38,747 nt of DNA from Acidimicrobiia bacterium. GTDB taxonomy: Bacteria > Actinomycetota > Acidimicrobiia > Acidimicrobiales > Bin134. Positions 1 to 38,747 of the stretch are shown here, one piece after another. Under the pieces are notes generated by a model. The model was not told where the DNA came from and did no database searches. It was given only the letters and a program-made list of their open reading frames with translations. How positions within the stretch are numbered: the stretch's first letter is position 1; every line of letters begins with the position of its first letter. The position numbers and the translations under genes were made by a program. The stretch covers positions 1 to 38,747 of the forward strand of contig JAJEEH010000135.1 in NCBI GenBank assembly GCA_022821105.1. The letters are read 5' to 3'.

Positions 1-27
1 TTCTGGTAGTCGGTGGACGTCAAGCCG

Positions 28-1149
28 CTAGTCCCGCAGGCTGCTCAACGGCACTACCCGGCACTGCGGCTGGGGAGTTTCGGCGGCTCGCACCCAGCGG
101 AACGACATGGTGCCGAGCGAGTGGCCTGCGGTTTCGATCCAATTGGGCAGGCCGGGATCCTCATGGGCCACGATCAGGCGAATCGACCCATCGGCTTCGT
201 AGTGGGCCAGATGGCTGTTGGTGTGGATCGTGAAGTGGCGATAGTCCAGCGATTCCATCCAGTAGTTGCTGAGCTGGAAGTTCCAGTATTCGCATTCCGG
301 GGGAGTGGCTTCGATCACCAGCGCCTCGTTCGGCCCCAGCGCCCAGTGGCTGTGGTAGTAGGTGATGTTGGGGTCGCCGCCGGCGTTCAGCGATACGTCT
401 GGGTCGAACTGGGGAAGCTCGTTGCTGTGCTTGGAGAAATCACGGGCCCACTTGGTGAACAGCAGCGGCGCGCCCATCACCAGTGCCCCCACGTTCTTCA
501 ACCCGTCGTCCAAGGCCTTGGGTGTGAGGTGCGAGGGCTGGCGCTCTTCGGGAGCGCAGTTGATGCGCTCGATGGCCAGCTCGGCGGGGGTCTCCGTATT
601 GCGGTCGGCAAAGGTCTGGCGCACCACCAGGGTGCCGGTCTCAGGCGTCATCGGCAGCCAGTTGCCCTCATGGGGGGTGCTGCTCAGGATCAGCTCGAAA
701 CACCCGTCGCCGTCCATCTCGATCTGGTCGGCTTCGATATGCCCTGTGGGCGGCAGGCCACCGCCTTGGCCGTAGTTGCCCGATTGGGTTCCGATGCTCA
801 GGTAGGCGATGTTGTTGCGCCGCCCGGTGATTTTGTAGTCGTAGCTCCCGTCCAACGCCGCGGTGTAGTAGTAGTTGTCGGGGTTGTCGGCGCCCAGCTT
901 GGTGGTCTCATTGGCCACCCGGTGCATCACCGGCGCCTTGGGGTCGGCATGCTCGATGAACGCCATCAGCCCGGCCCGGGCGAGCCGGCTCAGGTGCCGG
1001 TAGCCCTCCGCCTGGTTGAACGGATCGCGCGGCGCGCCGGGAAAGTTCATCGCCGCACCCGCCGCCTTCAATGAGTCGCAGAACTCCTCCCACGCCTTCC
1101 CGCTCACCACCCGCTGTTCGGCCACATCGTCGAGCGTCTTGCCCCGCAT
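28..1149 (-). CDS. DUF1214-domain protein (DUF1254/DUF1214 family, unknown function)
   Basis: ORF 28..1212(-). The translation carries family-like blocks (NPDNYYYTAALDG, EYWNFQLSNYWMESLDY, LPNWIETAGH..GTMSFRW). I prefer the ATG at 1149 (MRGKTLDD); the ATG at 1212 is the alternative. TAG stop at 28..30. The 353-aa plus-strand ORF opposite is a high-GC shadow. Confidence 0.6.
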   Translation of the reverse strand: MRGKTLDDVAEQRVVSGKAWEEFCDSLKAAGAAMNFPGAPRDPFNQAEGYRHLSRLARAGLMAFIEHADPKAPVMHRVANETTKLGADNPDNYYYTAALDGSYDYKITGRRNNIAYLSIGTQSGNYGQGGGLPPTGHIEADQIEMDGDGCFELILSSTPHEGNWLPMTPETGTLVVRQTFADRNTETPAELAIERINCAPEERQPSHLTPKALDDGLKNVGALVMGAPLLFTKWARDFSKHSNELPQFDPDVSLNAGGDPNITYYHSHWALGPNEALVIEATPPECEYWNFQLSNYWMESLDYRHFTIHTNSHLAHYEADGSIRLIVAHEDPGLPNWIETAGHSLGTMSFRWVRAAETPQPQCRVVPLSSLRD

Positions 1150-1292
1150 CTTTCGAATGAGAAGGGAGATCCGTCGAAAGGCACTCAGCAGTCGAATGGC
1201 AAGCCGTCGCATGGCGAATGTCTAGTGACGGCCTCGGCTCGGCGGCAACATGGGTCCGGCACACCGCGGTGTCGTTGAACCATGATGGTCCG

Positions 1293-2282
1293 GTGAGATT
1301 CGGCCTGCTCCTGACTTCGGTTCACGGCCGGTCGGTGCCCGCGCACCAGCAGATCGCCGAGCACCACGAGTTGATCTCCGTGGCCGTGGATCATGGGTTC
1401 GACTTAGTGGTGGCGGGCCAGCACTTCGCGGCCCCGACGCTGCGCTACCTCCAGCCCATCCCGTATTTGACCTCGGTGGCCATGCAATTCCCGTCGGTCA
1501 GCGTCGCCACCGGCATTCTGCTGCTGCCCCTGCACCATCCCCTGACCATCGCCGAGGAGATCGCCACCATGGACGCGGTGACCGGTGGGCGGGCGATCAT
1601 GGGGGTGGGAATCGGCTACAGCCAGGATGAGTTCGACGCCTTCGGCATCGACCGCACCACCCGAACTGAGCGGTTCGAGGAGGCGGTGGACATCATCCGA
1701 GCGCTGTGGACCGGCCAGCCAGTGACCCATAAGGGCCGGTTCTTCCGGCTCGACAACGTGGAGGTGTCCACGCTGCCGGTCCAGCAGCCGCATCCCCCGA
1801 TCTGGGTCGGGGCCCAGGTGGAGCCGTCGGTACGACGGGCTGCCCGGGTGGGTGATGCTTGGTATGCCGCGCCGTTCCCCACCCACCGAGAGCTCATCCA
1901 CCTCTACCAGGCCTATCTGGAAGAGGGAGCGGCTCACGGCAACCGGGCGCAGGCCGCCATCCCGGTGCGCCGGGAGGTCTACATAGCCGACAGCCCTGCT
2001 GAGGCCGAGGCAGCGGTGGCCGCGGGGGCGTCGTCGCGCTATGGCACCTATCGGTCATGGGGGCTCGACGTCGACGACGGCATCGGCAAGAGCGATTGGC
2101 TGGACAACCGTTTCGTGCTGGGCAGCCCATCCGAGGTGGCGGAGGGGCTCTCTCAGCTCATGGCTCAGGTGGAGCACTCCCACTTCGTCTACAAGCCGCA
2201 GTGGCCCGGATACGACCATGCTCACGCCCTCGCGCAGCTTGAGCGGTTCGGCTCCGAGGTGATCCCGCTATTGTCCGGCTGA
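1293..2282 (+). CDS. LLM-class (luciferase-like) flavin/F420-dependent oxidoreductase
   Basis: ORF 1218..2282(+). It has a typical LLM N-terminus (VRFGLLLTS...), the blocks HGFDLVVAGQHF and GGRAIMGVGIGYSQDEF, and PHPPIWVGA. The start is uncertain: GTG 1293 is chosen, with GTG 1269 and position 1218 as in-frame alternatives. TGA stop. Confidence 0.8.
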   Translation: MRFGLLLTSVHGRSVPAHQQIAEHHELISVAVDHGFDLVVAGQHFAAPTLRYLQPIPYLTSVAMQFPSVSVATGILLLPLHHPLTIAEEIATMDAVTGGRAIMGVGIGYSQDEFDAFGIDRTTRTERFEEAVDIIRALWTGQPVTHKGRFFRLDNVEVSTLPVQQPHPPIWVGAQVEPSVRRAARVGDAWYAAPFPTHRELIHLYQAYLEEGAAHGNRAQAAIPVRREVYIADSPAEAEAAVAAGASSRYGTYRSWGLDVDDGIGKSDWLDNRFVLGSPSEVAEGLSQLMAQVEHSHFVYKPQWPGYDHAHALAQLERFGSEVIPLLSG

Positions 2283-2315
2283 CATCGAAAGTCCCAATCA
2301 TCGAAAGCAGAGCCC

Positions 2316-3251
2316 ATGGGATCGGACAACACGCCCCACCGCGGCCCAAAGATCGGTCTCTGCTTGCCCTACGAGGGCTCGGCCACAGCCCAGGACATCG
2401 TGGATGTGGCGCAAGCGGCGGAGTCGGCCGGTTTGGACTCGGTGTGGGTGGGGGACCACATCGCCTTCCCGGTGGAGTTCGCCTCGCAGAACCCGACGAT
2501 GGCCGACGGGAAGTACCCCTATCCCACCGACAACCCCCGCCTTGAGGCTCTGACCACCTTGGCCTTCGTGGCCGGGGCGACGTCCACCATCAGGTTGGCG
2601 GTCAACGCCTGTGTGCTGCCCCAGCGCAATCCGGTGGTCGTGGGCAAGGCCGTGGCCACGCTTGACTACCTGTCGGGGGGGAGGGTGATCTTCGGGGTGA
2701 CCCTCGGATGGCTCCGCGAGGAGTTCGACGCCCTCGGTGCCGACTTCGGCCGCCGTCGGCAGTTGCTGGAGGACGGCATCGAGATCCTGCGTGCCCTGTG
2801 GGAGCAGGACCAGCCTTCCTATGAGGGGGAGACCCATTCGTTCTTGCCCCTGAATATGAAGCCCAAGCCGGTGCAGTCGCCGGTGCCCATCTTCGTGGGC
2901 GGCCACTCCCGGCCGGCGCTCCGCCGGGCCGCCGCAGCAGGGGACGGTTGGCTGGCGGCGCGATTGACCCCTGAGGAATTGCGGGAGCACGTGGCCTTCT
3001 TGAAGGAGGAGCGAAAGCGGTCGCCGCGGGCCGATCAGCCCTTCACCGTGGCCACCAACTGCCCGGCCGCGGTGGGAAGCGGTCCGGCCGGAGTGCTCGA
3101 TCTAACCGATGGCGACGCCACCCGGAGCATGCTGGCGGCGCTGGGGGAGGCGGGGGCCGATGTGGTCAACATGGTGGTGGTCTCCTATGACCCTGCCGAG
3201 ACCCGGGAGGCGGCCCTCGCCCTGGGCCAGCACTGCCATACAGATCGGTAG
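2316..3251 (+). CDS. LLM-class F420/flavin-dependent oxidoreductase
   Basis: ORF 2316..3251(+). Blocks seen: KIGLCLPYEG, AGLDSVWVGDHIAFP, GGRVIFGVTLGWLREEFDALG, PVPIFVGGHS. ATG start, TAG stop at 3249..3251. Confidence 0.8.
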   Translation: MGSDNTPHRGPKIGLCLPYEGSATAQDIVDVAQAAESAGLDSVWVGDHIAFPVEFASQNPTMADGKYPYPTDNPRLEALTTLAFVAGATSTIRLAVNACVLPQRNPVVVGKAVATLDYLSGGRVIFGVTLGWLREEFDALGADFGRRRQLLEDGIEILRALWEQDQPSYEGETHSFLPLNMKPKPVQSPVPIFVGGHSRPALRRAAAAGDGWLAARLTPEELREHVAFLKEERKRSPRADQPFTVATNCPAAVGSGPAGVLDLTDGDATRSMLAALGEAGADVVNMVVVSYDPAETREAALALGQHCHTDR

Positions 3252-3273
3252 GAATTCAGGCCAATAGGGGCGC

Positions 3274-4473
3274 TCAGGCCGTGCCCGCCACCCCGGCTTT
3301 GATCATGGCGGCGATTTCCTCGGGGCTGTAGCCGGCCTCGGCCAGGATCTCCTCGCTGTGCTGGCCCAGCACCGGGGGAGGCCCGGCAATCCCGCCAGGG
3401 GTGTCGTGCAGCCCGATCACCGGACCCAACTGGGGGATCTCGCCCAAAGTGGCGTGCTCCACCGATTGCACCAATCCGGCCTGCTTCACCTGGGGGTGGT
3501 TGAGGATCTGCGAGAAGGTGTGGACCGGCCCGAACAGCGCCCGGTGCTGGTTGAACGACTCCTCCCACTACGCGCTGGTCCGGGTGATGAAGATGCCTTG
3601 CAGAAATTCGGTGAGCTCGGCTCGGGCGTCCACCCGCTGCTGGTTGGTCAGATAGCGCTCGTCGGCAGCCAACTCCGGCTTGCCGATGGCCCGGCAGAAC
3701 CGCTCCCACCCGTCGGCGCCGCCCCACACACCGGTCACCACGTGGCCGTCGGCGGTCTGGAACGCCTCATAGGGCACCACCACGCTGTGGGCGCTGCCAT
3801 GGCGCCCGGGATCCTCGCCGTCCACCCAGTGCGAGGCCAGCCGGGTGGTGAGCGACGACATCAGGGCGAAGAGCATCGAGACATCGATGAGCTGGCCCTT
3901 GCCGGTTTGCTGTCGGGCGAACAGGCCGAGCATGGCGGCCTGGGCGGTGACCAAGGCGCCGGTGAAATCGGCCATTGGGACCCCCACCAGGTTGGGCCCC
4001 CGATCAGGCTCTCCCGTCACCGACATGACCCCCGAGACCGCTTGGACCACCGGGTCGGTTCCCGGATAGGGGGCCAGCGGGCCGTCCGGTCCGAAGGCGG
4101 TGAGGGAGATGTACACAATCTGATCGTTGATAGCCGACAGAGCGTCGTAGCCGATGCCGATCTCGTCGGCCACGCCGGGCCGGTAGCTGGTGACCACCAC
4201 GTCGACGGTGGCGGCCAGGCGATGAACCGCCTCGAGCCCCTCTGGTTTGCGCATGTCCAGAGCGAGGCTGCGCTTGCCCCGATTCCAGATTAGGAACAGC
4301 GCGCTCTCGCCGTCGATGAACGCAGTGCCCACGCCGCGGGCGCCGTCACCATGGGGGAGGCTCTCCACCTTGATGACATCGGCCCCATAGTCGCCCAGAA
4401 TCATGGTGCCGTAGGGGCCGGCCATGTGGCGGGTGAAGTCGAGCACCCGGATTCCGTCGAGGGGCTTGGTCAT
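3274..4473 (-). pseudogene. Family III (CaiB/BaiF/Frc-type) CoA-transferase interrupted by one in-frame TAG (3568..3570)
   Basis: The true start is ATG 4473 (MTKPLDGIRVLDFTRHMAGPYG...), which overlaps the upstream gene's TGA as ATGA. ORF 3568..5205 and ORF 3274..3489 are in the same frame. Reading through the TAG gives ...FITRTSA*WEESFNQHRALFGPVHTFSQILNHPQVKQAGLVQSVEH..., a continuous family-III C-terminal domain. A catalytic-Asp-like motif is present (VPMADFTGA). Confidence 0.8.
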
Positions 4474-5657
4474 GCCCGGCCTCCCGACAGGTCTTCTCCA
4501 ATCAGCTTGTCCAACCCGATTTCGGCGAGGATATCGGCGGTGTCTGCGCCCAGGTCGGGGGGCGGCGGCAGGTCGGACAGGTCGGGTTGGGCGGCTTCGT
4601 CGGGGCTCGAGGAGAGCTGCACCGGTGAGGCGGCCATTTGAACTCGGCCTCCGGGAAGCTCGGTGCCCCGGAGCACCCGGTTGACGGCGGCGTGGTCGCT
4701 GCTGACCGCCTCGTCGAGGGTGAGTATGGGGGCGAAGGGGATCTCGGCTTCGTCGAGAAGGCGGTTCCAGTCGTCGAAGGTGCGCTGGCTGATGGCCTCG
4801 GCGATCAGCGGGAACTCGTCGTCGTATCCGAAGTCCATGCTGTGGGTCCACTCTCCCCGCGCCCTGAGTTGTTGCAGCTCGGCGAGGTCGCAGAACCGCT
4901 CCCAGGCCACCCTCTCCAGCGGGCAGATGAGCAGGGCGCGGTGGTCGGAGGTGGCGTACATGGCATAGCGCGACCCCAGCGAGCGGTACTCGTGCCAGGG
5001 CTCGTCGTTGTTCACCCAGGTGTTCACGTCTCGCCAGTTCCACCACAGTGCGGTGTTCCAGATGGAGGTGTGCACGAATTGGGGTCCGCCGCCCCGGTCT
5101 CGCTTGACGATGGCGGCCAGCACCCCCATGGCGCCGAAAACCCCGGCCAGCAGCACTCCGGCCGAGCGCCACCCGACCCTGGTTTGGGGCTGGCCCTCGT
5201 TCCACTCCACCTCAACCCGGCCGGCCAGCGCGTCCATGTTCTGGCCGTGGGCCTTGTACTCCGCCCACGGTCCGGCCAGCCCGTAGCCCGAGATCACGCA
5301 ATACACGAGCTGCGGGTTGGCCTCGAGGAGGGTGTGGAAGTCGAGTCCCCGGCGAACGGCGTCCTTGGGGCGGGCGCCGACGATCACCGCGTCGGCCCAG
5401 GCAGTGACCCCGGCCACCACGTCGGCCCAGTGGGGCGAGTTGGTGCTGATTGCGATGCTGCGGGTGCCGGGGTTGAGGGCGAGGTGCAGATCGCTGACCC
5501 CGGCGATCTTGGGGTCGTTGCCCCGGTTGCCGTCGCCCTGAACCGGGTGTTCGACCTTGATGACATCGGCGCCCATCTCCACCAGCAGGTGCGAGGCCAG
5601 GGGCCCCGACAAGTGGGTGGAGAAGTCGACGATGCGCAGCGGCGCGGGCCGGGTCAT
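4470..5657 (-). CDS. Family III CoA-transferase paralogue
   Basis: ORF 4470..5657(-). N-terminus LRIVDFSTHLSGPLASHLLVEMGADVIKVEHP, followed by GYGLAGPW and the remaining family-III fold blocks. Its TGA overlaps the ATG of the downstream CoA-transferase. Confidence 0.85.
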   Translation of the reverse strand: MTRPAPLRIVDFSTHLSGPLASHLLVEMGADVIKVEHPVQGDGNRGNDPKIAGVSDLHLALNPGTRSIAISTNSPHWADVVAGVTAWADAVIVGARPKDAVRRGLDFHTLLEANPQLVYCVISGYGLAGPWAEYKAHGQNMDALAGRVEVEWNEGQPQTRVGWRSAGVLLAGVFGAMGVLAAIVKRDRGGGPQFVHTSIWNTALWWNWRDVNTWVNNDEPWHEYRSLGSRYAMYATSDHRALLICPLERVAWERFCDLAELQQLRARGEWTHSMDFGYDDEFPLIAEAISQRTFDDWNRLLDEAEIPFAPILTLDEAVSSDHAAVNRVLRGTELPGGRVQMAASPVQLSSSPDEAAQPDLSDLPPPPDLGADTADILAEIGLDKLIGEDLSGGRA

Positions 5658-5664
5658 CGTCAGG

Positions 5665-6471
5665 TCATCCGAGGATGGCCAGGATTTGGCGGGATTGGCA
5701 CAACAGGGTGCCGTCAGGGGCCCAGATGTCGAGGTCCCAATCCAGGTAGCCGCCGCGGACCAACCCGGTGCGCGACCGCAGAAGCACCATGTCGTCGGCC
5801 TTTGCCTGGGACAGATCGGCCCGGAAATAGGTGGTGTGGTCCAGGGTGGCGGTGGTGTACATGCGGTCGAGGCGCACCCACCAGCCCATCATCCCGATAT
5901 CGCCGATCATCAGCAGACCGGGGGCGTCGATGGGGCGGGCCTGGGCGAAGCCGGCCCATCCCACCCGCTCCATGGGGCCATTGGGCGCGGTGAATGGTCT
6001 CGGCCCGAGGCGGTCTTGCATGACCACGTTGTCGCCGTACGGATAGGCGAACTCGGGAACGTAGCCGTCGGTCTCCCGACCCGGGGTGGGCGGTGCCACC
6101 TCGGGCATGGGCAACTCGTCGAACTCGGGGCTGGGCCGGTCGGTGGCGAAGCTGGCCAACGCGGTGGCGATCAGCTTGTCGCCCTGCACCACCCGGGCCG
6201 ACGTGCTGATGAGCGTGCGGCCCGTGCGGAGCACATCCGTCTGCACCTCGTAGTCGCCTTCCCCCGGCGCTCGCAGCAGATGGGCGGTGAACGACAGCGG
6301 CCGGTACTGGGGGTCGGTGACCGTGGCCGCCAGTCCGGCCATCAACTGCGCTTCCACCAGCCCGGCGGGAACGCGGCCCGAGGCCATCCACGACGGGGGA
6401 GTGGAGGTGAGGAAGCGCCCGTCGCCCAACGGCGTGTGGGCGATGGCCTCGTCGAATGATGCTGCGGTCAC
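5665..6471 (-). CDS. TesB-like acyl-CoA thioesterase (double hot-dog family)
   Basis: C-terminal 268 codons of ORF 5665..6630(-). The GTG start at 6471 overlaps the TGA of the upstream LLM gene (GTGA). Blocks such as TATLDHTTYF resemble the TesB SLDHS.WFH region. The part of the ORF upstream of 6471 is Arg/Gly-rich and overlaps the LLM gene. Confidence 0.65.
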   Translation of the reverse strand: MTAASFDEAIAHTPLGDGRFLTSTPPSWMASGRVPAGLVEAQLMAGLAATVTDPQYRPLSFTAHLLRAPGEGDYEVQTDVLRTGRTLISTSARVVQGDKLIATALASFATDRPSPEFDELPMPEVAPPTPGRETDGYVPEFAYPYGDNVVMQDRLGPRPFTAPNGPMERVGWAGFAQARPIDAPGLLMIGDIGMMGWWVRLDRMYTTATLDHTTYFRADLSQAKADDMVLLRSRTGLVRGGYLDWDLDIWAPDGTLLCQSRQILAILG

Positions 6472-7547
6472 ATGGCCTCCAGTGCCTCGGCCACCTCGTC
6501 GGCCACGGGGGTCAGTGAGGCGGGGATGTCCTCTACGGGCATGGGCGGGACTTCGGCCAGCGCCGGAATGACCTCTCGTCCCATGGTGTCGAGGTAGTCG
6601 ATCACCTCGTCGATGTGCATCTCGGGCCACTGGGGCTTAACCACGAACGGGTCTATTGGCAGCTCACGGGCCACCTCGGTGAAGTGGTCGATCACCTCTT
6701 GGGCCGTGCCCACCGCCACCGAGTGCCTCACCTCCTCGAAGAAGTTGCCCATGAGCGCTTCCTCGTCCAGTATGTCGAGCTCCTTTCGGGCATACGCCAG
6801 GTAGCGCTCCTTGCTGACATCCACGAATCTGGCTCGTGCTTCCTCGTTGGTGGCGCCCACGAAGGCGTTTCGGCGCAGGGGCTGATGGCCCATCGGTTTG
6901 CCCCGCTCGGCGAATCCGGCGGCCATGATGCCCAAACGGACCCGCATCTCATGGATGTCGTACTCCGGCGGGATGATGAACCGGTCGCCCACTCGGCCCG
7001 CCCGCCGAGCGCCCTTGCGGGAGTGCGCGCCCATCCAAATAGGGGGATGGGGTTGCTGCACGCATCGGATATGGGGCGTGGCACCTTGAATCTGCCAATG
7101 CTGGCCGTGGTAGTCGAAGTCCTCCATGGCCCAGCACAGCTTCATGATGTCGAGGCACTCGTCGAACAGGCTCACCCGCTTGCTGATCGGGACATTCATC
7201 AAGTCGAACTCTTCGCTCCGGTATCCGAGCCCGAGGCCGACGTCGAGGCGGCCCCGGGTGACGATGTCGAGGGTGGCGAGCTCCTCGGCCAGGATCACCG
7301 GGTGGTACTTGGGGGCCAGCAGCACGGTGGTGGCCAGCCGCACGTGGTCGTCGATCTCGGCGGCCAGGCGGGCGAGGAGGGGAACCGGCTGGAGCCACCG
7401 CAGGTCGCCGTACAAGAAGTGCTGGCCGATGACGAAATGGCTGAGGCCGTTGCGCTGTCCAGCCTCCACTTGGCGCAGGATGCCGTCGAACTGCTCGAGG
7501 GGGTCCACCTCACGCGGCACGTCGCTGATGATCATGCCGAACTGCAT
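6468..7547 (-). CDS. LLM-class flavin/F420-dependent oxidoreductase
   Basis: Only the last 359 codons of the 756-aa ORF 6468..8738(-) look real: MQFGMIISDVP..., HFVIGQHF, GRLDVGLGLGYRSEEF, PHPPIWMGAHS. ATG at 7547 lies 8 nt after the amidohydrolase stop. Confidence 0.85.
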   Translation of the reverse strand: MQFGMIISDVPREVDPLEQFDGILRQVEAGQRNGLSHFVIGQHFLYGDLRWLQPVPLLARLAAEIDDHVRLATTVLLAPKYHPVILAEELATLDIVTRGRLDVGLGLGYRSEEFDLMNVPISKRVSLFDECLDIMKLCWAMEDFDYHGQHWQIQGATPHIRCVQQPHPPIWMGAHSRKGARRAGRVGDRFIIPPEYDIHEMRVRLGIMAAGFAERGKPMGHQPLRRNAFVGATNEEARARFVDVSKERYLAYARKELDILDEEALMGNFFEEVRHSVAVGTAQEVIDHFTEVARELPIDPFVVKPQWPEMHIDEVIDYLDTMGREVIPALAEVPPMPVEDIPASLTPVADEVAEALEAM

Positions 7548-7555
7548 GGGAACCC

Positions 7556-8812
7556 CTAGACGTCTATGCCGTAGAGCTCGGCGGCGTTGTCCTGGAGCAC
7601 TCGACGGCGGACATGGGGATCGACGTCGGCCAGCACCCGGGCGAAGTGCTCCCGGGCGCCCGGGAACAGGCACGTCGGATGGGGGACATCGGTCTCTACC
7701 AGCACATTGTTGACCCCGACGTCTTCGATGAGCTTGGCCGGGGCCGACCGCTCGAACCAGAACATGACCCAGATGTGGTCGTTGAAATACTCCCGGGGGC
7801 GACGGGAGTTGAGGGCCAGCTCGTGGGCTTCGGTGACCATCTCGTCGTACTGGTACTCGAGGGCTTCGAGGATGAAAGGGACCCAGCCGATGCCGCTCTC
7901 GGCCGAGACGACTCTGAGGTTGGGGTAGCGGTCGAACAGGTCGCTCATGCACAGGTTGACGATGATGCGCACGTTGCTCATGTACATCTGGGTGGCGTGG
8001 ATGGCGAGGCGACGCTGGTGGTCGAACTGCCCCCACCAGGTGTTGGGGGCCACGGGAATGGGCCGGGGCAGGTCGTCGGATCCGGCTTCGCCGCCCACCC
8101 GGGCCTGCTGGAAGCGGGCGCCTCGGATGCTCTCCATCTCGGCCCGGCTCATGCCGGCGCCGATGTGGAAGTTGGCCACCGCTCCCGACTGGTTGAACAG
8201 GTCCCACATGGGGTCGAAGTAGGGCTCCCACAGCTCGGGGAGGCCCACCATCTCGGGCTTGTCGGAGAGGGTGAACCCGGTGACGCCCTTGTCCAGCAGC
8301 CGGGTCATCTCCGCCACGGTGAACTCCATGTCCCAGATCGGGAGCATGGCTTGCGGGAACAGCCAGCCGTTGGACTCGTGCTGCACGTCGACGAAGAAGT
8401 CGTTGTAGATCTCCAGAACCATCCGCCGCTGGGCCAGGTCCTCGATGGCGAAGACGTGGTTGGAGGAGAATCCGACGCCGTTGGGGTACAGGATCTGGGC
8501 GTGGACCCCGATCTCGTCGCAGAGTTCGAGCCGCTCCTTCACGGCCCAGGCGCTGGTGTCGATGACGTCGAAGGGCTGGACCACGTGGCTGCCCAGGATC
8601 TTCTCGTGCCCGGTTTGGATGGTGTTCCCGCCGGTGCTGGCCCACACCTGGCCGTCGAGATACCACGCGGTGATGCCGTCGACCGTCTTCTGCACCGGCA
8701 CTCGGTTGTGCATGGCGGCGGGGGCCCGGGCCGTCCACAGCTCCGGCGGCTCGGTGAAATGGGAATCGCAGTCGATAATCTTCAGGCCGTCTAGCGGGTC
8801 ATGTGCGTTCAT
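7556..8812 (-). CDS. Amidohydrolase_2 (ACMSD/LigW-type metal-dependent hydrolase/decarboxylase) family protein
   Basis: ORF 7556..8812(-), 418 aa. N-terminal metal motif IIDCDSHFTEP, a TIM-barrel-like body, C-terminal VETDVPHP. TAG stop at 7556..7558. Confidence 0.8.
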   Translation of the reverse strand: MNAHDPLDGLKIIDCDSHFTEPPELWTARAPAAMHNRVPVQKTVDGITAWYLDGQVWASTGGNTIQTGHEKILGSHVVQPFDVIDTSAWAVKERLELCDEIGVHAQILYPNGVGFSSNHVFAIEDLAQRRMVLEIYNDFFVDVQHESNGWLFPQAMLPIWDMEFTVAEMTRLLDKGVTGFTLSDKPEMVGLPELWEPYFDPMWDLFNQSGAVANFHIGAGMSRAEMESIRGARFQQARVGGEAGSDDLPRPIPVAPNTWWGQFDHQRRLAIHATQMYMSNVRIIVNLCMSDLFDRYPNLRVVSAESGIGWVPFILEALEYQYDEMVTEAHELALNSRRPREYFNDHIWVMFWFERSAPAKLIEDVGVNNVLVETDVPHPTCLFPGAREHFARVLADVDPHVRRRVLQDNAAELYGIDV

Positions 8813-8884
8813 GGCGTTCTTTCCTTGCTGCGACGGCTAAATCGATCATCGTAAATGGAAGAGTTCTTGCTCACGGGGGTTTCA

Positions 8885-9652
8885 ATGGGAGTGCTCGATG
8901 GAAGAGTAGCGGTTATAACCGCTTCCGGTTCAGGCATGGGCCGGGCCGCGGCCCGGCGCATGGCTGGCGAGGGTGCTCATGTGGTGGTGGCTGATCTTCG
9001 CGCCGATGCCGCCGCGGAGACCGTGGATTTGATCGCCGATGCGGGGGGCGCGGCCAGCGCCTTCACCGTCGATGTCAGCGATGTGGCTCAGATTGAAGGG
9101 TTGATGGCCGAGGTCGGCTCGACTCACGGCAAGATCGACGTTCTCTACGCCCACGCCGGCATACCCGGACCGGCCGGGCTCGACATGAGCGAGGCCGACT
9201 ACGAGGAGACCGCGGCCATCAACATGAAATCGGCCTTCTTCACCGTTGCCCGGGCGGTGCCCCTGTTGGAGGCGTCGGGCAACGCGTCGATCATCCTCAC
9301 CGCTTCCACATCCGGGGTGGTGGGCTCGCCGTTCTCGCCGCTGTACTCGATGACCAAGGGAGCAATCGTGACGTTCGGCAAGTCGCTGGCTCTGGCCCTA
9401 GCCCCCAAGGTACGGGCCAACGTCATCTGCCCCGGCCCGGTGGACACACCCATGCTTCCGCTGTTCTTCGGACGAGAGCCTGGCACCGACGTCAAACCCC
9501 TGATGAAGGAGTTTCTGGAGACTTCGGTGCCTTTGCAGCGCCCATCGCAGCCCGAGGAGATCGCCGAAGTGGCGCTGTTTTTGGCCAGCGATGCCAGCAG
9601 TTTCGTTACCGGCGTGGCACTCCCGGTTGACGGTGGCTACTTGGCCCGATGA
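8885..9652 (+). CDS. SDR-family oxidoreductase
   Basis: ORF 8855..9652(+). The ATG at 8885 gives LDGRVAVITASGSGMGRA (a TGxxxGxG-type NAD(P) motif) near the N-terminus, and the catalytic YSMTK (YxxxK) is present. A GGGGG stretch lies upstream of 8885. Confidence 0.85.
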   Translation: MGVLDGRVAVITASGSGMGRAAARRMAGEGAHVVVADLRADAAAETVDLIADAGGAASAFTVDVSDVAQIEGLMAEVGSTHGKIDVLYAHAGIPGPAGLDMSEADYEETAAINMKSAFFTVARAVPLLEASGNASIILTASTSGVVGSPFSPLYSMTKGAIVTFGKSLALALAPKVRANVICPGPVDTPMLPLFFGREPGTDVKPLMKEFLETSVPLQRPSQPEEIAEVALFLASDASSFVTGVALPVDGGYLAR

Positions 9653-9656
9653 CCCA

Positions 9657-11975
9657 GTGAGCGCCGGAAGGTTCATCGGACAGCGGGTTCTTCGCAAGGA
9701 GGACCGGCGGCTCACCGCGGGGCGGGGCACCTACATCGCCAACATGGAGGTGCCGGGCATGCTTCACGCCCGGTTCGTGCGCAGCAGCGTGGCCCGGGGA
9801 GTGATCCGAGGCATTGACACTCAGGCGGCCAGGGCCCATCCCGGGGTGGTAGATGTGCTCACTGCGACGGAGCTGAACCCGCTGGCCGGGCCGATGTTCG
9901 CCGCGCTGATCGGCGACCTAGTGCCCTATCCGCCGTTGCGGGCCGTGGCTGATGGAGACGTCCGTTTTGTGGGCGAGCCTGTGGCCGTGGTCGTGGCCGA
10001 CAGCCCGTATGCCGCTTGGGATGCCGCCGAATTGGTCGAGGTGGACATAGAGACACAAACGCCAGTAATCGGGGCACAGGTCGCCTTGGAGAACAGCGTT
10101 GATCTGGTCCACCCGGAGCGAGACTCCAACGAGGCCCAGTCGATGCCGCCAACCGACCCTCCGGAGCTAGACGCGGCCTTCCAGTCGGCGGCCCATGTGG
10201 TTACCCGCACGTTCACCCAGTCACGCGCCACCAACGCTCCGATGGAGCCCCGCGGCATCATCGCCAGCTGGACGCCGTTCGCCGACAAGCTCGAAGCCTG
10301 GGTGTCGTCGCAGAATCCCCACGAGTACCACATCCACTTCGCCAACTTGCTCGGAATCGCCAACCACCAGGTCCACGTGCGGATGGGCGACATCGGCGGC
10401 GGGTTCGGCCAGAAGATGATGGTCACCCGGGACGAGGATTGCATCGTGCTGGCCAGCCGGCAGCTGTGCCGGCCAATCAAGTGGATCGAGGACCGCAGCG
10501 AGAACCTGATCTCGGCCAACCAGGCTAGGGCCGAGGTGCTCGAGGTGGCTATGGCATTGGACACCGATGCCCGGATCCTCGGATGCCGGGTGCGCCATGT
10601 GGAGGACGTGGGGGCCTATGCGGTGGGCGGGCACAGCAGCGCGTCGGGCAACCTGGCCCGATTCTTCCCCGGCCCGTATCGCGTTCCTCTCTACGGTTTT
10701 GCCAGCCGGTCGGCCTACACCAACACCGTCGGGCGAGCCGCCTATCGGGGGCCGTGGCTGAGCGAGACCACCGCCCGTGAGCAGATGATGGACCATGTGG
10801 CCCGCGAGCTGGGCATCGACCCGCTGGATCTGAGGCGCCGCAACACGGTGACCGCCGACGAGCTTCCCTACACCACCGCCACCGGCATGGTGTACGAGAA
10901 CGTGTCGCTGCGGGAGTGCCTGGACCAGGCCGCCCAGATGGTGGACTACGACGGGTTCCGCCAGCGCCAGCAGAAGGCCCGGGCCCAGGGCCGTTACCTC
11001 GGTTTGGGCATCAGCTCTTATGTGGAGCCCTCGGGCATGGCGTGGGCATCGTTGGCCACCGAGCAGGTCACCATCCGGATAGACCCTGCCGGCAAAGTGC
11101 GAATCTTCATGGGCAGCGGTGACCACGGGCAGAGCCTGGCCACCACCATGGGCCAACTGGTGGCCGAACATCTGGGTTGCGCGCTGGACGACATCGAGTT
11201 CGTGCAGGGCGATACCGCTGCCACCCCTTTCGGGGCTGGCACCGGCGGAAGCCGGTCAGCGGTCATCGGCGGTGGCGCGGCCATCGGCGCGGCCCGCGAG
11301 CTGCACGCCAAGGTGGCAGAGATTGCCGCCCACCTTCTGGAGGCCGCCGCCGCTGACATCGAGGTGAGCGACGGGGTGGCCTCGGTGGTCGGCACCCCTG
11401 CCCGAAGCATCACGCTGGGCGAGATCGCCGGGATCGCCTACCGCAGCACCGACCAGCTCCCCGCGGGCATGGAACCGGGGCTGGAGGCCAGCAACCGGTA
11501 TCAGCCGCCCAATGTGTTCACGTTTTCCAACGCCACCCACGTCTGCATCTGCGAGGTGGACATCGAAACCGGCCTGGTGTCCCTGGAGCGCTTCGTGGTC
11601 AGCGAGGACTGCGGGCGCATGATCAACCCCATGGTGGTCGACGGCCAGATCGCCGGCGGCGTGGTGCAGGGAATCGGCGGCGTACTGTGGGAGAACATGG
11701 CCTACGACGACCAAGGCAGCCCGCTGGCATCCACCTTCATGGACTACCTCATACCCAGCGCCCCGGAGTTGCCGCCCATCGAGTGCGGCCACATCGAGAC
11801 TTTGTCGAACACCGAGGGGGGCTTCAAGGGAATGGGGGAGGGAGGCACCATCGGCGCCCCCGCGGCGGTAGCCAATGCCGTGGCCGACGCTCTGGCCCCT
11901 CTCGGTGTGCAGGTGGACACGTTCCCCCTCGGGCCCCGCGAAGTGTTCGAGCTCATCCAAAGGGCTCAGCAATGA
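9657..11975 (+). CDS. Xanthine dehydrogenase/CO dehydrogenase-family molybdopterin-binding large subunit (CoxL-like), orphan
   Basis: In-frame GTG at 9657, 4 nt after the SDR stop. Blocks seen: VLRKEDRRLTAGRGTY (a/b-hammerhead N-terminus), GGGFGQK, AYRGPW, GFKGMGEGG (active-site Glu region). No 2Fe-2S or FAD subunit ORF lies nearby. Confidence 0.9.
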   Translation: MSAGRFIGQRVLRKEDRRLTAGRGTYIANMEVPGMLHARFVRSSVARGVIRGIDTQAARAHPGVVDVLTATELNPLAGPMFAALIGDLVPYPPLRAVADGDVRFVGEPVAVVVADSPYAAWDAAELVEVDIETQTPVIGAQVALENSVDLVHPERDSNEAQSMPPTDPPELDAAFQSAAHVVTRTFTQSRATNAPMEPRGIIASWTPFADKLEAWVSSQNPHEYHIHFANLLGIANHQVHVRMGDIGGGFGQKMMVTRDEDCIVLASRQLCRPIKWIEDRSENLISANQARAEVLEVAMALDTDARILGCRVRHVEDVGAYAVGGHSSASGNLARFFPGPYRVPLYGFASRSAYTNTVGRAAYRGPWLSETTAREQMMDHVARELGIDPLDLRRRNTVTADELPYTTATGMVYENVSLRECLDQAAQMVDYDGFRQRQQKARAQGRYLGLGISSYVEPSGMAWASLATEQVTIRIDPAGKVRIFMGSGDHGQSLATTMGQLVAEHLGCALDDIEFVQGDTAATPFGAGTGGSRSAVIGGGAAIGAARELHAKVAEIAAHLLEAAAADIEVSDGVASVVGTPARSITLGEIAGIAYRSTDQLPAGMEPGLEASNRYQPPNVFTFSNATHVCICEVDIETGLVSLERFVVSEDCGRMINPMVVDGQIAGGVVQGIGGVLWENMAYDDQGSPLASTFMDYLIPSAPELPPIECGHIETLSNTEGGFKGMGEGGTIGAPAAVANAVADALAPLGVQVDTFPLGPREVFELIQRAQQ

Positions 11976-13300
11976 GCAGGAGCATCTCCATCGGCAGCGG
12001 GTCGGCGTACTCCACCGATCGGCTGGACTGGGCCCAGGAGCTGGCCGACAGCGGCCTGGTGCAATACATGGGCTTCGACTGCTTGGCAGAGCGGACCATG
12101 GCGCTGGCTCAAGTGCGCCGCCTTGATGACGAGACCGCGGGACACGATCAGCGAATCCCCGAGCTCATGCGCCGCTTCGCCGGGTTCTTGCGCCGGGGCG
12201 GAAAGATGGTGGGCAACTTCGGCGCCGCCAATCCGGCCGCCGCGGCCGATGACGTGCTTCGAGGGCTGAAGCTCAACGGCGTCACCGGGGTGAGGGTGGG
12301 GGTGATCCACGGAGACGACGTGCTCGACCATGTGCTCGACCAGGACTTGGAGCTGCCCGAGATGGGGGTGACCGCCCAGGCCATCGCCGCCCAGGTGGTT
12401 TCGGCCAACGCCTACATCGGCGCCGATCCCATCGTGGAGCTCTTAGAAGAAGGCGCGCAGTTCATCCTCGGCGGCCGCGTCGCCGACCCGTCGCTCTATG
12501 TGGGGCCGATCGCCTATGAGATGGGCTGGGCGCTGGACGACTGGGAGAAGATGGGCACCGCAACCCTGGTGGCCCATCTTCTGGAGTGCGGCACCCACGC
12601 CACCGGCGGGAACTATGTGGATCCGCCCTACCGGGTGCTGGACGATATCGTCCACCTCGGTTTTCCCCTGGCCCACGTGAGCGAGGACGAGCTGGTCATC
12701 ACCAAGCTGGAGGGCACCGGCGGGGCGGTGGACATAGGCACCATGAAGACGCAGTTGGCTTACGAGATCCACGACCCGGCGGCCTATCTCACCCCCGACA
12801 GCACCGCGGACTTCTCACAAGTGTGGGTGGAGGAAGTGGGTCCGAACCGGGTGCGGGTCGGCGGTGCCTCGGGCCGCCCCCGCCCCGACTCTCTCAAGGT
12901 GCTGGTGGGGGTGGACCAGGGGTGGAAGGTGGTGACCGAGATCTCCTACGGCGGCGCGGGCTGCGTGGAGCGGGCTCAACTGGCCGCGGAGGTGGTGGCC
13001 AAGCGCCTGGAGCCGTACCAGTTGGGCATCGACGAGATCCGCTACGACTTCCACGGGATGAGCGCCCTGTTCGACGGCCAGCTTCCCGGCGGCGACCCGG
13101 CTGAGGTGCGGCTTCGCATTGCGGCCCGCTGCGACGATCGGGAGACGGCCGACGCGGTGGCTTTCGAGGGGCAATTCCTGTGGATGGGACCGGCCGGGGG
13201 CGGCGGGGTCACCACCCAGATGGCGCCGGCCATCGGGGTCACCCCCGCCCTGTTGCCCCGTGAGGATGTGAAGCTGATCACCGAGGTCATTGAGGCATGA
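11972..13300 (+). CDS. DUF1446 / AtuA-like (acyclic terpene utilisation family) protein
   Basis: The real start is ATG 11972 (MSRSISIGSGSAYSTDR), overlapping the CoxL-like TGA as ATGA. Length (442 aa) and blocks (GFDCLAERTMA, ANAYIGADPIVE, LLECGTHATGGNY) fit DUF1446. Confidence 0.75.
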   Translation: MSRSISIGSGSAYSTDRLDWAQELADSGLVQYMGFDCLAERTMALAQVRRLDDETAGHDQRIPELMRRFAGFLRRGGKMVGNFGAANPAAAADDVLRGLKLNGVTGVRVGVIHGDDVLDHVLDQDLELPEMGVTAQAIAAQVVSANAYIGADPIVELLEEGAQFILGGRVADPSLYVGPIAYEMGWALDDWEKMGTATLVAHLLECGTHATGGNYVDPPYRVLDDIVHLGFPLAHVSEDELVITKLEGTGGAVDIGTMKTQLAYEIHDPAAYLTPDSTADFSQVWVEEVGPNRVRVGGASGRPRPDSLKVLVGVDQGWKVVTEISYGGAGCVERAQLAAEVVAKRLEPYQLGIDEIRYDFHGMSALFDGQLPGGDPAEVRLRIAARCDDRETADAVAFEGQFLWMGPAGGGGVTTQMAPAIGVTPALLPREDVKLITEVIEA

Positions 13301-13629
13301 AGCTGCGGGAGTTCGCCTACAGCCGCTCCGGCGACAAGGGCGACATCGTGAACCTGTGCGTGTTTGTGTACGACGACGCAAACTGGGAGGTGCTGCGGCG
13401 CGAGCTCACCGTGGAAAAGGTGCGGGACAAGTTCGGCAGCCTGGTCAAGGGCGAGATCACCCGCTACGAGCTGCCCGGCACCAAGGGCCTGAACTTCGTG
13501 ATGACCGAGGCGCTCGGAGGAGGAGTGTCCATGAGTCTCCGAACCGACCCCCACGGCAAGTCCTACCAATCCCTACTCCTAGAAATCGACATCGACGCCG
13601 ACGAGGAGATCAAGCCCCGCCTCGGGTAG
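13297..13629 (+). CDS. Small DUF4387-like protein (corresponds to the AtuA C-terminal domain)
   Basis: 110-aa ORF whose ATG overlaps the DUF1446 TGA (ATGA). The block SRSGDKGDIVNLCVF...LNFVMTEALGGGVSMSLRTDPHGK resembles the C-terminal extension of long AtuA proteins. Confidence 0.6.
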   Translation: MKLREFAYSRSGDKGDIVNLCVFVYDDANWEVLRRELTVEKVRDKFGSLVKGEITRYELPGTKGLNFVMTEALGGGVSMSLRTDPHGKSYQSLLLEIDIDADEEIKPRLG

Positions 13630-13655
13630 CCGTTTAGGCCGGCCGGCTTGTCCGG

Positions 13656-15158
13656 TCAGCCGGCGGCGAGGTGTTCTCGGAGTTCTACTTTGCGGATTTT
13701 GCCGGTGACGGTGCGGGGGAAGCTGTCGACGGCGATGAATTCGTCGGGGACTTTGATCTTGGCCAATCGTTCTGCGCACCAATCCGCCAGCCCGTCGAGC
13801 GACTCTTCGGGTCGGAGCTCGACGAAGGCCACCGGGCGCTCGCCCCACTCGGGGTCTGGGTGCCCGACCACCGCTACTTCGGCAACTGCTGGGTGGTCGT
13901 AGAGCACGGCCTCGATCTCGCTGGGGTAGATGTTGACGCCGCCGCTGATGAGCATGTCTTTGGACCGGCCGACGATGTAGAGATAGCCGTCACCATCTAT
14001 GCGGCCCAGATCCCCGGTTCGCAGCCACCCGTCGACCAGAGCTTCAGCCGTCTGGTCGGGGTTGCGCCAGTAGCCGGCCATCACCTTCTCGCTTTTCACC
14101 CATATCTCGCCCACCTCTCCGGGAGCGACCTCGGCCCCGTTCTCGTCATGGAGTTCGATCCGGACCCCGGGCACGACGCGCCCGCACGAGTCGAGCAACT
14201 CGGGGCGTCCGGCCATGGCCAGGTCGTGGTCTTCGGGCAGCAGTCCGGTGAGGTTGGTAACGCATTCGGAGATGCCGTAGCCCTGGTAGAGCCCGCACCC
14301 GAAGCGCTCATAGGCCTGTTTGATGAGCGGCCCGGCAGTCGGGGCTGCGCCGTAGACGATGAGCCGCAGGCTGGACAGGTCGGCCTCCGCAAAGCCGGGA
14401 TGGTCGAGAATGCGGCGCAGCTGCGCGGGAACCAGGATCGAGATGGTCACCCGGTGCTCAGCCACCGCGGCGAAGAACGACTCCGGCGAGAAGGAGCGCA
14501 GCACCACGTGGGTCTGGCCGTCGGCCAGCATCGAGCACACCCGGGTGCCGGTGGCCGCGTGGTAAAGCGGCGTGGTGGACAAGAACACATCATCGGGTTG
14601 GAACCGCTGCACCAGGGCCATGGTCAGCCCGTTGAAGGCCAAGCCCCGCTGGGTGAGGCACACCCCTTTCGGCCTCCCGGTGGTTCCGCTGGTGTAGATG
14701 ATCAACGCGGTGTCTTGTTCGGTAGCGCGATCCAAATCGGCGAAGGGCTCCGACGCCAGCAGGCTTACGTAAGAGTCGCCGTCGGCATTGATCACCGGGC
14801 CGGTGGCGCCGATGGCCTTCAGGCGTTCGACATATGGGCCGGTTGCCACGGTGAGGATGGGCTCGGCGTTCGACAGGATGTAGGACAGCTCGGGATCGGT
14901 GAGCTGGGTGTTGAGCGGCACTGCCGCCGCGCCCAGATAGGCCACCGCCAGGTAGACGTCGAAAAAGACCAGCCCGTTGTCGGCCATGAGCGCCACCCGG
15001 TCGCCAGTCCCCACCCCCGCAGTCTCCAGACCGCTGGCCAGCCGGAGAACTCGGTCGTGCAGCTCCCCAAAGGAAGCAGATGGCCCTCCGGCAACCGCTA
15101 CCGCAGTCCGCTCGGGGTAGAGCGCCGCATCCCGCTCCAACAGGTCGACTATCCGCAT
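13656..15158 (-). CDS. AMP-dependent acyl-CoA synthetase/ligase (FadD-like)
   Basis: ORF 13656..15158(-), 500 aa. AMP-binding motif IIYTSGTTGRPKGV, then GYGISE, TGDLGRIDGDGYLYIVGRSKD and the C-terminal GKIRK. Confidence 0.9.
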   Translation of the reverse strand: MRIVDLLERDAALYPERTAVAVAGGPSASFGELHDRVLRLASGLETAGVGTGDRVALMADNGLVFFDVYLAVAYLGAAAVPLNTQLTDPELSYILSNAEPILTVATGPYVERLKAIGATGPVINADGDSYVSLLASEPFADLDRATEQDTALIIYTSGTTGRPKGVCLTQRGLAFNGLTMALVQRFQPDDVFLSTTPLYHAATGTRVCSMLADGQTHVVLRSFSPESFFAAVAEHRVTISILVPAQLRRILDHPGFAEADLSSLRLIVYGAAPTAGPLIKQAYERFGCGLYQGYGISECVTNLTGLLPEDHDLAMAGRPELLDSCGRVVPGVRIELHDENGAEVAPGEVGEIWVKSEKVMAGYWRNPDQTAEALVDGWLRTGDLGRIDGDGYLYIVGRSKDMLISGGVNIYPSEIEAVLYDHPAVAEVAVVGHPDPEWGERPVAFVELRPEESLDGLADWCAERLAKIKVPDEFIAVDSFPRTVTGKIRKVELREHLAAG

Positions 15159-15179
15159 TATGCGAGATTCCGGTTGCCG

Positions 15180-15593
15180 TCAGACGGGCACGATGTCGAC
15201 AATCTCATTCAAGCCTGCAAAGTCATTGGGGTTGCGAGTGTAGAGGGGCAAGTCGGCGGCGAGAGCGGTCGCAGCGATCATCAGATCGACCGCCCTTGCC
15301 CCGCGGGGTTTCCGCTCGGCGCTGAGGACCGCGGAGAAGACTCGTCCGTAGGCCCGGGCGGCATCGACATCGAATGGCAGAGGATCGAACGCAGCCTCTG
15401 TCCGCTGAAGACGATCTTGCCTCCGGCCTCGCTCCACTCGGTCGTTTGCGGCATGCGGGCCAGCTGCCAGCTCAGCCAAAGTCATGGCGCTGATAGCGAC
15501 CTCGTGCGGGAGGGCCGATGCCTCGATGTGTTCAAGATCGATAATCACCGAAGTGTCCAGCAGCCCGCGAGGTGGTCTGGGCGTCTCAGGCAC
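15180..15593 (-). CDS. vapC: PIN-domain toxin (VapC-type ribonuclease)
   Basis: The GTG at 15593 overlaps the end of the upstream antitoxin by 8 nt. LLDTSVIIDL carries the first PIN acidic residue, followed by TLAELA and LYTRNPNDF. The longer ORF extends to 15653. Confidence 0.75.
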   Translation of the reverse strand: MPETPRPPRGLLDTSVIIDLEHIEASALPHEVAISAMTLAELAAGPHAANDRVERGRRQDRLQRTEAAFDPLPFDVDAARAYGRVFSAVLSAERKPRGARAVDLMIAATALAADLPLYTRNPNDFAGLNEIVDIVPV

Positions 15594-15840
15594 GAGGAGA
15601 TGGATCTTGGTCGGCAACGGCGTCGAGGTCGGCCCGAAGATCCCAGTAGTCAACGCTGGGGGCAGTCCGGAAGAGCTCCACCGCAGCTTCAGCGGAAATG
15701 AAGCGGTGGCGGCGCAGCGGACTCAGCTCGCCTACCGGAACGCCATTGCGAGTCACCGTGAACGTCTTGCCTTCGTCCAGTTCGAGCATGATCTTCCCAC
15801 TGTTGTTCCGCAACTCCCGCTGGCTAATCTCACGGCTCAC
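15586..15840 (-). CDS. Phd/YefM-family type II antitoxin
   Basis: GTG at 15840, preceded by GGAAGT. VSREISQRELRNNSGKIMLELDEGKTFTVTRNGVPVGEL is a typical Phd/YefM N-terminus. It forms the 3' part of the spurious longer ORF 15586..16158. Confidence 0.7.
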   Translation of the reverse strand: MSREISQRELRNNSGKIMLELDEGKTFTVTRNGVPVGELSPLRRHRFISAEAAVELFRTAPSVDYWDLRADLDAVADQDPSPRA

Positions 15841-15913
15841 ACTTCCACTGTAGCACGCCGTGCGACACCTATTCGGATTGTTTGCATCAAACCAGGTTCG
15901 CCAGAAGGCGGGT

Positions 15914-16306
15914 TCAGATTTCGACGAGTTGGAGGGGGGTGTGCTCGGCGATGCGGTCATAGTCGCGGTCGTGGTGGAGTACGGGCACATTGAGGCGGAT
16001 GGCGACGGCCGCGATGAGGGCATCGGTTTGCGAGCGAATGGTGATTCCCCGCCACCTGAGTTCACGGTAGATCGTTGCAGCGTCGAGCCAGTCGAGCTTG
16101 GGGGAGAGCGCCTCGTGTTGCTGGGCTTCCAGCAGCCGTTGAGTTCGGGCGACGGCATCTCGGCGGGCGCCGGCCATGACCTCTAGCAGGATCGGGTCAA
16201 GGGTGATCACCTCTTGATCGGAAATCGCCTGGCGCATCCTCTGGGCCTGGGGAGAGCCTGCCGCAGACAAGAAGTCGACCCAGGCAGAGGTATCAGCTAT
16301 CAGCAC
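15914..16306 (-). CDS. vapC: PIN-domain toxin (VapC-type)
   Basis: The GTG at 16306 (VLIADTSAWVDFL...) overlaps the upstream VapB stop by 14 nt. A PIN-like acidic pattern is present (DTS, LLEV, QTDALIA, HHDRDYD). Confidence 0.75.
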   Translation of the reverse strand: MLIADTSAWVDFLSAAGSPQAQRMRQAISDQEVITLDPILLEVMAGARRDAVARTQRLLEAQQHEALSPKLDWLDAATIYRELRWRGITIRSQTDALIAAVAIRLNVPVLHHDRDYDRIAEHTPLQLVEI

Positions 16307-16523
16307 TGCTGCCCCAATCGGCGAACCGGTTGGCGCGCATGGTGTCGAGGTCGCCGTCCCAGCCGATGCCTTCCATTTCCAATTGCTCTTCAACGGTCAT
16401 CGGTCCGCCACCCAGAAGGCGCTCCAGGGCGAGATGCACCGCCTGGCGCTTTGTGCGAAGCCCGAATGTCTGCATGGCACGCTCAATGAGCTCATCGTCG
16501 ATATCGATGTTGGTCCGACTCAC
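16293..16523 (-). CDS. vapB: VapB-family (ribbon-helix-helix, DUF2191-like) antitoxin
   Basis: (V)SRTNIDIDDELIERAMQTFGLRTKRQAVHLALERLL matches the VapB antitoxin consensus. I prefer the GTG at 16523; the GTG at 16538 is the alternative. Confidence 0.7.
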   Translation of the reverse strand: MSRTNIDIDDELIERAMQTFGLRTKRQAVHLALERLLGGGPMTVEEQLEMEGIGWDGDLDTMRANRFADWGSSADS

Positions 16524-16548
16524 AACACCATCATACACCGCAATGTGT

Positions 16549-16595
16549 AATTGCCGATGAAGCTTGCGCTAGGGCACAGCTTCTAACCGGCAATT
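16549..16595. promoter_or_regulatory. Nested inverted repeat upstream of vapB, within the gap upstream region
   Basis: Outer arms AATTGCCG (16549..16556) and CGGCAATT (16588..16595). Inner arms GAAGCT (16559..16564) and AGCTTC (16578..16583). Confidence 0.3.
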
Positions 16596-16673
16596 CTGGG
16601 CTGGGGTGAGTATGGCTGATTTCGTTCGTCCCCATCATCAGAATTCGGCGGGTGGGCCGTTAGTCTCAGCCGC

Positions 16674-17684
<1,011 letters not shown>

Positions 17685-17692
17685 GCGCCGGA

Positions 17693-18823
17693 GTGCTTCC
17701 CACACTGGAAACGCTGGGCGAGTCCCTCGGCGGCCTGGACGGCCGCCGGATCCTTCTGCGGGCCGACTTCAACGTTCCGCTTGACGCTGGTGGCCAGATT
17801 ACCGACGACTTCCGCATAAAGGCCGCGCTGCCCACCATCCGCTGGCTCACCGGCCAAGGGGCCGCGGTGGTGGCGTGCAGCCACTTGGGCCGTCCCGATG
17901 GCAAGCCCAACCCCCAGTATTCGCTGGCCCCGGTGCAAGCCCGGCTAGGGGAACTGGCCCCTGGAGTTGAACTAATGGAGAACCTGCGCTTCGATCCGGG
18001 CGAGACCGGCAATGACGATGGTTACGTGCAGCGGTTGGTGGAGGGCTGCCACGGCTACGTGAACGACGCCTTCGGAGCGTCTCATCGAGCCCATGCCTCC
18101 ATCGTGGGACCGCCCCGCTATGTGCCCAGCGCAGCGGGCCGCCTGCTGGCCAAAGAAGCCGAGGTGCTATTGGGGCTGCGGGCCAAACCCAAGCGCCCGT
18201 TTGTTGCCGTGTTGGGCGGGGCCAAGGTCAGCGACAAGCTGGGGGTGATCGATGCCCTGTTGGAGACAGCCGACGAGGTGGTGATCGGCGGCGGCATGTG
18301 CTTCACCTTCCTGGCGGCCCAAGGCCACAGCGTGGGCGACTCGCTGCTCCAGCCCGACCAGATTGAGGCATGCGGCCGTTTGCTGAGTTCGGGCGCACCT
18401 ATCCGGCTCCCCTCCGACATCACCGCGCTTGCGCCGGGGGAGCGGGTGGTGCAGGCCGGAGTGGACCTGCACCCCGACTGGAAGGGATTGGACATCGGCC
18501 CGGGCACCGCGGCCGAGTTCAGCGACCTCATCGCCGAGGCTGGCACCGTGCTGTGGAACGGCCCCATGGGGCTGTTCGAAGACCCGAGGTTTGCAGCGGG
18601 CACGAAAGTCGTAGCCCAAGCGCTGGCCGACAGCCGCGCCTTCACCGTGGTGGGTGGGGGCGACAGCGCCGCCGCGGTCCGCCAATTCGGCTTGGATCGG
18701 GAGATGGACCACGTGTCCACCGGCGGCGGGGCGTCGTTGGAATTGATCGAGCAGGGCGACCTGCCCGGCTTGAGAGCACTGAGAGAATCAGTTGGAACTC
18801 CCGAGGAGGGACACGATGGCTGA
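17693..18823 (+). CDS. pgk: Phosphoglycerate kinase
   Basis: In-frame GTG at 17693, 8 nt after the gap stop. Blocks: RILLRADFNVPL, ITDDFRIKAALPTI, SHLGRPDG, VSTGGGASLE. Confidence 0.95.
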   Translation: MLPTLETLGESLGGLDGRRILLRADFNVPLDAGGQITDDFRIKAALPTIRWLTGQGAAVVACSHLGRPDGKPNPQYSLAPVQARLGELAPGVELMENLRFDPGETGNDDGYVQRLVEGCHGYVNDAFGASHRAHASIVGPPRYVPSAAGRLLAKEAEVLLGLRAKPKRPFVAVLGGAKVSDKLGVIDALLETADEVVIGGGMCFTFLAAQGHSVGDSLLQPDQIEACGRLLSSGAPIRLPSDITALAPGERVVQAGVDLHPDWKGLDIGPGTAAEFSDLIAEAGTVLWNGPMGLFEDPRFAAGTKVVAQALADSRAFTVVGGGDSAAAVRQFGLDREMDHVSTGGGASLELIEQGDLPGLRALRESVGTPEEGHDG

Positions 18824-19592
18824 ACGCAAGCCGCTGATTAGCGGCAACTGGAAGATGCACATGAACCATCTGGAGGCCATCCAGCTCATCCAGAAGCTCT
18901 CGTATGCCCTCGACCACGCCGACTACGAGTCGGCCGACGTGTCCATCCACCCGCCGTTCACCAACCTGCGGTCGGCCCAGACGGTGCTGGATGCCGACAA
19001 CATTCCCATCGCTCTGGGCGCCCAGCACTGCCACTGGGAGGAGAGCGGGGCGTTCACCGGAGAAGTGTCGCCCGCCATGCTGGCCAAGCTGGCGGTGAGC
19101 TATGTGATTGCCGGCCACTCCGAACGCCGCCAGCTCTTCGGCGAGACCGACGAGAACGTGAACCGCCGCCTCAACGCCATCCTGGGTGCGGGCATGACCC
19201 CGATCATGTGCTGCGGGGAGACCCTGGAGGAACGGGAATCCGACCAGACCGAGGACCGCATCACCACCCAGGTGGACGCCGGTCTGGCCGGGCTCAAGCG
19301 GGATCAGGTGGGGGCCATGGTGATCGCCTACGAGCCGGTGTGGGCCATAGGCACCGGACACACCGCCACCCCCGCCGATGCCCAAGGAGGCTGCGCCCTC
19401 ATCCGTGATCGAGTTCGAGCAAACTTCGGCGCCGACGCCGCCGCAAGCGTTCGAGTCCAATACGGCGGCTCGGTCAAACCCGTCAACGTCGCCGAGCTCA
19501 TGGCCCAGCCCGACATCGACGGTGCCCTCGTCGGCGGTGCCTCCCTAGAAGCCGAAAGCTTCTCCCGCATCGTCCGCTTCCGACTCCAATAG
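18816..19592 (+). CDS. tpiA: Triose-phosphate isomerase
   Basis: ATG at 18816, preceded by GAGGAGGG, overlapping the pgk end by 8 nt. Blocks: LISGNWKMH, IAGHSERR, AYEPVWAIGTG, YGGSV. Confidence 0.95.
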   Translation: MAERKPLISGNWKMHMNHLEAIQLIQKLSYALDHADYESADVSIHPPFTNLRSAQTVLDADNIPIALGAQHCHWEESGAFTGEVSPAMLAKLAVSYVIAGHSERRQLFGETDENVNRRLNAILGAGMTPIMCCGETLEERESDQTEDRITTQVDAGLAGLKRDQVGAMVIAYEPVWAIGTGHTATPADAQGGCALIRDRVRANFGADAAASVRVQYGGSVKPVNVAELMAQPDIDGALVGGASLEAESFSRIVRFRLQ

Positions 19593-19652
19593 GCAGAAGC
19601 GGGATCTTCGCCAGGGGAGGCTAGGCCCAGTGGGCCGAACCTTTGAATCTGA

Positions 19653-21518
19653 TCAGGTGATCTCCAGGTCGTCCCACTCCACCTCGGTGCAGAGGCGGTG
19701 GTACTCGGGGCCGTACCAGGGGGCGCTCATTTGAAGCCGGTTGTGGGTTGAGTTGACGTAGTAGTTGTTGCCCGGAGACCCCATCTCGTGCATCAGCAGG
19801 AGCTTGGAGGCCTCCTTGTCCAGCGCCTCGTTGTAGCGCTCGTAGGCGTCCATCGTGACCTCCACGCTGGACTTGCCCTCTTCCAGCATCCGCACGATCA
19901 ACTGGCCCGCGTAGCCCGACCACACCTGATACCAGATGGGTAGGCCCGTTCCGCCCGACAGGGGCTGGGAATTGGGGCCGTACAGCATGAACATGTTGGG
20001 GAACTTCGGCACCATCATGCTGATGTAGGCGCGGGGACCGTCCTTGGACCAGAAGTCGTGCACGTTCAGTCCATCGCGGCCTATGTAGTCGGCCGGGTAC
20101 AGGAACTGGACGATCTCGAAGCCGATGGCGGTGATGGCGGTGTCCACCTCGTAAACGGTTCCATCTTCGGTCTCCACGCCCTCGGGGGTGAACCGGACGA
20201 TCGGGTCGGTTATCAGCTCAACGTTGTCGCGGGTGAGGGCCCGGTACCAGCCGTTGTCCACCACAGGACGCCGGGAGAAGGGCGCGTAGTCGGGGATCAG
20301 CCGGTCGACGAGGTCGGGATCGTTGTCGGTTTGCTCGTGGATGTAGTTGGTGAGGAAGGAGCGAAGCTGGTCGTTCACCTTGTTCCAATAGCCCCCTTGG
20401 GCCTGCCATTCCTCATCGGGAATGAGCTGGTCGTGGGTCTTGAACAGCGCGGCGATGGCCATATAACGCCACCAATTCCAGTAGCCCGGGAAGTTGTCGA
20501 GCAGCCAGCGCACCTCCGGCTCGATGGGCTCGCCGTACTTGGGCCGGGGGCTGATCCACTGCTTGGAGCGCTGGAAGACGTACACCTGCTCGGCCTCTTC
20601 GGCGATGGGGGAGAGGAGCTGCACTCCGGTCGAGCCGTTGCCGATGACGGCGATCCGCTCGCCGCGGTAGTCATAGTCCTCAGGCCACTGCGACGGGTGG
20701 ATGGTCCGACCGGGGAAGTCCTCGAAGCCCTCGAAATTGGGGGTTCTCTGGTTGGCGAAGGCCCCGACCGCGTTGATCACCACGTTGGCCTCAATGGTTT
20801 CGATGCCGTCGGGGGTGCCGGCCTCGAGCACCCACACGTCGCGGCTCTCGTCGTAGGTGGCCCGCTTCAAGTCGTGGTCGAACCGGGTGTTGTCGTACAT
20901 GCCGTACTTGCGTGAGATGTGGAGCAAGTACTCCCGAACAAACTGGCCCTTACCGAAGTACTCGGGCCACGGGTAGTTCTTCTCAAAGGCGAACTCGTAG
21001 GTGATCGAGATCGTGTCCACCCGGATATCCGGGTAGCGGTGCCGGCTCCAGGTGCCGCCGGGCTCGGAGCGGCGTTCCAGGATCACGTAGGGGATTCCCA
21101 GCAGCTCCATCTGGATACCCGCGGCCAGTCCGCTGAAGCCGCTGCCGATGATGGCCACCTGGAATCCTTCGGGCAGCTCGGGCTTGCCGTCGGTCCAGTC
21201 CACCGTCCAGGGGAAGGGCTTGAAGGCCATCAGCTCGCGCCGGGACTCGAACTCCAGGTCGCCCATCTCTTCCTTGGTGGCGAAGTCCATCAGCTGGCGA
21301 AGGCGGGGCATCGGCGGCTCTTCGGGCATTCCCGGCCCGGCGTTCTCCTCCAGCCAGGCCACCGTCTTGGACACCAGCAGCTCGCGCTGGTCGTCGTCGA
21401 GTTCCAGCATCCGCGGCAGCGCCTCGATCTCCGGGTCGTCGGTGTGCTGGAAAAGCGCCACTCGCACCGCGTCCAAATCGGCCAGTTCCACGGCCCTGCG
21501 CATGAAGTCCGAATCCAT
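19653..21518 (-). CDS. Type I Baeyer-Villiger (flavin-containing, NADPH-dependent) monooxygenase with an N-terminal extension of about 125 aa
   Basis: FAD motif VAIIGSGFSGLAAG, an exact BVMO fingerprint FPGRTIHPSQWP (FxGxxxHxxxWP), and a second Rossmann motif VIGNGSTG. Confidence 0.85.
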   Translation of the reverse strand: MDSDFMRRAVELADLDAVRVALFQHTDDPEIEALPRMLELDDDQRELLVSKTVAWLEENAGPGMPEEPPMPRLRQLMDFATKEEMGDLEFESRRELMAFKPFPWTVDWTDGKPELPEGFQVAIIGSGFSGLAAGIQMELLGIPYVILERRSEPGGTWSRHRYPDIRVDTISITYEFAFEKNYPWPEYFGKGQFVREYLLHISRKYGMYDNTRFDHDLKRATYDESRDVWVLEAGTPDGIETIEANVVINAVGAFANQRTPNFEGFEDFPGRTIHPSQWPEDYDYRGERIAVIGNGSTGVQLLSPIAEEAEQVYVFQRSKQWISPRPKYGEPIEPEVRWLLDNFPGYWNWWRYMAIAALFKTHDQLIPDEEWQAQGGYWNKVNDQLRSFLTNYIHEQTDNDPDLVDRLIPDYAPFSRRPVVDNGWYRALTRDNVELITDPIVRFTPEGVETEDGTVYEVDTAITAIGFEIVQFLYPADYIGRDGLNVHDFWSKDGPRAYISMMVPKFPNMFMLYGPNSQPLSGGTGLPIWYQVWSGYAGQLIVRMLEEGKSSVEVTMDAYERYNEALDKEASKLLLMHEMGSPGNNYYVNSTHNRLQMSAPWYGPEYHRLCTEVEWDDLEIT

Positions 21519-21571
21519 GGCGGAAATTCTTGCAGAGCGGAGTTGGATTTCTTTAGTCCACAGCCCGTGGC

Positions 21572-22627
21572 TTATCTGGGAGATTCGGAGAACAGGGTGG
21601 TGTACACCTCACGGGTTTGTCCAGGCGACAGGCCTGCGCCCAAGTACAGGTTGTCGATGTGGATCTCCCAGTGAAGGTGGGGGTCTACGTAGAAGTCGCC
21701 GTTGGCGGCCGCGTGGGTGCCGCGATTCCCGATCTCGCCCACCCGCTGCCCCGCTTGGATTCTCTCCCCGACGCGGATATCGGGGTCTACTTCGTGGAGG
21801 TGGGCGTAGACCGTCACCACATGGCCGAGGAACGGGAAGACGCCATGGTCGATCACCACGTAGTTGCCGTAGAGGTTCAACAGCGTGAAGGGGGGCGTGG
21901 CTCGCAATGTCTCAGCAATGCGAAGCAGTTCGTCACGGTCGTCGGAATCGGGGTCTTGATAGTTGCCCACGGCCAGTACCACCCGCCCGTCCAGGGCAGC
22001 TACCGCCGAGCGGCCCAGCGTAAAGCACTGGAAGTCGACGCCTTGGTGGATCCCGGATCGATAGGCGCGAGGGGCGTTGGGCATCAGATCGGGAATGTCG
22101 AGTGGGGAGTTGCATTCGCTGGGATAGATCGTGCGGGGCGCCAGAGCCGCGGCCACTGCCAGGGCCTCTTCATAAGTCGGCGGCGGTTGGTCCAATACGA
22201 CCACGACAGGGGTGGGATCGGGACCCGGGACAACTGGAGCGGGGTCAGCGTCGTCTGGTGGGTTGCCGTCGGTTGTCTGCTGATTCGAACCGGATTCCCC
22301 TGGAGAGTCGTCTGCATTCGCTGGCAGGTCGCCGGATGCTCCGGACGACGGCTCTCCATCGACTTCCGGGGCGCCAGCTGCCTCCGAGGGGTTGGACTCT
22401 GCGGAGCTGGCGGGGGATGTTGAGGGACCATCATCGTTGCCGTCTGACGACCAAATCTGGGAAACGAGGATTCCGACTGCGAAAGCCGCCGCCAACCCAA
22501 GAATCGACAGGACCGCCCGGATCGATTTGAGGCTTCTGAGGCCTCTGGCAGCCCACTTCCCCAACCAGCGGAATGACGCAGCCAAGCCGCGCCCGATTGC
22601 ATTCAGTCCGTGACGAATCTTCTTCAT
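21572..22627 (-). CDS. Membrane-anchored M23-family metallopeptidase (peptidoglycan endopeptidase-like)
   Basis: An N-terminal TM segment (AVLSILGLAAAFAVGILV), an acidic Pro/Ser-rich linker, then M23 motifs HQGVDF and HLHWEIH. Confidence 0.8.
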   Translation of the reverse strand: MKKIRHGLNAIGRGLAASFRWLGKWAARGLRSLKSIRAVLSILGLAAAFAVGILVSQIWSSDGNDDGPSTSPASSAESNPSEAAGAPEVDGEPSSGASGDLPANADDSPGESGSNQQTTDGNPPDDADPAPVVPGPDPTPVVVVLDQPPPTYEEALAVAAALAPRTIYPSECNSPLDIPDLMPNAPRAYRSGIHQGVDFQCFTLGRSAVAALDGRVVLAVGNYQDPDSDDRDELLRIAETLRATPPFTLLNLYGNYVVIDHGVFPFLGHVVTVYAHLHEVDPDIRVGERIQAGQRVGEIGNRGTHAAANGDFYVDPHLHWEIHIDNLYLGAGLSPGQTREVYTTLFSESPR

Positions 22628-22672
22628 TGCAGATCAGCACACTACACTTGTGTCCGGTGGGTCAGTGGGGCA

Positions 22673-22930
22673 GTGGAGCGGGTAGAATTGACCGCCGTGA
22701 CCATCGCCCTTGTGGTTATCGACGTGATTGCGGCCTTGGGGCTGCTGCTTTTGGTGCTGCTGCACAGCGGCCGGGGCGGCGGCCTTTCCGACATGTTTGG
22801 CGGAGGCTTCGGAACGCAGGCTGCGGGGTCGACGGTCATCGAGAAGAACCTCGACCGGCTCACCATCGTGGCCGCGTTGATCTTCTCCTTCTCCACTCTG
22901 GCTCTGGCCCTGCTGCTGGACTCCAGCTAG
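22673..22930 (+). CDS. secG: Preprotein translocase subunit SecG
   Basis: LLLLVLLHSGRGGGLSDMFGGG...EKNLDRLT matches the SecG consensus. The start is uncertain: GTG 22673 or TTG 22688, with the ORF open from 22610. Confidence 0.8.
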   Translation: MERVELTAVTIALVVIDVIAALGLLLLVLLHSGRGGGLSDMFGGGFGTQAAGSTVIEKNLDRLTIVAALIFSFSTLALALLLDSS

Positions 22931-22951
22931 CAGCTGACCGCAATCTGTCGG

Positions 22952-24058
22952 TTGGACTTCGCACTCAGCCCCGAGTTGCTGGAACTGCGCGACCGGGCGC
23001 GGGAGGTTGCTGCTGTCGGCGTAGCCCGCTTCGGGCGGCACAACGACTCATGGATCAACGGCTACTCCAGGGAATTCGCCCGGGTTATGGCCGACGAGGG
23101 TTGGATCGGCATGGGCTGGCCGAAAGAGTACGGGGGGCGGGCCCGACCACCCATCGAGCGGCTGATCGTGGCCGAGGAGATGATCAGCGCCGGCGCTCCG
23201 GTGGCGGCCATGTGGTTCGCCGACCGCCAGATGGGGCCGACGCTCATCGCCTACGGCACAGATCAGCAGAAGGCCGAGTTCCTGCCTCAGATGCTGGCGG
23301 GGGAGAGCACTTGGTGCATCGGCATGAGCGAACCCGACGCCGGCTCCGACCTGGCCTCTATTGGCACTCGGGCGGTCCGCAACGGCGACCACTTTGTGAT
23401 CGACGGCCAGAAGATCTGGACCAGCTTCGGCAATTTGGCCGACTACTGCTATCTGATCTGCCGCACCAGCGACGATGGTCCCCCCCACCGGGGGGTCAGC
23501 GAGATCATCGTGGCCATGGACACCCCCGGCATCGAGGTGCGCCCCATCACCGACATGATTGCCAACCGGCACTTCTGCGAGATCTACTTCACCGGCGTAC
23601 GGGTGCCGGCCGAGAACCTGGTGGGTGCCGAGGGAGACGCCTTCAAGCAGACCATGGCGCAGTTGGCCCACGAGCGAGGTGGCATCGACCGCTTGGTGTC
23701 CAACCGGGCGCTGTTCCTCCACGCTCAGTCAAAGGCCGACCGCGACGACCCCCGGGTTCGCCAAGAGATCGCCCGGCTGGAGAGCGAGTACCGGGTGGGC
23801 CGCCTGCTGGTGTACCGGGAGGCTCTGGGCCAGGCCCCCGCCGGTTTCAGCGCGGCCACCAAGGCCTTCTGCACCGAGCACGAGCAGCGGGTAGCCCAGT
23901 TCGCCGCTGCCACCCTCGGCCCGGCAGCCCTGCTCGACGACCCCTGGACCCGGGCGATCTGTTACGCCCCCTCGTACACCATCGCCGGCGGCACCTCCAA
24001 CGTCATGCGCAACATCCTCGGCGAGCGCGTCTTAGGCCTGCCCCGAGAGCCCCGCTGA
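22952..24058 (+). CDS. Acyl-CoA dehydrogenase family protein
   Basis: TTG start. Blocks: GWPKEYGG, CIGMSEPDAGSDLAS, DGQKIWTS, a region resembling the AERGG signature (AHERGGIDR), and the C-terminal YTIAGGTSNVMRNILGERVLGLP. Confidence 0.9.
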   Translation: MDFALSPELLELRDRAREVAAVGVARFGRHNDSWINGYSREFARVMADEGWIGMGWPKEYGGRARPPIERLIVAEEMISAGAPVAAMWFADRQMGPTLIAYGTDQQKAEFLPQMLAGESTWCIGMSEPDAGSDLASIGTRAVRNGDHFVIDGQKIWTSFGNLADYCYLICRTSDDGPPHRGVSEIIVAMDTPGIEVRPITDMIANRHFCEIYFTGVRVPAENLVGAEGDAFKQTMAQLAHERGGIDRLVSNRALFLHAQSKADRDDPRVRQEIARLESEYRVGRLLVYREALGQAPAGFSAATKAFCTEHEQRVAQFAAATLGPAALLDDPWTRAICYAPSYTIAGGTSNVMRNILGERVLGLPREPR

Positions 24059-24086
24059 GCTCCTCATAACCGAGTGGAATTCGGCA

Positions 24087-25757
24087 TTAGCTCGTCGTGT
24101 TCCTTCTACGACGGCGCTGGGGGCCGCGGTCGTGGGTTTCGGTGTCCACTCCTTGCTCACGCAGCACCATCTTGCGGACTTTTTCCGACGGCGTCTTCGG
24201 CAATTCGTCGACCAAACGGAGGTAGCGGGACACCGCGAAGGCCGGTAGCTGCTTGTCGGCGTATGCCCAGACCTCCTCGGTGCTGATCTCGACGCCCGCC
24301 TCGGGTACCAAAAAGACCATCACCTCGTCTTCTCCGGCCTCCTGGTCGGCGGGAACGCCGATGGCGGCGACCTCGGCAAGGGCTGGATGGGAAACCAGAC
24401 CTTGTTCAACCTCGTACGACGAGATGTTCTCGCCCCGCCGCCGGATTGCGTCCTTCAGGCGATCCACGAAGTAGTACCAGCCTTCGGCGTCGCGGCGGAG
24501 CCCGTCGCCGGTGTGGAACCACAGGTTTCTGAAGGCTTCGGTGGTTTTGTCGGGCATGCCGAAGTACCCCTGGCAGGTGGTCCACGGATAGCGGCCCCTG
24601 ACGATGAGCTCTCCCACCTCGCCGACCGGCACCTCTTCGTCGGTGTCAGAGTCCACCAATCGGATATCAAACCAGTCGGCGTTGAGAAGCCCAGCGGCGC
24701 CCGGTGGGCGGTCGACGCCATAGGGCGTAAGGATCGGCATGCAGGTCTCGGTGAGGCCGAATACCTCCACGAAGGCCTCGACGCCGAAGCGCTCCTTGAA
24801 CTGGTTGAGGATGGAACTGGCCGTAGGCGCCGCGAAGATGCAGCGCAAATGGTTGTCGGCATCGTCAGGCCGAGGCTCCTGCTGCCAGACGAAGTCCATC
24901 ATCACGCCGACGAAGTTGGTCACCGTCGCGTTTGCCGCTCGGATCTGGTCGATCCATTCCGACGCGCTGAAGCGCTCGTGCAACACGTAGCGGGCACCGG
25001 CGATCAGCGCCGGGTAGGCCGCCAGGAACTGCGAGTTCCCATGGAACAGCGGGCCCACCGACATATACGTGTCGGCTTCCGTTAGCCGGGTCAACGACAC
25101 GCACTCGTCTGCGAACAGGTACATGTGGGCGTGCGGCATCATGACGCCCTTCGACAGCCCGGTGGTGCCCGACGTGAAGAAAACCGACGCGAGGTCGCGA
25201 GCCTCCACATCGGGCAACTCGGCTCGTGCGGCGGTGAGAAGCGATTTCCACGGGCTGGCCTCGTAGCCGGCGGCCCTCAGTTGGGAGATTGCGGCGGCAA
25301 CCGCAGCATCGTCTCCGACGACGAAGTAGTGGCGGATGGACGTCACCGCGTCGGGAACGTCAACGATGCGCTCCACGAACTCGGGCGCGATAACGGCCAG
25401 CGCTGGTTCTGTAGTGCGGACCTGATGGGCCAAGAACGATCCTCGGTAGGCCGTATTGATCGGTACCTCCACGAGGCCGGCGACCGACGACCCCAGCCAC
25501 GCGAGAATGTACGCGGAGCAGTTCGGGATCATGATCAGGACCCGGTCGCCCGGCTGGGCCCCAGCAACCAGCATTCCCGAGCCGACACGCTCGGCCAGAT
25601 CGAGGGTTTCGGCGAACGTGTAAGACTCGCCGGACCACGGCACGTCGAGATAAGTGCGGTGCGGGTGCCGAGCGGCGCGGTCCCGAAGCACCCGGGGAGA
25701 GCTCCACGACGCCCGATCCGGATAGGAAGGCGTGTACTCGTCGTAATACTGAGTCAT
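24087..25757 (-). CDS. AMP-binding acyl-CoA ligase (CaiC/ATP-dependent acyl-CoA ligase-like)
   Basis: 556-aa ORF with VFFTSGTTGLSKGVMM, FGLTE, FHTGDGLRRDAEGWYYFVDRLKD and PSEKVRK. Confidence 0.9.
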   Translation of the reverse strand: MTQYYDEYTPSYPDRASWSSPRVLRDRAARHPHRTYLDVPWSGESYTFAETLDLAERVGSGMLVAGAQPGDRVLIMIPNCSAYILAWLGSSVAGLVEVPINTAYRGSFLAHQVRTTEPALAVIAPEFVERIVDVPDAVTSIRHYFVVGDDAAVAAAISQLRAAGYEASPWKSLLTAARAELPDVEARDLASVFFTSGTTGLSKGVMMPHAHMYLFADECVSLTRLTEADTYMSVGPLFHGNSQFLAAYPALIAGARYVLHERFSASEWIDQIRAANATVTNFVGVMMDFVWQQEPRPDDADNHLRCIFAAPTASSILNQFKERFGVEAFVEVFGLTETCMPILTPYGVDRPPGAAGLLNADWFDIRLVDSDTDEEVPVGEVGELIVRGRYPWTTCQGYFGMPDKTTEAFRNLWFHTGDGLRRDAEGWYYFVDRLKDAIRRRGENISSYEVEQGLVSHPALAEVAAIGVPADQEAGEDEVMVFLVPEAGVEISTEEVWAYADKQLPAFAVSRYLRLVDELPKTPSEKVRKMVLREQGVDTETHDRGPQRRRRRNTTS

Positions 25758-25982
25758 AAGAGGCGGCCCACTCGACCATGACTGTAAGGCGGCATGAGAC
25801 CGGAACTCCTAGGCCGAGCCGACTTTGCGCAAATTCACTACCTGGTGCCCGCGGAAGAGCACTTATCTCAGACCGGTTCCTCGGCCTAGAGAGGGTGGTC
25901 GGGGTGTTGAACGGGTGTTAAGCTCGCAGCCAACGCCATCGGATACCAGGATCGGTGGCCAGAATACATCTGGGGGGATGAA

Positions 25983-27488
25983 GTGAAGGGGTTCATTACC
26001 GTGTTCTTGGCCCTCGGACTGGTCCTCGCCAGCTGCACTTCGGGCGGCGAAGACGCTTCGACAACCGCAGCCGATGGCACGACGCCTGCGGGGACTGCGC
26101 CTGGGGAGGACAGCATGTCGGCCAGCGAATCGGCAGACGACGACAGCCCATCCGCCGCCGAAGCGCCCGACGACGAACGCCCATCCACGGCCGCGGCCCT
26201 TGAGGACGACAGCTCATCTGCCGGTGAAGTGCCCGAAGGCGACAGCAGGTCCACGACTGAGGCCCCCGACGCCGGATACGTTGATCCCTACGCCGACCTT
26301 GAGGGACCGGCACCGGGAGTTACCGACGACACGATCCGGATCGGGATCACTTACATCGACCTAGGAAGTATCGAAGGTTTGACGCTCAATCACGGCGACT
26401 ATGAGGCGAACTACCGGGCCGTGATCGACATGCATAACGCCGCCGGCGGAGTCAATGGCCGGATTCTGGAGCCGGTGTTCGCCCCGATTTCGCTGGCCGA
26501 TGGCGGCAACGCCGATGCGGTGTGTGTGCAGCTAACCGAGGATGAGGAGGTGTTCGTTGTCATGGGCTTCTTCCTCGACGACGCTCCTGCGTGCTACGTC
26601 GAGGGCCACGGGCAAGCGATCATCGGCGGGACGATGACAGAGGACCTATTGGCTCGGGCCAATGCGCCTTGGTTCACGACCGAGATTGGCGGTGACTTTG
26701 AGTTCGAGGCCGCCCAGACTTTCGCTGAGGAAGGGCTGCTCGACGGACCGTTTGCGATCTATGCATCGGTAGCTGAAGAGGGCGTGGTGAATGACTCGAT
26801 CCTTCCAGCACTCGAAGCGGCCGGCGTCGCTCCGCTGGAGATCGCTATCAATGACGCGCCAACCAATGACACCGCGGCGAACGAATCGCTGAACGCAGCG
26901 ATACTTCAGCGGTTTGAGGTCGTTGGAGTGGAGACTGTCCTGGCACCGGGGAACTCGAGCACCTCCTTCGCGCAGGCGCTGGAGACCTCGTCGTACCGGC
27001 CGCGCCTACTGGCGACCAACAGTGGTTCGCTCATCGGATGGATCAACTCGGCCGACGAGCGGGACCTCTCGGTGTTGGACAATGTCGTGGCGGCCAATAC
27101 CTTCGGACCAGACTCGGCGATCTTTTCCGAGCCGCGGCTGGTCGAGTGCATCGATGCAGTGAAGGCCGCTGGCCTGTACTGGATCGGCCCCGATGACTAT
27201 CTCGCCGGTGTCAACCCGGATCAGGAGTTCCAGGAGGGCGAACGACCGTTCGTCTCAACCAGGGCAGCATGCGCGGCGCTGGCCCTGTTTACCCAGATCG
27301 CTACCGCCGCTGGTCCCAACCTGAATTATGCGAGCTTCCAAGCCGCGGGTTACGAAATCGGCGATGTGCAGATACCGGGCATTCCCGACCCGTACTTCTA
27401 CGGTCCGCCGCCATCCAGCGATGGCGATCCTCCGGTGTACCTATACCACTGGGATCAAGCCTCGGAGAGTTTCGTCATTGAGCCGTGA
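25983..27488 (+). CDS. LIV/HAAT-type ABC transporter substrate-binding lipoprotein
   Basis: GTG start after a GGGGGGA stretch. Lipobox in the signal peptide FLALGLVLASC, an acidic Ser/Asp/Pro linker, then GVTDDTIRIGITY, typical of Leu/Ile/Val-binding-protein-family receptors. Confidence 0.8.
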   Translation: MKGFITVFLALGLVLASCTSGGEDASTTAADGTTPAGTAPGEDSMSASESADDDSPSAAEAPDDERPSTAAALEDDSSSAGEVPEGDSRSTTEAPDAGYVDPYADLEGPAPGVTDDTIRIGITYIDLGSIEGLTLNHGDYEANYRAVIDMHNAAGGVNGRILEPVFAPISLADGGNADAVCVQLTEDEEVFVVMGFFLDDAPACYVEGHGQAIIGGTMTEDLLARANAPWFTTEIGGDFEFEAAQTFAEEGLLDGPFAIYASVAEEGVVNDSILPALEAAGVAPLEIAINDAPTNDTAANESLNAAILQRFEVVGVETVLAPGNSSTSFAQALETSSYRPRLLATNSGSLIGWINSADERDLSVLDNVVAANTFGPDSAIFSEPRLVECIDAVKAAGLYWIGPDDYLAGVNPDQEFQEGERPFVSTRAACAALALFTQIATAAGPNLNYASFQAAGYEIGDVQIPGIPDPYFYGPPPSSDGDPPVYLYHWDQASESFVIEP

Positions 27489-29704
27489 GCGACCCCTCAC
27501 CGCCTGAGGTCGGCTCGGCGGGTTTGGCCGCCGAAATGACGTCGAGCGTGCTCGACGCGGAGGCCGAGCGGCACGCTGCGCAGGACCAGGAGCGCGAGGT
27601 GCTCTTCGCCGACGAACTCCTTCCCGGGGTTGGTGCGGATCCCATGACCCTCAAGGAGGGTCTGGGACTGGGGGGAGCCTTTACGTTCTGGGTGCTGTTG
27701 ATCTTGAATTCCTTCGACGAGCTAGAGGCCGCTGCCCTGAGCGTGCTGGCTCCCGACATCCGCGACACCTTTGGGGTTTCAGACGGAGTCATCACATTCA
27801 CCGTCGCGGCCAGCAGCTCGTTCCTGATCCTCGGCGCGTTGCCGATGGGCTATCTCGCCGACCGCTGCAACCGAGCTCGGATCGTGGGCTTCGCCAGCAC
27901 CGCATTCGGAGTGATGGTGTTCCTCAGCGGCATGGCCGTCAACGCGTTCACCTTGTTCGTGGCCCGGCTGGGAGTTGGAGTGTCCAAGGCCAACACCGGA
28001 CCGGTACATGGCTCGATAATTGCCGACGCCTACCCGATCGGCGTCCGAGGTCGCATCAGTGGGGCAACCCAGTCCGCGGGAGCGGTCGTTCGCATAGCCA
28101 GCCCGCTCCTCGTCGGCGGCATCGCCGTGGCCGCCGGTGGCACCGAAGGATGGCGTTGGGCATTCTTCATCCTCGGAATCCCGGTCTTCTTCCTGGCATT
28201 CCTCGCGTTCCGAATGCCCGAGCCCCGACGGGGCCAACAGGAGATGGGCTCGGTGCTAGGGACCGTCCTCGACGAGCCGAAGGAGCCAGAGCGGATCTCA
28301 ATAGAGGCCGCCTTCTCCCGGCTCAAGCAGATACGCACTCTGCGGACGGTGCTGATCGGCTTCGTGGCCTTGGGGTTCAGCCTGTTCACCGGGGGCGTGC
28401 TCGGAAACCTGTATCTCGAGGAGCGATTCGACCTGGACGCGCTGGAGCGCGGCATTCTCGGCACGGTCGGCGGCATCGTCCCCGTCCTGATTCTGCCGTT
28501 CGCCGCGAAACGCTTCGATGCCCTTTATCGAAAAAACCCAGCGCGGGCGCTGCGGCTGACGGGGGCCATGATCATGCCGGTCGCAGTGCTCATCCCGTTG
28601 CAGTACTCCATGCCGACACCGCTGCTCTTTGCGGTCATGGGGATCTTCCCTGGAATCTTCATGTTCATCGCGTTCACGATGATCGGGCCTATCCTCCAAT
28701 CAATTGTGCCCTATCGGCTGAGGGGTCTGGGTGGGGCGCTTGGAAGCCTCTACGTGTTCTTCGGCGGCGCCACCGTCGGAGCACTGATCGCTGCCCTTCT
28801 CGTCGACATCACCGGCCCGCGGCCGGCCATCCTCATCCTGGCTGTGCCGTCGACCCTGATCGGTGGGGCAATGATGATGCGGGGGTCGGCGTTCGTCAGG
28901 AACGACCTGTCGCTCGTCGTCGCCGAGCTGCGGGAGGAGTTGGCCGAACAGGAGCGACTCAACAAGGGCGAAGGGGAAGTGCCTGCACTGCAAGTCCACG
29001 GGATCGACTTCTCGTACGGGCAGGTTCAGGTGCTGTTCGACGTCGGGTTCGAAGTCCGCAAGGGTGAGGTGCTCGCTTTGCTCGGTACCAACGGCGCGGG
29101 CAAATCGACCATTCTGCGGGCCATCTCTGGCATCGGCACCCCCTCGCGGGGTGTCGTGCGGCTCCACGGCTCCACGATCACTTTCGTTACCCCCGAGCGG
29201 CGTATGAAGATGGGCATTCAGCTGTTGCCCGGCGGCAAGGGCGTATTTCCCGACATGACGGTGGCCGAGAACCTCGAGATGGGCGCTTTCGCCTACCGCC
29301 ACGACCCCGTTGACCGCGACCGGCGCATCGAGCACGTCCTCGGGTTGTTCAGCGACCTGGCCGATCGCCAAGACCAGCTCGCGGAATCTCTGTCGGGCGG
29401 CCAGCAGCAGATGCTGGCACTGGCGATGACGCTCCTGCATGAGCCCGAGGTACTGCTCATCGACGAGCTGTCACTGGGCCTTGCCCCGGTCGTTGTCCAA
29501 GACCTCCTCGGCATCGTCGGCCGACTTAAGGAGTCGGGCATGTCGATCGTGATCGTCGAGCAGTCATTCAACATCGCCTTGGCGCTCTCCGACCGGGCGG
29601 TCTTCCTCGAGAAGGGGCAAGTTCGCTTCGAGGGACCTGCCTCCGAGCTCGCTGAGCGCGACGATCTCGCACGGGCGGTCTTTCTGGGCACCGACGGCGG
29701 CTAA
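27485..29704 (+). CDS. Fusion protein: 12-TM MFS-type membrane domain plus C-terminal LivF-type ABC ATPase
   Basis: The GTG start overlaps the SBP TGA (GTGA). The first ~480 aa are hydrophobic, with about 12 predicted TM segments and an MFS motif-A-like GYLADRCNRARIVG. From about nt 28980: GTNGAGKST (Walker A), LSGGQQQM (signature), LLIDELSLGLAP (Walker B). Confidence 0.8.
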   Translation: MSDPSPPEVGSAGLAAEMTSSVLDAEAERHAAQDQEREVLFADELLPGVGADPMTLKEGLGLGGAFTFWVLLILNSFDELEAAALSVLAPDIRDTFGVSDGVITFTVAASSSFLILGALPMGYLADRCNRARIVGFASTAFGVMVFLSGMAVNAFTLFVARLGVGVSKANTGPVHGSIIADAYPIGVRGRISGATQSAGAVVRIASPLLVGGIAVAAGGTEGWRWAFFILGIPVFFLAFLAFRMPEPRRGQQEMGSVLGTVLDEPKEPERISIEAAFSRLKQIRTLRTVLIGFVALGFSLFTGGVLGNLYLEERFDLDALERGILGTVGGIVPVLILPFAAKRFDALYRKNPARALRLTGAMIMPVAVLIPLQYSMPTPLLFAVMGIFPGIFMFIAFTMIGPILQSIVPYRLRGLGGALGSLYVFFGGATVGALIAALLVDITGPRPAILILAVPSTLIGGAMMMRGSAFVRNDLSLVVAELREELAEQERLNKGEGEVPALQVHGIDFSYGQVQVLFDVGFEVRKGEVLALLGTNGAGKSTILRAISGIGTPSRGVVRLHGSTITFVTPERRMKMGIQLLPGGKGVFPDMTVAENLEMGAFAYRHDPVDRDRRIEHVLGLFSDLADRQDQLAESLSGGQQQMLALAMTLLHEPEVLLIDELSLGLAPVVVQDLLGIVGRLKESGMSIVIVEQSFNIALALSDRAVFLEKGQVRFEGPASELAERDDLARAVFLGTDGG

Positions 29705-29709
29705 GTCGG

Positions 29710-30948
29710 ATGGTCGCGACCTGGATTACCCGCCAACTGGTATTCGACGGGGTCGTCACCGGACTGCTCTATGCCCTGCTCGCGATGGGCATCGTCTTGA
29801 TCTACCGAGCAACCCGGGTGATCAATTTCGCGGTGGGCGCCATCGGGATGGTCGGTACTGGATTGCTGGCCCTGCTCGTCGTCGAATGGGGCGTGCCGTT
29901 TTGGATCGCGGTCGTGGTCGCGTTGGTGGTGGGAACCCTCTACGGTGTGGTTTTGGAGCTCGTGGTGATACGGCGATTGTTCGACTCGCCTCGGGTCATC
30001 TTGCTCGTAGCCGTGGTTGGAATCTCGCAGCTCTCGCTGCTGATCCTTACCGCCTTACCCGACTTCACCTCGAAGGGCACGCTGTTTCCGAGGGCCCTCG
30101 GCGGCACCTACGAAGACGTGTTTGGGAGCGGGATACGGGCCAGCGGACCGCAGGTGTCGATCCTTGTCGTCGTGCCGCTCATCGCTTTGGGTCTGGCCGG
30201 CTTCCTCACCCGAACGACGATCGGAAAGACAGTAAAGGCATCGGCGGCCAACCGCGACCTCGCTCGCCTGGTCGGGATCAACCCAAAGCTGGTTTCGACG
30301 TTCGTCTGGGCCATTGGTGCCGGGCTGGCCACGGTCTCGATGAGCCTGTTGTCGGCCCAAACAAATGCCCGTGTCGGAACGCTTGCCACCTTGGGGCCAA
30401 GCACGATCGTGCGGGCACTGGCCGCCGCGGTGGTGGCGAGGATGTCGTCGTTCCCACGAGCGTTCGCCGCCGGAATCGCGATCGGTGTTGCCGAGAACGT
30501 CGTGCAGTTCAACTATTTGGACCAGTCGGGCCTCGTCGACTTCCTCCTGATCGTCGTGGTGCTCGTCGCGGTGTATTTCCACAGTCGAGGGCGCGGTGAG
30601 ACGCAGCCATTCGCGTTCGCACCTCGTGTGAATCCGGTGCCTGAACGCCTGCGCTCGGTGTGGTGGGTGCGACAGATCGACCGAGTGGGGTTCTGGCTCC
30701 TCGGCCTTGGTGCGTTGATCCTTCCGCTGGTCATCACCCAACCCTCGCGCCATCTCACGTTCGCCCTGGTGCTCGCGTTCGCCATCGCTGGTCTCTCGGT
30801 AACCGTGCTCACGGGCTGGAGCGGGCAGCTCTCGCTCGGGCAGATGGCCTTTGCCGGGTTCGGCGCGTTCCTGACGGCCGCGCTGACCCGAGGCATCAAC
30901 TGGGACATCGGTTTCGGCGACACCACAATCTCCAATGCGGGCATATAG
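29710..30948 (+). CDS. LivH-type permease fused to the N-terminal part of a LivM-type permease; ends at an in-frame TAG
   Basis: 412-aa ORF. The first ~295 aa are LivH-like (GLLYALLAMGIVLIYRATRVINFAVG). The rest starts a LivM-like domain (LTGWSGQLSLGQMAFAGFGAF). The TAG at 30946..30948 is in frame with the next ORF. Confidence 0.75.
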   Translation: MVATWITRQLVFDGVVTGLLYALLAMGIVLIYRATRVINFAVGAIGMVGTGLLALLVVEWGVPFWIAVVVALVVGTLYGVVLELVVIRRLFDSPRVILLVAVVGISQLSLLILTALPDFTSKGTLFPRALGGTYEDVFGSGIRASGPQVSILVVVPLIALGLAGFLTRTTIGKTVKASAANRDLARLVGINPKLVSTFVWAIGAGLATVSMSLLSAQTNARVGTLATLGPSTIVRALAAAVVARMSSFPRAFAAGIAIGVAENVVQFNYLDQSGLVDFLLIVVVLVAVYFHSRGRGETQPFAFAPRVNPVPERLRSVWWVRQIDRVGFWLLGLGALILPLVITQPSRHLTFALVLAFAIAGLSVTVLTGWSGQLSLGQMAFAGFGAFLTAALTRGINWDIGFGDTTISNAGI

Positions 30949-30963
30949 CCCCTCCCGTGGGAG

Positions 30964-32553
30964 TTGTCGATCTTGATTGCCGCATTGGTTACTGCCCTGC
31001 TCGCCGCGTTGATCGGAATAGGCGCGCTCCGCGTCCGAGGGCTCTTGCTGGCAATCAGCACATTCGCCTTCGCCCACGCTTCGACGCAGTACATCTTCCG
31101 GCGGCCGATCCTCACGTCGAACCTGCGTCAGCGGATACCGTTCAACCGGACCGACGTCTTCGGCATCGACCTCGATTCTCAGCGATCGATGTACTACCTA
31201 TGCCTCGCCGTTCTCGTCGTTCTCCTCATCGTCATCGGCCGCCTGCGCCGCAGTCCGGTGGGCTGGTCGACAATCGCGGTTCGGGACAATCCCGAGGCCG
31301 CCGCCGCCTATACCATCAACCCCACCAGGGTGAAGCTGCGCAGCTTTGCGTTCGCGGGGGCCATCGCCGGCCTCTCCGGCGGCTTGCTATTGGGCGTGAC
31401 GGAGGGCATCGCCGTACCGGTCGTGCGCTACTTCACTCTCAACGACTCGCTGACCCTTCTCGGAGGGGTGGTCATCGGCGGAATCGGATCGACCATCGGC
31501 GCGGTGCTCGGTGCGATGTGGGTAATCGGTTTGCCGTTCTACTTCCCCGGCAATTCGATTGCACCGCTGCTCACGTCGAGCGTCGGTCTCCTCGTGCTGT
31601 TGTTGTACTTCCCTGGCGGGTTCGCGCAGATCGGCTACCGAGCTCGCGACGCGATCCTGACGTGGCTCGATCGGCGCATGCGCCCGGCTCCAACTATCTC
31701 GACGACCTCCGTGCCCGAATCGCTTGGCAAGCGACACCCGGCCCGTGTGAACGACGACGGTCCGGTGGTGCGAACGGAGAACGTGACCGTGCGCTTCGGC
31801 GGTAACGTCGCGGTCGACGGGATCAGCATGGAGGTGCGCTCCGGCGAAATCGTCGGCCTAATCGGCACGAACGGCGCCGGAAAATCCACGTTGATGAACG
31901 CGATCGGTGGGTTCGTTCCGTCGACCGGAATCGTGGAGATCTTCGGCACCGACGTGTCTCGGGTTTCGCCGCCGCGGCGCGCTCGGCTGGGACTGGGACG
32001 AACCTTCCAGCAGGCGACGCTGTTCCCCGAGCTGACCGTCCGCGAGACTTTCCAGGTCGCGCTAGAGGCGCGCGGCCGCTCCAGCTTGGCGGCTACGGCG
32101 GTCGGCTGGCCGACAACGGTGACCCGGCAACGCCGTCACCGGGCTGCCGCCGACGATCTGATCGACTTTCTCGGTCTCGGTCGCTACGCCGACGACTACG
32201 TCGCCAACCTGTCAACCGGCACACGGCGCATCGTGGAACTCGGCGGGCTCCTCGCGCTCCAGGCCGAGGTGTTGTGCATGGACGAGCCGACAGCCGGCAT
32301 TGCCCAGAAGGAGACCGAGGCCTTCGGGCCGCTGATCGTGGAGATCCGTCGGGAGCTCGACGCGTCGATCCTCATCATTGAACACGACATGCCGCTTATC
32401 ACGGGAATCAGCAATCGGATCTACTGCCTCGAGGCCGGCAGGGTGATCGCTGAGGGCGGTCCGATCTCGGTGCGGGACAATCCCCTTGTGGTTGCCTCGT
32501 ACCTCGGCACCAATGAAACGGCTATCGCCCGCAGCGGTGATGGGGCGTCTTGA
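30964..32553 (+). CDS. Remainder of the LivM-type permease fused to a LivG-type ABC ATPase
   Basis: Possible TTG restart at 30964. It continues the LivM helices (ALRVRGLLLAISTFAF, AVRDNPEAAAAY), then the NBD: GTNGAGKST, LSTGTRRIVEL, LCMDEPTAG. It is in the same frame as 29710..30948, so it could alternatively be annotated as one disrupted 947-codon gene, 29710..32553. Confidence 0.75.
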   Translation: MSILIAALVTALLAALIGIGALRVRGLLLAISTFAFAHASTQYIFRRPILTSNLRQRIPFNRTDVFGIDLDSQRSMYYLCLAVLVVLLIVIGRLRRSPVGWSTIAVRDNPEAAAAYTINPTRVKLRSFAFAGAIAGLSGGLLLGVTEGIAVPVVRYFTLNDSLTLLGGVVIGGIGSTIGAVLGAMWVIGLPFYFPGNSIAPLLTSSVGLLVLLLYFPGGFAQIGYRARDAILTWLDRRMRPAPTISTTSVPESLGKRHPARVNDDGPVVRTENVTVRFGGNVAVDGISMEVRSGEIVGLIGTNGAGKSTLMNAIGGFVPSTGIVEIFGTDVSRVSPPRRARLGLGRTFQQATLFPELTVRETFQVALEARGRSSLAATAVGWPTTVTRQRRHRAAADDLIDFLGLGRYADDYVANLSTGTRRIVELGGLLALQAEVLCMDEPTAGIAQKETEAFGPLIVEIRRELDASILIIEHDMPLITGISNRIYCLEAGRVIAEGGPISVRDNPLVVASYLGTNETAIARSGDGAS

Positions 32554-32567
32554 AAGGAGCTTGAAAC

Positions 32568-33800
32568 ATGCAATTTCCCGATGGTTTCCTCTGGGGTGCG
32601 GCCACGGCCGGCCATCAAGTGGAGGGCGGCAACATGAATGCCGACATCTGGCCGCTCGAGTGGGCTGAAGAGTCCCTGTTCGCCGAACCCTCCGGCGATG
32701 CCTGCGATCACTACCACCGGTATCCCGAAGACGTCGCGATCATGGCGGATCTCGGGTTCAACGCCTACCGGTTTTCTCTCGAGTGGTCAAGGATCGAGCC
32801 CGAACCCGGTTGGTTCAGCCAGGCCGCGCTCGACCACTACCGCCGGGTCATATAAAGGTGTCAGGAAAACGGGATCACGCCGGTCGTCACGTACTGTCAC
32901 TTCACCACGCCCCGTTGGTTCGCGGGCCAGGGCGGCTGGACCGGGAAAGATGCCGTGGAACACTTCGCCCGCTACGCCGAGCGGGTCACCGCGAAGCTCG
33001 GCGACGTGATGCCGTGGGTGGCCACCCTCAACGAACCAAACGTCATCACCATGCTCGAGCTCACGGGCGTCATCCCGCTCGGCCAGGGCGACCGCGGGCC
33101 GCTGGAGGAGTCACGGGACACGACCCCTTCCGGTGTCGGTGGTTACGACCCTTCTCGCTATCGGATGGGCCTTGTAGGAGCCGGCTGCGAGCGAATGCGG
33201 GAGATCCATCGGGCTGCGGCCGAGGCCATCAAGGCGGGTCCCGGCGACTCGAAGGTGGGCTGGACGCTGGCCCTCGTAGACCTCCAGCCTGGACCGGGGG
33301 GCGAGGAGCGCTGGGCGCGTGCCCGCCAAGGGGCCCAGCTCGACTGGCTCGAAGTCTCCCGCGATGACGATTTTGTCGGCGTGCAGACTTACTCGCGCAA
33401 TGTGCTTGGACCCGATGGCGCGCTTCCAATACCCGATGGGGTCGCCAAGATGCAGACCGGTTGGGAGGTCTATCCCGAGGCACTCGGTCACACGGTCCGA
33501 TTAGCCGCTGAGCACTCGCAGGTGCCGGTTCTGGTCACCGAGAACGGCATGGCCACCGACGACGACGATGCTCGCATTGCCTACACGCGCGACGCGTTGC
33601 GGGGTCTTGCCGCATGCGTGGCCGACGGGGTGGACGTCAAGGGCTATCTGCATTGGACGCTGCTCGACAATTTCGAGTGGATGTCGGGCTTCGCGAAGAC
33701 GTTTGGACTAATTGCCTTCGATCCAGTCGACTTCCGAAGGGCCCCAAAGCCCTCGGCCCGGTGGCTCGGCCAAGTGGCACGTGCCAACGAGATCGAGTAG
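32568..33800 (+). pseudogene. GH1 beta-glucosidase interrupted by one in-frame TAA (32853..32855)
   Basis: AAGGAG RBS before ATG 32568. N-terminus FPDGFLWGAATAGHQVEG, acid/base motif TLNEPNV, nucleophile motif VTENGMAT. ORFs 32568..32855 and 32955..33800 share a frame. Read-through gives HYRRVI*RCQENGITPVVTYCHFTTPRWF, which aligns without gaps to the GH1 consensus. Confidence 0.8.
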
Positions 33801-33817
33801 CTCGGAGACCTCAGGTT

Positions 33818-36157
33818 TCATCGCGTTCGCCCCCGGGATTCGTCGATCAGCCGAAAGATCTCCGACGGGGCCAGTGGCAAGCGGGTAACGACGACCTCAA
33901 GAGGCGCGAGAGCGTCGGCGACCGCGTTGGCAACGGCCGCAGGCGCGGCAATCGCTCCTCCTTCACCCACCCCTTTGTATCCGCCTGGGCCCGGGCCGGG
34001 TGAGTCCTCCATGTGTCCGAACTCGATCACCGGCACGTCGGTCGAGGTCGGCAACAGGTAGTCAGCCAAGGTCGTGGTGAGCGGGTTGCCCTGCTCATCC
34101 CAACAGAGTTCCTCGAGCAGCGCGCCCCCGATTCCTTGAACCGTGCCTCCCGCGATCTGACCCTCGACAATCGTTGGGTTGATCATTGGTCCGCAGTCCT
34201 CGGCGACAACATACCGGTCGAGTGTCACCAGACCCGTTGCAGGGTCGATTTCGCACGTGCAGGCGTGGGTTGCGTTCGCCCACACGTTGAAGGCCTCGGC
34301 GCGGTATCGCGAGCTGGCCTCAAGGCCCAGTTCCACCTCCTGGGGAAGGTCTTGATGTCCAAAGTAGGCCGCATAGGCGATTTCGGCGAGCGGCAATCCG
34401 GCGCTGAGCGTGCCCCGTACACTCGCACGTCCTTCGGCAAGTTCAATGTCGTCGGGCGATGCTTCGAGCAGGTAACCCGCGATTGCCGCGATCCGTGCCC
34501 GTAGAAGGGCGGAGGTCTCCCTGATGGCGCCGGCCACCATTGAGCCGCTCCGGCTGCCGGCCGTTCCGGCGCCGAACGGTGCGAGGGCCGTGTCGCCCTG
34601 GATGGTGTGCACCTGATCGATGCCAACACCGAGGGCATCGGCGGTCAACTGGACTGCGGTGGTCTCGAGGCTGTTGCCCGCCGAACCCCCGGCGAGGTAG
34701 ATGGTCACTGCTCCGCTCGGTTCGATTCGGATCGTCGCCCCCTCGCTGCCGTGGTGGGGCATGCCGCTCGCGGTGGGCTCGACGTAGCTCGCGGTTCCGA
34801 TGCCAACCAGTCGTCCTCCAGACCGCGCCGAATCCTGCGCGGCACGGAAATCCTCGTAGCCGATCAACTCGAGTGCCATCTCGAAGGTCTCGAGCGGTGT
34901 CATGTCGGTGTACTGCATCCGATGAGGATTCGCATACGGCAGGTCTGATGAACTCAGCATGTTCCGCCGGCGGAGCTCGACCGGGTCCATGCTCATGCGA
35001 CGCGCCGCGATGTCGAGTGCGATCTCTCGCGCAACGGTCTCGAACTGCCAAGGGCCGCGGTAGGCGGTGCGGCCGGGAGTATTGGTGAACACGCAGGTGG
35101 TGGAAAACGCCGCGGATGGCACGCGATACGGCCCGGGGAAGAGCATTCCGGTAGCAGCGGCGACACCGACCGGCCAAGGAATCGGATAGGCACCTACGTC
35201 CTGGACGTGGTCGATGGTCGCACCGAGGATAGACCCGTCGTCGGCGAACGCCATTCTCACGCGGCCGTTCTCCCGCCTCGACGAACTCGCCATTAGGTTC
35301 TCGCGGCGATCTTCGATGTATTTGATCGCGCCCGCGACCTTGCGAGCCGCAAGTAATATGCAAATGTCTTCGCGGTGGGCGTTCACCTTTTGGCCGAACG
35401 CTCCTCCGGTGTCGCGGCAGATCACGCGTACTTTGTTTTCGGCGACGTTGAGTAGCCGCGCCGCAAACGCACGGAGGTCGTGAGGTGCTTGGAACGACGC
35501 CCACACGGTGAGCTCGCCAGCGGCTGGCTGCCACTCGGCGATGATCCCACGCGTCTCCAGAGGCGAAGCGACGTAGGCCTGCTGGTGAAACGTCTCATCG
35601 AGCGTGAACGAGGCATCCTCAAACGAGGGTTCAACCTCCTCCCACCGACGTCCCGACATTTGGCCCGCGATGTTGCGTTCCCAACCTTCGTGCACACACG
35701 CATTGGCCCTGGTCGCATCAGCGAATTCGACCACGGCAGGGAGGGGTTGGTAATCGACGGTGACGCGTTCGGCCGCGTCCTTGGCAATGTACCGGTCTTC
35801 CGCCAGGACTAGGGCGATGGGATCGCCTGCAAATCGTGCCTCTGTTTCAGCGAGGGGTGGGCGGGGAGTGTCCGGAACATCCTTGCCCACCTGCCCGTAC
35901 CAGGATTCGTGTACATCCCCGTTGATATCGGCGGCGGTGAGGACCGCGCGAACGCCCGGGAGGGCGACAGCAGCTGAGGCGTCGATCCCGGCGAATCGGG
36001 CGCGGGCGTATGGGCTGCGCACAAAGCAGGCGTGCAGCATGGCCGGACGAACAACATCATCGACGTACGTGCCAGCCCCCACGAGAAGACGGGGATCCTC
36101 CACTCGCGATAAACGCTCTCCGGCAAAGCGGCCGGCTCCTCTGGCTGCCGGTGCCAC
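33818..36157 (-). CDS. Second orphan XDH/CoxL-family molybdopterin-binding large subunit (paralogue of 9657..11975)
   Basis: The GTG start shares one base with the upstream SDR TAG. Blocks: LSRVEDPRLLVGAGTY, GGAFGQK, FPGPYRVP, AYRGPW, GYKGVGEGG. Many blocks are shared with the first copy. Confidence 0.9.
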   Translation of the reverse strand: MAPAARGAGRFAGERLSRVEDPRLLVGAGTYVDDVVRPAMLHACFVRSPYARARFAGIDASAAVALPGVRAVLTAADINGDVHESWYGQVGKDVPDTPRPPLAETEARFAGDPIALVLAEDRYIAKDAAERVTVDYQPLPAVVEFADATRANACVHEGWERNIAGQMSGRRWEEVEPSFEDASFTLDETFHQQAYVASPLETRGIIAEWQPAAGELTVWASFQAPHDLRAFAARLLNVAENKVRVICRDTGGAFGQKVNAHREDICILLAARKVAGAIKYIEDRRENLMASSSRRENGRVRMAFADDGSILGATIDHVQDVGAYPIPWPVGVAAATGMLFPGPYRVPSAAFSTTCVFTNTPGRTAYRGPWQFETVAREIALDIAARRMSMDPVELRRRNMLSSSDLPYANPHRMQYTDMTPLETFEMALELIGYEDFRAAQDSARSGGRLVGIGTASYVEPTASGMPHHGSEGATIRIEPSGAVTIYLAGGSAGNSLETTAVQLTADALGVGIDQVHTIQGDTALAPFGAGTAGSRSGSMVAGAIRETSALLRARIAAIAGYLLEASPDDIELAEGRASVRGTLSAGLPLAEIAYAAYFGHQDLPQEVELGLEASSRYRAEAFNVWANATHACTCEIDPATGLVTLDRYVVAEDCGPMINPTIVEGQIAGGTVQGIGGALLEELCWDEQGNPLTTTLADYLLPTSTDVPVIEFGHMEDSPGPGPGGYKGVGEGGAIAAPAAVANAVADALAPLEVVVTRLPLAPSEIFRLIDESRGRTR

Positions 36158-36996
36158 TATGAATCTGGCCGCTCAGTCGCCCCGGATCGGCCGGTGCCGT
36201 CTTTGCTCCACCTGTGAACGTTGAGCGCCGCGTCAGGCCCATCGAACTCCGCGAACAAAAACGGCGTGTGGGGTGAATCGGCGCTGACGATCCAACAGCT
36301 ACCCGCCGACTCGAGGGGTGCCGTCGCCACATGAACAACAGCGTCGGCGACGTTGTCCGGTGACTGAATGGGCACGCCGATCTTCCTCATCATCTCCCGA
36401 TGCTCCTCAGGGACCATGCCCGTCGCTGTTGTGCCCGGGCACAGGGCGTGACAAGCAATCCCCTCTGCCGCGAGGTTCGGGGCGATGGAGCGAATGAGCC
36501 CCACCACCCCGTGTTTGCCGATCGTGTAGATCGGATCGGGGTGAAATGGCATGACACCGGCGATCGATGCAGTTGCGATGATCGCGCACTCGCCGCGGCC
36601 ACTGGGTCGGCGGCGCATCGCACGAACGGCTGCCCGGGTGCCGTACACCACGCCGTTCAGATTCACGCCAACCGATAGGTGATAGTCGCCGAGATCCATC
36701 TCCCCGATGTCGCCCGACCACCGGAGCCCGACCCCAGCGTTCAGGTGGGCCAGATCAATCCCTCCGAAGCGTTCCACGCAGTTGGCAAAGACCGCTTCAA
36801 CCTGATCCGCAGCGGAGACGTCGCAGCCGAACGCAGCTGCTCCAATGGGGTCCGCGGTAGCGGCGGCGGCCTCTGCATCGATATCGAGGACACAGACTTG
36901 CATTCCCTCCGCGGCGAGCCTTTGGGCAGTGGCGCGTCCCATTCCAGAACCTCCGCCCGTCACTACGGCGACACGCCCTTCTAGCTCCATCGGCAT
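36157..36996 (-). CDS. SDR-family oxidoreductase
   Basis: LEGRVAVVTGGGSGMGRA (cofactor motif) and YTIGK (YxxxK). ATG at 36996, with ATG 36990 as the alternative. TAG stop at 36157..36159. Confidence 0.85.
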   Translation of the reverse strand: MPMELEGRVAVVTGGGSGMGRATAQRLAAEGMQVCVLDIDAEAAAATADPIGAAAFGCDVSAADQVEAVFANCVERFGGIDLAHLNAGVGLRWSGDIGEMDLGDYHLSVGVNLNGVVYGTRAAVRAMRRRPSGRGECAIIATASIAGVMPFHPDPIYTIGKHGVVGLIRSIAPNLAAEGIACHALCPGTTATGMVPEEHREMMRKIGVPIQSPDNVADAVVHVATAPLESAGSCWIVSADSPHTPFLFAEFDGPDAALNVHRWSKDGTGRSGATERPDS

Positions 36997-37022
36997 GCCT
37001 CTGGAGTGGAAACCGCTGTCCC

Positions 37023-37036
37023 TGAACGGCCGTTAA
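37023..37036. promoter_or_regulatory. Candidate operator, copy 1: TGAACGGCCGTTAA (10-bp perfect palindrome AACGGCCGTT)
   Basis: Lies in the divergent SDR/tannase intergenic region. The 12-mer TGAACGGCCGTT recurs at 37114. Confidence 0.35.
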
Positions 37037-37113
37037 GCACCTCGACAAGCATAATGTCTCTGCGGTAGCGACACTGAAGAATGGCGGGCTTCAGCGTCGA
37101 ACAGCGTCCGAGG

Positions 37114-37128
37114 TGAACGGCCGTTTAA
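37114..37128. promoter_or_regulatory. Candidate operator, copy 2: TGAACGGCCGTTTAA
   Basis: Identical 12-mer with the same palindromic core, 91 bp from copy 1. The extended 23-nt alignment (37023..37045 vs 37114..37136) matches at 19/23 positions by my count. Confidence 0.35.
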
Positions 37129-37220
37129 CATGTCGAGGGGGGATTGATGAGAGTCGGGGTGAACGAGCCAGAACCATCGACGATCAGAGACCGCGAAATT
37201 CGTCTCGCCAAGAGGGCGCC

Positions 37221-38747
37221 ATGGACGTGAAGGCACTGGAGAAGTGCGCGAACGCTGTGTTCGCGGATGACGATCTGACGACCGTGCTCGCGGTGAAGTG
37301 GTTCGCGGCCGGGGAGCACCTCGTGGTCGACGAGGTGGTGGCGGGATACACGCCGAGTGCGCCGATAGACCTCCACCTCGTGAAGTTGATCGTGGGGCCG
37401 GGCAATCCCGGGCCCGCAGATCAGCCGTCGACATCGCCAGGTATCGGCATTGAGATCTGGCTGCCGACGAAGGAGGGGTGGAACGGCCGCATTCACAATG
37501 TCGGTGGATTGGGTGGATTCGATGGCGGGGAGCACACGTCGCCCGACCGAGTCGGCTGGTTCTATGCCGCGCTCGCCGCCGGGGCGCAAGGCGCCGTTTC
37601 CGCCAGCACCGACGCCGGTCATTCGCCGACCGACGGTTCGTGGGCCATGAACCCCGACGGTTCTCACGCCACCCAGCTCTGGACCGACTTCTCGCATCGA
37701 GCCCATCACGAGATGGCGGTGAAGACCAAGGCGCTCACCGAGGCCTACTACGGCCGCCCGGCGGAATACTGCTACTACGAGGGTGCGTCCACGGGCGGGC
37801 GCCACGGATACCGACTGGCCCAGCAGTATCCCGACGACTACGACGGCATCATCGCGCTCCTGCCGGCGATGAACTTCGCAAAGTGGGGCCTTGCGGCCCT
37901 TCACCGGGAACTCGTGATCGAGCGGGACCTCGACGGCGTTCCACTGACCGAGGAGCAGATGGACCTGATCTCAAACGCTGCCATAGCAGCGGGAGACGTG
38001 GTGGGTGGCGAGCACTTCGGCTATGTCTTCGACAACCCGGCCAATCACTACGACCCCACCAAGGATCCGTCGGTGCTATGCCCTTCCGACGGCGGCGAGA
38101 GCACATCCCCGCATTGCGTGACCCTCGCCCAGGCGACCGCCATCAACAAGTTGTGGTACGGCGCGACCGATGACGGTTCGGTTCCCGACCCTGCGGTCGA
38201 CAACGGCTGCGGGGTCGACCTCGGCGATCGGCGGTGGTACGGGCTCAGCCGAGGGACCTCGTTATATATCGCGTATTTCACCAAGCAGGACCCGCGGATG
38301 CGCGACATCCTGAGGGCAGCATCGGAGAGCGGCAACGTGCCCGGTGCCGACTTCGCCGCGTTGGTTCTCGGCGATCCGTCCGTCGCCGGTCCGTCGTTCG
38401 AGAATGCACTGAGGAATGGCGAGGCCAAGTGGCGCGACCTGTCGTACGGGGAATTGGGCGCGCTGTTCGACAAAGCTGCCGAGAGGGAGCCCGTGTTCGC
38501 CCACATCGCGAGCGACGATCCCGACCTGTCGGCCTTCAAGGCTCGGGGCGGGAAGTTCCTCAGCTGGCACGGATGGAACGACGAGACGATCCCCGTCCAG
38601 ACCACGATGCGGTACTACGACCGGGTGATCGAGGCAATGGGAGGAGTCGCCGAGGTGCAGAGCTTCTTCAAGCTCTATCTGGTACCCGGCGGCGGGCACA
38701 TGTCGCCGCAGGGGACGTCGAACGAGGATGCCAACCCCCCCGTGTTT
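37221..38747 (+). CDS. Tannase/feruloyl-esterase-family alpha/beta hydrolase, 3'-truncated by the window end
   Basis: This frame is absent from the supplied ORF track because it has no stop. I translated it by hand: open from 37026 to 38747, with ATG 37221 after AAGAGGG. Blocks: IWLPTKEGWNGRIHNVGGLGG, YYEGASTGGRHGY (GxSxG nucleophile), HGWNDETIPV, FKLYLVPGGGHM. Confidence 0.75.
   Translation, partial: MDVKALEKCANAVFADDDLTTVLAVKWFAAGEHLVVDEVVAGYTPSAPIDLHLVKLIVGPGNPGPADQPSTSPGIGIEIWLPTKEGWNGRIHNVGGLGGFDGGEHTSPDRVGWFYAALAAGAQGAVSASTDAGHSPTDGSWAMNPDGSHATQLWTDFSHRAHHEMAVKTKALTEAYYGRPAEYCYYEGASTGGRHGYRLAQQYPDDYDGIIALLPAMNFAKWGLAALHRELVIERDLDGVPLTEEQMDLISNAAIAAGDVVGGEHFGYVFDNPANHYDPTKDPSVLCPSDGGESTSPHCVTLAQATAINKLWYGATDDGSVPDPAVDNGCGVDLGDRRWYGLSRGTSLYIAYFTKQDPRMRDILRAASESGNVPGADFAALVLGDPSVAGPSFENALRNGEAKWRDLSYGELGALFDKAAEREPVFAHIASDDPDLSAFKARGGKFLSWHGWNDETIPVQTTMRYYDRVIEAMGGVAEVQSFFKLYLVPGGGHMSPQGTSNEDANPPVF

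Follow-up and report, generated by a model that had tools for sequence, protein, structure and literature searches.

Between positions 8885 and 13629 of the 38.7-kb stretch of DNA analyzed here (the window), four plus-strand genes encoding a short-chain dehydrogenase/reductase (SDR), a CoxL-like molybdenum subunit, the large subunit of an AtuA-family enzyme and a small partner protein form a real, tightly packed breakdown operon of a sponge-associated actinobacterium. The reading that we favor, and consider reasonably probable, is that the SDR and a two-subunit AtuA lyase make up a conserved module and that the CoxL-like protein is an accessory insert, whose iron-sulfur (FeS) and FAD partners would be supplied in trans. 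The locus is a variant and not at present a pointer to a new class of enzyme complexes. A first-pass annotation had singled out the operon as the best candidate in the window for a novel enzyme complex, a ranking that was given up because the CoxL gene is optional in sister loci and, in the loci surveyed, does not adjoin AtuA outside one clade. The host belongs to the acidimicrobial symbionts of sponges and stands close to 'Candidatus Poriferisocius' / Sva0996; a literature search for 'Poriferisocius' returned coral microbiome papers only.

The Operon and the Catabolic Island Around It

The first gene (8885..9652, plus strand) codes for a classical SDR of 255 amino acids with matches to PF13561 (adh_short_C2, 4e-56) and PF00106 (3e-43), the Rossmann motif TASGSGMG, the catalytic motif YSMTK and a dN/dS of 0.07. 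An alternative ATG is present at 8855; the conserved N-terminus starts with MGVL(D/E)GRVAV, as in the metagenome contig L001. The SDR stop codon TGA (9650-9652) is followed by the four nucleotides ccca (9653-9656) and then by the GTG start (9657) of the gene for the molybdopterin-binding, CoxL-like subunit of the XDH/CoxL family (9657..11975, plus strand; 772 amino acids). The stop of the latter and the start of the AtuA core gene (11972..13300, plus strand; 442 amino acids) share an ATGA (11972-11975), and the AtuA stop and the start of the small-protein gene (13297..13629, plus strand; 110 amino acids) share another (13297-13300). The coupling of the four genes in one operon, with a 4-nt gap and two ATGA junctions, had been noted in the first-pass annotation and was confirmed, as were, by Pfam, the identities of the SDR, the CoxL-like Mo subunit and AtuA (DUF1446/PF07287). 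The overlaps had also been taken as a sign of a physical complex. This argument carries little weight, as they are the norm in the island: on the divergent minus-strand operon the LLM and thioesterase genes share a GTGA (6468-6471) and the two CoA-transferase genes an ATGA (4470-4473). A promoter and terminator scan of positions 8600-13900 revealed nothing exceeding the shuffled expectation. The whole window had no match in Rfam and therefore no recognizable Moco or other riboswitch.

The four genes are part of a CoA-dependent catabolic island with two family III CoA-transferases, a thioesterase, F420-type LLMs, an amidohydrolase_2 and an acyl-CoA synthetase. The divergent minus-strand operon begins with an Amidohydrolase_2 family protein (7556..8812; PF04909, 2.7e-18), which is syntenic in all close relatives, and continues with an F420-type luciferase-like (LLM) oxidoreductase (6468..7547; phmmer score 764 against the L001 orthologue, which itself matches TIGR03619), a TesB-like acyl-CoA thioesterase (5665..6471; PF13622 and PF20789) whose GTG start and the LLM stop share 4 nt, a family III CoA-transferase (4470..5657; PF02515, 5.6e-65) and a second family III CoA-transferase (3274..4473), in which an in-frame TAG (3568-3570) stands at the position of a Glu in the orthologues. 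The NCBIfam models nearest to the orthologue of this second enzyme are those for succinate-glutarate and succinyl-CoA:mesaconate CoA-transferases, with scores under the cut-off in both cases. Convergent with the four-gene operon lies the gene for an AMP-forming acyl-CoA synthetase (13656..15158, minus strand; PF00501 and PF13193), which, as judged by neighbor typing, is conserved beside AtuAB across Actinomycetota. Besides the second CoA-transferase gene, a GH1 gene of the window is interrupted by in-frame stops, and a second SDR-CoxL pair is found at 33821-37032.

AtuA and Its Small Partner

The AtuA core matches PF07287 over the full length of the family (7.3e-121; profile positions 1-433 of 437). 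Its AlphaFold model (pLDDT 87) had one significant match in the PDB when searched with Foldseek, 9evf_A (E 1.3e-22, TM 0.73/0.71). The PDB records 9ERQ and 9EVF name a two-subunit AtuA-family citramalate lyase, CmlAB, so that the statement in the first-pass annotation that AtuA is a protein without established biochemical function is outdated. CmlAB is a CoA-independent lyase of Enterobacteriaceae (ECs_0760/ECs_0759 in E. coli O157:H7); the enzyme of Raoultella planticola was used in a recent study (bioRxiv 10.64898/2026.01.16.699985). ADP is present in the structure of CmlA. Like the AtuA core of the window, the large subunit of CmlAB is a PF07287 protein of about 450 amino acids with the same fold over its full length and with the motifs GGRxxDP, LEC and YExxDP, and its gene is directly followed, with a 4-nt overlap, by that for a protein of about 105 amino acids. 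In hhalign the AtuA core and the E. coli CmlA orthologue aligned with 95% probability (E 2e-8), the three motifs falling on columns that are invariant in our AtuA alignment; the link is weak when only the sequences are compared (phmmer E 0.075, profile E 0.0035).

The two systems differ in that their large subunits are only 14% identical, in that the small subunit belongs to PF14330/DUF4387 in CmlB and to PF23544 in the window, and in that glutamate mutase, methylaspartate ammonia-lyase and mesaconase, which form the context of CmlAB, are absent from the window. The locus shares the fold, but neither the small-subunit family nor the gene context, of a CmlAB-type citramalate lyase. The CoA-transferases, acyl-CoA ligase and thioesterase in the neighborhood suggest a CoA-ester or a different acid as substrate. 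A kinship of AtuA with class II fructose-bisphosphate aldolases was rejected, the weak profile matches (E about 0.8) being at chance level.

The small protein had been annotated as DUF4387-like, which has to be revised, since it matches PF23544, the 'AtuA ferredoxin-like domain' (7.5e-29), and not PF14330/DUF4387. Sequence similarity to CmlB/DUF4387 was not detected (hhalign probability 1.7%), the PDB yielded no match to the sequence or to a 15-sequence profile, and a literature search for DUF4387 found no papers. The single-sequence model has a pLDDT of 63 and is implausibly all-beta. A homologue of the small protein is encoded downstream of AtuA in 75 of the 80 species loci surveyed; the split into a 442-aa core and a 110-aa partner, regarded as a peculiarity in the first reading, is the usual architecture. 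The protein is presumed to be the small subunit of the lyase. It has no conserved Cys and therefore cannot replace a ferredoxin subunit, which leaves the operon itself without an FeS carrier.

Another point of comparison is the Pseudomonas atuABCDEFGH cluster for acyclic terpene utilization (Forster-Fromme and Jendrossek, 2006, cited via PMC13399572), in which no biochemical role was ever demonstrated for AtuA itself. Common to both are the Pfam family, an SDR beside AtuA (AtuB) and an acyl-CoA synthetase nearby; genes for acyl-CoA dehydrogenase and enoyl-CoA hydratase are present in the relative L091. The window differs in lacking geranyl-CoA carboxylase and in having core and ferredoxin-like domain as separate proteins. 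Its assignment to the atu clusters was dismissed because carboxyltransferase, biotin carboxylase and biotinyl domains are absent from all window ORFs scanned.

The CoxL-Like Subunit

The CoxL-like protein is composed of the hammerhead domain PF01315 (1e-22), MoCoBD_1 (PF02738, 9e-62) and MoCoBD_2 (PF20256, 2e-81). Its GTG start is backed by 772-aa orthologues (89-91% identity, 100% coverage) and by PDB alignments beginning at residue 5-10; the gene call of the source record is 738 amino acids long. The protein scores under every NCBIfam equivalog cut-off. Its best PDB relatives are the CoxL of 8UEM and quinoline 2-oxidoreductase (about 1e-149), and full-length homology (E 1e-149 to 1e-118) connects it to the three-component Mo hydroxylases quinoline 2-oxidoreductase (1T3Q), form-I CO dehydrogenase (8UEM/1N5W) and 6-hydroxypseudooxynicotine dehydrogenase (7DQX). 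With these it shares the active-site Gln (GGGFGQK, at 247) and the catalytic Glu (GxGEGG, reading GMGEGG at 725), which are kept in orphan and partnered relatives. The loop AYRGPW is conserved, its Gly aligning with the Cys of 8UEM. Since it stands in place of the Cu-binding AYxCSFR, the protein is not a form-I aerobic CO dehydrogenase, that is, not CoxL sensu stricto.

Unlike in the three-component enzymes, genes for the medium and the small subunit are not adjacent. As the first-pass annotation had observed, the FeS/FAD genes are missing from the neighborhood: CoxM- or CoxS-like ORFs were not found anywhere in the window, even at E <= 10, nor coxM or coxS in the 16-20 kb flanks of orphan-type loci, a point against the favored reading, in which partners in trans are assumed. 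When the CoxS of locus L089 was used as a query for homologues, all that came back were highly conserved CoxS proteins, and not one of these could be assigned to 'Ca. Poriferisocius'. Genes of Mo hydroxylases can be scattered: on the Arthrobacter plasmid pAO1 the gene for the ketone dehydrogenase subunit KdhL lies apart from those for KdhMS, a separation of the large subunit from the FeS/FAD genes like that presumed for the organism of the window.

All nine orthologues of the CoxL-like protein compared have the full 772-aa reading frame. The median dN/dS is 0.095 (36 pairs), with a range of 0.06-0.12 at dS up to 1.6, and that of the neighboring genes is the same (0.07-0.12), where the AtuA median rests on pairs without the AtuA of the window and the CoxL values on all pairs. 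By these comparisons the orphan subunit is intact and under strong purifying selection, and it is most likely functional. The orphan clade has fixed changes in conserved segments, GTGGSRS (vs. GTAGSRT) and EDCGRMINP (vs. EDCGPMINP).

Distribution of the CoxL-AtuA Adjacency

Among the 80 species-level AtuA loci of our survey, CoxL adjoins AtuA in seven, all of them from one genus-level clade of sponge-symbiont Acidimicrobiia, and in 0 of 67 outside it; the enrichment of this adjacency, by which the first-pass annotation wanted its proposal to be checked, is mostly not there. Elsewhere in the flanks CoxL is sparse, with about 2 matches in roughly 1.3 Mb. The order of the genes is kept across some ten related species or populations.

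Six species and the metagenome contig L001 (L001, L009-L012, L017, L018) have the same island with CoxL cleanly absent and the SDR directly coupled to AtuA, the in-frame junction reading ATGACC. AtuA identity is 92-98% in these sister loci. Among complete 'Ca. Poriferisocius' / Acidimicrobiales chromosomes, NZ_OZ244791.1, OX638344.1 and OY760141.1 carry L, whereas NZ_OZ241965.1, NZ_OZ241977.1 and OZ242339.1 lack it. CoxL-bearing and CoxL-less loci are intermingled in a tree of the flanking genes, CoxL is present in both outgroups, and L010 (without) pairs with L022 (with) at a bootstrap of 100. There were therefore at least three losses of CoxL, or recombination.

In more distant relatives the same CoxL clade is found with its partners, designated M (CoxM), S (CoxS) and L (CoxL) in the following. 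The order is M-S-L in L007, L116 and L117, SDR-M-S-L in L090 and S-L-SnoaL-AtuA-partner in L089; L091 has M-S-L, an LLM gene on the opposite strand and AtuA-partner-PhyH, so that CoxMSL and AtuAB are separate transcription units. L004 has M-S-AtuA-partner and no L, its S and M sharing 79-83% and 65-66% identity, respectively, with their L007-clade counterparts. Elsewhere the clade accompanies CoA-transferase III, F420-type LLMs, SnoaL and SDR. CoxL homologues at <= 59% identity are in 16 of 19 cases organized as canonical M-S-L. The occurrence of M-S-L or M-S beside AtuAB points to a link at the pathway level, and its recurrence in distant Acidimicrobiia (L089, L091, L004) supports such a link between the CoxL clade and AtuAB. 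That L stands without partners probably reflects a secondary reduction; the orphan CoxL may also be a duplicated copy.

Alternative Interpretations

Were the CoxL-like protein to dock, without FeS and FAD subunits, on the AtuA heterodimer and/or the SDR, the operon would encode a new hydroxylase-lyase machine, in line with the physical complex thought probable in the first-pass annotation. Tight gene coupling, purifying selection on L, the fixed changes of the orphan clade and the absence of M and S within 8-10 kb or more in about ten species or populations can be cited in its favor. We nevertheless consider it very unlikely. The seven sister loci, in which L is precisely deleted and SDR-AtuAB has remained intact and coupled, make an obligate four-protein complex improbable, and so do the separate transcription units of L091. 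Moreover, M and S are present in every relative at 61-72% identity, the 4-nt overlaps are generic in the island, and electrons would find no relay from Mo, the small protein being devoid of conserved Cys and the SDR being a nicotinamide enzyme. No enzyme of the XDH family is known to lack FeS centers. That the orphan subunit is independent of the [2Fe-2S] and FAD subunits, be it with a new partner (AtuA heterodimer or SDR) or as a stand-alone Mo enzyme, we hold to be highly improbable; if true, the XDH family would gain its first molybdoenzyme without iron-sulfur relay centers, and one directly coupled to a C-C lyase.

The locus no longer has M and S, L has been deleted three or more times in close relatives, L004 looks like the complementary remnant, and two genes of the window have in-frame stops. 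All this would fit the piecemeal loss of an ancestral M-S-L-AtuAB cluster, with an orphan L that no longer works and is heading for deletion. Given full frames in 9 of 9 orthologues, a dN/dS as low as that of the neighbors and cofactor and catalytic motifs that are all kept, we regard a non-working L as quite unlikely. Unlikely, too, is a lineage-specific rearrangement that placed an L from an unrelated pathway next to AtuA without functional meaning. The confinement of the adjacency to one clade, the dispensability of L and the abundance of CoxL paralogues in the genome, such as that of the second SDR-CoxL pair, agree with such an event, but the same CoxL clade stands beside AtuAB in three architectures (L089, L091 and the window), its cognate M-S pair does so in L004, its neighbor families recur elsewhere, and the background of CoxL in other flanks is low.

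Proposed Function

In the favored reading, that of a lyase module with an accessory Mo hydroxylase, the conserved core would be the SDR plus a two-subunit AtuA-family enzyme, a distant relative of CmlAB by fold and invariant motifs. This enzyme would cleave a carboxylic acid or acyl-CoA in a retro-aldol type of reaction, at the C-C bond beside a hydroxylated carbon, and release an acetate- or pyruvate-like fragment. Because of the 14% identity and the unlike small subunits, we infer the lyase chemistry from CmlAB with due reserve. The CoxL-like protein would be an optional insert between SDR and AtuA. Since its motifs are kept, it is under purifying selection and its clade otherwise has the arrangement CoxM-CoxS-CoxL, it is most likely an ordinary three-component Mo hydroxylase or aldehyde oxidoreductase, whose FeS and FAD subunits would be encoded elsewhere in the genome. 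It may broaden the range of the pathway or supply it, either through hydroxylation of the substrate or through oxidation of an aldehyde product. The repeated loss of CoxL and the two nonsense-interrupted genes are compatible with a decaying island.

Significance

AtuA proteins form a large family: this subfamily alone accounted for more than 5,600 scored homologues, and the sole distant member with a known reaction is CmlAB. In Actinomycetota the subfamily is nearly always found beside an acyl-CoA synthetase, a CoA-transferase and an F420-type oxidoreductase. One distant member of known function and such constant neighbors make it a good target in the search for a new C-C cleavage step in the breakdown of acids or acyl-CoAs. 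The locus is also a natural experiment, in which close sponge symbionts differ by a selected, partnerless Mo subunit and related lineages keep the complementary M-S pair. It could reveal the ways in which subunits are shared or swapped among multi-subunit molybdoenzymes.

The operon and its surroundings

The SDR gene (8885-9652, forward strand) ends with TGA at 9650-9652, followed by four bases, ccca, and by a GTG at 9657 that opens the 772-aa frame of the CoxL-like molybdenum subunit, which ends at 11975. This frame meets that of the 442-aa AtuA core (11972-13300) at ATGA 11972-11975, which in turn meets a 110-aa frame ending at 13629 at ATGA 13297-13300; the 4-nt gap (9653-9656) and the two overlaps described in the first-pass annotation are thus present in the sequence. 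According to Pfam, the first protein is a classical SDR (4e-56), the second contains all three xanthine dehydrogenase/CoxL-type molybdopterin domains (1e-22, 9e-62 and 2e-81), the third is AtuA (PF07287, 7e-121) and the fourth, previously labelled DUF4387 (PF14330), belongs instead to PF23544, 'AtuA ferredoxin-like domain' (7.5e-29). The GTG start is backed by 772-aa orthologues with 89-91% identity over full coverage; the gene caller of the source record gives a 738-aa version.

Five minus-strand genes run divergently from the SDR gene and encode an amidohydrolase_2 (7556-8812), an F420-type luciferase-like oxidoreductase (6468-7547), a TesB-like thioesterase (5665-6471) and two family-III CoA-transferases (4470-5657 and 3274-4473); an AMP-forming acyl-CoA synthetase gene (13656-15158) converges on the four-gene operon. 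Co-translation and probably a physical complex had been argued from the gap and the two overlaps. Overlaps of 4 nt are, however, found at two of the four same-strand junctions of the divergent operon and at four of the six junctions in L001, a related locus on a metagenome contig; being the local norm, they carry weak information on complex formation. The CoA-transferase gene 3274-4473 has an in-frame TAG at 3568-3570, where the orthologues in four relative loci (L001, L010, L012, L013) encode Glu (TSAEWEES), and is either a pseudogene or affected by a sequencing error.

The window, of uniform G+C content (~65%), also carries gap-pgk-tpi-secG and PIN toxin genes and belongs, by gene context and nearest genomes, to the sponge-associated Acidimicrobiia ('Candidatus Poriferisocius'/Sva0996). 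Two PIN-domain (VapC-like) toxin genes (15183-16396, minus strand) separate the catabolic island from gap-pgk-tpi, a variable site occupied in relatives by a VapB-VapC pair, by GntR/FCD regulators or by transposases. Inside a LIV-type transporter cluster two forward-strand single ORFs show unusual domain combinations, MFS_1 transporter plus ABC ATPase (27482-29704, 740 aa) and branched-chain permease plus ABC ATPase (30949-32553, 534 aa), and a glycoside hydrolase family 1 gene (32565-33800, forward strand) is split by an in-frame TAA at 32853-32855 (RRVI*RCQENG).

An orphan molybdenum subunit under selection

The first-pass annotation was right that the molybdenum subunit lacks its usual electron-transfer partners: no ORF similar to CoxM (FAD subunit) or CoxS (FeS subunit) was found in the whole window, even at E<=10. 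Across nine CoxL orthologues, none with CoxM or CoxS nearby, the median dN/dS was 0.095 (range 0.06-0.12, dS up to 1.6), indistinguishable from the values of the neighbours SDR (0.07), AtuA (0.075), amidohydrolase (0.09) and ligase (0.12); the orphan is under selection. The GGGFGQK motif, the loop AYRGPW and the catalytic motif GMGEGG are all intact. Since the loop is without the Cu-binding Cys of true CO dehydrogenase, CoxL serves as a family label only. The 'ferredoxin-like' small protein has no conserved cysteine, and the four-gene operon itself supplies no substitute electron carrier. We therefore favour the view that the FeS and FAD subunits would come in trans, from a CoxM-CoxS pair lacking CoxL or from a paralogous CoxM-CoxS-CoxL operon.

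A second pair on the minus strand, SDR (36160-37032) and CoxL-like (33821-36172), overlaps by 13 nt and is likewise without neighbouring CoxM or CoxS. Between the two pairs, the CoxL-like proteins share 46% and the SDRs 33% identity; SDR coupled to a partnerless CoxL may recur as a module in this genome.

Relatives and CoxL-less sister loci

The closest non-orphan relatives of the window CoxL all have partners. In L007 (CoxL 71% identical), L116 and L117, CoxM-CoxS-CoxL lies beside a fused CoA-transferase, SnoaL and two LLM genes. L090 (71%) has GntR followed by SDR-CoxM-CoxS-CoxL, adjoining a mesaconyl-CoA hydratase/CitE-like lyase/ACAD set, L089 (70%) has CoxS-CoxL-SnoaL-AtuA-partner, and L091 (61%) has CoA-transferases, amidohydrolase, ACAD, CoxM-CoxS-CoxL, an opposite-strand LLM, AtuA-partner, PhyH and ligase. 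In L004 (CoxM-CoxS-AtuA-partner-PhyH) the CoxM-CoxS pair immediately precedes AtuA and its partner (8558-11631), with a 65-nt gap and no CoxL between, the mirror image of the window's orphan; with 79-83% (CoxS) and 65-66% (CoxM) identity to the L007 clade, its subunits are orthologous to those of L007-type operons. CoxL homologues of <=59% identity stand in canonical CoxM-CoxS-CoxL order in 16 of 19 loci, and in none of the 19 is AtuAB (AtuA core plus small partner) nearby. Because only ~2 CoxL matches occur in ~1.3 Mb of other flanks, the repeated co-occurrence of one Mo-hydroxylase clade with AtuAB, seen in three or more architectures among the catabolic islands of Acidimicrobiia, is above chance, and it points to a shared pathway. 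The window arrangement is probably a reduced form in which CoxM and CoxS are no longer local.

An AtuA alignment, used to scan a single genome of each species, yielded 80 loci with 10-kb flanks, in which neighbours were typed by phmmer. CoxL is immediately upstream of AtuA in seven (L013-L016, L019, L022, L043), all from sponge-type Acidimicrobiia whose AtuA shares at least 81% identity with that of the window, and adjacent to AtuA in none of the 67 loci outside this clade; one of the latter, L083, has a CoxS-CoxL-CoxM set 6-9 kb from AtuA. A general PF07287-xanthine dehydrogenase association, on whose enrichment in other genomes the first-pass annotation had staked its proposal, is thus not borne out.

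In six species (L009-L012, L017, L018) and in L001, whose AtuA proteins share 92-98% identity with that of the window, the island is complete except for CoxL. In these loci SDR stop and AtuA start overlap (cgATGACC[AGC/CGC]A[G/A]GAGCATC); in the window the GTG of CoxL comes after the same ATGACCCA. The two arrangements differ by ~2.3 kb, cleanly excised or inserted in frame with translational coupling preserved. In L013 (~7620-7700) and in L005 (9880-10000) part of the SDR 3' end (ttgccggtcgatggcgg) is duplicated between SDR stop and CoxL start, which looks like a rearrangement scar at the junction of CoxL gain or loss. In a tree built from the neighbouring genes for SDR, amidohydrolase and small subunit, loci with and without CoxL are interspersed, both outgroups (L005, L006) have CoxL, and L010 (without) pairs with L022 (with) at bootstrap 100. 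The simplest reading is that CoxL was ancestral to the sponge-type clade, with three or more later losses or with exchange by recombination. Under loss and recombination alike, SDR-AtuAB, the conserved core, operates without the accessory CoxL, which argues against an obligate four-protein complex.

The AtuA pair and citramalate lyase

The statement that AtuA has no established biochemical function is out of date, since PDB 9ERQ/9EVF is an AtuA-family citramalate lyase. Its large subunit is entered as 'Acyclic terpene utilization AtuA family protein | Citramalate lyase, subunit A (cmlA)', its small one as 'DUF4387 domain-containing protein | Citramalate lyase, subunit B (cmlB)'; the entry 9EVF, released in October 2025, is an ADP-pyruvate complex. 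The two-subunit Raoultella enzyme 'cmlAB' has been used for direct conversion of citramalate to pyruvate and acetate (2026 preprint, 10.64898/2026.01.16.699985). The E. coli O157:H7 orthologues ECs_0760 (456 aa, PF07287 at 9e-19) and ECs_0759 (105 aa, PF14330) lie downstream of methylaspartate ammonia-lyase with a mutual 4-nt overlap; this DUF1446 gene was already flagged by Kronen and Berg (2015; PMC4682846). RefSeq calls the two (L093, strain Sakai, NC_002695.2, 846933-848617) '3-methylaspartate ammonia-lyase' and 'acyl-CoA synthetase'; judged by near-identity to 9ERQ chains A and B, they are CmlA and CmlB.

When an AlphaFold model of the window AtuA core (pLDDT 87) was compared against the PDB, 9evf_A was the sole significant match (E 1.3e-22, TM 0.73/0.71, 14% identity). 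With hhalign (95% probability) GGRxxDP, LEC and YExxDP, invariant among 25 aligned AtuA sequences, align with CmlA. The large subunit is homologous to CmlA. The small protein has no detectable sequence similarity to CmlB in hhalign (probability 1.7%) and belongs to PF23544, whereas CmlB belongs to PF14330/DUF4387; only size, position and Pfam name suggest that the two may be equivalent, and lyase chemistry of the window pair is putative. The 'split' AtuA, previously taken as a peculiarity, is ordinary: nearly all of the best 120 homologues have ~440 aa, the exceptions being a handful of shorter fragments and one protein of 465 aa, and a PF23544-like ORF lies directly 3' of AtuA in 75 of the 80 species-level loci.

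ADP is present in the CmlA structure (9EVF), and VdAtuA3, an AtuA-family protein from a fungus, reportedly binds staurosporine, an ATP mimetic, and interacts with a complex-I [2Fe-2S] subunit (PMC13399572); AtuA-family proteins in general may bind nucleotides.

Proposed function

Because the island encodes a ligase, two CoA-transferases and a thioesterase, family knowledge suggests that the substrate would be processed as a carboxylic acid or CoA thioester; the nearest named models of the CoA-transferases are succinate-glutarate and succinyl-CoA:mesaconate transferases, both below cut-off. Like CmlAB acting on citramalate, the AtuA pair would break a C-C bond adjacent to a hydroxylated carbon, the SDR would interconvert hydroxyl and carbonyl, and the molybdenum enzyme would add a water-derived hydroxyl or oxidise an aldehyde.

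The gene association itself is thus confirmed and its interpretation partly supported: it corresponds to no described system, as had been stated, but is a lineage-specific variant of known parts rather than a new class. For the large, uncharacterised AtuAB subfamily a structural handle now exists; a molybdenum subunit that is partnerless yet selected, and optional among sister species, is a neat, testable puzzle.

Follow-up and report, generated by a model that had tools for sequence, protein, structure and literature searches.

A LivF-type ABC importer ATPase fused to a complete MFS carrier domain in an Acidimicrobiia bacterium

The two largest superfamilies of transporters, the MFS carriers and the ABC pumps, are taught as separate solutions to one problem, the former driven by gradients and the latter by ATP. 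The window is the whole analysed stretch of 38,747 nucleotides from an Acidimicrobiia bacterium (GCA_022821105.1, JAJEEH010000135.1:1-38747), and one of its genes appears to carry modules of both kinds inside a LIV-type importer operon. This raises the question of whether the fusion is genuine and what an MFS domain may do on an importer ATPase. The gene almost certainly codes for the LivF subunit of an ABC importer of HAAT type (LIV/Urt) with a complete N-terminal 12-helix MFS carrier domain. It belongs to a cassette of three genes, for a substrate-binding lipoprotein (SBP), MFS-LivF and LivH-LivM-LivG. The features are the following.

25983..27488, plus strand: substrate-binding lipoprotein, 501 aa (translation, weak Pfam match, orthologue)
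27485..29704, plus strand: MFS-LivF fusion gene, 739 codons and TAA; its start overlaps the SBP stop
27485..27649, plus strand: N-terminal cytoplasmic extension, residues 1-55, with a predicted helix 11-36; conserved among type A homologues (see below)
27650..28885, plus strand: 12-TM MFS domain, residues 56-467 (Pfam, hydropathy, AlphaFold2, Foldseek)
27848..27889, plus strand: MFS motif A loop GYLADRCNRARIVG, residues 122-135, TM2-TM3 (translation, alignment)
28886..28984, plus strand: linker, residues 468-500; charged structured helix 471-493, continuous with TM12
28985..29701, plus strand: LivF-type NBD, residues 501-739 (Pfam, NCBIfam, LivF clade, fold match)
29084-29110, plus strand: Walker A GTNGAGKST, residues 534-542
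29390-29404, plus strand: signature LSGGQ, residues 636-640
29453-29467, plus strand: Walker B LLIDE, residues 657-661
29710..32553, plus strand: LivH-LivM-LivG triple fusion, 947 codons in one frame, with an in-frame TAG at 30946-30948 (Pfam, NCBIfam)
32568..33800, plus strand: GH1 beta-glucosidase directly downstream; the window has TAA at 32853-32855

The reading frame from 27485 to 29704 translates with zero internal stops. The sequence-only reading had described the gene as coupled to that of the binding protein and as lying 5 nt from a livH-type gene, and both junctions are seen. In the GTGA at 27485-27488 the GTG start of MFS-LivF overlaps the TGA of the binding-protein gene, while the TAA at 29702-29704 is separated by 5 nt from the permease gene, which starts with ATG at 29710. 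The database gene call starts at ATG 27536, giving 722 aa. Upstream of this ATG, A16 is conserved in homologues, and most homologues have Leu at M18 of the window. Because residues before ATG 27536 are conserved, the alignment favours GTG 27485, or TTG 27524, as the probable start codon, but the choice is not certain.

It is important to establish whether the N-terminal part is an MFS domain or a permease of a family native to ABC systems. A profile scan matches MFS_1 and ABC_tran in one frame, and Pfam MFS_1 (PF07690) covers residues 79-429 (E 1.9e-30, 106.4 bits against a cut-off of 33.4). The approximately 12 hydrophobic segments previously counted here are 12 TM helices by hydropathy and in the AlphaFold2 model, arranged 6+6 with a long central loop (residues 242-283). 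The full-length AlphaFold2 model (pLDDT 84.7, pTM 0.78) retrieves only ATPase domains in Foldseek, and hence a separate MFS-only model was made (pLDDT 87.5). The best 50 matches of the latter are all MFS proteins, the top one being DgoT (6e9n_A, TMt 0.80, E 1.4e-11), and the PDB matches of the N-terminal domain by sequence are EfpA, Spinster, DgoT and GlcP. By profile, sequence and fold the domain is thus MFS. Its top full-length NCBIfam match, TIGR00893, has an E-value of 1.6e-22 and 80 bits against a cut-off of 395, which places it outside the D-galactonate transporter subfamily, though this is its closest group. Among MFS groups, it comes closest to the organic-anion ACS/SLC17 and the Spinster transporters.

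The motif-A-like loop reported between TM2 and TM3 is found in that position. Motif A (G-x-x-x-D-R/K-x-x-R) here takes the form G122-YLA-D126-R127-CN-R130; in 38 homologues of both architectures described below, neither D126 nor R130 varies, and R127 is present in at least 90%. The acidic TM1 residue D78 is likewise present in at least 90% of homologues. The other MFS residues that are invariant in both types are D181, R188, W223 and R224, together with P247, R249 and G250 (PEPxRG after TM6) and P409, R411 and R413. All these positions hold across types A and B at an overall identity of only 25-30%.

The charged linker ELREELAEQERLNKGEGE, which had been proposed to lead into a LivF-like NBD, corresponds to residues 481-498 and does so. 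The linker helix 471-493 has pLDDT values of 77-86 in the AlphaFold2 model. D474 is invariant; conservation among homologues reaches at least 90% at I471 and P500 and at least 85% at P496. This conserved rigid helix forms the physical join between MFS domain and ATPase, and a contact between MFS domain and NBD may be inferred from the pTM and the linker pLDDT only. Pfam ABC_tran matches residues 519-661 (E 6e-28). The top NCBIfam matches of the fused NBD are UrtE and LivF, below the equivalog cut-offs, and in the tree it nests among LivF sequences with LivG as the outgroup. Among solved folds, the full-length model matches best the LivF-like T. maritima protein 1ji0, with 37% identity.

The lipoprotein opens with a signal peptide that contains the lipobox LASC; a tether of about 100 aa, acidic and of low complexity, then leads to a putative Peripla_BP_6-like binding domain. 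Its match to Pfam Peripla_BP_6 is weak (21.7 bits, under the cut-off of 31.7), and no PDB relative was found by sequence. It is 58% identical to the SBP of an orthologous cassette, L001, which has PF13458 on record. The LivH-LivM-LivG frame matches BPD_transp_2 (PF02653) in both halves, with UrtB/LivH and UrtC matches, and its LivG part matches LivG with a BCA_ABC_TP_C tail, below equivalog cut-offs. As the obligate partner, this protein contributes the two permease domains and the other ATPase.

The proposed tethering of LivG to the permeases stands for the reading frame; in the window the TAG at 30946-30948 interrupts it, yet the contigs of runs X1 and X2 have G at 30946 and read GAG. The L001 orthologue, an uninterrupted protein of 952 aa, has Glu at this position, and the frames are open in the six other paralogue cassettes compared. 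The in-frame TAG of the window is not supported. Similarly, the TAA at 32853-32855 in the GH1 gene is TCA in the read-derived contigs of both runs. For the family, the description of the importer as two giant membrane polypeptides plus a lipoprotein agrees with the uninterrupted orthologue and the lipobox. A contig joint, 28924>30465, is also present in both runs; its short side matches 21 letters only, and it was ascribed to a paralogue or to another organism.

The fusion could be an artefact of a frameshift, an overlooked stop or chimeric assembly, or else a dead gene left in a decaying operon with a stop in a partner gene. The window stops in the next two genes (TAG 30946 and TAA 32853) would agree with this, as would the source, a 3.3-Mb MAG of 302 contigs with 3.6% contamination. 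However, both stops are contradicted by the contigs of two runs, and the first also by the Glu of the orthologue. The frame is open over all 739 codons, and more than 100 homologues of 720-770 aa with both domains were found by database search, which points to thousands of homologues in all. The architecture is present in 40 of the 401 sampled Actinomycetota genomes, and this genome alone has eight copies of the cassette, in each of which MFS-LivF is immediately followed by LivH-LivM-LivG. An independent read-derived contig from the source sponge metagenome (X1, 28325-29218) crosses the domain junction with no difference. In a related strain the changes in the MFS-LivF ORF are mostly synonymous (18 synonymous and 4 conservative), a pattern of purifying selection. 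The homologues, the eight copies and the junction-spanning contig rule out an artefact of assembly, and the whole explanation by error or decay is extremely improbable. The RNA runs were also searched, and the MFS-LivF gene was found in none of them.

The MFS-LivF layout is common in Acidimicrobiia, and common and old in Actinomycetota. Yinghuangia species, which are in culture, have a copy that is 60-61% identical. A phylogenetic survey of it, suggested together with the original observation, found a widespread architecture in two forms. Type A consists of MFS-LivF plus LivH-LivM-LivG. Type B, in other Acidimicrobiia, is arranged as LivH-LivM / MFS-LivF-LivG / SBP, with the MFS domain fused to both ATPases. 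LivF comes from the fused gene in types A and B alike. In the tree all fused LivF domains group together (support 100/99), and within this clade types A and B are reciprocally monophyletic; the fusion therefore has a single origin. Type B loci also contain open frames of 1,000-1,770 codons that could be taken for fusions of the whole transporter; these were rejected as stop-poor high-GC frames, the true gene being MFS-LivF-LivG of about 1,000 aa. By Pfam, a permease domain is absent from three such frames of about 1,700 codons (L019, L020, L023). Only two candidates for stand-alone relatives of the MFS lineage were found, P0217 and P0212. The former has 459 aa, is 28-30% identical to the MFS domain, and lies on a 2.6-kb contig with uninformative context.

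Paralogues are on average 41% identical in the MFS domain, against 46% in LivH and 48% in LivM; the MFS domain changes at about the same pace as the true permease domains. Between paralogues, the cavity helices (TM1/4/7/10) and the outer helices have the same conservation, approximately 0.51 each, while within the orthologue group there is a small excess for the cavity helices (0.745 against 0.708). The side helices have a weak conservation excess in the orthologue group and none between paralogues. Co-divergence of MFS domain and SBP was not found among the paralogues (rho -0.35, n=21), and on this measure the MFS cavity shows no tendency to track the specificity of the binding protein. At the level of sequence, the constraint on the domain is typical of working MFS carriers.

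The cassette has no second ATPase other than LivF, which should place the MFS domain in one membrane complex with LivH/LivM, beside them, and from this we infer that MFS-LivF and LivH/LivM assemble together. A search by sequence found no solved permease structure of LivH/LivM type. The MFS domain may be an active carrier module that is allosterically coupled to the LivF ATPase. We favour this reading tentatively, at somewhat less than an even chance, because the MFS gating motifs and the junction with LivF are invariant. The domain would then be a conformationally active carrier and no dead anchor, and its coupling to the ATPase would pass through the invariant TM12-linker junction and the conserved cytoplasmic face. 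The nucleotide state of the NBD dimer might gate the MFS pathway, making it, for example, a valve for overflow or efflux, or a second and cheaper way in. Alternatively, the binding of a ligand in the MFS cavity might feed back on the ATPase activity as a form of trans-inhibition. Uptake through LivH/LivM would still be driven by ATP. A primary/secondary hybrid, in which the rigid TM12-linker helix would transmit the closing and opening of the LivF/LivG dimer and so directly drive or gate alternating access in the MFS domain, is quite improbable. If true, it would be the first natural case of an MFS fold powered or switched by an ABC motor, and the SBP-LivH/LivM path and the MFS path would form one machine.

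The domain could instead be a passive anchor or assembly scaffold, a non-transporting MFS fold that tethers LivF beside LivH-LivM-LivG, raising the local concentration and fixing the stoichiometry of an otherwise soluble subunit. Tethering seems to be a theme of this lineage, as LivG is tethered too, to LivM in type A or to LivF in type B. The equal conservation of cavity and outer helices between paralogues and the lack of co-divergence with the SBP also agree with this role, and the cytoplasmic residues could owe their conservation to docking instead of alternating access. However, one or two helices would suffice as an anchor, and a 12-helix fold would be unneeded. Motif A, GWRW, PEPxRG and the arginines of L10-11 have been invariant since the split of types A and B, and the strain-level changes are nearly all synonymous. 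The two possible stand-alone relatives are few and, as far as the one checked is concerned, distant, and therefore the domain has long been kept whole. A purely passive role is for these reasons unlikely, if still worth serious weight. An independent secondary carrier, co-expressed and co-localised with the importer, driven by the proton gradient and having no allosteric link to the ATPase, is an unlikely explanation as well, and we place it slightly lower. It would move a related compound on its own, either exporting a product of catabolism, for example an aglycone, or taking the compound up with low affinity, and the fusion would merely secure 1:1 synthesis. Every hallmark of a working MFS protein is kept, including the acidic TM1 residue, and in catabolic contexts with glycosidases and sulfatases the export of products is plausible. 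Against this, an operon neighbour would do equally well, and co-expression leaves unexplained why the partner is always LivF and why, in types A and B alike, the join is always made at its N-terminus by a conserved structured helix carrying an invariant Asp.

It is useful to compare this system with known transporters. The HAAT importers (TC 3.A.1.4), for example E. coli LivJ/K-LivHMGF and cyanobacterial UrtABCDE, share with it two BPD_transp_2 permease domains, a LivG-type ATPase with a BCA_ABC_TP_C tail, a LivF/UrtE-type ATPase and probably a Peripla_BP_6-like binding protein. They differ in that here the five parts are packed in three genes and all matches are far under the NCBIfam equivalog cut-offs. 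To our knowledge, no characterised HAAT member has a LivF with a whole MFS domain. DgoT, the E. coli D-galactonate:H+ symporter (PDB 6E9N/6E9O, ACS family, TC 2.A.1.14), shares with the MFS domain, as do SLC17 and Spinster proteins, the 12 TM helices, motif A and the acidic residue of TM1. However, this top structural match has only about 20% identity to it and is a free-standing carrier without an ATPase.

The C-terminal domains of MalK and MetN are extra domains on importer ATPases that tune activity. In NrtABCD an extra regulatory domain is present on one of the two ATPases only, NrtC (PMC10945777). MFS-LivF resembles these three proteins in having an extra domain on an importer ATPase, but theirs are soluble, C-terminal and bind ligands or proteins, while that of MFS-LivF is N-terminal, membrane-integral and a complete carrier fold. 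The arsenite pump ArsAB offers a precedent: its secondary-type carrier ArsB functions alone but does better once the ATPase ArsA is attached (PMC12415280, PMC13381914). In contrast to the present case, ArsB lies outside the MFS and ArsA outside the ABC ATPases, each is a protein of its own, and there is neither a second permease nor a binding protein.

A full-text literature search found no published description of an MFS-LivF fusion, and a Streptomyces/Myxococcus transporter census does not mention one. A complete MFS domain has nevertheless been kept on the ATPase of an ABC importer since before the two sub-architectures split, in approximately one tenth of the sampled Actinomycetota genomes and in eight copies in one small sponge-symbiont genome. 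This provides a natural system for asking whether an ATPase can control an MFS fold, or how an ABC importer can be regulated from inside the membrane.

The gene context offers some clues to the substrate. In the orthologous L001 cassette a GFO_IDH_MocA oxidoreductase gene lies downstream, followed by GH1, and other copies adjoin genes for GH3, sulfatase, sulfotransferase, acyl-CoA ligase/dehydrogenase and PhyH. The cargo of this copy and of several paralogues is more likely a glycoside or other organic compound than an amino acid, and in this the system differs from the known HAAT importers of amino acids or urea. The current labels of these genes are 'MFS transporter', 'ATP-binding protein' and 'branched-chain amino acid transport', while their context suggests glycosides, sulfated compounds and other organics.

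The MFS-LivF gene lies between a gene for a lipoprotein substrate-binding protein (SBP) and a frame coding LivH, LivM and LivG together. The features of this cassette are listed here, with residues numbered along the MFS-LivF frame.

25983-27488: lipoprotein SBP (501 aa) with a LASC lipobox, followed by an acidic tether some 100 aa long; Peripla_BP_6 is matched weakly
27485-29704, forward strand: MFS-LivF ORF, open over 739 codons
Residues 79-429: MFS_1 (Pfam), E 1.9e-30, 106 bits against a gathering score of 33
Residues 122-135: motif-A loop GYLADRCNRARIVG, from the ORF translation
Residues 242-283: central loop, from the Kyte-Doolittle scan and the AlphaFold2 model
Residues 471-493: helix prolonging TM12, then the nucleotide-binding domain (NBD), from the same scan and model
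Residues 519-661: ABC_tran (Pfam), E 6e-28
29710-32553: LivH-LivM-LivG, a single 947-codon frame

The Kyte-Doolittle scan and the AlphaFold2 model concur on twelve TM helices, arranged 6+6, within residues 60-467. For the C-terminal part, NCBIfam matches best to UrtE and LivF, each under its equivalog cut-off. The motif-A loop and the charged linker described in the sequence-only reading are both found in the translation, and the gene junctions bear out its translational coupling and 5-nt gap: the GTG start shares GTGA with the TGA of the upstream gene, and 5 nt lie between the MFS-LivF stop and the next ATG. The database gene call uses an alternative start, ATG 27536. The stretch before the Met of this codon is kept among homologues, most of which have Leu at that Met, and this makes a start upstream of it more likely to be the real one.

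The tether of the SBP (window 25983-26300), a low-complexity segment rich in Ser, Asp, Glu, Ala and Pro, is located between the lipobox and the binding domain. The Peripla_BP_6 match falls under the Pfam threshold, and no solved relative of the SBP was found by sequence. An orthologue that is 74% identical, on a 95-kb metagenome contig, has the same gene order (the SBPs of the two loci are 58% identical): LacI regulator, SBP (PF13458 on record), MFS-LivF (743 aa) and LivH-LivM-LivG (952 aa), followed by a GFO/IDH/MocA oxidoreductase, GH1, UxaC and a mannitol-dehydrogenase-family enzyme. LivG had been proposed to be joined to the permeases, and indeed all three domains share one frame, which is uninterrupted in the 952-aa orthologue. 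The cassette contains no other LivF gene; therefore MFS-LivF must be the second ATPase of the importer.

It is important to consider whether the fusion could be an assembly artefact. Among 5.8 billion proteins searched, over 100 full-length homologues (720-770 aa, 62-74% identical) were found, every one carrying both Pfam domains, under labels such as 'MFS transporter', 'ATP-binding protein' and 'branched-chain amino acid transport ATPase / MFS permease'. The locus was also found in two sponge-metagenome runs, X1 and X2. A contig over 28325-29218 in X1, which is probably the source sample, crosses the MFS/NBD junction with zero differences. The X2 strain is about 2% divergent from the window, and the differences listed within the ORF are 18 synonymous changes and 4 conservative replacements (L14F, A32V, Y123F, A160T), a pattern that speaks for strong purifying selection in the MFS part. 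The homologues, the junction contig and this pattern of change together rule out the artefact, and the fusion is genuine.

The other possibility was that the N-terminal domain belongs to a permease family native to ABC systems. Its solved relatives by sequence are MFS carriers only (EfpA, a Spinster homologue, DgoT and GlcP), and among curated families the best is the D-galactonate/ACS group (TIGR00893, full length, E 1.6e-22). The score is 80 bits against a cut-off of 395 for this family, so the group is the nearest one and the protein is not a member. A model of the MFS part only (pLDDT 87.5, pTM 0.83) was compared with the PDB by Foldseek; the best 50 matches are all MFS transporters, with DgoT first (6e9n_A, TMt 0.80), then Spinster/SPNS2, NorA, VGLUT2 and sialin. 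The Pfam result, the sequence relatives and the fold matches thus agree with the MFS identity first proposed and are negative for an ABC-native permease. As judged from sequence and model, the N-terminal part is a true MFS domain.

The genome of the window (3.28 Mb, 302 contigs, 90% complete) contains eight paralogues, full-length or cut short by a contig end, with 46-60% identity to the copy in the window. LivH-LivM-LivG directly follows MFS-LivF in every genomic copy, and a binding-protein gene adjoins seven of the eight, the eighth being on a 3.9-kb contig that breaks off within the cassette. Seven further cassettes of MFS-LivF and LivH-LivM-LivG in this genome are located as follows.

C31:51555-56566
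C112:14017-19025
C46:7412-12612
C78:8678-13713
C161:2418-7528
C115:129-3922
C264:5588-10314

The mean pairwise identity among copies is 65% for LivF, 63% for LivG, 48% for LivM, 46% for LivH, 41% for MFS and 36% for the SBP. By these values the MFS domain changes at about the rate of the true permease domains. GH1 adjoins the window cassette and GH3 beta-glucosidases adjoin two copies (C31, C78); a sulfatase is found by the C264 cassette, a sulfotransferase by C112, an acyl-CoA ligase and a dehydrogenase by C46, and a PhyH dioxygenase by C161. This gene context suggests that glycosides, sulfated compounds and other organic substances are the cargo, not branched-chain amino acids; in this sponge symbiont the HAAT-type importer seems to be used for taking up carbohydrates and organic compounds. 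C78:4687-14203 is 95.3% identical over 9.5 kb to locus L006 ('MAG: Acidimicrobiia bacterium isolate jk18x27bins.72'), so that the organism of the window is close to this MAG; the match ends at C78 position 4687, hinting at a rearrangement or mis-join upstream of that cassette.

A second architecture occurs in other Acidimicrobiia (L015-L024). While type A, that of the window, pairs MFS-LivF with LivH-LivM-LivG, the type B order is LivH-LivM, MFS-LivF-LivG, SBP; at L016:4716-11646 LivH-LivM has 734 aa and the binding protein 569 aa. MFS-LivF-LivG, of about 1,000 aa, contains one MFS_1, two ABC_tran and the LivG tail motif. LivG has thus changed polypeptide between the types, the MFS-to-LivF join staying constant. 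In a maximum-likelihood tree of 84 LivF-type domains with LivG as outgroup, all 32 fused domains form one clade (support 100/99) nested among unfused LivF sequences, and types A (98/99) and B (95/88) are reciprocally monophyletic. The fusion thus has a single origin, predating the A/B split. A LivF-like ATPase domain of the window's genome at C120:7823-8503, 42% identical and inside an 895-codon open frame, groups with unfused LivF. Larger fusions in L019, L020 and L023 were rejected: the stop-free frames of about 1,700 codons that extend upstream of the type B genes, overlapping LivH-LivM in a different reading frame, lack any permease domain and result from the high GC content. Genome-search 'open_frame_aa' values of 1,000-1,700 are not evidence of bigger fusions.

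Full-length matches (E <= 1e-80) are present in 40 of 401 sampled genomes of the phylum and 35 of 249 genera. Hits with a name belong to Acidimicrobiia, Ilumatobacteraceae, Microthrixaceae, Acidimicrobiaceae, Aldehydirespiratoraceae and the cultured genus Yinghuangia. Beyond Actinomycetota, matches were to the ATPase part only. With the MFS part as query, 1.84 billion cluster representatives gave 202 clusters at E <= 1e-30. Those spanning the whole domain are mostly 700-750 aa, i.e. fused, and at most two proteins, P0217 (459 aa, 28-30% identical) and P0212 (458 aa), are possible stand-alone relatives.

Conservation was assessed in 38 sequences of both types, only 25-30% identical across the MFS domain. 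Invariant in all 38 are P90, G149, S272, R322 and G460; D126 and R130 of motif A; D181 and R188 in loop 4-5; W223 and R224 of GWRW at the start of TM6; P247, R249 and G250 of PEPxRG after TM6; P409, R411 and R413 in loop 10-11; and D474 of the linker. D78 in TM1 is kept in at least 90%. Most invariant residues are located on the cytoplasmic face, where working MFS carriers have their gating network (motif A). Over the linker helix the pLDDT is 77-86, and the pTM of the full-length model, 0.78, is above expectation for two freely hinged domains, which is only a hint.

What is supported directly is a three-protein, binding-protein-dependent ABC importer with a third, MFS-type membrane module. 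The module might be a passive anchor, which the invariant gating motifs make rather unlikely, or an independent carrier merely co-synthesised with the ATPase, which is unlikely given a connection to LivF that is fixed and structured in type A and type B alike. Because of these same two features we tentatively prefer an active carrier module with allosteric coupling to the ATPase; it could be a valve, provide a second route or serve as a sensor for trans-inhibition. Counting against a coupled carrier, the cavity helices have no special conservation between paralogues, and no co-divergence of MFS with the SBP was seen among them. The boldest reading, an MFS domain directly powered or gated by the ATPase, is very doubtful.

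The closest precedents are HAAT importers for the whole machine and DgoT/SLC17/Spinster for the MFS fold. ArsAB is a precedent for a carrier aided by an ATPase (PMC12415280, PMC13381914), and NrtC-type regulatory domains for an additional domain on one importer ATPase (PMC10945777). Full-text literature searches found no paper describing the MFS-LivF fusion, and it is absent from a Streptomyces transporter census. Both modules come from well-known families and the architecture is already in databases under vague names; the fusion itself is unstudied.

Two in-frame stops are present in the window: a TAG (30946-30948) that interrupts LivM near its middle and a TAA (32853-32855) within GH1. In contigs of both X1 and X2, position 30946 is G, giving GAG (Glu), and position 32854 is C, giving TCA (Ser). 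X1 differs from the window over 6.5 kb only at the two stops (30946-30948, 32852-32855), including one adjacent base, and each of the three differences is the same substitution, T>G (or A>C if read from the opposite strand), a pattern that resembles a systematic error of assembly or polishing. Where the window has TAG, the orthologue codes for Glu, and the LivHMG frames are open in the six other paralogues compared. Both stops are most likely assembly errors or minor alleles, and the window cassette should be treated as intact. Contigs of both runs also link 28924 to 30465 across an insert of 14 foreign letters; on its short side the joint has a match of only 21 letters, and it is probably a paralogous cassette or another organism, not a deletion variant.
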